Positions 1 through 64,000 are shown, counted from the first letter of the stretch. The stretch is DNA of 64,000 bases from Dipteris shenzhenensis (GCA_047967505.1 CM106538.1), one strand, 5' to 3'. The notes: generated by a model not told the origin, from the letters alone. A program made the numbers and translations.

Positions 1-2544
1 ATTCTACTTTTAGATTTTGACAAAGCTTATGACAGAGTAGATTGGGGTTTTTTGGAGGGCACCCTTCTACGCTTTGGCCTTATTGATGCTTGGATCAGAG
101 GTGTTTCCTCTTTGTACAGATCAGCCCACAGCCAGGTACTTATTGGTGGGGTAAGGGGTGAGAGATTTCAGATTTCGAGATCAGTCCGTCAGGGATGCCC
201 CCTTGCTCCTTTCCTTTTTTTGTTCGTGGCCGAAGCTATGAGTATCTATGTTAGATCTCAAGCTGACATCTTTGGGCTGAGACTTCCCATCAGAAGGGAA
301 GAGGAGCTACTTGACAGTGAGTTGGCTGATGACACAGCAGTTTACTTGGATGCCACACCACAGACGCTCACTTCTTTCAGGACAGCATTGGATTTATTTT
401 GCTTGGCGGCTGGGGCACAGATAAATTGGCATAAATCCAATGGCTTTTGGATCAGTGATGAGGACACTCCAGTTTGGGGGCTTGACATAGGATTCACTTG
501 GGTTCAGAGGGGTGTGCCTATCAGGTATTTGGGCTGCAAGGTCGGCTTGGATATTTCTACCACGCAACAGTTTGCTCCCGTTTTGGAGAGCATCAGAAGG
601 AAGCTTCTTTTTTGGAGCTCAGGCAAGCTGGATCTTGCCTCTAGAGTTGTGGTGGTCAACCAGGTCCTCTTGGCCACAGCCTGGTTTGTTTGTTCTTGTT
701 GGTGCCGTTCTAGGGACTGCATCATTCAGCTCAGAAAACCGATCAGAAACTTTCTCTGGAGTGGGCTTGATGGCACAGCAGATGCCTTAGCCAGGGTGGC
801 TTGGGAGACCCTCATCCTCCCTACACAGGAAGAGGGTCTCAATATTATTGATCCAGATTTACAATGCAGAGCTTTACTTTGCAAGATGGTGGTGCGGGGA
901 CTTATGCCAGGGCAGGAACCGTGGAAGGACTTTCTTATCAGCAGCATACAGAGGTGCACACCTTCTTCAGGAGGAGACTGGATGAGCAGTGTTAGATGGA
1001 TCTTCACCACAACACACCTCAGGTCACCTTCGTCCCCTCTCATGGTTGCCATTCTGAAAGCTTGGGCCAGTTTCAGAAGCACTCTTCGGAGGATTCCTCC
1101 TTCCTCTCGGGAAGAGATTGATAGGCAACCCATCATGTGGAATGACAGTATTTTAGATGATCATGGCAGACCACTGGGTGCCTCACTCTACATGCAGTAG
1201 TCCAGGTGGGAGAGGGGACCTGCTTCTTCTATGGGGTCTTGGAAAGCTTTCCGCAGGCTTCCAGAGGAGACCAAATCAAGGTTGACAGGACATCTCAGAG
1301 GGAGTGCAGGGAGGATCTTGCAGATTGAGGCAGCCCTTCCAGAGGTTTGGGTAGACACAGATGATATGCCACTCACTTCCTCCACTTGGGCAAGTACTTT
1401 TTCGAGAGGCGGGGTTCCGCTTCAGGTTTTGGCCTTTCGAGATGCACAGGAGGATGCTTTGGTTTTTAGTGTCCAGGATGGTGGTAGATTGCTCAGGTCC
1501 ACAGAGGACATCTTGCTTTAGTCTGCTTTTTAGCCTATCAGGGTTGTAGGTCATTTGACGCAGGGATCAGATTCAGAGTGGTTCCTAGACCCAGACCCCC
1601 GGCTACTCTCCACCGGGTCTTGGAGGCTCTGGCTCTATGGGGGAGTTCCCATCAGGTATTTGCAGTGGGACCCCGAAGAGTGAGAGTGGATTGACGCAGG
1701 ACATCGAGAGAAGAGCATCCTCTTCTTTCGTTACACAGTCAGTAATGCCAGGAGATATCAGCTCAGTAGTAGAGGTTGGAGACCCTCTAGAGTTCCTCAT
1801 TGGGAGACTTTCGGTATTACTGCGGATCAACAGAGGTGCTTCTGGAGGAGACTCTGGAAATCCCACAGGAATAGAAAGATCACTATCTTCTTTTGGCTTT
1901 CTATCCATGGAGGGATTGCAGTGAACCTTTGGAGGTCCAGGTTCGGAGCCGACCCTACATGCCCTCGATGCCTTTCTGCTTCAAAGTCTATTCAGCATTG
2001 CTTATGGGATTGCAGACAGGCGAGGATGATTTCGATGGGGGTAGCCAGGATTTTCAGTCACTTTGCCCATTCACCATTTTTTATGACACGGGGCTCGGTG
2101 GCTTGGCTTTCTCTTACAGGACCTCAGGTTTTCTATGAGGGAGTTGACTCCTCTCGGGCCATCTCGGTTCGACGTCATCGGATTGAGTCCTGTTCGTTGG
2201 ATGTGGTACCACACCTTCCTTTTACAGCTGTACATGCCTCTGTGGATACTTCTTGGGAGATTCTAGCGAGCATAGCATCCTGGCATATCTGGAGAGCCAG
2301 ATGCACAGAGGCTTTGGAGGGTACTCAGGTTCATCCCTCGCACACATTGGCTAGTATCTGGACAGACATCGTACATACTTTGATGGCCGTATGGACGCGT
2401 ATGCAGGGGGACTCCCGTGCAGCCTCAGCTAGGAGGGCTTCTTTCTTCAGGGAATGGAAGGATTCTCCTTTCTTCTCTGAAACTACTACAGGGTTGAGGT
2501 GGCACTTTCAGCCTCAGCCTTGGTTGTTTTCCACCTCACTCTGA
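1..2544 (+). pseudogene. LINE ORF2 (reverse transcriptase), disrupted by stops and frameshifts
   Basis: ORF pieces 52..1200, 1231..1521 and 1921..2544 are colinear parts of one LINE ORF2; in-frame TAG at 1198-1200. Confidence 0.88.
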
Positions 2545-2651
2545 GGGGGTTTTTTATTTATCCTCATGATTTCATGATGTATTCCGCTTTGAGCTTGCTT
2601 TCGCGGGTTTTTTCTCTTACTTAATAAAAGTCTTTTTCTTGGAAAAAAAAA
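1..2651 (+). mobile_element. L1-clade LINE, 3' portion (ORF2 RT plus C-terminal Cys-rich region, 3' UTR, A-tail); runs off the window start
   Basis: Non-LTR RT motifs LDFDKAYDRVDW (from base 10), RQGCPLAP and LADD; zf-RVT-like CPRC...HCLWDC near 1958-2012; AATAAA at 2623-2628 and A9 tail at 2643-2651 that cuts off the Gypsy RT on the opposite strand. Confidence 0.92.
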
Positions 2652-4975
2652 TTTTGAAAATATCCAAAATATCCATCACACACATTATACTTTTCATACC
2701 CTGCCACTCTATCCAATATATCATTAATAAAAGGAAGAGGATAATGATTGCTTTTTGTTACCGCATTGAGAGATTTGTAATCAATGCATACTCTCCATCC
2801 TCCTGTGTGCTTAGGAATGATTACCACTGAACTGTCCCAATTTGAACGCTCCACTGGATATATCAGCCCAGCCTTGAGCAACTTATTTAACTCCTCTCTC
2901 AACACAGGCAAAAGCTCTGTGTGTGTCCTCCTCAACTTCTGAAAAACAGACCTGTTGCCTTCTTTTAGCTCAATGTGCATTGGCTCACATCTGAAACCCC
3001 TGATGTCTTCATGTGAGGTAATAAACAACTTTGGATACTGATGAATGACCTTCATATACTCCTCCTTCTCCACTTCTTCCAGACTGAAATTCAGCATGGA
3101 CATCAATATCTCTTCTCTCTCTGTCTGGGAAGGTGGGGGTTGCATCAAGTTATCCATGTCTTCAAGCTTACTCTCCTCCTTAGCTTCTTGTATCTCTGCT
3201 CCCTGCAATTCATATGCATCAAACTCCTTCAACAGAAATGATACTTGTCCCTCCTCCTTAGATGTAGTACTTTCTTCTTCCGTCTCACTGTCTAACTCCT
3301 CTTCCATGCTGGTTTCTTCTGGTTCTTCTTCTATTTCCCGTCTGCTGCTCATATCAAATTTATTGGCCTTTCCCTTCTTATTATGCATTGTAATTGTACC
3401 CATCTTCCAGTTTTGTATTGCTCCCACTCTGAGCCAAGGTTTGCCCAAAATCAGCGGGTATGCTCCCAAACCAGCAGGCATAATGTGGCAATTAATGCAA
3501 CATGATACTCCAAAAGCATCCACTACTACTCCCGTGCATATACCCAGACACTTCACCTTTGCATGATTTGCCAAATGGAGCCTAAAAGCTGAATGTGCAT
3601 TCAATTTTAGCCCCAACCTCTCCATACATGCTTGAGTCATGACACTTATCTATGCACCGCCATCAACATATGCCTCTCCAACACTCATACCTCCACACCG
3701 TGCATCCACTGCAGGGCATAAATCTGAAAGATCTTCCATGGACATCATCTCCGTTTCTCCTCTCGTAGGTTCCTGCTCATTACTTTTCCTGGGATCAGCC
3801 AACTTTTTCCATTCTCTCTTGAGCTTCGGGCACAAACCAAGTAACTGTGCAAAAGTTATATTGGCTGTCCTCCCCTTCAAATCATTCATCAGTGTTCCTC
3901 TTGTCCTTGACCAATATGCAAATCTGAAGTTTTATAATGTTTCTTGGGCCTCCGACTCTTCTCTTTAGAAGACTGAGGGCTGAGATCAAACTCCACATGC
4001 TTCCCTTTTTTTGCAGAGGGTCCATTTTCTCCTGTTGCACTCCTTGTTCTCTTTGCCACTGGCATGATCTCCGGAATAGTCTCCACCCTAATCAGGCTGA
4101 TTGCCTTCCCTTTTCCCTTATCTTCCCATTTGACTCCACTAGTAGAGGGTTGATTCAAATCCTTCACTTCCACATTAAAGTCTCTTGACATGCCATTTGT
4201 CTTCTGCATTACAAGATAAACTTCTCCACCTACTCTTGCTGGTTTATCACAGTGAGGGCTGATATCTCCTCACTCTCCACAATTCCAGCACTTCACATTG
4301 CTCATGTATCCCCGTCCTCTACCTATTCCAACTGAATTTACTTCACTCTCAGCCTATGCATCTCTCTTGTTATTTTGCACACCTCGACCTCTTCCTCTTC
4401 CTGCAGTCTCCATCCAGTTCAGACTGAGTGACTTCATAAGCTCTACAGCATCATGTAAGTCCTTCAGTAAATCATCCTGCATAGAAATAGACACCGGCTC
4501 CCTCTCTACATAAGCCTTTATTACTTCTGGACTTCCAATCAGATTCTTAGGCTCTTCTTACATGCCAAGCTGCTGGCTAGCTATGAAACGATCACACTTG
4601 ATCATCTGAGGTGGTACCTCCGGAACAAGAGCTTCACACCATAAACTCCATAATCTCCCAAACTGGATTGATTCACATCTTGTTCTTCCTCCTGTCTCAC
4701 TTTACACAACTCTTTCCAAACCTCATTAGAAGCAAGGAAGGCTGCTCTCACCACTGTATACTCTGGATTTTACTGTTGAGGATGAGCAGTCCTAAAGGTA
4801 GCAACTTAAGTCTCCAGCCATGCTTTTGCATCTCCCTGCAAGCAATATTTCATGATCTGAAACAAAATCTCAAGGGTTGCCCTATCTTTCATAAGTGCTG
4901 TAAATTCCATCTTTTCCAGGAACCTTACTGCATTCTCATACGACATCCCCAATACTCTAGAAAGTCCTATGCCAT
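2652..4975 (-). pseudogene. gag-pol: Gypsy gag-protease-RT polyprotein remnant
   Basis: ORFs 3889..4209, 3650..3889 and 2621..3640 carry gag, aspartic protease and RT motifs in Gypsy order (PR then RT), with stops and frameshifts. Confidence 0.85.
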
Positions 4976-5068
4976 CCTCACAATCCTACAACTGCCACAC
5001 CCCGGCTTATCTCAACCACAACAAAACTAGAAAGCAACAAAGCAAACACACTACTGAAGAAGCTCACT

Positions 5069-5239
5069 CTACATCCGAAGAGCATTCTTTTTCCTACGGG
5101 CAAGCACTTTCAGAGCTCTCTGCACTTTGGCATGGAGTCGGATCACACGTAGCGGGACTTCAATGCATCTATCCTTCCTGTGACCACACCCTCTGCACCA
5201 CTCACAGTGAATTACTCTCATGTGCGGATTTCTTCCCAT
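5069..5239 (-). CDS. Small Cys/His-rich basic ORF upstream of Gypsy gag, function unknown
   Basis: MGRNPHMRVIHCEWCRGCGHRKDRCIEVPLRVIRLHAKVQRALKVLARRKKNALRM; 35 of 47 residues match the ORF at 44675..44869 (hand alignment), with many synonymous differences. Confidence 0.65.
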   Translation of the reverse strand: MGRNPHMRVIHCEWCRGCGHRKDRCIEVPLRVIRLHAKVQRALKVLARRKKNALRM

Positions 5240-6413
5240 CGCTTGCAACACAACTCAGAACATCTGCTCTTTCAGTCTTGTAAACCGAAGTGAACTCCTC
5301 CGTGGAGGCACAAAAACGTGGATGCAAAAAACACAGTAGAGCTATATATACCTTTATAGTCTATCACATCCACAATTCACATTTATTGAAGCCACCAAAC
5401 AACATACAAAATGTACTTTTATTCCAAATCCTCATCTTTACATAATCCCAGATAAAAACTTCCTCAGGAATATTCTCCTAATCTGGCAAACTCATATCAA
5501 TCCACTCTTCATCATTTACATGCAATATCAGATGCCATGTATCTCCTGACACAACTGAGAAGTGCACCTCATATAGAAAATCTCACAACTCACAAAGTGA
5601 CCACGGTCAAAAATCTTATTTTGACTTTCCCAAGATTATCAATCAACCACTAGAAATGATGCAGCCCATCTCCTTCACGTGATCATCCATAACTGCAGTT
5701 TCCCTTCTACTCACACACCACTGCCATAAGGACTCAAATACCTTCTGTCAGCATCCCACTATCTTAGAGAATTACCATAAACTCAATGTAAAGGCAAGAC
5801 ACCATCCGCCTTTCTTTGATGCATTACAGCCTCCTCTATCAAAGCATCCAAATTCCTTATCCACTCTGTAGTCCATAGTCCTATTACCTCAAACAAGGCC
5901 TCTTTCCTTGTTCAACAATGAGCACCTTACTTGCCACAACCAGCCGCCCTCAAGCTCCTATCAGTCCTTGAAAACTGAAGTGAGGCAAACTCCCATCACA
6001 CTGCTCGTCATCACTAGAGCTCTTCACTGTTGAGGTCCTTGTAGCTGCACCCATCTGGCCAAAGCCTCTCCACCTTCGGCCAAGCTAATGTGTGCTTACA
6101 CACTGACTAGCCAACCCGTGCTCTGAAGGTCCTATTAGTTGAGGTCTTTGCAGCAACACCCGGTTCCTGCCTGTGGCCAAAGGCCTCACTAATCTCCAGC
6201 TTTGAAGCAACTGAGTGCTCACACAACCACTAGCCAACCCACGCACATTGCAGCACCCCAATACATAGCAATCGGCCTTTCCAGCTCATAGAGTAGCAAC
6301 GCCCATATCATGAAGTTTCTTCTCAAGACAACAGCCCCCCCGTTCAATATGATCCAAGCAGCTACAACCCAACACACCTACTCCCTCTGATCCAAACACG
6401 CAGAGCTCTTCCC

Positions 6414-6742
6414 TGTAGAATCCCGTAGGATAGAATAGATGCATCTTGCAAGGGGTGTGAGAGCACAATGAAATCTCTATATGATTGTGAGAGAGAAGAC
6501 TCTCTCTTATAGAAAGGGGGAGAAGGTAATACCTTCCCTACATAAGTGGCAATCAGCCCCTACATCAGTGGGAATCAATCCCTACATCAGTGGGATTGCC
6601 TTTGTCTTACATCATCACTTAGGTCACACACTAGACACATCATAGCACTTGATGTGCCTTTACAACACACACAAGCACACGTGACTCCCCTAGATGCACA
6701 CATGCACCATAGAGCAAGCCCTTGATCATACTTATCCCAACA
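6414..6742 (-). repeat. 3' LTR of gag-only Copia element
   Basis: Direct repeat of 8731..9061; adjacent minus-strand PPT GAGGGAGGG. Confidence 0.93.
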
Positions 6743-6990
6743 TACCCTCCCTCAAGGGTTTGCCTCTTGCAGTGTCAAGGATACATCTAGTCTCATAGTT
6801 TCTCATGCCATCTCATGGTGGTCAAGGATAAATCTATGGCTAGGATCTCATGCTAGCAAGGGTTCCCAAGGGTGTGAGGTTCACAGAAATGGGATAGACA
6901 AAACACATATCACATGGTCTACATCATATGGTGACCAGAGGTGATTTACATAACATATTCTTTTTGGAATACTGCTCCAGGCAGAGAACC

Positions 6991-7869
6991 TCAAAATTTG
7001 ACCAAAAGATGATAAACAAAAAAGTGCTTAAAAAGCATAGTCTTCATAGGAGGCCTCATCTTGTGGAGGCACATCAACTGAAAGTAGATTGGCAGTTTCT
7101 GACTTTGTAGTTGCTTCCTTTTTGGCTTTACAATACTTTTCATGGTGATTGTTTTGCCACAATGTTTGCAAGGATTGATCTTGAAGCAATCTTTTGAGAG
7201 GTGATTAGTCTTCCCACAATGATTGCAAGGTGAAAACTTCCCCTTTTGAGTTTTTTTGGCATAGGCTGTGTCATTGCCTCTCTGGAGTTCCATGTGCCTT
7301 TCTTCTTCTTGAAGAGCAGTAATAAGACCTTCAAGAGTAGGATTAGGAAGATTTTTCAAAGTGGTAACAACATGATCATAATCTTCAGGCATACTTTTGA
7401 GCAACACTGCCATTGCATCATCTGTAGTGATTGGAGAGTTCATAGAAGCAAGTTGAGTCATGAGACTCCGCATATAATTGACATGGGCAGCCAAAGGAGT
7501 GCCACTAGCCATCTTCAATTCAAAGAAAGCAATCTTAAGTGATAATTTTGAGATGTGAGAGCTAGCACCAAAAATAATGTCAAGCTTCTGCCAAGCTTCA
7601 GAAGGAGACTCTAAATCAGAAATGTGATGAATATAGTCATCTCCTAAGCCAAGGGCAATGATGCCATAGGCTTTCTCCTCTCTAGCAGGATCTCTTGCCG
7701 GATGTGTCGGAGCTGAGGATTCTTCAGCATTAGAGGCTGTTGAAGAAGTAGTTGAAGCAGGTTTGACAAGCCCCCAGAGGTTTTCCCTCATCAATGCAAA
7801 CTTAACCTTCATCTGCCATGTGTGAAAGCCTTTACCATTGAACTTATCCATATTCAAGATGGTAGCCAT
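6991..7869 (-). CDS. gag: Copia-type Gag with zinc knuckle; frameshift in a second knuckle
   Basis: KFNGKGFHTWQMKVK...LW, AWQKL, LLKSMPEDY, LQEEER and CNHCGKTNHLSKDC; second knuckle CKHCGK/NHHEKYC is split by a 1-nt frameshift near 7150. Confidence 0.88.
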   Translation of the reverse strand: MATILNMDKFNGKGFHTWQMKVKFALMRENLWGLVKPASTTSSTASNAEESSAPTHPARDPAREEKAYGIIALGLGDDYIHHISDLESPSEAWQKLDIIFGASSHISKLSLKIAFFELKMASGTPLAAHVNYMRSLMTQLASMNSPITTDDAMAVLLKSMPEDYDHVVTTLKNLPNPTLEGLITALQEEERHMELQRGNDTAYAKKTQKGKFSPCNHCGKTNHLSKDCFKINPCKHCGKTITMKSIVKPKRKQLQSQKLPIYFQLMCLHKMRPPMKTMLFKHFFVYHLLVKF

Positions 7870-8716
7870 GAGAGGGTCTAACCCAAAATGGGCAGTGTCT
7901 ACTCTCTTACAAGGCTAGAAAGAGTTGAAGAGCTTCAAAATACAAGCATTTAGAGTAGCAAAGACTTGTAACCAAATTCCATACTACAAATCAATGATGC
8001 TTTCACTTGCATGCTTCATAGAGGTGGCTAAATGAAACTATTCCAAGCAAATCCAGGTGTAGCAACTTAAAGCAAAGCTGTAGCCATAGTTGTACTGATG
8101 CTATTCAACACTTTAAAACATCAGAAATGCTAAAGTAGCATCAAACTCACAACATTGTCAAAACTGTCCAAAACAGAGACCAGAACTTGGAGGGTGCAAT
8201 TCTCACAGCTCATAGCTCTATTCAAGGGGATTTTTATGCAGGAAGAAGGGCCTTATACCAGAGAAGGGCTACCAGCAAGGAGAGGCGCAATGTTGCGTCA
8301 GATCGCCATAGCCAAGCTTGAGAAGACCGACTGGTTTTTCATCGTTTTCTCCTCCATCTGTTGTCCAAATGGGCTCAGATTTCAGCAGCAGCTTGCCCTT
8401 AGAGTCGTCCAGCACGGGCTCAGAGGAATTTGCAGATAGGTAGGTACAAAGGCGGAATTGCGCGAATGTTCGTCGAGGAGTGTGAGTGTTGGCATTGCGC
8501 ATACAGATGAAATTTCACCAAATGCTTGCAGCTGGAATTTCGCCCATACGTGAGGAGTTTGCAGCTCAAAGGGTTTGGGCAATGGTCATTTATAGGCAGA
8601 GAACAGAGCTCTCAAAGATTTTGGGAAGAAGGAGGAAAGTGGAGAAGATGAAGAAACTTGTAGTTTATGCTTAAGATAGCATCTAATGCTAGGCTAGGCT
8701 AGATCTAGAACCTAAA

Positions 8717-8728
8717 GCTCTGATACCA
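8717..8728 (-). promoter_or_regulatory. Primer-binding site, tRNA-iMet
   Basis: Reverse complement TGGTATCAGAGC, 2 nt inside the 5' LTR. Confidence 0.92.
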
Positions 8729-8730
8729 AG

Positions 8731-9061
8731 TGTAGAATCCCGTAGGATAGAATAGATGCATCTTGCAAGAGATGTGAGAGCACAATGAAATCTCTATATG
8801 ATTGTGAGAGAGAAGACTCTCTCTTATAGAAAGGGGGAGAAGGTAATACCTTCCTTACATAAGTGGCAATCAGCCCCTACGTCACTGGGAATCAATCCCT
8901 ACATCAGTGGGATTGCCTTTGTCTTACATCATCACTTAGGTCACACACTAGACACATCATAGCACTTGATGTGCCTTTACAACACACACAAACACACATG
9001 TGACTCCCCTAGATGCACACATGCACCATAGAGCAAGCCCTTGATCATACTTATCCCAACA
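8731..9061 (-). repeat. 5' LTR of gag-only Copia element
   Basis: Direct repeat of 6414..6742, adjacent to the PBS. Confidence 0.93.
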
Positions 9062-11004
9062 TTCCCACAATCTCACCTTCACGATACCCACATCGCCACC
9101 ATAATCCAGCCACAATAAACTCCTACAGCCTCCTCTCCAGCTGTTCACAGTGCACCTGGAGCTCTTCTTCTCCAAACCTACATAATAGTGTCGCTCCCAG
9201 TAAGAACTAACTGTGCCTCAACTTCTTCTCCTCTATCGCCCAAGCCCATCTTTCAAGAAGCATCTCTGTCACTTGTCTCGCCTTCTCACGGACTCACGGA
9301 CTCGCGTCACCCAAGGTTCTCCAGGCCTTCTTGATAGCGATGCCCTCGCCATCCAAACTGCTCCCTCCTTCACAAGTGCTCCCTCCCATAGCTATCACAA
9401 GAGCAATCGACTCCCTCCAACAAAGCTATGGCCTCTCGTCAAGAAAAACTCCAGTGTCCATCCTGCACCCATATCACCCCAAAGAACCTCAGTCGACGCC
9501 TCCAGCAGAGCTCACGTAATTCCTCCCGTCTCCTTCACATGAAGATAACCAACAACGCAACTTCACTCGTCATCACAACGCTCATGGAGCTCATGGACTT
9601 CCGTCATCTGAGATCTTCCTAGCAAGCATAGTCGTCTATCAAGCCGCCTCCTACTGTAGAGATTCCATAGCTTCCGAGAAATGGCCCTTCTTTCCACCAG
9701 CCTCCAACAAGAATCACAGCCGGTGACCCCAAAAGGATCCCAACACCCAGCTTCTCTCCTTAGCCGCTCTCTTGATCATAGAGCTCACCCTCTCTGTCAC
9801 CCACGATCCTCCAGGCCTCTCCAGCCAAATCCATCAGCCCGTCTCTTACAAGCTCACACACTGCCATAACTCCCTGATAGCCAACTGCTTAGACTGCCTT
9901 ATCGAGTAGCTTGCCTATGGCCTTCTTGCATCCAAGGTACTGATTCAGCCTCCATAGTCAAGACCACCTCCGAAAGCTCCCAGCCCCAAGCAATCGACTC
10001 ACCCTCTCCCTTCAAGAAGCTCTCCGCCCACGTGAAGTAGAGACGCCCTCCTCCTTCCAGGACCATCTTTTCGCCGCCTTCCTCTGTACGTGCTTTTTCA
10101 ATCTAGATCATCACATAGCCAGTTTGCATGCATGGCTTACCTTCTTTTCTTCTTTTTTTACATGGCATCCCATGCTTTTTTACCCCTCTCAAAGGTTTTC
10201 TTAACCTTAGGTCCATTAATCCCAAACCTTAGGCTTTAAGCACATCCTTATTCACAACCTTCAAGCAAAACCTTGGGTGCTTGATCGCCACACATGACCG
10301 CACATTCATGAAGCCCACAACCCATGATATGAATACTCACCTGTCTTACAATCGGGAATCACTCATGGCAAGATAAACATAATATAGGACAACAATGAAA
10401 GACTTGTCATCCCACACCAAATGCTCTAGAGTGCCTGATGCACCCACACTGCTCTATCATCATATCCTGGGAGTCCCTGCAAAAGTATCTACAATCTCAA
10501 GGAGATATCTACATCACTATAGAGTTCTTATGAGAGTGTCCATAACTCAAAGCCACCACCCACTAGCTATGTACATAGCTATGCACCTACCCATCAATAT
10601 GCAACAAGTGAAAAACATATTTACAATTTTATCCACACAACGGCTATACGGCGACTAGTACGGATAGGTGCAACTGTACGGATTGCGCATGCAGATGAGC
10701 TGTTGACGAACGATTTGCACTATAAATGGAAGCTATATAAACGGTACAGAATGGTAATATGTATGTACATACATATATATGTATATGTCTACATATACAT
10801 GCATACATAAACATGTGTAAATATGCTTGATCAAATCAGGTTTATGTGACAAGCGTAAATGGAAACTTGTCTGGGCATATGTTCATGATTTGCAGCATGA
10901 TATTGTGGCTTTACAAGAACATAATTAGTATATGTATGCACGACACACATGACCTTTTGCTGGTGATGATATATTTTATGCAGGGTTTTGCAATGTCAAG
11001 CCTC

Positions 11005-11743
11005 GCTCAGTCGTCCTTTAAGGTTGGATCACATCAGACTTGCTGAGCTTTATAAGGTTTTGATGCCTTCACCTTGGATTTGAGATAGAGCAAATCAGAT
11101 TTGGTGTATGCATCGTGATGCGAGACGATGGCGGAAAAGATTGAGGCAACTTTGGACTTCCAAATGTCCTCTTCGTCAACAAGTTTTCTTGTGGCGGGTG
11201 ATGCTTGGTATCATTCCCTTCGTTTTTCAGATAAATCACGCTGTCGTTATATATATGCATTTGGTCAACTATTAGCTCGCACACATATTGCTCCTCCTAT
11301 TTGTCACAGATGTCAAGATACCCAGAAATCTCTGGCTCACCTTTTTTGGCAATGCCCTGACACTCCTGACTTTCTTTATTTTCTGCAGCAACGCCTAAGG
11401 GCTCGCTTTCCTACAGCTTCCTTTTGAAAGTTTTTTTGGATGTTCGGAATCCACCCAAAGAGGCAAGGATTTGATCTCTTTTTCACCTGGGTTCATTATT
11501 GGGGACTCTGGAGTCTCTGGAAAGATCATAATCATAGAGTCTTTCGAGATCCCACTTTCTCCAAGTTCTCCTTCTTTCAAGTGTCATTGAGGCAATCTTT
11601 CTTTGATTGCATGTGTGCTCGTCACATAGATCATACTCTTTTCTTATCTTATAATGGGATTTTTTGATGTTGTAATTGTCAGCCCCTTGTTTGGGGACTG
11701 TTCACTATAATATAAAGTCTGATGGATCACCCTCCCAAAAAAA
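11005..11743 (+). mobile_element. 5'-truncated L1-type LINE, microsatellite-associated family
   Basis: RPLRLDHIRLAELYKVLMPSPWI...WRKRLRQLW, CHRC...HLFWQCP, WGLWSLWKDHNHRVF; AATATAAA at 11709-11716; A7 tail at 11737-11743. Confidence 0.85.
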
Positions 11744-11755
11744 GTGTGTGCATCG

Positions 11756-11786
<31 letters not shown>
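11744..11786 (+). repeat. (GT)n microsatellite directly after LINE A-tail
   Basis: GTGTGTG-CATCGA-(TG)15. Confidence 0.95.
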
Positions 11787-11787
<1 letters not shown>

Positions 11788-11879
11788 CCCTGGACTCAAT
11801 TACCGCAACATGTTTTCCCGATTGTTTCTCATGCACAAGCTCTTGAGCTTGAATGCCCTTCCACTGAAATAGAATTGAC

Positions 11880-14381
11880 CACTGCTGTCCGATCATGTGG
11901 TAAATGGAAATCTCAGGGATGGGATGGCCTTATAGTGGAATTTTTTCTTGCATACTGGGATCTTCTCAAGCCCATTTTGCTGCGTATGATCAACCATGCC
12001 TGGGAACAGCAACATATGTCAATTTCTTGGAAAGAAGGGCTAGTAAAGCTTCTTCCAAAAAGTAGATTTGTGAATCGTTGGCTGATTGGAGACCCATTAC
12101 TCTTATGCCTGTCATTTATAAAATCATCACCAAAATGGTGGTTGATCGTATTAAAGGATACTTGCATGATGGTTTACATCCTGCACAATATGGTTTTGTT
12201 CCTCGCAGGCATATCACTAATAATATCGCAAATGCTTATGTTTGAATTGAGTATGCCAAATACACAGAGCAGGATGTTCTTTTACTGCAAGTTGATATTG
12301 CCAAGGCTTTTGATACTGTTCAATGGGACTTCATCTCTCAGACAACGCATGCTTTGGGATTTGGGCAGAAATTGCAGCATATCATATACTGGCTTTATAG
12401 TGACAGTCAAGCTGCTTGCATTCTTTGTGGGGATATCTCTGAAGCATGGACTCTTCGTTGCTCAATGCGTCAAGCCTGTCCACTTAGTGTGCTCCTGTAT
12501 GCTATAGCCACGCACCCCATGCTTCAGTATATGGATCATCTCGTAGCTACGGATAAGCTACATGGTTTGGAAATTCATGACAGTAAACCATTGCTTGCTC
12601 AAGCTTATGCAAATGATTCTTTTTTCACTCCCCGTATTACAGAGCAGGATCTTTCTGAGTTGATGCAAGCTCTTTCTTTATATGGTTTAGCTGCTGGGTT
12701 TCATGTAAATTTTCAGAAATCTAAATTGTTGCCTTTGCATTCCAAGGAATGGCACTCTCTTTTATGGCCGGGAGAAATCATCCCACCAACTCAATTGGTT
12801 CATCATCTTGGCTATCCTTTGAGTTGGACACTTTCTCCTCGTCAACAATCTGATTGGATTCTCGCAGCTCTCAAGAAAAAGCTGGAGTATTGGAAATTGG
12901 CAACTTGGCCTTTGCATGTTCGTCTTCAAATTGTGCAATCTATTCTGATGGCGTATATTCAATTCTACTTGCCTCTTATTATGTTCAGCAAGGCTGATCT
13001 TGCCTCTTTTATGTCTAAGGTGCTGGAAATCTTCTAGTGTTCTCGCAATGGCAAAAAAAGCATGCATTTACTTCCGGTGCAGCAGCTTTGTTCTCCAAAG
13101 ATGCATGGAGGTCTTAATATTCTTAATATCCATCTGCACATTCTTGCTCATAAGGGGAAACTCATGCTGCAGTTTTTGCAAGGTTCTCAACCATGGGCTG
13201 CCATGATTCGTCATTTACTCTTGCATGTTGAATCTCCAGCTCTTGGTCATTGTCAGCTTTCGGTCATTGTCAGCTTTCCAATGGGAGTTTCTTTTTGGTT
13301 CTATGACAGGCAAAATCCCCAGCTGTCCTTTGGTTTCCCATTTGTTAATGGATTGGAAACATATCCTTTCTCACTTGGATTGGCATGGCAGTGATTCCTT
13401 GCAGGGCAACTCTTTCAAAGCTGAAAGTATACATTGGTCTAGAGTGTTCGCCCTTCCTTTGGCTTTGCAAGAGCCTCGACGTTCCTATTTTCTGAGCCTC
13501 GAGGGGATTCATTTGGTTCAAGATGTTGTTGATGATGTTGGAATTCCCCTTACTTTTCCTTTGGCTGCTGCCAATGGAATGCATTATCGTCCACTTTGAC
13601 ATAAGATTACTTTGATGCTCCAAACTTTTCAACCGGTTCCTCCATTGCATCTACATGATCGTCTTCAAGACTATACACTTTCTACTGTGGGCTTGTCATA
13701 CCGTCCTCTGCAGTTTACACATATTACTGTCTCTAAAGTTCTACTTCCTCCGCCATTTATCTCACAAAAGGCAAATCAGCTTTGGCATCTTAATCGTTCT
13801 ATGAAATGGTGGCGGAAACGTTTGAGATAGATTTGGCATTCTAAGATTCCTCTCCGTCAACACAGGTTTTCTTGTGGAGAGCTTTGTTAGGTCTTCTTTC
13901 TCATGGACAGCTCTTGGCATGACAACATATTGCTTCCTCTATTTGTCGCAGATGTCTGGCTCCGAGAGAGACTGTGCCTCATCTCTTTTGGCATTGTCCT
14001 TCCTCTCGTGCTTTCTTGGACTTCCTTGGGCAAATTTTGAGAGCTCGGTTTCCTCAAATTGCTTTTGGCAAGTTCTTCTGGCTTTTTGGTGTACATCCAC
14101 CTAGACAGGAGTTTGATTTCTTTTTTGTTTGGGTTCGGTACTAGACACTCTGGACTCTCTCGAAGGATCGTAATCATAGGGTCTTTGGTGATCCTGTTTT
14201 TTCCACTTTCTCTTTCTTCAAACACTCTTTGCAACAATCGCTTTTGATTGCTTGCAATCTCGTGTCTTTGATCATGATGTATATTTGTCCTACAGTGAGA
14301 TTTTCTCTTGATGTATTATAGCTCTCCCTTTCTGGGACAGCTTTTTTTGTAATATAATGACTCAAATATTCCACACAAAAA
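11880..14381 (+). mobile_element. 5'-truncated L1-type LINE (degraded RT to 3' end), same family
   Basis: KSQGWDGLIVEFF, DIAKAFDTVQWDF, RQACPLS, QAYANDS, HLGYPL and a C-terminal Cys region; AATATAA at 14351; short A-tail then (TG)n at 14382-14405. Confidence 0.9.
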
Positions 14382-14405
14382 TGTGTGTGTGTGTGTGTGT
14401 GTGTG
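14382..14405 (+). repeat. (TG)12 microsatellite after LINE tail
   Basis: Direct reading. Confidence 0.95.
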
Positions 14406-14419
14406 AGATACAGATGTCT

Positions 14420-14820
14420 ACCACTAAGTAAATCCTTGCTCCATCTTTTCTAGCACTGCCCTATGACTTATGACTTTTATCTTTTTCTTCAATAGCGTCT
14501 CTTCGGCAGACTTTTTTGGCTCTTCGGCATTTACCCATGGAGGCATGAGTTTGATCTTTTTTTCAATTGGGTTAGATATTGAGGAGTCTGGACTCTGTGG
14601 AAAGATAGAAATCATAGTCTTTGGAGATTATTATTTCCATGTTTCACTATTTCCGGATGTCACTCAGGCAATCGTTCTATGATTGCTTGTCTATTGGTCA
14701 GATAGATTACTCTGTTTACTTCTGTTACAATGGAATCTTCCAATATTGTAATTGCATTTCTCCTCTTTAGAGACTACTTCTTGTAATATAAACATACATG
14801 GATTTCAAAAAAACAAAAAA
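14420..14820 (+). mobile_element. Short 3' fragment of the same L1-type LINE family
   Basis: Similar to 11430-11740 (WVRY*GVWTLWKDRNH); AATATAAA at 14785-14792; A-tail 14807-14820 followed by degenerate GT/TA repeat. Confidence 0.8.
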
Positions 14821-15064
14821 GCTGCGTGTACATATATACATGCCTACATATATATAAAGAGCTATTATTAACTATATGGAGTCTTTATCTGGCAACCTGT
14901 CATGTGGCATCTCATGAAAAGACAGCCTCGGCCATGATGGAGCATGATCAGAATGAGGAAGGCATAATCCACCCACATTTGGCGAGTAAGAGCCTCATAC
15001 TGCTGCATATTTACCATGTACCAACGGTCCAACCTGGGATGCATGCTCTCTCAGTATCAATGAG

Positions 15065-16206
15065 ACATTGAATACTTGGTATTATGATAGTGGTGCTTCT
15101 AAGCACATCACTTCTAAGAAGAGCCTTTTTGCATCTTTGCATCGTCCACCTACTAAAAAGAAGGTGACTTGTGCAAATAATTCTTCTTATTCAGTGTGTG
15201 GAGTGGGGGACATCATCCTCACATCCACTGCTGGCACAAATTTCAGAATTTCAGATGTTCTCTACGTGCCAGGTATAAAGAAGAATTTGCTTTCAGTGTC
15301 CTCTCTCAATAGAGGAGGATTTCAAGTTATATTCGATGATGCTAAGTGTGCAATCAAAGACAAAGAGAATGACTATGCTTTGATGTTGTTTGGCACTTTG
15401 TCTCTGGGTCTTTTTCAGCTTCATATATATGAGAAGATCTCATCTTGCACTTTCAGTGAGCACTCCCACTGCTGCGATGCAGAATGCGGAGTTAGGGCAT
15501 GCCAGGTATGGGCACATGAGCTATGGCAGCTTAATGACACTTCAAAAGCATGCTATGGTTGATGCATTGCCTCCTTTGGAGTCACCTCCTCCTCATGCAT
15601 GTGAGGGTTGCATCCTTGGCAACATACATAGATTTCCTTTTAAAAAGGATGATGCAGTGAGAGCTACACGTAAATTACAGCTCATTCACACTCATGTCTG
15701 TGGTCCCATGAGGACACCTTCTTTTGGTGGTTATCTCTATTATGTTACATTCATAGATGACTTCACCAATTACCCTTGGGTCTATGGTCTTAAAGCAAAA
15801 TCAGAAGTGTTTATGCATTTCAAACACTTTGTGGCCATGGTTGAGAATGAGACAGGACTCAAGGTGTAGACACTTTGCATAAATAGAGAGGGGAGTATAT
15901 GTCTCATGAATTTGAGGCATTTTCAAGGAGACAGGCATCACGCATCAGCTTACAGTGAGGCTTACACCTCAGCAAAATGGTAAAGCTGAGCGCAAGAATC
16001 TTACTCTTATGGAGATGGATAGATGCATACTTAACAATAAAAAGTTACCTCACAAGTTTTGGCTCGAAAGCCTCATGTGTGCAAACTATGTTTTGAATCG
16101 GGCTCCCACAAAGGCTTTGAAGACAATCACTCCTTATGAAGCATGGCATGGGAGGAAGCCTTTAGTAAATCACTTGAGAGTTTTTGGTTGTGTTGCATAT
16201 GCCCAC
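15065..16206 (+). pseudogene. pol: Copia pol fragment: protease, GAG-pre-integrase, integrase; no LTRs seen
   Basis: WYYDSGASKHIT, LYVPGIKKNLLSVS, HARYGH...CEGC, HVCGPM, FIDDF, QQNGKAERKN, LRVFGCVAYAH. Confidence 0.9.
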
Positions 16207-16855
16207 TCTGTACCTATCAATGGACCCATTTGGCTTTCTTTTCACTTTAAAGACCCACTTGGTACCAATGGCATGCTTACCTGGTGGTAAATCCACAACA
16301 TCCCAAGTTTGATTTTCTCAATGGACTGCAATTCATTGTGCATGGCATGCATCCAATGCACATTATCCTTTGCTTCTTCAAAAGAGTTAGGTTATTCTTC
16401 ATCAAGAAGAGTACCTGGATAAGCTGTCTCAATGGAAAGAGCCCCCCCTGCGTGCCTTACTGCACTACGAGTCCTGCCAGGCAATGAGGCCTCAATCCAA
16501 CTCTCCCTGAGAGTCTGTAGCAACCAATTCGGGACTGTTTTGGCTGCGTGTATTTCTTGAATCTCTTGCCTGACAACTTCATCCACACCCTGCGGAGGTA
16601 CAAAATCAGCCTGTGGCTGAATCGGGGCATGTGGAGAGGAGGAGGTTGCTGTAAATTCTGATTTTCAGCATGAGCCTCAGGTGGGGTACCAAATGCTATA
16701 GGAAGCATCCCCTCAAAAACATCATCTAATAGTAAATTCAGCATGTGTATGTGCTGAATTCTCTGAAAATATAACATCTCTACTCACAAAAATCTTGCGA
16801 GAAGTAGGATTGTAGAGATGATAGCCTTTGCTTTGTGCACTATACCCAACCAATG
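16207..16855 (-). pseudogene. pol: Inverted continuation of the Copia pol fragment (post-integrase linker to RT start)
   Basis: Minus strand VGYSAQSKGYHLYNPTSRKIFVSRDVIF, PNWLLQTLRES, and LPPGKHAIGTKWVFKVKRKPNGSIDRY ending at about 16207. Confidence 0.85.
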
Positions 16856-17199
16856 TAATGTAATAAGTGGGTTAGGGGCACCATTGAGGTTTTTCCCCAT
16901 AACCACAATCTAATCCCCAAAATACGGTTAGTGAATACGATAGGGTTTTGTCACTTAGACAAAACCCCTCACTTTTCTTTTGTACTTACTTCATTTCAGT
17001 CCACTATTCAGCAGACTTACGTTCAGCTCACTCTTGTTCTCCTTTTGTTAACAAAATCATGTTTATAAGTTACGGATCCCGATTCCCCCCTGAAAAGTCA
17101 CGTACAGATGGCCGTATGGATGGCTACGGAAAAACCATCCTACACGTACGGACCTAACTATGTTTGTGTGTGTTGAGGCATCTCGCTGTGTTGGTTTGG

Positions 17200-17880
17200 G
17201 GGGCCAGAAGGGAGAAGGGGGGGGGGATTATCTCTGTATCCGGGGGGCCATGTCGAGAGTGATCCCTCGGCTTGGGCGGTCCCCTTTGAGTAGAGATGGA
17301 ATGGGCTGGACCTCCATTGTGCGTGCCTTGGTCAGCCTCTGCGACGCATGTAGTCTCTGTGTCTCTGGCTCCACCGCTCTGTGCCATCTCTTCCCACTGA
17401 TCCATGCTGCTCTCATGTCGGCTATCTCCTCCTCCTCTACCCACTATGTTCTGGGGCTGACTCGTAATGCATAAAAGTGTGTGACATTTCGTTGTGCTCG
17501 ATCTGCCTCTGTACCCTGTGGCACAGTCACCTCCTACTGCCTGATCTGTTACAATTCAATCTCTTTGTGTCACCATATCTCCATCAAGTAGAGGCCAACA
17601 TAGACTTGGTCGTGAAAGTGGATCAGTTGGGAGAGAGGTCCAAAGTCATGTCCCTCTTTAAAGAGACTCTCATAGTAGGCGGGGCAAATTTATACGAAAT
17701 GCTCCTCTATCTCCACCTCTGCCACTATGCATAACCTGTAGACCCGTTGCTCTCTAGGTGTGCCTATGACTCTCCTTGCTTCGATCCTCGGTTAAAGTGA
17801 TGAGATTCGCATCTATCCAATGGCAATTCTCAATGTATGTGACACCCGTCTGACCATGCGAAGAATTACATGCCTTACTT
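17200..17880 (-). mobile_element. Degraded 3' fragment of an RTE-group LINE
   Basis: Minus strand RLCIVAEVEIEEHFV*ICPAYYE, similar to the C-terminal Cys motif at 22820-22900. Confidence 0.6.
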
Positions 17881-17899
17881 GAGGAAACTAGTTTACAAA

Positions 17900-20057
17900 T
17901 GCTAAAGTAAATTGTAAAAAGTTGACAAAACTCAGCCATGTCAGGGATTTAACTCAGCCTGAACTTGAGTGCTTATGTCGTGCTAAGCATCTATTACAGA
18001 GGAATGACCATAGGAAAATTGTCACTAAAGGCAGGCACAAGGCTCTTTTGGATAAACGTTGCTCCTCTAAAGAGTTCTTCAGGAGTTTACATTATAAGAG
18101 GCAGGCTCAGAACATTTGTCAGATTTTGACATCTGATGGTTGTTGGACTTCCTCACACGCACATTTTGCTCAAGCTTGTGTCGATCACTTCGCCCACCAA
18201 TTTGGGAATATGAAGTCCCATTCACAAGAGATTCTGTTGGAAAGACAGGAGTTACTGCAACATGTCTCTCTCATTATTACTCTTGACCAGGCTATGCAGC
18301 TTGTGCCACCTTTCAAAGAAGGGAGCTCCTTGATGCTTTGAAGTCGTGGCAAATAAAAGTCCCCAGGTTGGGATGGTCTTACAGTGGAGTTTTTCCTAGC
18401 ATACTGAGATGCCCTTAAACATGTTACCGGCAACTGCATATGACGAATAGTGCCTGGCAGAAACAGCAAATGCTTAATGATGGAAGAAAGGACTGGTTAA
18501 GTTGATTCCCCAAAAGCATATTTGTGAATCATTTGTTGATTCGCGGCTTATTACACTCATGCTAGTCATTTATAAGGTGTTTGCCAAAATTGTGGTTAAT
18601 AGAATAAAAGGTTTTCTGCATATGGTCTACATCCTACCCAATATGGCGCCATCCCTCATGCACACATCACTAATAATATTGTGAATGCCTATGTTGGGAT
18701 AGAATATGCAAAGTATACTCAACACGATGTACTCTTGGCACAAGTAGACATCGCCAAAGCTTTTGATACTGTACAATGGGATTTTATCTCACAGAACATG
18801 CAATCCCAGGGATTTGGGAATAGAATGAAGCAGCAGCCTACATTTTCTATTGTTCTGATCAGTGGACTTTATATTCTTCAGTCAGACAGGGATGCCCTCT
18901 TAGTGCATTGCTTTATGCAATAGCTACCCTTTGCTATATCTTCACTCCAATGAACACAGAGAGTGATCTTTCACAACTCATGAGTGCTTTATCCTTGTAT
19001 GGAATAGCTGTTGGCTTGCTGGTAAATTACTTTCCCCAGTCAGCTTGTTCGTCATCCTGGCTATCCCTTAGGATGGACAATAAATCGCCATCAGCAAACG
19101 GATTGGGTGCTTGCAAGGCTCATGAAGAAAATGAAATACTGGAAGCTAGCCACTTGGCCTCTTCATGTTCAACTTCGAATTGTACAATCAATTTTGGTGG
19201 CCTATATTCAGTTCTTCTTGCCTTTGATGATGTTTGACAAGAAAGAAATTAGTTCTTTCATGCCCACTCTTAGGGAGACTTTCTGGCACTCAAAACATGG
19301 CTGTAAGAGTATCAGATTAATCTCTATGGAGCACCTCTGTTCCCCAAGATGCATAGTGGCTTGAACATATTGAATATTCATATCCATATTTTGGCACATA
19401 TAGGAACAATGATGCTGGAATTTCTGCAAGGTGATCAGTCTTGGGCTCCATGATCCGTCACCTACATTCATAATTGATTGCTCTTGCTTTTGGGCGGCAC
19501 TGGCATCCCACTCAATGGGACTTCATTCTGGGCTATATTGATGGCACAGTTAAAGGCTTCCCTTTTGCATGTTTTTGGCCTGGAAAGAAATTCTTTCTCA
19601 TCTTAAATGTCATGGTCGTGACTCTTTGGATGGGAATTCCTTGCGTGTTGAGAGTCTGCACCACTAGTCAAAGGTGCTTGATCGTTCCCTTGCCTTGCAA
19701 GAACCCCCTGTGCTCTCATTTTTTTTCATCCAAAGGGATTAGTTTGGTGGATGATGTGCTTCATGATGATGGTACTGTACTATCTTTTCCTCTGGCGACT
19801 AGACAGTATGGATTGGGGATGCATTATCGACCCCTTTGGCACTTTCTTTCTCAAATGCTCCATTGCTTTTTAGTAGTACCCAAGTTGGAGCTTATTATCA
19901 TCTTATTGATTGGACCTGACATCGCCGAGGTTTTGCTACTCGCCCCTTACGCCTGACTGATATCTTCGCGGCTGGTTTGTATAGGGTTTTAATGCCTCCT
20001 CCTTGGATTTCGCATCGGGGAAATCAACTTTGGTCTTTCAATCGTAATGCCTCCACC
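17900..20057 (+). mobile_element. Degraded internal ORF2 fragment of the L1-type LINE family
   Basis: LLDKRCSSKEFFRSLH, KSPGWDGLTVEFF, VDIAKAFDTVQWDF, YWKLATWPLHVQLRIVQSIL; similar to ORF2 at 28747..32447. Confidence 0.88.
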
Positions 20058-20059
20058 TT

Positions 20060-22230
20060 GGATTCAAGACTAAGGGATGGGCTAGATTTTGGCATGATCT
20101 TGGGACTGTAGATCACATACTTACACTCAAAGGTTTCATTGAGGAGGCCACATAACGGAGACAGAGGGTATATTGTTGCTTTGTGGACTTTTGCAAAGCC
20201 TTTGATACAATGCCGAGAGCCCACCTTATCAAACACTTGCAAGATTTGGGTTATAATCAGGAGATCAATTGGGCCGTTATGGCACTCTGCGAGAGGATTT
20301 CAAGAAGGGTCCATACTGGCACAAGGTGGATAGGGGAGATCATGAGCACTATTGGAGTCAAATAAAGTGGTCCATTGTCACCTATCTTGTTTGGCCTCTA
20401 TAGAGATGAGCTTGAGACTTCTATGGGGACACTAGGGAGGCTAGTGGCTCTCTCGTTGGCTCTTTGATTCACCTCCTCTGATATGCGAAAGACTTGGTCC
20501 TACTTTCATCCTTAGCGGAGGGGCTCCAGAGACATTTGGACTCGTTGTATGAGTCACACGACTTGAAAGTCACCCTTCGTAAGACCAAGGTTATGATATT
20601 TAACATATCTTGAGCAGCCATGTACAAAAAGCAGTTCACACTGGATGGGTCACCAGTGGGGGTCATTTCATCATACACATACTTCGGTGTTCTTTTCTCC
20701 GGATCGGCAATGCACGAGGTATGCCGCACTTGCTCAACTAGAGCGACAATGCTTCCACTCCCACTTCCAAGATCCCAAGACCAAGTCTCTTCTCTTTGAT
20801 TCCTTGGTCTTCCCAGCAAGTATGTATGGCATCCCTTGCTGGGGGCCTGATTATAAGAGTCAGATTGGGCTCAGGTAGAGCGGCTCCAGGTTCTCTTGTG
20901 GTCACCGATGATCCGCAACGAGCCATCGGTCCCAGATCAGATTGTTTTGGCCGAGTTCGTTGCATCTCCACTACACATTTGCGGCATTTTAGGTCATCAC
21001 ATACCTTTACTAAGTCAGGGACTATGACTCTTGTACCTCAGGACGACCTAGACTACCGTGCTTGGCCCTATCTTCCTCCATGACCTTAGCAGCTGAGGGT
21101 GATTGGAGATGTTGGTATGAGCATACATGCACGTAGTTTGGGGCTCCACATGGATAGATTACACCCTTTCCAGTATAGCATTGAAGGCTCCCTCAGTCCC
21201 GCTCAAACATCATGAGGTCAACCAAGTTATCCGAAAGGACATTTTGCAGCGACACATGTTTAGGATGGTTGACATCCAGCGAGCTTCCAGTGAAGCTCAG
21301 CATCTATAAGGACGATTGTTTAGGGATCTCAAAGGAGGGCTTCATTGAACCACCATGGTATACCAGGATCCACCTCCTACAGTCGTTGAGGACATTGTTC
21401 GGGTAGTTTTGTGTCTCATCGCACTGACTCCGTATCGAGATTAGACGAGTTGAGGCATACATATGGAGAGCCGCATATGCACCCTATGTGATTCCATGAG
21501 ATTGAGTCGAAGGAGCATTATCTTTCAGTGCCCTTTGCACAATGAGATTTGAGGTCCTTATCACTATCTCTTCAGGGACGGTTTCAAAACCCTCGCTAGC
21601 TTCCCTTCTTACCCAAATCAAAGATGCCTTGCTGCCTTCGTCCATGAGGCCATCAAGCACAGAGAGCACTTACTCAACATACATAGGTGGGGCCAGGGCA
21701 CACAGCAAGACACATCCTTAGAGAATTATCACAGAGTTTTTCCAGCTAGATCCTATAGACCATTAGATCACTAGCCAATCAACGAGGCCAAGATCCAGAG
21801 CCAGTAATACGATAGACTCGACAAAGGGTTGATGCACGGATCATGCTTTTAGTCTCCCCTCCATGTTCACTCGATCGGGGGCACGATCGACCTACATTAC
21901 AGTGGCCGTTGTCAAACGCAAAGCCATTGCTAGGAGACCACAGCGGGCCATACGCACAAACCACCATCAATGCTCTATCGCATGTTTCCTGTCATCACAA
22001 CCTTATTCATTGTCGAGCTCCCCTTGAGCTTCCACCCTAGCCATGGGCCAAGATTTCTCTCTATATTAGATTTGATATGATATGACCATATTGTATTCAT
22101 CATAGGTGATGATGCCCGATTAGAACCTCCACCCTTTCAGGTCATTGTATCAGGCTTCTTTCAGTCTCATAAACCCTTCTGTCTTTCAAAGACTTTTAAT
22201 AAACTTCGTTTTCTACTTTCTTTACACAGT
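20060..22230 (+). mobile_element. RTE-group (RTE/RTEX-like) LINE, 5'-truncated and degraded
   Basis: VDFCKAFDTMPR, STIGVK*SGPLSPILFGLY, degenerate LLxYAxD, YTYFGV; C-terminal H*LRIEI-R...CTLC...EHYL-QCP; 3' AATAAAC plus T-rich tail near 22198-22223. Confidence 0.75.
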
Positions 22231-22529
22231 GCTTTGTGAGTGCGTGCTCTTTTGACACAGTGCCATGGGCAAGTCTCGCACGTAGAGCACGAAAAAACGC
22301 GCGACTTTCCTCTTTGGACGGCCCTCAAATTCTTCCTAGATCAAGAGATACGACTTGATCTAGGTGGAGGGGCAAAAGGAGTGCAAATGGTACTCAATGA
22401 TGATGTGTCACTCTGAGTCACATGCAGTGATGATGTGGCACTGTGCCTAGCAAGAGGTGTGCCTGTGAAGCCTGTGCTGAGGTGGAAGGATTGGTCACAT
22501 GAAGTGACTGTGAAGCACTGTGTGTGCCT

Positions 22530-23625
22530 GTAGAGGTCAGTGCTGACTGGACAGCTGAGGTGGCACACCACGTTATCCGTGAGGATCTACTACAGCTACA
22601 CACTTTTCGAACCTGGTTGGAACCAAGTGAACTCCCAGTGAAGCTTAGCTTCTACAGAGATCACTTCTTACATATCACGGCGGAGGGTTTCATTGACCCA
22701 CTAGGATACACATACATTCACCTACCCCTCGCTGAGGATCTCTCTTGGACAGTTCCGGGTCTCTTCACACAGACTTCGCATCGAGAGTGGCAAAGCAGAG
22801 CGACTACCCAGGGAGTGGCGCATATGCACACTATGTGACATACAGGAGCTTGAGACAGAGGAGCATTTCATCTTCAAGTGTCCTGTGTACTATGAGATCC
22901 GAGGACGTTTCCACTGCCTCTTCAGGGATAGTTATGGGATTTTAGCCCGTTTCCTCTCCTACCCAGACCAGCGGTGTTTGGCAGGTTTCATTCATGAGGC
23001 ACTTAGACACCACGAGAGGATACTCCGAGCATGGAGACAGGAGCAGACTTCTTCCTCGGTTGATCCCTCTCAGAGCTCTATCATGGAGTTCTTTCAGCTA
23101 GATCACATGGACCCCAACGAGACGAGGCCTTGACCTGGAGCTCGTGACCCGACAGCTCAAACAGAGGGTCGACACACAGATCACACTTGGAGATATCCCC
23201 TCCTTGTTTAGAGTCGGAGCCCAACCGACGGGAGGTCACAGTAGCCCTGGTTAGACGCACAGCTACGACCAAGAGACGTGCCAAGACCGCACCTCTGAGT
23301 GGCCGACAGCACTCTATTGCCGACTTCATGCCTCCACTGCCTCATCCATCCTAATATCTTGCTGTTGCTGAGGATGATGATGATATTGATGATAATGCTG
23401 CGATCGATATATAGTCGACCATTGACATGACTATGTTGTACATGGGACTTAGTACTGCCATTCTGCATTTTTGCATTTTTTGCATTTTGCATTTTGCATT
23501 GCTATGGATGCTCGTTTAGTAGCTCCACTACCACAGCTTGTTGTATCAAGATTTTCACTGTCTCATAGACCCATCGGTCTTCCGAAGACTTTAATAAACT
23601 TTCTTTTCTTTCTTTCTTGCTTTCT
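22530..23625 (+). mobile_element. Second RTE-group LINE 3' fragment
   Basis: SHRLRIESG...CTLCDIQELETEEHFIFKCPVYYEIRGRFHCLFRD; ends AAGACTTTAATAAAC followed by (TTTC)n at about 23598-23625. Confidence 0.78.
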
Positions 23626-23679
23626 CATTTCCAAGATCCCCGAACCAAGTCTCTGATTCTTTCGTCCGCCCAACCAATA

Positions 23680-26600
23680 TGTATGGCAGCCCATGTTCGG
23701 CCCTGATCTATCAGAATTAAGGCCAAGGTGGAGAGGCTTTGGTTGATGCAAAGGCATTAATTCAGCACTTTCCTTCTGTTGCACAGAAATGCCAATTATC
23801 CCCAAATGATCAATCTGCTTTTCAGGCTGCCCTTCATTGTTTGGCTGAGAATGATTAATGGAAGTTAAGAAAATGGCAGCTCTATTCTCATCAGAGGATA
23901 CAGACTTCGAAGACTTTCTCCAAGAGCCTTCATAGTTCTCTTTGCATCGGGTGCTGCATCAGAAGAATGGCTCTTGGACGATGAATAGACAACAGCTTGA
24001 TATGGTGGTGCAGAAATATTATTCTGATATGTTTGCAGCCCCTCCTCCTATCTTGCCTGTGGAGGCTAATGCCTGGCAATGTTTTCCTTCGAAATGTTCG
24101 ACCAATTCTTTCTCGAGAGGAAGCACGTAAGCTGGATCTGCCTTTTACTGCAGAAGAAATGAAGCAGCATTGTCTAAGTTGGGCACTCCTAAATTCCTGG
24201 GTTGGGATGGCCTCATCGTTGAATTTTTTGATGCATTTTGGGATCAACTGAGCCCTCTTCTGTTGCACATGATAAATGATGCATGGCTCTCTATCACTAT
24301 TCCTTCTTTGTGGAAAAAGGGATTGCTGCGTTTGAGTCCAGAAAAGCCCCTATGTCAATATATATAGCCAATTACACTGATGCATGTGGTGTATAAGCTA
24401 ATTTGTAAAATGTTGGTCTTGCACATATCACATTTCTTATACGTGGGCTTGCACCCTGCTCAGTATGGTTTTGTGCCCCGAAGGCAGATCACGGATAATA
24501 TTGCAAAAGCTTACATTGGCATTGAATATGCCAAATAGACCCATCAGGATGTTATATTATGCAAGTGGACACTGTTAGATGGGATTTTATTGCAACTGTT
24601 ATGCACCGGTTGGGCTTTGCTTTTTGGCTTTATGAACACGGCACTGCCTGTTGCTCTTATCTGAAGACTGATACCCTTTCTTCTTCTTGAACCTTGGGCC
24701 ACTCTGTTCATCAAGGATGTTCTCTTAGTGCCTTGCTTTTTGTTATCGCTACTCATCCATTGTTGTTAGCACTGGCTCTCCTAGAGACAGTGCTTTAGGA
24801 TTGAGTTGAGTGGGAGTTTTGTGATTATTCTTAGTTTTTAAGGAATTTTTATTAGGAATTTCTAAAATTCTTAACCTCTACTTTAGATGGATGTTGGCTT
24901 TTCAGCTTTTAACTTGTCTGTGGCTGTTGGCTTTTCAGCTTTTAGCTTGTGTGCGCTTTTTACCCCCTCCAACATGGCTATAAATCAATTCAGAGGCTCC
25001 ACTCTCCCTCCATGCTTGAGCTCTCCCTAGAACGATTGCCTTGGCTTCCTCCAGCTACAAGTCTTCAAGTCACTTCAAGCTTTCCGGTTGCTCATCCAAG
25101 TCTCATGTGTTCGTTTGTGAGCAAGGTGCTAAAGCCGATTCGCCTGTTAACTGTTGAAGCCGTTGCCTTGGAAAAAAAAATTAATATCCAAAAAGCCGTT
25201 TGCCAGAAAAGCAAGTTTGCTTGTTTAAAAAAATCAGTTTTCCAGTCGAAAGGGCTTTATGCCAACCAAACTGGCTTTATGCCTGCCTAACGGGCTTTAT
25301 GCCTACCGGTGAAGAGATTGTCGTCTACTGGATCTGTTTATAAAAATAAAGCCAAAAAAAAACCCAGAAAGTTGACATCAAAACTTTCCAGGTATCATTC
25401 GTAAAACCTTCAAGGAAAAATAACGCTGATTTATCTTTCAGTTTTAAATTATAGTTTTTTTTTTAAAGGCAGTGGCTTTGCAGTCAGTGTGAGAGCATGC
25501 AAATAACTATAGAACCTTGGCAAAGCCTAATGGATCTTGCGAGTCCTCAAAGCGTTTCTTTTTTATTATTTCTTACTAAACAATCGATAGTGTCTAAAGA
25601 CCCTTAAAACCCACAAGTTGGAGCGAAGTGCTTTCGTGCATACATGCACCCTTGTTACACATGGATGATTTGGTTTCGCAGCAGTGTCTGCATGGCATTG
25701 ATTTTCTTGGAGGTACACCTTTTGTAAGCCAGGCCTATGCTGATGATTCTTTCCATGGAACTCACAAGCCGATGCTAGGCACCCTATGCAGGTGTTTAAT
25801 GTGTTGGGTATGGCAGCTCGGCTGAAAGTTAATTTCACTAAATCCAAACTTTTGCCTCTGCCTCAGTGTGATTGGCATCGTCTTTTGTGGCCTGGCCTCT
25901 TGCTCCCTCCCGATTAGGTTGTGCGTCATTTAGGTTACCCTATTGGTGGATGGCATATCTCTTTGCTGCTACAAGAGATGATTTGGGTGTTACAAAGCTT
26001 CTTCTTTAACTAGATTATTGGAAATTGTCTACTTGGCCACTGCATGTTTGCCTTTCGATAGTACAGTCCATCCTCATGGCATAGTGAAGTTTCATTTGTT
26101 GCTTACTTCTTGGTCTTCTCTAGACATTCAACCAAGGTTATGGAATGTCTTGGGCACACCAGATCTAATTGTAAGGCATTCCAACTTCTTAAATACAATC
26201 ATGTTTGTTTGCCCTGGATGCATGGGGTTTGAACATTCTTAATCTTCACACTCATATGTTAGCTCACAAGGTCACGCTCTTGATCATCTTTTTAGAGAAA
26301 CATCAGCCATGGGCTATTATGCTTTCGTGTATTGTTGGCTCTCTCCGTACAAATACTTTTCGCCATTGGATTCCTGCAATTTTTTGTGTTTTTTTTGGGA
26401 ACTTACATGGTCGTATTACATGCTTCCCTTTTCCACTCGCTTGATTCATGAGTGGCAGCAATTTTCGGCCCATTTGCATTGGTCGGGCCTTCCTCCAGAT
26501 ACAAGGAACACCCTCCTCCACCTGCAAGGCATCCATTAAAGCTGTGTGTTTACTCCCCTTGGGCCCATCTTCAAGAAGGCATATTTCTTGCATCGTTTGG

Positions 26601-27510
26601 GAGGCTATACCGTGGATGACGTGGTGGATGATTAGGCTTTCACACTCTCTTTTCCTCAAGCCACGAGACAATTTTGCTTGGGGATGCATCACAAGTTGAT
26701 ATGACGTATCCACAATACCATATTGCAGCCTTTTCAGCCTGTCCCCCATTTGTTTACTACTCTTCCTTTTCTAGATTGTACGTTTGATCAGGGACTTCCA
26801 CGCTATTCTCCTTTCTCTTTTGTGGATCTTTCTATCAAGCAAGCTTACCATTTGGCGCTTCCATAGCCATGGATACAAGAGCATGGGAATCCTTTTGGCA
26901 CCTTGACAAATCTCTTTCTTAATGGAAGGTTTATCTTCAGCGCATCTCGGGCAATAAATTCCACTTCGGTGGTGGGTTTTGTTGTGGCACGTTTGGTAGG
27001 TGCTTTATGGTGGGATCTCAGTTGGCTGCCCGGCGCATAGCTTCTGGGGCTTGCCCTACCTGTTCACATCCGAGGGAGACTCTTCTGCATCTACTCTAGA
27101 CTTGCCCTACTACTAATGATACTCTTCCCAGGCCCAATGCTTATCTCCGTGCTCGTTTTCCCAAGATCTCTTTTGGCATGCAGTTCTAGTTGTTAGGTAG
27201 ATATACCTCTGCGCCAGACTATGTTCAGTTTTTCTACTGGTGTCGATATTGGGCATTGTGGTCATTATATCATGCCCGTAACATTCAACTATACGGGCAC
27301 TCTTTGGTGGATGTTTATCACTTCTTTCGATCCTCCCTGTATCGATCTCTCCAAGATGCACATTCTCTTGGAGATCTCCTTGGCCCAATTGGATGTGTGC
27401 TATCATTGTTTCTAGTTTTTTTTTTTTTGGGAGTCGTAACTATACCACTCTGGGGCATCTATAAATGTACATTCTTTCTTACAGGTATACTTTTCACCCA
27501 AAAAAGAAAA
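23680..27510 (+). mobile_element. Degraded L1-type LINE (ORF2 to 3' end), split by an 889-bp insertion
   Basis: GWDGLIVEFFDAFWDQL, QGCSLSALLFVIATHPLL then LHMDDLV...QAYADDS after the insertion, YWALWSL; A-rich tail 27500-27510 followed by TA/TG repeat. Confidence 0.88.
24767..25655 (+). mobile_element. Non-coding insertion with Helitron2/Helentron-like (HINE-like) ends
   Basis: Removing it restores the LINE codons CCA TTG TTG T^TA CAC ATG; 5' hairpin AGCACTG...CAGTGCT (24768-24794); 3' imperfect subterminal inverted repeat GAGCGAAGTGCT (25621-25632); 3' stem-loop GTGCAT-AC-ATGCAC (25636-25649); CTTGT end. Confidence 0.7.
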
Positions 27511-27722
27511 CTATATGTATATGTATGTATGTATATATGTGTACATATCCCATCTATCATGTAATTCGTACCTTGGTACTCTATCGTTTTGAAAAGAATA
27601 TGTTAATGTTTCATTGTTTTAAAAAAGATAACTTGGTGGAGATTAAGGTTTGAGAAGCAAATAAATGTGCTGAAAGCTTGATACAAATTTTGGATGCGTG
27701 CGCGTGTGCACACACACACACG

Positions 27723-28630
27723 TTTTTTTAAAGTGAAATCTTTATATTTCTGTGTGGGAAACCTCAAAAGAAGTAAAAACCCACCAATAAGTACAAGGAA
27801 AAAGTTTTTACAAGTAAAACCTCAGAGCAAAAGTCATGAGGTAGCCAAGTAAAAAGTTACATATCAAGCTAGAGGAGAATCAAACACAGCATCCTCCAGC
27901 TTCAAATTGTTGCTCTGTAAAAACTAATGCAGTGATGAAACCACACCATCAATAAAAACAAGCTGTTTTTTGCCCTTGTGATTCTTCTTGATATAGGGTG
28001 GTACCCGAAATTTTGGAATCAGAGGGTCAAAAACCTGTTGTAGCATGGGATGAAAAGATTCCAGTAAAAAAGGTACTTCTGCATCCCTGACAGAAGAAGA
28101 CTCTGGCACAGGCATCAAAGGCAAAGAAGCTAAATCAACATCCGTATCTTCCGATGAAAAAGCTGCATCTGATGAAGTAGGATTCAGCATTTGAGCTTCA
28201 TTCGGAAGATCAATCTGAGTAAGAGCAGGGGCAGTATCCTGAGAGAGAGCATGCATATCATCCTGTAAATTGCCCTCTGCAGGAGGTACATCCATATCCT
28301 GAGTAGAAGGCGACTGATGGTGCTCAACAAGGGTGCAATCCTGAGCTTCTTCAGCAAGAGGAAGATTTGCCTGTGATTTATCAACCTTCCTCCAGTAGTG
28401 CTTCGGAGCAGTAGAGGGCTTCGCCAAAGAAACCATAGCAGAAACTGGAGGAGAAGGGAGAGTAACCTTGACGGCTGAAGAAGGAGCAAGTGGTATAGGC
28501 CTGGATAGAGAAGGGCAAGCACGTGCAAAATGACCAACCTGTCGGCACCGATAACATGCAGTGGGAAAAGATGCAAAATGGAACCTGATGCGCATCGGAT
28601 GAGCAAATCCCAAATCAAGATCCAAAGTCC
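27723..28630 (-). mobile_element. LINE ORF1-only retroposon fragment (HAL1-like), 5'-truncated
   Basis: ORF with knuckle CYRCRQVGHFARAC and Pro/acidic tail, stop at 27924-27926, about 200 nt UTR, AATATAAA (27741-27748), A7 tail (27723-27729), then (GT)n; no ORF2 between stop and tail. Confidence 0.7.
27924..28628 (-). CDS. LINE ORF1-like protein, C-terminal part with CCHC zinc knuckle
   Basis: Open frame of about 235 codons, CX2CX4HX4C preceded by IRFHFASFPTA as in plant L1 ORF1 proteins. Confidence 0.7.
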   Translation of the reverse strand, partial: TLDLDLGFAHPMRIRFHFASFPTACYRCRQVGHFARACPSLSRPIPLAPSSAVKVTLPSPPVSAMVSLAKPSTAPKHYWRKVDKSQANLPLAEEAQDCTLVEHHQSPSTQDMDVPPAEGNLQDDMHALSQDTAPALTQIDLPNEAQMLNPTSSDAAFSSEDTDVDLASLPLMPVPESSSVRDAEVPFLLESFHPMLQQVFDPLIPKFRVPPYIKKNHKGKKQLVFIDGVVSSLH

Positions 28631-28746
28631 CCCCCCCCCACACACACATACACACTTTTTTTGGTAAAATCCAGTGTATTTATATTCTCATAAATTTACT
28701 CCCACACACTGACATTAGACTCCAAAAGAGAGCCCAATGGAAGAAC

Positions 28747-31700
28747 TCAAAAACAGGTAGAGAACACTTCAAGGCTAGTAGCATCCAAGTCCCTTGCAGC
28801 AAAACTATCATATAAGGATTGCTTAAGGGACATTCTCAAGAAAATATATGCTTGAGGAAACTGTTGATCCATCTTAGAATGCAGTCTCTGTGTCCAAATG
28901 GTCCATAGTACCCAAAAGCGAGTCCAGTGAAAGAAGAGGAGATCCAAACATCTAGAAGAGTTTCCCAAATCTGATAGAGGGAAACCGAACCCGCAGCAAA
29001 TGAGAAACATGAGTGATCAATATGCGAGAGTGTGGGCAAGACCATAATAGGTGAGGAACTGTCTCACAGTGATGAGAGCAACGGGGGCAGGAAGGGGAAG
29101 CAATGCGGCGTGCTGCCAATTTCACCCCAATGGAAAAAGCTCCCACTATACATCTCCAAAAGAAAAGCCTCTGTTTTGGCTTTCCAGATTTTCATGAGTC
29201 GTGATTGCCACCAAGATAAAGGCCTATCCAAATTCCAAAGAGTGTTGGAATGCTTGTCAATCCATGGCGGTGGAAGAAGAAATCTGTAGACCTTTGAGGA
29301 GGTCAGATTGTGCATTGAGAGCGTATGGGTAGCAGGAGGTAAGGAAGTCAAATTCTAGTCCATTAATCTGTCCTGTACAAACAGTGGAGGAACCGGAACA
29401 AAAGGCTGCAACATAGTTGAAAGTATTCTCCAAATGGACCTATGATGCAGACCCAAGGAGAATGTCCTGCAAGCTTGTGGAAATGAAAGCATACAACCTT
29501 GTTGATCCACAACATCACCAACAAATCTTATGCCCAATTTCATGAGATTGTATGCTTTAATAGGTGCCTGTAAAGCGAGAGGCAATTCAAACACCTTGCT
29601 CCAATGGATGCTTTCCAAGCGAAAAGAATTACCATGATGAGAGGAAGCACCTGTCCATTTTGCATATGAGAGAATTCTCTTCCAATCATGAATAAAAGCA
29701 GTAGAAATAGGACAACCAGGAATTTTCCCCTGAAATGTGGTCATGACTGCTTCCCAGTGATCTGTAATCCAATGCCCATATGCATGGGACGCCATGTTTC
29801 CACACATAGCTGCTAACATAATAGCCCATGGCTGTTTTTGCTGAAAAAAATCAGCAATCATAGTGCTTTTTCTTGCCAACATGTGAACCTGGAGATTGAG
29901 AATATTCAGCCCCCCATGAGTCTTGGGTGAACAAATAGACTGCATAGGTAGTAATCGCAAAGCCTTTTTATGAGATTTGCTTTTCCAAAATATCTCCATA
30001 GCCTGGGACATATAGGTAGCCAAATGCTTGAAAGACCAAGGAAGAAGAGGCAAATAAAATTGCACATATGCCATAATGATGGACTGTACTATCCGAAGTC
30101 GAACATGTAGAGGCCAAGTGGACAAATGCCAGTATTCCAGCTTCTTGTTGATCTTTTGAAGCACCCATTTGAGCTGTTGTTGCGGGGTAATATTCCAGCC
30201 AATGGGGTAGCCTAGATGCCTGACAATAGTATGGGAAGAGATAATGTGACCTAGCCAGAGAAGTGCATGCCAATCAGCTTCTTTCAAAGCTAGAAGTTTT
30301 GATTTCTGAAAATTGATATGCAGTCCAGCAGCTATGCCAAAGTCATTCAGTGTACATCAAGTGAGAAAGGTCACTTTGAGAATTCCTGGGCATAAAGTAT
30401 GAATCATCAGCATATGCCTGTAAAAGAAATGACTGTGCCCCTGGAATTTGCAAGCCATGAAGCTGTCCTGTATCTGCGAGATAGTCCATATGCAACAGCT
30501 TGACAACCCACCACCAAGCAAGCACTGCGCCGTGGCCTGAGAATAGAGCCAGTAGATGATATGGACGAGCCGAGGACCAAATCCCAATTTATGCATAGTC
30601 TGAGAGATAAAATCCCAATGGACAGTATCAAATGCTTTCGCAATGTCTACTTGCAGAATGAGAACATCTTGTTTAGAATATTTGGCATACTCAATCGCAA
30701 GCAAGGCATTGGAGATATTGTCAGTGATCTGCCTTCTGGGGACAAACCCATACTACCTAGGATGAAGTCCTGCTTGCAAAAAGAAGCGAACCCTGAGGAC
30801 AATCATTTAAGCAATGAGTTTGTAAATGACAGGCATGAGAGATATAGGCCACCAATCAGCCATCCTCTCACACAACCTTTTTTTGGGAATCAATTTTACT
30901 AGGCCATGTTTCCAGGATGGAGGAAGAGATTGTTCTGCCCAAGCATGATTGATCATTAGAAGAAGAGTGTTCTTGAGATCACCCCAAAATGCACGGAAAA
31001 ATTCAACAGTCAATCCATCCCAACCAGGAGAGCTGCTTTTGCGTAGATGACTCAAGGCATCATCCAGTTCACTAAGCATAAAAGGCTGCTCCAATGCATG
31101 GGCCTGTTCCCGAGACAATATGGGCTGGACATGCATAAGAAATTGAGACCTAGCTGCATTCACTTGCATCAAATGATCAGGCTGAAGAGAAAGGAGATGC
31201 TGGAAATGACTAGAACATTGCAATTCCAATTCTGATTTGGAAGTGGTCCAGGTGCCATCATCTTTCTTGATCCTGCAAATATCCTCCTTTCGCCTATCCG
31301 CATGGAGACTTTTAAAAAAGGCTTTGGAGGAGCAGCCCTTATCCAAAAGGGGTTTCATGCGAGCTCGGATTTGCCACTTCTTTAATTTGCGAAGATCATT
31401 TTGGTGAATGATATGAACCGCATAAGCACAAGAATCCTGCTCAGAAGAGGTAAGCTGCCTATGAAAACTGATTGCATCCATTTGCTGCTTGTGAGATTGA
31501 GCCCATTTCAGCTTAAGCCTGAGGTTTCCCATGTAACTCCGTCCATAGTCTTGAATAACAGCCTGTAAGCGATGAGCAAGACTGATCCAAGCAAAATCCA
31601 TATCCTCCTGAGCATGTAAGAGGAGGGGACGGACAGCCACTCTCACCATGTTCTGAAATTGTTGATGAAGCAAATAAGCACTATTAACATGGAGCAGGCG

Positions 31701-32447
31701 ACGACCAAAAAAAGGCATATCATCTATCAGACGTGCTAGTGATAATGTCAAGCATACTGGAAAATGATCAGATAGCAAGAGGGAGTGATCAACCCATAAT
31801 GTACATGTAAAATCAGCATACTGCTGAGCATGCAGCAAATACCATCTGTCAAGTCGAGCCCAGTAATGAGTAAAGGCATTGTGATGATATGTATAACCCA
31901 TATCTGTGTCCCTTGTTGAGAACCATAGATCTTCTGCATGCAGAGATGAGAGCATATCTTCCCAATGTCGAAGCTCAGTGGGGATCATGTGAGAACGATG
32001 AGTGGTATTGTCTTGAGTGGCAGGCGAGTTGTTAAAGTCTCCACACAAAAAAGCATTGGACAGCCATGGATATTGTTTGAGGGAGGCCCACATTTGAGCT
32101 CTAGTCGCAAAGGTTTGTGAGGCATAAACAGATGCTATTTCATAGAGATCAGCCTGCCAAATGCACCTGATCACCATCCATCGACCCTGAGGGTCATTGT
32201 AAGCAACCGTGGGCTGTATATCATGTTTTACCAGCATGCAAACCCCCGAAAAGTGCATTGTACCAGCATAAAAAATATCATAACCAGCATAGTGGCCTTG
32301 CTGGCCAGCCAAGAAGTGTTGGTTGTGTTCCTGTAAAGAGATCACATCGGGATGCATTCTATGTACATAATGCCAGAAAAGTCTCCACTTATTGACATTG
32401 CAAAGACCCTGAACATTGTATGTGATGCAAGTAATTGAAGTAGACAT
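28747..32447 (-). pseudogene. LINE ORF2: AP endonuclease, reverse transcriptase, C-terminal Cys domain; disrupted
   Basis: YNVQGL, LQEH, SVYA, GDFN, RLDRWY, SDHFPV (endonuclease); SPGWDGL, DIAKAFD, YADD (RT); CPRC...HLLWSC; the QGCPLS block is deleted near 30505. Confidence 0.92.
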
Positions 32448-32494
32448 AGAAGATATGTACAGTCTAACCAAAAAGCAGAGTAAAGTATAAGCTG

Positions 32495-33700
32495 TCAGGC
32501 CTCAGCCATGACATCAACATCCACCTGCGCTCCTGGATCATTAGCTCTATGATCCTCATCATTGTCACATACAAGGATGCCTCTTTTTAACACATCAACC
32601 CACAGTTGAGAAGCAAGGCTGTCAGCGGGGGTAGAGGTCTAACCACGGGTAGAAGTTGAAGCATCCCAATGGCGAGATTGTAATGGACGTGGTTTGAGAG
32701 CGAATACCTTTTTGGGTTGTTGCCAGGCACCCTGGGGAGAGGCATGAGATTCTAAAATTTTGCCCTTCCCCTTATCCTTTTGCTTAGCTGAAACCTGAAC
32801 CACATTTTCTTTGGAAGGGATAGATTTGGGAGCCACATCACCCAGTTTGGTAGGCATTGCCTTAGACCCCGGGGCATAAGTTGGGGGGGGAGTATTTTCT
32901 GGAGCAATAGCTGTGGGTGGGAGCTGATGCAGGACTGCAGGACACTATGAGGCTAAGTGGCCAAACTTATGGCATGTGAAACAAGCACCTGCAAAAACTC
33001 CCCATTTCAAATCAAAATATTTTTCACCGAGGGGAACATCCTCCACTTCTACCGCAATGGAAGGAGGGGTCGGGTGATCTGTATCCCAAAGAATACAAAA
33101 GCGATTGCGATTACCCGAAGGACGGGGTGGGCATACAACTTGCCCCGAAGTGGCTGCCAAACTTGGTAACTCAGCCCTCATATAGTCCGGAAAATCCACT
33201 ACCTCAACCCATACGGGGCAGTGATGTCGAATGAGGTTGTGGTAATCCTTGTTTGGCGACCATGGCATGACATGCACCATTTGTCTGCCATAGAATAAGG
33301 GCGACATCTCCAATATCTGTTGACGATATGAGGCATCCGAAAAGTGCACTTCATAAAAACCCCTAGAAGCAAAGTATACTCCTTCAACAAAGCAGCCTCC
33401 CAACAATGCTTGAACCCACTGGGCCACATCATTTGCTGAAGGTAACTTTCCTGGGAAAAAAATGATAACTGCTTGCTGAGAGAACTTTCGAAGAGGAGCA
33501 ACCAATGAAGGCAGCTTCAACTTGTATTTGATGGCCGGGGGAGGTTTGGCCCACTCCTTCCGGCTGTGATGAAATTCATCTTTAAGCATGTCAAAAACAT
33601 AGTGAGCGTCTACAGAATCTGCAGTAGAGAAATCAACTTGCTGTCTTTTGGAGTCCCGGGTCGACTCCTTACGAGAGTAACTTTTGAACTGGTCCTCCAT
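32495..33700 (-). pseudogene. LINE ORF1 (DUF4283-like domain plus zinc knuckle), 402 codons with two in-frame TAG stops
   Basis: ATG at 33700 (MEDQFK); RGFYEVHF, MPWSP, PVWVEV, CFTCHKFGHLAS*C; one frame continues to TGA at 32495-32497 through stops at 32945 and 32639. Confidence 0.85.
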
Positions 33701-33747
33701 GAAGAGAAACAGGGCAGGATTGATGAAATGGCAGAAGCAGAGCATAA

Positions 33748-34090
33748 CTGTACGGACAAGGAACAGGCTGAAAGTACGAACTGTACGGAATGTACAAATC
33801 GTACGGATGTACGGAAGAGAGTCTGAGGGGGTGGAGTCGTACGGAAGGTGACAGGAAGCGCAGAGGCTGTACGGAGTGCAGAGATGGAAGGAGCGGCTGA
33901 CGCAAAAAGGCGAGGCAGGCTGTACGAAAAAGGACGAAGGGTACGGCTATACAGCGGGGACGAAGGTCGAAGGACGAGCAGATGTGGCGGGGCTGCGCAG
34001 GGAAGAAGCGAGCTGTCTGTACGGCGTCCGTACAGTTGTACGGGCAGAGCGCGGGACTGAACGGAAGCCTGACGCGGACCTGTACGGAGG
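33748..34090 (-). repeat. Dispersed GTAC(G) motif cluster in LINE 5' UTR
   Basis: About 14 GTAC cores in about 340 bp by hand count, mostly GTACGG on the + strand. Confidence 0.85.
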
Positions 34091-34155
34091 CTTGGGGAGG
34101 CTGAGCAGCAACCCTCACGACCTTCCAACACCACACACCACCACACCATTCCAAT

Positions 34156-34216
34156 ACACACACACACACCACACACACATACACACACACACATATATAT
34201 ATAGAGAGAGAGAGAG
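34156..34216 (+). repeat. Compound (CA)n(TA)n(GA)n microsatellite
   Basis: Direct reading. Confidence 0.95.
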
Positions 34217-34221
34217 CCTGT

Positions 34222-34614
34222 TGTCATGATTTGTGACGTATTCCTTTCTTTATGACTTATGGATGGTTTGATGAATGGACACTTGTGGAAGGGTATGCTC
34301 TTTCGACGGGACAATTCCTATGAGGCACAACCTTTCACAAGAGACATTCTATTGAAAAGACACTCCTATTGTAATGTACCCTCTCATCAAGGGTCACACC
34401 CTTCACAAGGGGTACACACCTCTTCATGCACATACACTTTGGAGTACACACCTTTTCATGTGTGACTCTTCACTCTCTATATAAGAGAGGCCCAACTGTA
34501 TGGATGACACTACAGACACTCAAGCAATACAAATATTCCTTGTTCTCTCCTATTTCAGTCTCCTTTCTGTTCCTTAGCACATTTCTAAATATAGTAAATC
34601 TAGGATTTCTTATA
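34222..34614 (+). repeat. 5' LTR of chromovirus
   Basis: Direct repeat of 41206..41604; TG...TA (CA mutated); TATA-like CTATATAAG near 34477. Confidence 0.95.
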
Positions 34615-34615
34615 G

Positions 34616-34627
34616 TGGTGTCAGAGC
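34616..34627 (+). promoter_or_regulatory. Primer-binding site, tRNA-iMet type (one mismatch)
   Basis: TGGTGTCAGAGC versus canonical TGGTATCAGAGC, 1 nt after the LTR. Confidence 0.85.
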
Positions 34628-36632
34628 AAATTTCGCTCCTGCCTGTAGGAAATGCCCCCCACCTTCTAGCGCCTATCTGTAGCGCCTATCTGATACATCT
34701 CTTTCCGCTAGAAGGATATCCGTGCACATTGTGCATGGAAGAGATGGAGAGAATGAGCGTAAAAATTTTTAGCGCCAACCCCACCTAAAGTCATCAATGG
34801 CCTCTCCATCTCCCCCACATCACGAGTTGATGTGAATGGACACGACAAAAATCGTGTCTTTTGATGTGCTTGGGCTGTCCCAAAACCAAGGGACACACCT
34901 TTTCCACCATCGGACACACCTTTTGATGAAGAGTTTCTCACTCCTCACCCAAGGGACACACCCCATCGTGGAAAAAAGGACACCTCTTTTCGTGTGAGGA
35001 CACCCCTTTTTAAAACAGGGTCACACCCCTTCATGAAAAGGTACACCTATTCCAAGGGTCACACCCCTTAGAATAGGCACACCTTTTGGCACCAAGCACC
35101 ACCCTACAAAAGGGTACCTAGAGGGCCTAAAAAGGGCAACCAGCCCTAAACCTAAGGCTCAACCCAAGATTACCCTTGTGTTCAAGTAACCCAACCTTTA
35201 ATTTTTGGGAAAAGCAAGGCCTAGCAGTTATTGCAGCCTTCGCAAATTGGCCTTTGGCGTCTCGTACATCGCGCCCTCTTCTCGAAAGTCACGCCTGCTG
35301 TTCTGTACAGTCTGTTCATGTCGATTCTGCCCCTCCCTTGCCGATTTCTTCTTGCCAGCCCACGCCAAGCCTGCTTGCCAGCCCACGCCAAGCCCACTTC
35401 AAGCTTGCCGTTTTCTGTTTGCAGCCTTGTGCTCAGCCTTTGGCGGCCTTCCATAGTCGCGCAAATCATGCCCTCAGCCTTCTATCTGTTCGCCAGCCTC
35501 TGCTCAGCCATGGATGTGTTCCATCGCCCTGAAGAGTGACAGCCTGACGCCCATTTCTGCACAGCCTGCTAGATCTCTTCACCTCACCATCTCAGCCTGC
35601 GAACAGAGGCCTTGTTGTTCAGCAATTTCCCTTAGCCAGCCCCTCTTGTACAAGAAAACCTCGCCTCTACACATCAGATCGAGATCCTGTGTGGTTCGTG
35701 GTTTTGCTGGCAACATCTTTCTGCCCACAACCGGACTGTTTGCTCGCTGAATCGCCTCCCTCTAAAGCAAACCCTAATTTTGAAACTTGAAGCCTGACAT
35801 CAGGACCTCCTTCAGCTCGCAATTGATGCTGTACTTTTTCCAGCCCGAAGCCCACCGCTAGTACACGCTTTTCAGCACAGTCGGGCAGCTCTAATCTATT
35901 CCAGGTGGATTCTTTCCATTCTATTTCTAAGGATTCTCTTTCATATTGTTATTTGACGCTCATTATCAAATTACAGCAAATGAAAGCCGCCTCCTTAAAG
36001 CATGGAAACCCCTGGTAATTCCCCAGTCCCTTCAAGGACACCTCAGGCATCATCTACCACACAATATCGTGTTTAGATTGCACAACCAGCCCATTTCAGA
36101 GCTTTTGCATCGTGGGTCTTCTGTGTCACGTGCCCTTCCAGTGACTTGGACCACATCCTATACCTTCTGCGTGAGGCACCTCAATTACATTACTTCCTCA
36201 GCATAGTCCTGGTTGTGTTCCACGAGACACGTAGATACCCAGAACCCGATATTCCTCACAAGTTTGCTGTCCATCTTTGCAGAGACTTTTACCCCTCAGC
36301 TTCAGCATCTCCAGGGTACTCTCCACCTCCTTCAGCTCCCAGATATCCTCCTATACAAGTTGTACCTTCCCCAAGACAGTATTTACACTCTGAAGGCACT
36401 CCTTCTCCTGGATATCCTCCACTTCTGACAGCAGCTCCTTATCCATTCTCAGATCCGTGGACTCTGCAACCTACCCCTGTACTCTCATGAGCAATAACAC
36501 CCATTTCGGAATCACCAGTGTTACCTCAGACAGGACCTCCTTTACCAGATTTCCACGGCTGGTTCCATCCTGTTTCTCCTGCCCCCTCCAACATGAGCAA
36601 TCTTAGGGAGCAGCCCGAATCTTCTTCCAGGA

Positions 36633-39600
36633 ATGGTACAAACTAGAGCGCAGGTTCGTGCTCTTCTCACAGGGACCTCAGATATGTCGCAACGCTCACG
36701 TGCAGCCTCTCCGGAGATAAGCGACTCAAGTCCAAAAAAGACCCCTGAAGTCAACTTACAAGGCGAAGCACTACTTCAACTTCAAATTTCCCAACTTCAT
36801 GACAGCATCTCCGACTTGGTCCAGAAGGTCCAACAACTCCAAGATTCTCGCAGTACCACACATACAGAGGATGACGTGATGCAACCAGACGACTATGTGG
36901 ACTCATTCCCCCCTAAGGTAGAAAACACTGAACTCTGTGCCCTCTACCGGTTACTCCAAGCTTCCAAAACTAAAAGACTTGACATTAAACTTCCGGAAGC
37001 CTACACTGGTCAACGAAACCGCCGAACAGTTGACCAATGGCTCGCAAAACTGCGCATGTACTTTGATACTGTTGACCTCACTGAAGGCAAAAAGATTGCC
37101 TTGGCAGCCTCCCTCCTCAAGAATACAGCTTTCCTATGGTGGCAACGACGCTTAAAGGACGGCAAAAGTGTGTTAACTTGGTAACGTTTTGAACACGTGC
37201 TCCGTAAGCACTTCATACCTACCAATGCGGACTTCCAAGCACGATCAAAACTCAAACAGTTGGAGCAAACAGGGTCCCTATCTTCCTACATCTCTCAGTT
37301 CACCACATGGGTACTAGAGATTGATGGTTTAATTGATGATGATCGCCTTCATGCTTTCATCTCAGGCCTAAATCCCTTGTTACGCATTGATGTCCTCAAA
37401 GCAAACATCACCACCACAGCTGGTGCTATTGCTTACACAGAGCGCATTACTGATTTCCAAAACACAGGAAAGCAGAGTGCTAATAGAACACCGAACTCTA
37501 CTATGGCCAAAGGTGCTCGCCCTCAAGATAACCCCAAGTTTAGAAAAAAATCGGGTAATCAAGGTCAACAACAGTCTCAAGATCCCCACAAGTCTCAGAA
37601 ATCGTATGCTGGATTCCAACAGAAGCACTCCTCCAAGGATCGCGCCTCTTCTTCTTCACAAAGTCATCACCGTCATCCCCAACATAAAGGTGCGGCCACT
37701 GATAAGAAGAACAACTCCAACACAAAAGGACTTTGTACCATCTATACAGGCGACCATAGATGGTTCGATTGTCCCAAGCGACCAAAGCAAAATTCCAATA
37801 TGGAACCTAGCACTTCCCAAACAAAAGATGCTACCCCAGCACAAGACAAGAAAGGAAAAGCTGTTCGAATGGCAAATACCATCCACATGAGCCTTGCCAG
37901 CAACCCCGGCGAACCTTCCCTGGCCACTCAAGTACTTTGTGTTCAAGGATCGATTCGTGGAACAACGGTCACTATCCTCATCGACAGTGGCTGCTCTCAT
38001 AACTTCCTAGCTAGTTCTATGGTTGACAAACTTCGGTTGACCACCAGTCCTAGTCCTATGGACTATCAGATTGAACTCGCAAATGGAACTACCTTCTTGT
38101 GCAACACCACGATCAAAAACTTGTCTTTTCGCATCCAACATTATACGGACAAGTTGAACTTCGACATCATGCCTCTTTCTTGGTACGATGTCATACTTGG
38201 ACAACAGTGGCTCTACGACTATGATCCATCAATCAGTTTTCACAGCCATACTATCCAGTTTGTCCACCAAGGAAAACTTATTGAGCTAACTGGTTCTAGG
38301 GACTCTCCTTCAACCCCAGTTGCCTCTACCCTACAAGTAAAGAAGTGGGTTCGTAAACATCAAGTAAAGACTTCACTTCTGTTGGTTACGGCAGTTTCGG
38401 AGTCACCAACAAAGGATCCTCCTGAATACCTCAACCAACCTTTTTTCCAACCCTACCTGGATATTTTTCCACAGGAATTGCCAAAGCAGTTACCACCTCG
38501 ACGACTAGTGGATCACCCAATCGAACTTATTCCCGGCAGTAATCCACCGTCGAAACCCCCTTATCGGGTTTCTTACACTCAAAATGAAGAAATCCAAAGA
38601 CAAGTGACCGAACTACTCGACAAAGGTCACATTTGGCCCAGTCGCAGCCCTTTCGGATCTCCTGTACTACTTGTGGAAAAAAAGAATAAGTCAATGCGCC
38701 TCTGCATCCACTACCAGGCCCTCAACAAGCTCACTATCAAAAATAAGTATCCATTGCCTCGCATCGATGACCTCTTCGATCAACTTCAACATGCCACACA
38801 ATTCTCAAAAATTGATCTTCATTCAGGTTATCATCAAATTCGCATATGAGAAGGCCATGAGTACAAGACAGCTTTTCGAACAAAGTATGGACACTATGAA
38901 TGTTTGGTCATGCCTTTTGGGTTAAACAATGCCCCGGCCACATTCATGACACTAATGAACCACATCTTCAGGCCTTTCCTCAATAAGTTCGTCATCGTTT
39001 ACCTCGATGACATCCTCGTTTTCAGCAGATCCCTACATGAGCACAAACAACATCTTCACCAAGTTTTTGAAGTTCTCCGCGCAAATTGTCTCTACATCAA
39101 CATTGAGAAGAGTGAGTTCTTCAAGACCCAACTCGAATATTTGGGACATGTTATTTCAGCTCAAGGCATCTCTGTGGATCCCAAGAAGGTCGAGGTAATC
39201 CGAAACTGGCCTACTCCTAAGAATGTTCATGATGTCCGCTCTTTTCTCGGATTGGCAAACTTCTACCATACAAAGGTCTATCAGTTTTCCAAAATCACAG
39301 CTCCTATGTCCGAATTATGGAAAAGCACAGTAGTTTTTCAGTGGCTTGCCGAAACAGAGTATAGTTTCCAACAACTCAAACAAGCACTCACTACCACACC
39401 AATTATGGCTATTGCTGACCCAAACCTTCCATTTGAGGTCATGACCGATGCTTCCGACATCGCTACAAGAGCAGTCTTGATGCAAGTCACTCTCTAAAGT
39501 ATATCTTTACTAGTATATCTTTACTCAGCCAGTCATGAACGCTCGACAAGCACGCTGGGTTGAGTTTCTGGCCAACTTTCACATGACCATTGAGTACATT

Positions 39601-41145
39601 CCAGGACTACGCAATGTAGTTGCAGATGCTCTCAGCAAGTTAACTCTAGCATCAGCTATGGTAATCTCTACATTACCTGTGGATGTTCCGAATTCATTCA
39701 AAGGGAAGTATTTCAATGATAAAGACTTCGGCACAGCAATACAAGTTCTTTCAAAAGATCAACCTTCGACTTTCGAACAGAAGATTTTCTCATCCTATTC
39801 TTATACGGATGACCTTCTGTATTATCAAGATCGCGTCTGTGTACCACATGATAAGGATGTTCAACGTCTTTTGTTAAAAGAGCATCATGTAGTTCCTTAT
39901 GCTGCCATCTAGGCATCAACAAGACTTATAGGTTACTCAGTACAACATACTACTGGCCTCAGATGAAAAGCGACATCATCAAAATGGTTACATCTTGCTT
40001 ATCTTGCCAACAAATGAAAGCAAGCCGACGACTTCCAGCAGGACTTCTTCAGCCTCTTCCAGTTCCAACTGAAAGGTGGGAAAGTATTTCCATGGATTTC
40101 ATTACCACACTACCACGATCCTCCCGAGGTAACACTCAGATTATGGTAATTGTTGATCGATTGTCCAAAATGGCACACTTTGTTGCTTGCAAAAGAAGTG
40201 CACAGGCTCCGGACATCGCCAAACTCTTCATACAACACATCTTCTGACACCATGGATTGCCCAAGAATATCATATCCGACAGAGATCCTAAGTTTACCAG
40301 TCACTTTTGGATTTCACTGTTCGAATCTTTGGGTACAACTCTACTGTTCAGTTCAGCCTACCACCCAGAATCAAATGGCCAGACTGAAAGAGTCAACCAA
40401 GTTCTGGAAGAAATGCTTCGACATTATATTCAGTCATGCCTAGCAGCTTGGGAAGAGTATCTACCACTCCTTGAGTTTGCTTATAATAACTCTTTTCATA
40501 GTGCCATCAGCATGACTCCATTCCAAGCAGCTTATGGACACACTCCGATCGTACCAACGAATTTTGTACTTCAACATCGAGTGGCCCTAGCTGATCAACT
40601 GGTTCAAGAAATGCACGACATTCTACTCCAAGTCAGGGATCATATGCGAAAAGTGTAAGAGCGGTATCAACGGTTTGCCAACAAACATAGACGTCACCTG
40701 GAATTTGACGCTAGTGACATGTTGCTATTATTTGTAGCCCCACATCGCTATAAGACGGTTAAGTCTGTGTTTCCTAAGTTGCGACCAAGATACTATGGAC
40801 CTTTCCAGATCGTCAAGAAAAATTCACCTTTAAGTTACAAATTGGAATTACCACCATCTGGGGTAAAATCCATCCGACATTTCATATTTCTTGGCTAAAG
40901 ACGTACATTCCAGGCGATGAAGCAGTTCCTCCTGCAGGTGATTATGTCCCAGAAATCGAAGATGATTATGTTCTCCTTATTCTTGAGCGTATTCTGGACC
41001 ATCGACAGCGAGAGACTCGACATCGACTAATCACGGAATTCCTTGTTCTTTGGCGAGATCTGGACGACTCCGACACTACTTGGCAATCTGATGAAGACTT
41101 ACAGCAGTACCCTGACATTTTACAGCAATATTTTCAGAATTTACC
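36633..41145 (+). pseudogene. gag-pol: Gypsy gag-pol with chromodomain; several stops, frameshifts and a deletion in RNase H
   Basis: gag AFLWW and [84 protein letters not shown]; chromodomain ERILDHR...EFLVLWRD...TW near 40980-41085. Confidence 0.94.
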
Positions 41146-41205
41146 ATGATATTTTCTACATCAGTTCATTATCTCCACCAGGGTCTTATTTTGAGTGGGA
41201 GGGGA

Positions 41206-41604
41206 TGTCACGATTTGTGACGTATTCCTTTCTCTATATCTTAGACTTATGGATGGTTTGATGAATGGACACTTGTGGAAGGGTATGCACTTTCGACGGG
41301 ACAATTCCTATGAGGCACAACCCTTCACAAGAGACATTCTATTGAAGAGACACTCCTATTGCAATGTACCCTCTCATCAAGGGTCACACCCTTCACAAGG
41401 GGTACACACCTCTTCATGCACACACACTTTGGAGTACACACCTTTTCATGTGTGACTCTTCACTCTCTATATAAGAGAGGCCCAACTGTATGGATGACAC
41501 TACAGACACTCAAGCAGTACAAATATTCCTTGTTCTCTGTTATTTCAGTCTCCTTTCTGTTCCTTAGCACATTTCTAAATATAATAAATCTAGGATTTCT
41601 TACA
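41206..41604 (+). repeat. 3' LTR of chromovirus
   Basis: TG...CA, preceded by PPT and followed by the TSD. Confidence 0.95.
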
Positions 41605-42906
41605 CCTGTGGAGATACCTTGTAGAGCCGCCACCAAACAAGGGAACAAAAGGAAGCCTCTTTGCTTGACTAGCCCACGTATTAAGCAAGCGATCTTCAGT
41701 CCCCACCATATGACCGGTTTTCAGGATAGTTGCCTACACTCCACATAAAAGGTAAAACAAATCATCAAGTCAATGAGAATATGGCATCATGACCTATAAT
41801 CTCTCATGGCCAATTCAAACATCTTAGTTCGACCAAAAATTTTGATATAAACTCATCCTAAAATAGTTCTTCATCAGCTTAGAGGCATGCCATATTGATA
41901 TAGAAATCTCACAAAACAAGGCATTCCATATTTGTTAAAAACCTTCCAAACCCCACCCACCAAGCACAAAGCAAAGATGATCTACGAAACAGACAATGGC
42001 AGTTCAGTATGTTTGGTCTTTACTCAAAGGTGAACACCAAACACGAGGGATCACCACCACTGCTATGGTTCGACCTTCGATGCATACAGAGGATACAGAG
42101 GCTGCACCCCCACCACACACACAAAGAACTCGACAAAGGCAAATCCGAGATATGCTCGCGGCCCACCAGAGGAACCTACCATAGCACTACCTAGTAGGGG
42201 AGGTCTTTTGCACCTCCTGGGCACTTCATGCTTGACTCTAGGGCCTTAGTATACTACATTGCAACAGTTTCATTTCAAGTTTTGATTTTTGATTTGTTTG
42301 TTACCACTTAGCATACTAATAGAGTGTACCCTTGCAATTGAACAAGCCCACGATGGCTTGTCTTTGGAAGCACTTTGGATGATATGTTGTCTCATAGTGT
42401 CAGTGAAACATGCTACTAGAGTGGCTGAATGGGTGGGCCACATCTAGCCTAGAATCTTCAGGTAGGATCAAGATGGAGAGAATAGAGTTAATGTAGGACA
42501 TGTGATTCAGTTTCCCCCATGCACCCTTCTTATAAGGTTTCTTCAGTCTTCACGGACTTTTGGGTCTTCAATCTTTGATTTCAAAAAAAATGTAGTTTGA
42601 AATTGTGCCCTCTAGTGCTCCTTTGGAATGAAATGTTCGCCCTCTTTAGCTCTTCGACATGGTAGCCTTAACTTCGAAATCCCCAAATCGAATGCACTGT
42701 TCTATTTACTAAAAATAGTGATAGAGGAAATTTAAATTGTAATAGAGTTCTCATGATTACTCTTCTCTTATCACCAGTGGGAGGTCGAACACACTCAGGT
42801 GAGAAGAGAGTGTGCCCATGGTGCTTGATCAAGAGGAACATTTTCAAAACCCTTCAGACGGGGCGGAGGTGCAGAGGCTTTGGCTGCCCCGCAAAACAAA
42901 GGACAG

Positions 42907-44548
42907 TGATAGGACAAAACTTGTATCAAATTTTTGAGCACTGTATATAGCTATGGGTAGGCACATAGTTATACACATCTAGGGTAGGTGTGGGCTTTTG
43001 GCATTTGTGGATTTTTCCTTCACAAGCATAATGGACTAATGTATAGTTTTTTGAGACAATAAAGTATGTTTTGCAGGGACTTCATGGGAAATGATGAAAT
43101 GCAATGTGGTTGTACCAGACCTCCAGACCAAGGGTATCCAGTGTGTGGTCAAGTGAAAATGTTTTTGGGGTCATGTAAAATCAAGTCATGAAGGGTTTTT
43201 TTTTTTTTTTCATGAGTCAATGTGGTCTTGCATGTTACGGGAATTTGATATGTTCTAGTGTCCATGTCAAGGGGCTTTTCATGTGGGTGTACGGGGGTGC
43301 ATGTAAGTCTTAATGTGCATGCTAATGTGTGTGGGAATTGTGTGACCAAAGGTCCAAAATGTGCATTTAATGTGCCTTGGGGGATATTTGCATTTTTTAA
43401 ATGGAAGAGTGGTAAATTCTACGTGATGACGTGGCTGGAAAATCTAGAAGGGAATGTATGCATGCAAGGTGGCTACGTGATTAAGGATTGGGATGCTCTG
43501 GCTGAGGAGTGGGCTGATACCTAGGATGGCGACTACCAGAGAGTTCTGAAAAATGTGGATGAGCGGAAGAGATGAGGTTGGGGGGAAAAAAGCAAAGAAG
43601 GAGAGAGGAGAGGATCTGCTGGTCGATGAACGGATGGTTCACAGGCTCCAAATTGTTGTACAAGAGCACTGCGTCAGGGTGTAGAGGACTGTGACGATCT
43701 GAGAGAGCGATTGGGCTGTGTAGGGCTGTCAATGCGATGTGATGATCTGAAAAAAATAGCACAGGGCTGATGGGCTGTTAGCTGAGCGGAGAGCTGTAGT
43801 ATGGAAGAGAAGAGATAGGCTGACGATTAGCTGAGCGGAGAGCTAACGGACTGATCGACATGAAGTACGAGTCGCTTATTTTTTTGGGCTGTGGGTTTGT
43901 TACCTTTAATCACGCACAAGTGTGCAGGCTGCGTGGGGGAGCTTAGCTGGAACAGAAGACAGATTGGGAGTTGTCGCTGCTGGAAGCACTCGTGATGTGG
44001 CTGCTTACAATTCTGAGTATGACGTACAGCTTGTGTGCAGATGCAATAGTGACTGAACGGAAGTCATGATAGGGATCAGGGACTTTGATCGTTGAGGTTT
44101 CATGAATCTATAGGTGGAGTGGATGACTCGATGGATTAGCATTCTTGGGGGTTCTTTGTGCATGAGGATTCCATACGAGAAGCATAAGTACGAGCTGTTT
44201 TACTTATACAAGCTGCTGGAAGAAGGTGTTGTAGATACATCATGTGTGGTTGATCTGTCGTACAAGGAACGACTGTGTGTATGAACAACTCTTGGTTGAC
44301 ACAGAGCTACAACAAGTCAAAGCCTTCTTTCCCCTCTTTCAAAGAGTTTGTGTGTTCCTGTGTGTGTTCTAGTCAGATTGTGTGGGAGATTGACTTGTTA
44401 TTTGTGTGCTCTGGATACCTACTCTGGAACCTAGTTCATAAGCTCGTCATCTATGAGACCACATTGCAGCTGATCCCTATGAAGTCTCAGCTATTTGACG
44501 TGGTGAAGTACATAATTCCTGGTTGTCTTTCCTTTTTTTTCCTTATCA
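42907..44548 (+). repeat. 5' LTR of Tat-type Gypsy
   Basis: Closely similar direct repeat of 47904..49544. Confidence 0.95.
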
Positions 44549-44674
44549 TCTTTTTCGCGATCCTGCTAGGGACAGGAGGAGTTTTGAATTGAGATTGGAT
44601 ACTCAAGACAAAACGGCCCAGAAGATTGGCTGGGGAATGTTGCTTGAATTTCTGTGTGGTTAGGGATTGAAACT

Positions 44675-44869
44675 ATGAAGACAAAGCCTCGCATGAGAGT
44701 GATTCATTGTGAGTTATGTGGGGAGTGTGGACACAAGAGAGATAGATGCCTTGATGTTGAACTTTGGGTGATACGTCTCCATGCTAAGGTTCAAAAGGCT
44801 TTGAAAGTGATTGCTCTTAGGAAGAAGAATGCCAGTCAGATGCAGGGTATGTTTTCTTCAGTAGAGTGA
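44675..44869 (+). CDS. Small Cys/His-rich basic ORF upstream of gag, homologue of 5069..5239
   Basis: MKTKPRMRVIHCELCGECGHKRDRCLDVELWVIRLHAKVQKALKVIALRKKNASQMQGMFSSVE; stop lies 81 nt before the gag ATG at 44951. Confidence 0.68.
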   Translation: MKTKPRMRVIHCELCGECGHKRDRCLDVELWVIRLHAKVQKALKVIALRKKNASQMQGMFSSVE

Positions 44870-44950
44870 TTATTTTGTTTTCTTCGCACAAGAGGTTGGG
44901 TGGTATTTCTGGTTGGAAGTGTGTTTGAGATAAGTTAGTCAAGAGGAGAG

Positions 44951-47870
44951 ATGGCTCATGAATTTCCTTGATTTCACGGGTTGCCCAATGAAGACCCAGA
45001 GAGGTTTTTAGAGTGCTTGGAGTTCACAGTTCTTATTAAAGACAAGAATGCTCCAAAAGTCCTTCTTCAGATTCTATCCTTTTGTCTGTTGGGAGAAGCG
45101 AGAACTTGGCTGCAGACTTTCTCTGCAAGGATGCGTGTTACCAACGGCCCCTCGCACTATCAGGAGAATTCAGATCTGATTTTATCACCTTTCCTGGATA
45201 AATTTTGTAAAGTGTTTATTGATGACATCTGTGTCTACAGTGGAAGAAGAAAGCACTGCGGCAAGCTGGATCAAGTATTCTATGAGATTGATAAAAATGG
45301 TGGTCAATTAAATCCTAAGAAGACTCAGTTAGCTCAGACCAGCATTAAAATATTGGGGCATATTGTATCTGAGAATGGGATTGAGCCGGGACCAGGTAAC
45401 GTGAAAGCTTTAGTTATGCTGTCCTCTCTTGAGAATACCAAGCAGTTGCATACCTTTCTCCAGAAGGTGAAGTATCTGTCGAGATTTATTCATATGTTAT
45501 CTCAGATTTTGTATCCTCTTCATCAGCTGGTAAAATCTAAGCCTCTAAAATGGACGACAGAGAGTGAAGAGGCGTTTGAGGCAGTTAAGGAATCCTTGAC
45601 TCATATTTCAAGTGTAAAGCCACCAGATTATTCCAGGACTTTTTATGTGAATCCATCCGTAGGACCAGATGCTATTGGTGCTATTCTTTTGCAGCAAGGA
45701 GAGGGTTCCAGATATATGAGGCCAGTCTATTATGCCAGCAGGGTGAAGACTGAAGTAGAGAGGAAGTATTCAACGGCTGAATTGGTCCTGGCTAGCCTCT
45801 TGTATGCTTGTAGGAGATTTCGGTCTTATCTATTGTCCAGACCTTTTGAGGTTCTCACCTCATGTTCACTACTGTCTCATATGTTGAATAGTACAAACAT
45901 CTCCAGGAGCATGATTAAATGGATAGTAGGGTTACAGGAGTACTCTTTTACCTTCTTGGTTAAGAACTCTACCAGAGCTTCCTTGGCTGATCTCCTCACC
46001 TATAAGGAAGGACCTATTTTAGTTGAAGATGTGGAGAAGAACACTGACATGAATGAAGAAAAAGTACTAGAGGATGCATTTGTTTTACACTTTGATGGAT
46101 CTTACAAAAAAAGTTTAAATAAAAGTACAGGAGGAATTGTCATTTATGATCCTGGAGGAAAGGAGATTCGAAAAATGGGAATTTAGCTCGAAGCCAGCAG
46201 TAATAATGAAGCTGAATATGCAGCCCTCTTCGAAGGTTTGAAAGTATGCATTAGTCTGGGTATTAAGAGACTCAAGATTAAGGGAGATGCTCTGTTGGTT
46301 GTGAAGCAAATTTTAGGTGTCTCGAAGGTTAAGCATGTTCATTTGAAGAGATGGATAAGCGCGGTGAAGAAACTGTTAAATCAATTGGATGCCTGGACAC
46401 TCCAGCATATTGAAAGAGGTAAGAATGTAAATGCACATGATGCTGCGCAGGAAATTACAGCAACTTATGCTGATGCAATAGGAGTGCAGGAGCACTTATA
46501 CAAAGGAAGGGAGACATTGGCTTGTGAGGAAAGCTTCCTGTTAACTGGTAAAGTGCCTGAAGAAGTTCAAAAACAAAGAAAATACAGATTTATTAAAAGC
46601 TGTACTTATTATTGTCTGATAGATGATGTTCTTTACATGAAAGGGGCTGATCTGGTGCTTAGAAGAATTCCCTGGCATGAGGAAGTTTTTCATATTCTAC
46701 AAGCTAATCATGAGGGAGTATGTGGAGGACATTTTGCTTTCAAAATCATGCTGAGGAAAATACTTACAGAAGGGTATGTGTGGCCATCCCTCTAGAGAGA
46801 CATAAGACATTGGTGCAAGTCATGCCTACAGTGTCAGCAGATAAGTAAGAGGATCGTACATCCAGAACTCAGAAATATCATGCCTGCTTATAATATTTTT
46901 GAGAAATGGGGAATAGATGCCATTGGTCCTCTACCCATGACAGCCAGGGGAAATTGTTATGTATTGACAGCTGTGGATTATTTGACGAGATGGGCTGAAG
47001 CACGCGCAGTACGGGCAGTCAATGCAAAATCTGTATGTAAATTTGTGTATAGGATATCTGCTGTAAATTTGGTGTGCCACTGGAGCTGCTTTCTGATAGA
47101 GGTTCAGGTTTCAGGAGTGAACTGATGGATTTATTATGTGGTAAGCTGAAGATTAAACACAGATATGCAAGTCCCTATTATCCTCAATGTAATGGGATGA
47201 ATGAAAATTTTAATGGGGTGTGTACTAATATCATGGGAAAGATCATGAGAACACGTGAGAAGGAGTGGGACCTTGCTTTGCACTGGGATTTATGGGCTTA
47301 CAGAGTTGCAGTAAAATAAGCACCCAGTTTTAACCATTTCATCTTGTTTACGGGAAAGAAGCTCTATTACCCTTGGAAGTAGAAATTCTTGCATTACAGA
47401 TGTTAATGAAGATAAACGAGGATTCAAATTCTACTTTCTAGAACCGCTTATTGCATTTGTAGGAAGCACAACTAGACAGACAAAAGGCGGTGGAACATTA
47501 TGATTTAATTCAAGAGGAGAATCAGAAGAGAGCAAACAGGAAATTCAGGAATAAGAAAATCGAGGAGGGTGATCTAGTTTTGAGATACAACAATAGTCTG
47601 GACACTACCTTCAAGAAGAAATTTGTGACCAAATGGGATGGACATTTTCGTGAGACGAAGAATTCAAAAATGGCTCATATCAACTTGAGAATTTGGATGG
47701 TCAGTAGCATAAGAATAGAGTCAATGGCTTCAGACTAAAGAAATACTTTCATAGGATCATGAGTGTGGGCAGATGTGAACCTACTGTGATGAGATCAAAC
47801 AAGCCGGAAGACCTCATGGATGAGGATATCTCTGAAGAAATGCAAATCTTATATAGCCCTATCTGCAAGA
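44951..47870 (+). pseudogene. gag-pol: Deleted gag-pol: gag N-terminus fused to RT C-terminus, RNase H, archaeal-type RNase H, integrase
   Basis: EDPERFLE...LLGEARTWL then TNGPSHYQ...FIDDI; PVYYASR...YSTAEL; HFDGS...NNEAEYAAL...GDALLVV; H...GGHF...YVWP, WGIDAIGP, LSDRG, YPQCNG. Confidence 0.92.
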
Positions 47871-47903
47871 CATGAATGTCTGCAGACTCGGGGATGGGCA
47901 AAA

Positions 47904-49544
47904 TGATAGGACAAAACCTGTATCAAGTTTTGGAGCAATGTATACAGCTGTGGGTAGGCACATAGTTATACACATCCAGGGTAGGTGTGGGCTTTTGGCA
48001 TTTGTGAATTTTTCCTTCACAAGCATGATGGACTAATGTATAGTTTTTTGAGACAATAAAGTATGTTTTGCAAGCCCTTCATGGGAAATGATGAAATGCA
48101 ATGTGGTTGTACCAGACCTCCAGAGCAAGGGTATCTAGTGTGTGGTCATGTGAAAATGTTTTTTAGGTCATGTAAAATCAAGTCATGAAGAGTTTTTTTT
48201 TTTTTTTTCCTGAGTCAATGTGGTCTTGCATGTTACAGGAATTTGATATGTTCTAGTGTCCATGTCAAGGGGCTTTTCATGTCGGTGTACGGGGGTGAAT
48301 GCAAGTCTTAATGTGCATGCTAATGTGTGTGGGAATTGTGTGACCAAAGGTCCAAAATGTGCATTCAATGTGCCTTGGGGGATATTTGCATTTTTTAAAT
48401 GGAAGAGTGGTAAATTCTACGTGATGACATGGCTGGAAAATCTAGAAGGGAATGTATGCATGCAAGGTGGCTACGTGATTAAGGATTGGGATGCTCTGGC
48501 TGACGAGTGGGCTGATATGTGGGATGGCGACTACCAGAGAGTTCTGAAAAATGTGGATGAGCGGAAGAGATGAGGTTGGGGGGAAAAAAGCGAAGGAGAG
48601 AGGAGAGGATCTGCTGGTCGATGAACGGATGGTTCACGGGCTCCAAATTGTTGTACAAGAGCACTGCGTCAGGGTGTAGAGGACTGTGATGATCTGAGAG
48701 AGCGATTGGGCTGTGTAGGGCTGTCAATGCGATGTGATGATCTGAAAAAAAAAAGCACAGGGCTGATGGGCTGTTAGCTGAGCGGAGAGCTGTAGTATGG
48801 AAGAGAAGAGACAGGCTGACGATTAGCTGAGCGGAGAGCTAACGGACTGATCGACATGAAGTACGAGTCGCTTATTTTTTTGGGCTGTGGGTTTGTTACC
48901 TTTAATCACGCACAAGTGTGCAGGCTGCGTGGGGGAGCTTAGCTGGAACAGAAGACAGATTGGGAGTTGTCGCTGCTGGAAGCACTCATGATGTGGCTGC
49001 TTACAATTCTGAGTATGAGGTACAGCTTGTGTGCACATGCAATAGTGACTGAATGGAAGTCATGATAGGGATCAAGGACTTTGATCGTTGAGGTTTCATG
49101 AATCTATAGGTGGAGGGGATGACTCGATGGATTAGCATTCTTGGGGGTTCTTTGTGCATGAGGATTCTGTACTAGAAGCATAAGTACGAGCTGTTTTACT
49201 TATACAAGCTGCTAGAAGGAGGTGTTGTAGATACATCATGTGTGGTTGATCTGTCCTACAAGGAACGACTGTGTGTATGAACAACTCTTGGTTGACACAG
49301 AGCTACAACAAGTCAAAGCCTTCTTTCCCCTCTTTCAAAGAGTTTGTGTGTTCCTGTGTGTGTTCTAGTCAGATTGTGTGGGAGATTGACTTGTTATTTG
49401 TGTACTCTGGATACCTGCTCTGGAACCTGGTTCATAAGCTCATCATCTACGAGCCCACATTGCAGTTGATCCCTATGAAGTGTCAGCTATTTGACGTGGT
49501 GAAGTACATAATTCCTGGTTGTCTTTCCTTTTTTTTCCTTATCA
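47904..49544 (+). repeat. 3' LTR of Tat-type Gypsy
   Basis: Direct repeat of 42907..44548, preceded by purine tract GGGGATGGGCAAAA. Confidence 0.95.
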
Positions 49545-51116
49545 ACGGAACGAAGGCACTAGTAAGTTCCACTCTTCTTTACCCACATAGAACCTATCAA
49601 GAAGATCAAGCAAGCCGTCATGCCTCCGCTGATTGAAGAAGAAGCGAAAGCTATTAAAGCATCTAGAGAACTCTACCTCTCTGCACAACAACCACTGATC
49701 AGGAAGATCAACTACTCCCACGTGCTCCTCTCTGCTACAGGCATCCGTAAGGAGGCTCCACCCTGGGTATGTTGAAGTCGCCTCCAAACAACCCAAGAGT
49801 CAATGTCTAGGAGGCTCTTAGTAAGCCGCCTCTAGAAAGCAAGGTGCTATTGTCTGCAAGCAAAGACGTTCAAGATCCCGATCCTAGAGTCACCCATCCG
49901 TAAACCAATCTTTATGGCCCGCCCTATGATAAGATCACCCCAATCAAACACATTGGGGGCCAAGGCCTTGGGAATAGGAATGCAAACGCCTCCACTCTTG
50001 CTTACTGCAAGGGATCAAACGTCCAGGCATGTCCCTGGGAGAAGACAGTGTCAGCGTATGATATCTGCTGGAGGTCCTAAATCAAGAGAAAATCGACTGC
50101 CCATTCTACCATAGCCCTTTGCAACCCCTGGCAAAGTGTCATCTGTTGGTGGCTGATGTCGCGCACGATCATAAAGCCTGTGCATGTTCCAACTCATAGG
50201 GAGCAAGGGGGTGGAGAATAAGGACCTCGTGGGTGGAAGCTTGAACAAGAACCTCTAATGTTTGCGACTTTGCCGAGGGGTTGGAAAGGGAATAGTCGAT
50301 GTCTATGCAATAGCGCATCAAAGGCATGACATGCTTGATGCCCACCTTCAAGGCCCACTGCAACATAAAGGAGACCTCTCTACCCCAAGCAGGCTAGCAC
50401 ACTACTATAAGCATCGGGTGTGTAGCTTGCTTGAGTTGATTCTCTTGCCCTACATGGGAGCACAGATACTACTAGGCCCAATTCATGTCTGTCTGCTGCC
50501 AAGAAACAAATTGAAAGATAGTCGTGTCCCCGTGGAAAATCCACTACTCCCTCCCCTAAGGTCCAAGCCACTCCTCCATCATGTAAAGCATCCGGTACCT
50601 CATCATGAGATCAAGAAGCATAAAATCCTACTTCTCCTCTCCTGTGGAGGCTAAGTTGAAACCCCAGAAAGAACGAGATCAACTACTCCAATGGATCAAG
50701 GCAGCAGGATCAAAACCGTCACCTCCAAGGCGACGGGATAATCATTCGGGGCGTCGAGGTAGTTCCACGGTCCAAGCCTCCAAAACTCGCTAAAAGGACT
50801 GTCCTGGACGAGGCCTCAAACTATAAATTGAGAAAAGGCACCATCTACCTCAAACCGCTCCATAGAAATTGTGTCCTACACCGGGAATGAGACTAAGAGG
50901 AAAAAGCAAAAGACTAAGAAGAAGAAGTCGCAGCCTTACCCTTTGCCAAAGGCTGAGGCACAGGAGAAGGTTGGGACTTCAAGAGGAGAGGGGGGAAGGA
51001 GGAAACTAGAGGGACCGCTACAGTAGGGGGGGAAGTGGAGAAGGGGTGAGTGGAGGACTGGTAAGAGTGACCCCAGCGGGAGGAGCGGCAAGAGGCGAGG
51101 AAGCGGGGGAAGGCGG
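49545..51116 (-). pseudogene. Degraded LINE ORF1-like sequence, probably continuous with 61611..62950 across the Copia insertion
   Basis: Both Copia flanks share the same G-rich (Pro-coding on minus) character; minus strand has MRYCIDIDYSL and a degenerate HFARGC knuckle near 50120. Weak. Confidence 0.4.
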
Positions 51117-51741
51117 TGTTAGAAGGTCACTGCCCCACCTGTGAGCCCCCGATTTGAGGGGACAAGGGGGCAGGAGACCATAGGGGGTAGGGGAGGTGAA
51201 AAGGCAGAAGACCTACCTGTCAGGGAACCCGCGCTGCAGCGTGAAGGTGGCGCGACATCCTAGGCTCTCCTGGACCTGCGCACGGGCAGAGTTGGCAGCT
51301 GCAACAGCAGCCCATAAGCAAGGCTTATGGACCCTTAAATAGGGCTGGCCTAAGCCGGCCTGACCAGCCAGCAAAGGCCAACCAATCAGGTCGGTTGGTG
51401 GGCTGGCAGGTCGGTGCCTTGGGCAGGGAGCCGACTCCCTTGTCGGCCAAAATGAGGGGGCCTAGCCCCTCCTATAAAAAGCCCCCCCTTCCCCTCTCAT
51501 TCCTCATCACCTGCACTTACAGCCTTGCACACAGGCAAGCGCACAGGGAGAGGGAGAGGAAAAGGCTCAGCATCATTGACAGCACACGGGCTGTTTGTAC
51601 ATGCTCACTCTTGAGCTTTTGTTGCCCACGATTGTGGAGGAAGATATCTGAGTGTTGTCCTATCTCTCTTTTAGTTTTCTAAGTGTTGTATGAGCTAGAG
51701 AGGAAGTGAGGTGTGAGTGATTCTATCCTCTATGTCCAACA
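51117..51741 (+). repeat. 5' LTR of outer Copia
   Basis: Direct repeat of 61022..61610 with small indels; TATA-like CCTATAAAA near 51471. Confidence 0.93.
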
Positions 51742-51850
51742 TGGTATCAAAGCTAGGTTCTAGAGTGGAGTACCTCTGCTAGAAGGTGACTCCAATCGAC
51801 ACTCAGGTTTGCTGTATATATTCAGTTTACTGTTCTTTATTACAGCAAGG

Positions 51851-54277
51851 ATGGAGGACAAAGATTCTACTGTTGCCTCTTCATCCCCTTCTCTTCCTTC
51901 CTCCTCCTCCAGATTCCTCTCATTTACAATCCCGAACTTCGGAGAGTCACGGAAGCTAGACGGGTCAAACTACCCGATCTGGAAAATGAAGGCCCGGAAG
52001 TTGTGGAAGCTAACGACGGGCGTGGAGGCAAAATTGGAAGACTTGTTGGACAAGGGGAAGATTCTCATTCCAATGGATGGTGAAGGGCTTGAGAATTGGG
52101 AAGAGAGAGATGCCCACTCCCTAGCATTAATCATTGGGACCACGGCGGACTTTGTTCTTCTGCACATCTAGGTAGCCGAGACGTCTGTAGAGGCATGGGC
52201 TATCCTGAAAGATTTGTATGAAACGGACAATACATCTCGGATTTTGATGCTCCAACACCAACTATATAACCTGGACATGAATGAGGGAGACAATGTTCAT
52301 GACCATCTGACAAAAGTCAAGATGGTGAGGGACCAGCTCGCGGCAGTTGGTCAGAAGGTAGAGTCAAGTCAACAGGCACTGTTGACCTTACACAAGCTAC
52401 CTAGAAGCTTTAATAGTTTCGTGACTACGGTCACTGCAGGGCAGAGGACCAAGCCTCTCACCTTCGAGGAGCTTGGGCCTTTACATTGCAGGAAGAGGCT
52501 CGAGAAAAGCTGTTTATGCAATCAGACAAGAAGGCTCTCGTGGCGAGGGACAAGCCCGGCAAGGGTAAGTTCAAAGACTCCAAGAACAAAAACAAGACCG
52601 AGGATGCAGAAAAAAAGAGGCAGATGAAGTGCTTCTACTGTGAGAAGCTTGGTCATTCCGCTAAAGAGTGCCGCAAGAAGGTGGACCTAAAGAAGAAGAA
52701 GTCCAAGACCAAGGAGGAGCCAAAGACCGAATCGGCAGACGTTACGACCGGCGCACTCTTCATCATCACTGAGTACTGCTTATGTAGTCAGTGAGTACTG
52801 CTTATGCAATCAGTGAGGGAGAGGAAGGTTGGTATGTGGACAGTGGAGCTTCAAAGCACATGTCCAACAAGAAGGAATGGTTCAAAACCATGGAAGGTAC
52901 GCATCCCAATTGCAAGGTCACTGTTGGGGATAACCAATCATGCCCTGTGAAGGGTGTCGGTAGGATTCCGTTCATTACGACTGCAAGAAACGAGGAGCTG
53001 ATTTCCGGTGTACTGTATGTACCGAATTTGTGCAAGAACCTATTGTCTGTCAGTCAAATGGACAAGCACAATATGTTGGTATTATTCGACAACGGCAAGG
53101 TCACTGTCACATCCAAGGCAAACGGACAGGTGGTGGCTCAAAGTGTTGAGAAGCATGGGCTATATCAGCTCAACCCTCTGTTGGTGCACGGGGACCATGG
53201 AAAATCCAGATTATGGCACAAGCGGTTCGGTCACGTCAACTATCGCACTCTCTCCGGGATGCAAAAGACAAAGATGGTGGATGGACTTGCACCGATTGCA
53301 GGCAATGATCGTGTCTGCAGGGCTTGCATGGAAGGCAAGCAACACAAGGACAAGTTCCCACAGGAGGCCTCATCACGGGCCAAGAAGTGGGATATAGCAA
53401 GGAGTCCAAGGCCTACTGCCTATTCGACCTAGACAAAAAGAAGATCCTTATCAGCAGGGATGTGATCTTTAAAGAGACCAAGCCACAACCTGCCGAGGAG
53501 GTTTCAGAACTTCTAGCGTTACCCCCACACAAAGTCACCATCCGCGAGGTGGAGCCAACTAAAGACCCCGAGGAGGAGGAGCATGCCATTCCAGAGCCAG
53601 CTCCCAAGTCAACTTCATCAAAAGTACCTCCATCTGAGAAGAAGCTACCTCAGTGGTATTTAAAGACGTTAGCAAACTCACGGGTCACAGACATACCCGA
53701 GAGCAGTTCCGGAGTGTGGCGGTCTCAAAGAAACATGAAGACTCCCTCCGTGAACTTCGCTTTGGTAGCTCAACTTGCGAAGCCCCGTTCCTTCCAGGAA
53801 GCGAAGGATATACCAGAATGGCAGGAAGCCATGAAGTTGAAAAATGACACCTGGGATTTAGTGCCCAAACCAACCAAGCAGAAAATCATCGGGACTAAAT
53901 GGGTGTACAAGCTTAAGTTCAAGTCAAATGGGAGCTTGGACAAGTACAAAGCAAGATTGGTGGTGAAAGGCTATGCACAGTCAGAAGGACTTGACTTCGA
54001 CGAGACCTTTGCCCCACAGCTAGGATGGTGACTATTCAGACAGTCATTGCCTTGGCTGCTCATCACAGTTGCCCTATTTTTCAGATGGACATCAAGTCTG
54101 CATTTTTGAATGGTAGCCTGGAGGAGGAGGTATATGTGGCACAGCCACCAAGATTTCAGATTCTAGGATCCCCATCAAAATTCTGCAAGCTGAAGAAGGC
54201 CTTATAGGGGCTGAAACAGGCCCCCAGAGCTTGGTACCAGCGGATAGATGTTTTCTTTCAGAAGATAGGGCTTCAAC
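51851..54277 (+). pseudogene. gag-pol: Outer Copia gag, protease, partial integrase and RT 5' part
   Basis: KLDGSNYPIWK, CFYCEKLGHSAKEC, WYVDSGASKHM, LWHKRFGH...CRAC, then directly GYSKESKAY; KWVYKLK...KYKARLV, QMDIKSAFLNG. Confidence 0.92.
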
Positions 54278-54539
54278 TGTAGGATCGAATGAAAGAGAGA
54301 GAGAGAGTGCAAGTAGCAAAGAGTCGCACGAGTCTTAGCCGTCAAAACTAGGATAATGAAAAATAGGAGTACAAGGTACTTATACCTAGACCTAAGACTA
54401 AGTGTCCTAGGTGTCACATAGGACTAAGTGTCCTATGTGGCCTAAAAGGCACTATCACTACAAGTGCCTACATTTATGCCTACAAGGCACATACCATGGC
54501 CTATAGGGCATCACTAGAACCACCAGAAGATGGCCTACA
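54278..54539 (-). repeat. 3' LTR of nested Copia
   Basis: Differs from 59840..60099 by a few substitutions and one GA unit. Confidence 0.96.
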
Positions 54540-54667
54540 AACCCCCCTCCATGGGATGGGCTGAAGTACTCTGGAAACGTCTCAGAATACGTGGTATTTT
54601 CTGGTCTTGCTGGCACATGTTCATCAAAAAGGATATAGCCACCTATGAATGTACATGGGGTGTCAGA

Positions 54668-57600
54668 TCATGTAACAAAGGGAACCAAGTGTAAAGCATG
54701 TCGGAAGACTTCGAACTTGGGACGAGGAAGTGCCTTTGTAAACATATCTGCTATGTTGTCCTCTGTGGGAAGATAGGACAACTCTATGTCTCCTGCTGAC
54801 AACCGCTCCCGAACATAATGATAGTGAACTTCAATATGCTTGGTACGCGCATGAAACACTGGGTTACGCGCAATGGCCAAAGCACTCTGGCTGTCAGTGT
54901 AGACAATAGTGGAGGATGTCTAGCAAATACCAAGATCTGTACGTAACTGTCGAAGCCAAACACACTCTACTGTAGCGGTGAAAGCTGCCCTGTACTCAGC
55001 CTCACAGCTAGACGTGGCAACTGTTTGTTGCTTCTTGCTGAGCCAAGAGATACATGAATTGCAAAGAAAAAAACAATTGCCAGTATGTGACACTCTGGTG
55101 TCGGAACATCCTGCCCAGTCACTATCCGTGTAAGCATGCATGGTAAGTGAACCATGATCACCATAGAAGAGGGCTAAATCCTGAGTGCCTCTGAGATATC
55201 TGAAGACTCTCTTCACTGCCTGCCAATGCTGTGAACCGGGCATGTGCATGGATCTAAGAGTGATATCACATGGTGGGCTCCCATCATGAGCTGAGAATTT
55301 GAAGCTTGCAATCCTCAAACTGAAAACGATCAAGGAGCTGTCCAATATACTTGGACTGAGACATCATGATACCCCCCTCAACATGAGCAAACTGAATGCC
55401 CAAATAATAATGGAGCCGTCCCATGTCTGACATATCGAAAATCTGCTGCAAATCAGCCTTGAAAGCTGCAAATTGCTGAGTATCTAGGCCCATGATGAGC
55501 ATATCATCCACATATAAAATCAACACAAAAAAATCAGATCCACTCCCACGGACATAAAGAGTGGGTTCTGTGGGACTATTCTGAAAACCAAGGGATAGTA
55601 AGTGTGCATGAATTTCGGCATACCATGCCCTAGGTGCCTGCTTCAAATTCTAAGCCGGCATACCTTATTTTCAGAATTAACAACCTCAAAGCCAGGAGGT
55701 TGTGTGACATAGACTTCTTCCTGCAGATCCCCATGAATAAAAGCAGTCTTGATGTCAAGTTGGTGCACTTGCCAATGATGATGGGCTGCAATGGCAATGA
55801 CACATCTAATGGTAGTAATCCTGGATGTGGGAGCAAATGTCTCCTCAAAGTCAATGCCTTGTTGTTGGGCATACCCTTTTGCAACAAGACGGGCTTTGTA
55901 TCGATCTATGCTGCCATCAGATTTCCTTTTTAATTTGTAGACCCACCGCGTTCCAATGGCATGCTTGCCGGAAGGGAGATATACTAATTCCCATGTGTCA
56001 TTTTTTGCAATAGATTGTAACTCAGCTCTCATTGCATCCATCCACTCTTTGCTGTCAAAAGCATCTTTATGGCACAGAGGCTCTTCATTGCAAGCTGTAG
56101 CAAGGAGTGCAAACTCAAGAAAGTGACCATGCTGTCTGTTCCCTGATCTTGTCCGGGCAGCAAAACGCTGATCTTGTTTGCTGTCCCTCAATGTATCAAG
56201 AAGCCACCTGGGAACTTGCCTTTGCTGTCTATTGACAGCTCTTTCTTCAATGACTGCATCATGAGTAGTGGGATCATTTTGTGCCGGAAGAGAAACCTGC
56301 AAATCAGCATGAGGTTGTGGCTGATTATTGCTTAGTGGAGGGCCTGCAGGAGGCTCATGTTGCTGGTCAAAATCCTCTTCTGATGATGGCAGAGGTAACC
56401 AAGATTCAAAGGCATCAAACATGTCAACATCTGGCTTTGCTTTGCAGTCCACAAGAGGAGAAGCTGAATGTTATCAAAGATCACATCTCTACTGACAATA
56501 ATCTTCCCAGTATTTGGTTGATATAACCGATACCCTCTCCTTTCCTAGCTGTAACCAATAAATATGCATTTGATTGCCTTGTCATCAAGCTTATGTCTCA
56601 GCTGAGATGGTACATGAACATATGCAAGAGACCCAAAAACTCTCATGTGTGAAAGTGAAGGCTTCCCGCCTTTCCATGCTTCATAAGGTGTAATAGTCTT
56701 CAATGCCTGTGTAGGTGATCTATTCAACACATAGTTGGCACACATTACTACATCAAGCCAAAATTTATTGGGCAAAGACTTGGCCTTAAGCATGCATCTG
56801 GCCATCTCCATTGTGGACCTGTTTTTCCTTTCAGAAACAGGATTCTGCTGAGGAGTGTAAGGAGTAGTGCATGAGTGAATAATGCCCCGTGAAGACAGAA
56901 ATGCATCAAACTCCTTTGACATATACTCTCCCCCCCTATCTGTGTTGAGGGTGACAAGCTTGCATCCTGATTCATTCTCAACCATACTCAGCCATCTCTG
57001 AAAGCATAAGAAAACTTCAGATTTGGCCTTTAAAGGATATACCCAGCAATATCTTGTGAAATCATCAATGAGAGTCATGAAATACTTATACCCCCCAATG
57101 GCATTTGTCCTCATTGGGCCACAGACATCACTGTATACTATTTGCAATTTCCTTTGTGAGAGTTTTGGACAATTCTTTTGAAAAGGAAATCGATGCATCT
57201 TACCCAAAAGACAACCCTCACACACATGTTTGAAAACTGTGTGAGTCTGAGGTACATCATTTGCCATCTGCTGTGAATGTAGCTTTGCAAGAGCTCTATA
57301 ATTGAGATGGCCCATTCTCTCATGCCAAAGATGACTTTCAGCAAGCTGTGAATCTGAAATAGCCAATGTTTCAATAGAAAGTGCAGCTGAATGATGATCA
57401 AGGTGATAAAGCCCTTTTTGCAAAGTGCCAGTGAGAACTATGGCATTGTCATCACGAAGATCATAAACTAGACATCTGTAGCCATCAAAAATCACTCTGA
57501 AACCTGAAGTAGCAATTGCTGAAATTGAAATCAAGTTGACTTCAATGCCAGGCACAAAAAGAACATTTGTCAGAGTGACAGGATGGCTTGAAATGCATGT

Positions 57601-58815
57601 GAGCTGCACATCTCCAACTCCTTTTATAGCATATGAAGCATTATTAGCACATGTAACAGTCCCCCCTCGAGATGCATCAGCTAAAGAATGAAACAACTGT
57701 ATACAAGATGTGACATGCTTGGAAGCACCACTATCAAAGTACCACGACTGAGCATCATTAGCAGTAAAGAATGCATCAGCTTTGGAGGGATCAAATGAGC
57801 AATGGACAGCTCATGCCCAATCATCCTGAAGAGCATGTGCATGTGAAGCATCTTCTGGCTCATGGGATTCAATAGCATGAGAGGCATTGACTGTCAATCC
57901 TACTTTCTTTTTCTCTGAAGCAATGCGCTTCCTCCATTCTGAAATGTCATGTCCAAGCTTGCGACAATAGTTGCATATTTTCGTCTTTGCCTTATCTGCT
58001 GTATTTTTAGATGCATGGGAGGAATTGCAGCTGCTATGCGCAGATTTTGGCTTGCCCATAGGCTTGGAAGCCTTGCCTCTTCCTGTCTGCTGCGAAGCAA
58101 ATGCATGATCAGGAATAATGGCTTGTCTATTAGCTCTACTTTGCTCTTCCTGCAAAAGCAAAGTAACTAGCTGATCAAAAGAATAGTGGTCTGGATTACC
58201 CATGGCCACTAATCGAAGGGTTGTAGCAAACCCTTGATATGTATCTGGCAGTCCATTCAATGTGGTACTAACAAGCTATGAATTTGGCACCACCTCATCA
58301 ATGTTGGCAAACTGTTCCATGAGGTCCTTGACCTTTGTCAAGTATGCATCCATTGACTCACCTTCATTCACACTGACTTCCTAAATTGCCTTCTCAAATA
58401 TGCAACACGAGCTTCATTGCGAATCTAATAGAGAGAAGCCAATTTATCCCAAGCATCCTTTGCTCTCCTGCAAGACCGGATGTGTGGAATAATGATTCTC
58501 TTGCATGATAAAGCAATGCATGAATGTGCATTTGCATCTCTTGCATCCCATCTTTACTGTTCTTGAGTTGGAAGAGCAGCAGCAGGAGTGCTAGAGGAAG
58601 AGGCATCAGGAGGAGTACCCCCTACAGAAGGACCAGCAGTGGAGGCAACCACTGTAGCATTGGCTGGCCTCAAATCAGGCCCCAGAAACAATATTCCACA
58701 AATGCTTTGCAACAAGAATATGTTTCATGAGATAAGACCACATCGGATAGTTGGTGCCATCCAACTTATCATCTTCACAAAGAACTCCAAATAAATCTTG
58801 ATTGTTCCCAACCAT
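54668..58815 (-). pseudogene. gag-pol: Nested Copia gag-pol polyprotein, frameshifted
   Basis: KLDGTNYPMW, CNYCRKLGHDISEW, WYFDSGASKH, LWHERMGH...CEGC, SDVCGP, TDRGGEY, RYKARLVAKGY, LYVDDMLI, YTDSDWAG, RTKHIEVHYH. Confidence 0.95.
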
Positions 58816-59320
58816 AGCAAATGTGATACCCTGAAAAAGACTTGAAAACCCAAAAGCCTCAAGGCTATCACTGCAAAAAGCTGGCTGTCCAAAAGTGACA
58901 GCAAATATCTGCAAATTTCAGACCCAAATCAAAGGGCAAATGCAGATCTGACCCAAATGCGACTGTGACAGGCAATGTTCACTGCAAAAAATAGCAAATC
59001 TGGCAAAATCCCCAAATTTATTGAGGGCAAATAGGCCAAAAAGAGGGCAAATGCAGAAAAGCCCCAAATTTTGCTGAAATTTTTGCAAATGTGACCCAAT
59101 GTATGCAAATCTGACTCAATGTCCTACAGAAGTGACTCAATGTCTGAAAATCTGGCTCAATGTCCTGCAAATGTGACTCAATGTACTGCAATCAAAAAAA
59201 AATTGCAGACCGAATCCCGAATCTCTAGTGTTCTTGCAAGAAGTTGCAACTAGAGGAGATGAAAGGTATTGAAAGCCCCAAATTTGCCAATGTCCTGCAA
59301 AAGACTTCACACGTGCCAAA

Positions 59321-59797
59321 CCTGTACGGAACTCTCGGGACAAGTACGAGCTGTACGAACAACTGTTTTGTACGGAACATGTACGGTGTAGTTGTACGGA
59401 TGTACGGAGCAATTCCAGTGTACGTTGTACGTACAATCGTACGGATCTGATACAATGTACGGATGCATGTACAGTGTACGAAATTTACGGATGCATAGTA
59501 CATTGTACGTTTGTACGACGGTGCATGTACGGAATGCAGTACGGCGAAGTACGAAACGCAGGTACGTAGATGTACTATGGTTCAAGTACGGAGCTGAGTG
59601 TACGTCTGTACGTCGATGCATGTACGGAATGCAGCACGACGAAGTACGGAACACAACGTACGGCTGTACAAAAAGTGCAGCGCAATGGAGCACAATACGG
59701 CGCAGTACGGACGTACGACGCATGTACGTAACATGTACTATGTATGGGATCCAACGTACGATGGCGCAGATACGTACGGAGGTACGACTCGTACAAA
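59321..59797 (-). repeat. Dense GTAC(G) motif array in the 5' leader of the nested Copia
   Basis: About 37 GTAC cores in about 475 bp by hand count, starting about 30 nt downstream of the PBS. Confidence 0.92.
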
Positions 59798-59839
59798 TCC
59801 GATGAGTAGGAGACGAGTCTACCTTAGCTCTGATACCAC

Positions 59840-60099
59840 TGTAGGATCGAATGAAAGAGAGAGAGAGTGCAGGTAGCAAAGAGTCGCACGAGTCTTAGCC
59901 GTCAAAACTAGGATAAGGAAAAATAGGAGTACAAGGTACTTGTACCTAGACCTAGAACTAAGTGTCCTAGGTGTCACATAGGACTAAGTGTCCTATGTGG
60001 CCTAAAAGGCACTAACACTACAAGTGCCTACATTTATGCCTACAAGGCACATACCATGGCCTATAGGGCATCACTAGAACCACCAGAAGATGGCCTACA
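59840..60099 (-). repeat. 5' LTR of nested Copia
   Basis: Adjacent to the tRNA-iMet PBS. Confidence 0.96.
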
Positions 60100-61008
60100 T
60101 CAACGGAGTCCATCAGAGGCAAATCTCTATCTCGACACACAGGGGGATTTGCGGCTAGTATTGCTTCTATATGTGGGTGACCTCATCATTACTGGGGATC
60201 ATACGAAGAAGATTGCTCAGGTCAAGAGACTTCTTATGGAGGAGTTCGAGATGATTGACTTAGGCATACTTCACTACTTTCTTGGGATTGAGGTGAAACA
60301 CGGAAAGAGCAATATCTTTATTTCACAAGAGAAGTATTGCAAGGAACTGCTCAAACGCTTTCAGATGGAAAATTGCAAAGCTGCAGTGACTCCCATGGAA
60401 ACAAGTCTGAAGCTCATCGCTATATCGACGCTTGGTGGGGAGTTTGCTTTACCTCACCAATACTCGACCAGACATTTCCTTCGCAGTTGGATTGCTCTAT
60501 CAGTTCTCTGCCACACCCAAGAAGGCTCATTGGGACGCAGGTATGAAGGTGCTAAGGTACTTGAAGGATACCGGCACCTACGGCATCACTCATACCAGAG
60601 GCATCAAGTTGGGAGGTTTCTATGATAGTGATTGGGCAGGTGACATTGATACCCGGAGATCGACCTCTGGATATTGTTTCTTACTCTCATCAGGAGCCGT
60701 GCCATGGCTGAGTAAGAAACAACCTACTGTCGTCCTTCATCTACAAAGACGGAGTACAGGGCTGCCTGTACAACGGCATGTGAAGCATTGTGGCTCAAGT
60801 GGATCTTGGAGGACATGGATGTGGCCCAAGAAGATGCGACTGCAGTTATGTGCAACAACCAGAGTTGCATAGCGATCACCACGAAGAAGTCATAGAGTTG
60901 ATATACTGCCCAACCAACGACAACATCTCAGATGTCTTGACGAAGGCGCTTCCCAGGGAGCAGTTGGAGCACCTCATTCGACGCATGGGGATCGGCCCAC
61001 AGTTGTGA
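60100..61008 (+). pseudogene. pol: Outer Copia RT 3' part and RNase H
   Basis: LLYVGDLIITG, YFLGIEV, VGSLLYLTNTRPDI, DSDWAGDIDTRRSTSGY, DVLTKALP. Confidence 0.92.
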
Positions 61009-61021
61009 CATTGAGAGGGGG

Positions 61022-61610
61022 TGTTAGAGGGTCACTGCCCCACCTATGAGCCCTCAATTTGAGGGGACAAGGGGGCAAGAGACCGAACGGGGTAGGGGAG
61101 GTGAAAAGGCAGAAGACCGACCTGTCAGGGAACCCGCACTACAGCATGAAGGTGGCGCGACATCCTAGGTGCTCTTGGACCTGCGCAAGGGCAGAGTTGG
61201 CAGCTGCAACAGCAGCCCATAAGCAAGGCTTATGGGCCTTTAAATAGGGCTGGCCGGCCTGACCAGCCAGCAAAGGCCGACCAATCAGGTCGGTTGGTGG
61301 GCTGGCAGGTCGGTGCCTTGGGCAGGGAGCCAACTTCCTGGTCGGCCAAAATGAGGGGGCCTAGCCCCTCCTATAGAAAGCCCCCCCTTCCCCCCTCATT
61401 CCTCATCACCTACACTTAAGCCTTGCACACAAGCAAGTGCACAGGGAGAGGAAGAGGATCAGCATCATTGACAGCACACGGGCTGTTTGTACACGCTCAC
61501 TCTTGAGCTTTTGTTGCCCACGATTGTGGAGGCTCTATTTCAATTTTCTGAGTGTTGTATGAGCTAGAGAGGAAGTGAGGTATGAATCATTCTATCCTCT
61601 ATTTCCAACA
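61022..61610 (+). repeat. 3' LTR of outer Copia
   Basis: TG...CA, preceded by PPT GAGAGGGGG. Confidence 0.93.
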
Positions 61611-62950
61611 AGCGGAGGGGGAGGGGGAGGGGTGTGGCGGGGGGACATTAAGGAAGCGAAGGGAGGGGGGCGGGTGGGTTTGGAGCGACAAACTCTCCTG
61701 TATTGGGAAATTGAAAAAAATCTTGCCCCTCAACCGTCTGAGGCCATCCTGAGGAGAATCCATCTGCCTGCTCCCCTAAGATGGGGGTGTTTTCTACGTC
61801 GAGCTTGCCACCTGCGAGTTTTTGCAACCCTCTTACCAAGCTCCTTTCTCTCCACCCTGGTCCAGGCCACCTCGGACCAAGAGGTCTGGGACTCTTGCTA
61901 CTGCTTTGACGGATGTTGAGCTCTACCCTCACGAAACTCCCATTCCTAACCCTGGTGGGGCTGGGGGGAGATGGGGTGCCTGCCGGCTTGCCTCCCCGAG
62001 ATAGACCCGCGCCAAATGGCCCATCTGTCTAGACCAAAAGCAATGACCTAGAAGGCTTGGAACCTCCACCCTCTTTGGAGCACTCACCCAACAAGTGTCT
62101 CAAGGAAGATCTCCTCTGACAGAGTCTCTGGGGACTCAACAATCACCCTAAGATGCCGGACCCCATGATCTGCCAACATTGAAGCTGCCGAAGTCAGTGG
62201 GGCATCACCTTTTGGATGGGAGGATGGAGCAGGCACTCCTTTGGAAGCTCCGAGAAGCGGAGCGTCACTGTGCAACACGTAGTGCGTCTAATCCATGTCG
62301 TTGACCATGAACCCATGCTACCAAGGAATGAAACAAGCCAAGTGCAGGCCAAAGAAGATAAGACTCTTCTCCACCAAAGCCTAGGTGGTATAGGGGAAGC
62401 TCAACTGAGAAACGAAGACTCCCCTCCTGTAGACGCTAACCTCCTGAATATTGTCACCCTCTAGCGCGAATCTTGCTTGTATCTAATCCTGGACCTGACT
62501 CCTAGTAGGCATAAGCCCGACAATCCGGCCCACCAAGGTTTTGTCCTGAAGAGACTGGACGGCAATCTGCACCTAATGTTTGTCCTCCGGAGAAAGTAGG
62601 ATCTTGACGGTTGAGGGAGTCAAGGGTCTAGCCAGACCAAAGGTCACCTCCACGAAAAGGATCTCCAAAATCAAGAACAAAATACATCGAGCTGCTGACG
62701 AAGAAAAAAAGGGGAAGGGGAAAAGGAATAAAAAGAAGCTCGAAGGAGAAGCTTCTGCCTTCCAACCAGGCCCACTGAAAACGGAGCTAAAGCAGGCTGA
62801 AAAGTCCTGCTTCAGTCCAACAGAAGGCCAGCTGATACACGACCAGCCAGCGAAAAAGACCACACAAAATATAGAGGCACCAACTTTGAAGTTAGATCAT
62901 CAAATCAAGAATGTTGCATGAAGGGGTGTCAGTCCAGTTCCAACAAAGTG
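61611..62950 (-). pseudogene. Degraded LINE ORF1 (DUF4283-like plus zinc knuckle) and 5' region
   Basis: Minus strand TLVGRIVGLMPTRSQVQD*I...RRGVFV...FIPW*HGF near 62300-62545; degenerate knuckle CFWSRQMGHLARV near 62005-62045; Pro-rich tail toward the Copia. Confidence 0.6.
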
Positions 62951-64000
62951 TACATATTCTCAAAAATCTTATCAAGGAAGGTAGCCTCATGATGAGTTTG
63001 ACTCACCAATTGGTGGAAAGGGTATGAAGGGAAGGGCCAAAAAGAAGGCAAAGGACATTGAGTCACCTCTTGTTGGGAGAGGAAAATCTCAAGGACAAAG
63101 GAGGCAGCAATAGAGCAAGGCTATGTTGAGGCTGATCTAACACCTCCTCCCAAGAAGAGTGGTGCACATCAAATTAGCCCACAATACAATTCACAAGAGG
63201 AACTATCTTCTTTACCTAAAAAGAAGAGATCAAAAGGATATTGCAGTCCTCATTTAGACTATCTTCTATGGGAAAGAGTATAAACCAAGAGCTTGCTATT
63301 AGGATTGAAGTAGAGGACATTTCAAATGAAGCAAAGCATTTTGAGAATCAACAGTTGTCAATAACAAAACAAGTATCAGCAAGTACTAGAGCACTCTTGA
63401 TCATCTCAAGAAATAAAGGCATTTCTGAGTTTGGTACACCAAAATCCTTGGGTGTTCTTACGAGTTGGTACAATGAGGATGACACTGATGCTATGCACTT
63501 CCATCTTATAAATAAAGGGAAGGTATGTGATGTTGTTGTTATGGAATCTCTTTTTTGTGAAGATGTTTCTACACCTATGGAGTTTGCAAGAGCAATAAGT
63601 CAATGCATCAAAGACAACAAAAACATTATCAGGTACTGAAGCATATCACTTTTGCTCCCTCTCAACCTATGCAAGTGCTGGCTTTACGACTCCAGCAATC
63701 AAGGAAAAAAACAGCCTTGAACCAGGCTGCTGCCAAGGGGGAGAGGAGCCCTTCAAACCCAGCTGCAGCCAGGGGCTGCTACTCCACTCAAACAGCATGA
63801 AAGGAAGTTGGTGCAGAAGGCACAACAGCCCTGAAGAAAGGTGCCTCAAAACAGCATGGAAGGGAGCTGAAAAGGGAGTCACAACTGGTAAAAGAGGATG
63901 AATGGTGGGGTAGAAGGGCAGCAGGAGTGCAAGCAATGCCCATAAGAATGGGGAGAGGAGGAATGTAACCGGCTTTCAGTTTCCTAAAGGGCAGTAGACC

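Follow-up and report, generated by a model that had tools for sequence, protein, structure and literature searches.

A conserved small open reading frame with a zinc-knuckle motif upstream of gag in two LTR retrotransposons of Dipteris shenzhenensis

Two related LTR retrotransposons in a 64,000-nucleotide stretch of the Dipteris shenzhenensis genome (GCA_047967505.1, CM106538.1; hereafter the window) each carry a small sense open reading frame (ORF) between the 5' LTR and gag, and codon-level comparison of the two copies shows that this ORF codes for protein, is under selection and has kept its place in the leader in two families that have diverged to saturation at synonymous sites. Its product combines one zinc-knuckle motif with a predicted basic helix. 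That we are dealing with a real extra gene of one Tat-clade lineage, i.e. a selected leader ORF that encodes a nucleocapsid-like RNA-binding microprotein and at the same time serves as an upstream ORF (uORF) before gag, is in our judgement an evenly balanced proposition.

Two leader ORFs and the elements that carry them

The two copies of the small ORF (A and B) and the parts of their host elements are located in the window as follows:

44675..44869, plus strand: small ORF, copy A, 64 codons and a stop codon, MKTKPRMRVIHC...RKKNASQMQGMFSSVE
5069..5239, minus strand: small ORF, copy B, 56 codons and a stop codon, terminating 8 codons before A
42907..44548, plus strand: 5' LTR of element A, with TG...CA ends
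44549..44674, plus strand: leader of element A, 126 nt from the end of the 5' LTR to the small ORF
44951..45137, plus strand: gag N-terminal remnant of element A, with an in-frame stop at codon 7, ending at an internal-deletion junction near 45137
45138..47319, plus strand: pol remnant of element A, with the C-terminus of the reverse transcriptase (RT), RNase H, archaeal-type RNase H (RVT_3) and integrase core
47904..49544, plus strand: 3' LTR of element A, with TG...CA ends
2621..4975, minus strand: gag (decayed), protease and RT N-terminus of element B

The two copies align without gaps over 56 residues, 38 of which are identical (68%), and no indel interrupts the 168 nucleotides of this alignment, while the flanking sequence aligns poorly. 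The position of the stop codon of B is occupied by a sense codon in A. When each copy was searched against the whole window with tblastn, A found B at E 3.5e-23 and B found A at E 2.5e-23; the next best match reached only E 0.24, and the window thus holds exactly two copies of the small ORF. Reading and translation bore out the coordinates that an initial annotation, made from the sequence alone, had given for both ORFs, and the alignment reproduces the other features that it had described: identity at 35 of 47 residues in the core from MRVIHC to RKKNA, the pattern H-C-x2-C-x2-C-G-H-x4-C in A and B, the basic segment VIRLHAKVQxALKVxAxRKKNA, a further ATG six codons 5' of the second methionine in both, a spacer of 80-95 nt between the stop codon and the gag ATG (81 nt in A, 93 nt in B), and adjacent gag N-termini that are less alike than the small ORFs (21 of 46 residues identical).

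In both elements the small ORF is in sense orientation, about 80-126 nt downstream of the 5' LTR and 81-93 nt upstream of the gag ATG. It has the layout of a uORF, lying in A between the LTR end at 44548 and the gag ATG at 44951, and likewise in B, where the gag ATG is at 4975; both gag genes begin with ATGGC. The first ATG of the small ORF has a purine at -3 in A and B, and it is in the same frame as the gag ATG, from which it is separated by 276 nt (A) or 264 nt (B). One continuous frame running from the small ORF into gag was considered and ruled out, there being two (A) and four (B) in-frame stops and dissimilar spacer peptides. The leader of element A also contains an 8-codon mini-uORF that starts at 44637. 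In a second gypsy element of the window (34222-41602), the leader holds no similar ORF.

Element A is bounded by LTRs that share 96.5% identity in an alignment of 1644 positions, start with TGATAGG and end with TTATCA; no TGG-type primer-binding site was found within the first bases after 44548, and its 5-nt flanks, compared as a check for a target-site duplication, differ from each other. Between 44972 and 47319 on the plus strand, its domains follow in the order RVT_1, RT_RNaseH_2 (E 1.4e-22), RVT_3 (E 2.5e-18) and rve. A second, archaeal-type RNase H (aRH) defines the Tat clade, where it is placed in the order RH-aRH-INT, as in Ogre and Retand (PMC6317226, PMC4408406), and by its order RT-RH-aRH-INT element A is a Tat-clade Ty3/gypsy LTR retrotransposon. 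It is an internal-deletion derivative: some 62 codons of gag run directly into the final third of RT near 45137, and contigs from two public runs diverge from it at this point.

Element B is represented in the window by its 5' part only, as a plus-strand LINE cuts it off within RT near 2620. Its gag has a stop at codon 3, frameshifts and a decayed CCHC knuckle near 4290, and what ties element B to A is the gag N-terminus (36% identity over 85 amino acids, tblastn E 9.5e-12), together with patches of the leader and the small ORF itself. The leaders align in these patches only and, judged by their sequences, A and B are different families. Both copies of the small ORF sit in defective Ty3/gypsy elements, A having a deletion and the gag stop, and B a decayed gag and a truncation.

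Coding signature, selection and adjoining non-coding blocks

The 168 aligned positions of the small ORF contain 45 nucleotide differences, which fall on codon positions 1, 2 and 3 as 8, 12 and 25 (chi-square p 0.005). In terms of sites, 23.5 synonymous changes on 35 sites compare with 21.5 non-synonymous changes on 133 sites, and the Nei-Gojobori estimates are:

Small ORF, 56 codons: pS 0.668, pN 0.162, dN/dS 0.11
Small ORF, 47-codon core: pS 0.713, pN 0.122, dN/dS 0.06
gag N-terminus, first 46 codons: pS 0.86, pN 0.288, dN/dS not computable, as pS is saturated

When the 45 differences were placed randomly, 29.2 +/- 2.4 amino-acid changes were expected, as against the 18 observed, and none of 5000 trials reached 18 or fewer. 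Frames +1 and +2 contain several stops in both copies and all three antisense frames are interrupted by stops in A, so that the frame of the small ORF is the only one open in both copies, the other five being closed in at least one. The 8/12/25 periodicity therefore cannot stem from another frame, and an antisense gene as its source is ruled out. Since the synonymous sites are near saturation, the similarity between A and B is old and does not reflect a recent exchange between the families.

Taken over these two copies, the third-position excess, the closure of the other frames and a dN/dS of 0.06-0.11 support protein-level purifying selection on the small ORF, as the initial annotation had proposed for a microprotein; the ratio, by which it had suggested that the proposal be judged, is not near 1 for either the 56 codons or the core. 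At the level of these sequences, the constraint on the protein is tighter in the small ORF than in the adjacent gag N-terminus (pN 0.12-0.16 versus 0.29).

Further copies were sought in contigs of four public runs (X1-X4), which were used for presence and variants only, parts left uncovered being given no interpretation. Near-identical sequence is present in all four. A 420-nt contig from X1 is colinear with the window across 44559-44976 and differs from it by nine substitutions and two indels, the latter at 44624 and 44872; both flank the ORF closely and none falls within it. Four of the substitutions fall in the ORF and all are non-synonymous relative to copy A (K21R, W31R, H36R and M59K). 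Two of them yield the residue found in B, which means that copy A has private changes at these positions, and H36R alters a residue common to A and B. One of the four changes the hexamer GTATGT of A to GTAAGT. A low-depth contig from X2 lacks one base at 44863, in the non-conserved tail of A. The small ORF is thus intact in at least one further copy, that of the X1 contig, the data being too few for an estimate of selection within the family.

Beside the ORF, two short blocks are conserved that are not coding:

44854..44879, plus strand: non-coding block 1 in A, 22 of 26 nt identical to B, pyrimidine-rich and ending in ...CAG TAG
5036..5061, minus strand: non-coding block 1 in B, from the alignment with A
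44925..44934, plus strand (A), and 5015-5006, minus strand (B): non-coding block 2, TTGAGATAAG, 10 of 10 nt identical

Block 1 is read in different frames in A and B because a 1-nt indel precedes it, and the core of each block occurs at those two places only on both strands of the window. The conservation of such blocks beside the ORF indicates that a cis-acting constraint is present next to the coding constraint.

A single-knuckle protein and its relation to known systems

The protein consists of a short variable N-terminus, one CX2CX4HX4C knuckle and a predicted basic amphipathic helix of about 30 residues:

44708..44749, plus strand: CX2CX4HX4C zinc-knuckle motif of copy A, found by regular expression, with one extra conserved cysteine inside the x4
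5165..5206, minus strand: CX2CX4HX4C zinc-knuckle motif of copy B, found by regular expression
44762..44857, plus strand: predicted basic amphipathic helix, residues 30-61 of A (AlphaFold2)

H11, C12, C15, C18, H20 and C25 are invariant between A and B. In the six-frame translation of the window CX2CX4HX4C occurs six times, five of them free of stops, compared with a mean of 0.05 stop-free occurrences in 40 mononucleotide shuffles. Besides those in A and B, three occurrences have the support of zf-CCHC or copia-gag Pfam models, and the sixth is interrupted by a stop and adjoins a DUF4283 ORF. No Pfam model reached its cut-off on the small ORF, zf-CCHC_4 scoring 11.2 bits on A where 27 are required and B matching nothing; in the same scan PF00098 (zf-CCHC) matched neither copy and, at E up to 10, only zf-C2H2_10 and zf-CCHC_4 are listed for A and none for B. 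Short Pfam knuckle models often miss single divergent knuckles.

AlphaFold2, which was given the two-sequence alignment of A and B, returned a model with a mean pLDDT of 71, in which the 10-residue blocks over residues 31-50 average 87 and 92 and the knuckle part is of low confidence (pLDDT 53-63). The calculated pI is 9.87 for A and 11.60 for B. The spacing of the motif, the six invariant cysteines and histidines and a pI of 9.9-11.6 make the zinc- and nucleic-acid-binding character suggested by the initial annotation plausible; going by sequence and model, we infer that the knuckle would bind zinc and the protein nucleic acid.

In its single CX2CX4HX4C knuckle with basic flanks, the small-ORF protein resembles the single-knuckle nucleocapsid (NC) of retroviruses and retrotransposons, and the mature form of such an NC is of about its size. 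By this likeness it would be expected to have nucleic-acid chaperone activity. It differs from NC in being encoded separately and ahead of gag, where NC is cleaved from the C-terminus of Gag; in having one conserved cysteine beyond those of an ordinary knuckle (C-x2-C-x2-C-G-H); in lacking the aromatic residue that follows the first cysteine in the window's four other knuckles; and in the long helix predicted after the knuckle.

Searches of protein collections with copy A, for proteins of near length and of longer length, and with the A/B alignment found no homologue. Among 1.84 billion representatives, phmmer returned three matches at E up to 0.001, all of them repeat proteins and covering only the knuckle or a low-complexity stretch. 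The top match, P0001 (E 9.9e-9, 44% identity over residues 7-28), is built of repeats of the knuckle flavour [KR]RVIHC-x2-CG-x2-GH-x4-C, and the PDB yielded by sequence only the knuckles of Air2, a subunit of the TRAMP complex (3nyb_B), with a weak match at E 0.053. These cellular CCHC proteins share the flavour of the knuckle with the small ORF but are arrays of 4-7 knuckles and 83-317 residues, none of which matches residues 30-56 of the small ORF, so that the likeness is limited to the motif.

Contig searches gave 64 pattern matches in metagenome contigs and 73 in viral contigs, none confirmed; a degenerate DNA pattern for VIHCExCxxCGH had no match, and the RT/RH protein of element A as query gave four contig matches, none confirmed. 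Four loci in genome contigs of bacterial MAGs, which share 13-19 knuckle residues only, were dismissed as chance at the level of the motif. By structure, Foldseek found no match in the PDB at E up to 10, and the best hit of a wide search with VIA-align (Z 4.1) was tied among generic single helices and coiled coils. The closest clusters in a protein atlas hold unnamed proteins 48-66 amino acids long; one of them, a 60-residue, 64-member cluster from Streptophyta, scores 0.92 with A and 0.84 with B and is a lead only. As no homologue was found in the protein and contig collections searched, the conservation of the small ORF is known from two copies of one genome.

Sense ORFs upstream of gag have been described in Tat-clade elements (PMC4408406, PMC7264820), where the class goes by the name eORF-5'F (PMC6317226) or as "eORFs ... 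upstream of gag" (PMC4408406). The comparison with the extra ORF of Ogre drawn in the initial annotation is apt for this class: like the eORFs (or aORFs) of Tat, Ogre, Retand and Athila elements, the small ORF is a sense ORF that a Tat-clade element carries after its 5' LTR and ahead of gag, and it is kept in more than one family. Unlike the surveyed eORFs, which were accepted at 250 codons or more only (PMC6317226), it has 56-64 codons, and its knuckle is absent from the domain table of that survey, which lists ATHILA ORF-1, the plant mobile domain, Transposase_28, DUF390 and a few others (PMC6317226, Additional file 4). A described Tat, Ogre or Athila eORF domain, which the initial annotation had named as a possible identity, was likewise absent from the small ORF, the plant mobile domain (PF10536), Transposase_28 (PF04195) and ATHILA ORF-1 (PF03078) giving no Pfam match at E up to 10. 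The small ORF thus fits the known kind of Tat-clade extra ORF but differs from it in size class and domain. In the full-text literature covered, with some older key papers and two large supplements of PMC6317226 falling outside it, no zinc-knuckle small ORF upstream of gag is described.

Another parallel is offered by the Caulimoviridae, whose leader ORFs on the pregenomic RNA are described as governing ribosome access to the first large gene (PMC5902531) and, like the small ORF, precede that gene in a reverse-transcribing element. The small ORF, with 56-64 codons and a dN/dS of 0.06-0.11, differs from these short leader ORFs, which are not known to be conserved as peptides.

Readings of the leader ORF

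In the extra-gene reading, to which we give about an even chance, the likeliest target of the microprotein would be the element's own full-length RNA, which it would bind much as a single-knuckle nucleocapsid would if it stood on its own, and this binding would serve chaperoning, packaging or export. Translation of the small ORF would also reduce or time the access of ribosomes to gag; leaky scanning or reinitiation would bring them there, possibly with the help of the conserved non-coding blocks just past the stop codon. The gating itself we infer from the presence of a long uORF with a purine at -3 of its first ATG, translation of which must affect ribosome access to the gene behind it. As the gag of element B has its own, decayed knuckle, the small ORF would be an addition and not a relocated nucleocapsid. 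The B gag knuckle also counts against a need for the small ORF as knuckle supplier.

A closely allied reading, possible but decidedly more tentative, is that of an accessory gene in the style of retroviruses, whose stand-alone microprotein would act in trans on the element RNA while its own translation sets the amount of Gag. The role in trans might be in packaging, in export, as a translation switch or in protection from silencing. The viral-regulator or silencing-suppressor role that the initial annotation had put forward finds no support in the present results.

We consider it unlikely that the small ORF is a regulatory uORF only, i.e. that it is translated and throttles or times gag in cis, by a stalling peptide or by termination and reinitiation, with no task for the peptide in trans. 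Its position suits such a role, as a long ORF that directly precedes gag, in the same orientation and at distances of 81 and 93 nt, with the purine at -3 in both copies and with non-coding blocks conserved at and just after the stop codon, and the steering of translation by short leader ORFs is established in related plant pararetroviruses (PMC5902531). The conservation, however, spans a 47-residue core with six invariant cysteines and histidines and an amphipathic helix, which is the signature of a folded domain and not of an arrest motif. A cis-regulatory uORF and a trans-acting protein can coexist.

Still less probable is a role of the small ORF as initial coding exon in a spliced mRNA, in which a donor at codon 58 would join the knuckle and helix to gag or another exon and the product would exceed 64 residues. 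The initial annotation had pointed to donor-like sites at equivalent 3' positions, and these are indeed aligned between the copies:

44847..44852, plus strand: donor-like GTATGT in copy A, codon 58
5062..5067, minus strand: donor-like GTGAGC in copy B, at the aligned position, after the stop codon of B

In public runs X1-X3, GTAAGT (44850 T>A) is the common variant at the site in A and fits the donor consensus better than GTATGT; the spacer is T-rich, the ATGs of the small ORF and gag share a frame in both copies, and an AG at 44945 in A would allow an in-frame join. On the other hand, the stop codon of B lies upstream of its donor-like site, a detail absent from the initial annotation, and none of three acceptor candidates tried by hand in B, which is decayed, gives an open in-frame join, while the only in-frame acceptor in A comes without a pyrimidine tract and a common frame of small ORF and gag is expected by chance in one case out of three. 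The contigs of the four runs, one of them colinear across 44559-44976, contain no joint near the ORF, although contigs cannot exclude a spliced form.

That the small ORF is inert cargo, a captured fragment of a host gene or DNA transposon (e.g. the C-terminal knuckle of a MULE-type transposase) decaying in the leader, we regard as improbable. LTR retrotransposons do transduce gene fragments (PMC7264820), and the knuckle has the flavour of cellular knuckle arrays such as P0001. The nearest named cluster of the protein atlas, in which 17% of the members have a SWIM domain, is a weak lead in the same direction, SWIM being linked to MULE transposases. Against this, the small ORF is in the same place in both copies, with homologous patches of the leader on both sides, and any capture must therefore predate the split of the two families; since that split the synonymous sites have become saturated while pN is 0.12-0.16, where inert cargo predicts a dN/dS near 1.

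The slimmest prospect is that the leader harbours a cis-acting RNA or DNA element here, for packaging, dimerisation or a primer-related structure, in which case the open frame would be incidental. Retroelement leaders carry signals of these kinds, A and B agree at 22 of 26 and 10 of 10 nt in the blocks adjoining the small ORF, and the folding of copy A surpasses that of its shuffles (z -3.06). Yet copy B does not fold better than its shuffles (z +0.24) and has a minimum-energy structure unlike that of A, the two sequences give a weak consensus fold of -22 kcal/mol, in which both partners of a pair have changed in 3 of 43 cases, and no Rfam family is found at threshold, the one match scoring 14.2 bits against 65; conservation through RNA structure, a possibility raised in the initial annotation, would moreover leave the 8/12/25 codon-position pattern and the synonymous excess unexplained.

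The extra genes of plant LTR retrotransposons have so far been long and heterogeneous, with no function assigned. If the reading of the small ORF as an extra gene is true, plant LTR elements can also carry micro-accessory genes like those of retroviruses, which would form a class of micro-eORFs invisible to surveys with a 250-codon minimum such as that described in PMC6317226. The small peptide, which is easily made, would lend itself to probing the balance between the use of the genomic RNA and its translation into Gag, and its existence would be a reason to search LTR-element leaders anew for small ORFs under selection.

Conserved sequence in and 3' of the small ORF

Between copy A, the small zinc-knuckle ORF of element A, and its counterpart copy B in element B, nucleotide conservation is higher in two non-coding blocks directly 3' of the ORF than in the ORF core (75%):

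44854-44879 (+) in A, 5036-5061 (-) in B: non-coding block 1, 22 of 26 nt identical
44925-44934 (+) in A, 5006-5015 (-) in B: non-coding block 2, 10 of 10 nt identical

Because copies A and B read block 1 in different frames, its conservation is not at the protein level. The block is pyrimidine-rich and its 3' end is CAG, features reminiscent of a 3' splice site. Within element A, block 1 can pair with AGGAAGAAGAA of the RKKN codons, which form part of the basic segment in the ORF core.

Within the family of element A, the commoner variant, represented in the public sequencing runs X1, X2 and X3, departs from copy A at four positions of the ORF (44736, 44765, 44781 and 44850, +), all of them non-synonymous (K21R, W31R, H36R and M59K, respectively). 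K21R and W31R correspond to the residues of copy B, and the change underlying M59K (44850) converts GTATGT to GTAAGT.

Reading frame and leaders

The ATGs of the small ORF and of gag lie in one frame in both copies (44675 and 44951, +, in A; 5239 and 4975, -, in B), 276 and 264 nt apart and separated by two and four in-frame stops, respectively, a common frame that may be a coincidence, being expected by chance in 1 of 3 cases. Both leaders carry a mini-uORF starting with ATGTT just 5' of the small ORF, and a TATA-like run lies further 5' of copy B:

44637-44663 (+): mini-uORF of A, 8 codons
5255-5263 (-): mini-uORF of B, 2 codons
5343-5359 (-): TATA-like run CTATAAAGGTATATATAG, ~100 nt 5' of copy B's ATG

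This run lies ~25 nt before the point aligned to the end of A's LTR; the limits of B's own 5' LTR cannot be set, as its 3' LTR is absent from the window. No TGG-type primer-binding site was found directly after A's 5' LTR (44549-44575, +), and the first 30 nt after this LTR (TCTTTTTCGCGATCC...) are partly common to B.

Genomic setting and deletion forms of element A

The window consists throughout of nested retroelements, and no ordinary host genes were found among the 25 ORFs scanned in it. The pieces include the LINE that truncates element B (domains RVT_1 and zf-RVT), another LINE (endonuclease, and an ORF1 with DUF4283), and copia pieces (gag and pol):

1-2544 (+): retroelement piece
6991-7914 (-): retroelement piece
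27924-33946 (-): retroelement piece
34222-41602 (+): second, unrelated gypsy element, LTRs of 391 nt
52172-60625: retroelement piece

Element A itself is an internal-deletion derivative, in which ~62 gag codons are fused to the last third of RT at ~45137 (+), and a second deletion form, joining 46553 to 47423, is found in an X3 contig. Exactly at 45137, the X1 and X2 contigs continue with unlike sequence, as expected if these two runs contain full-length relatives.
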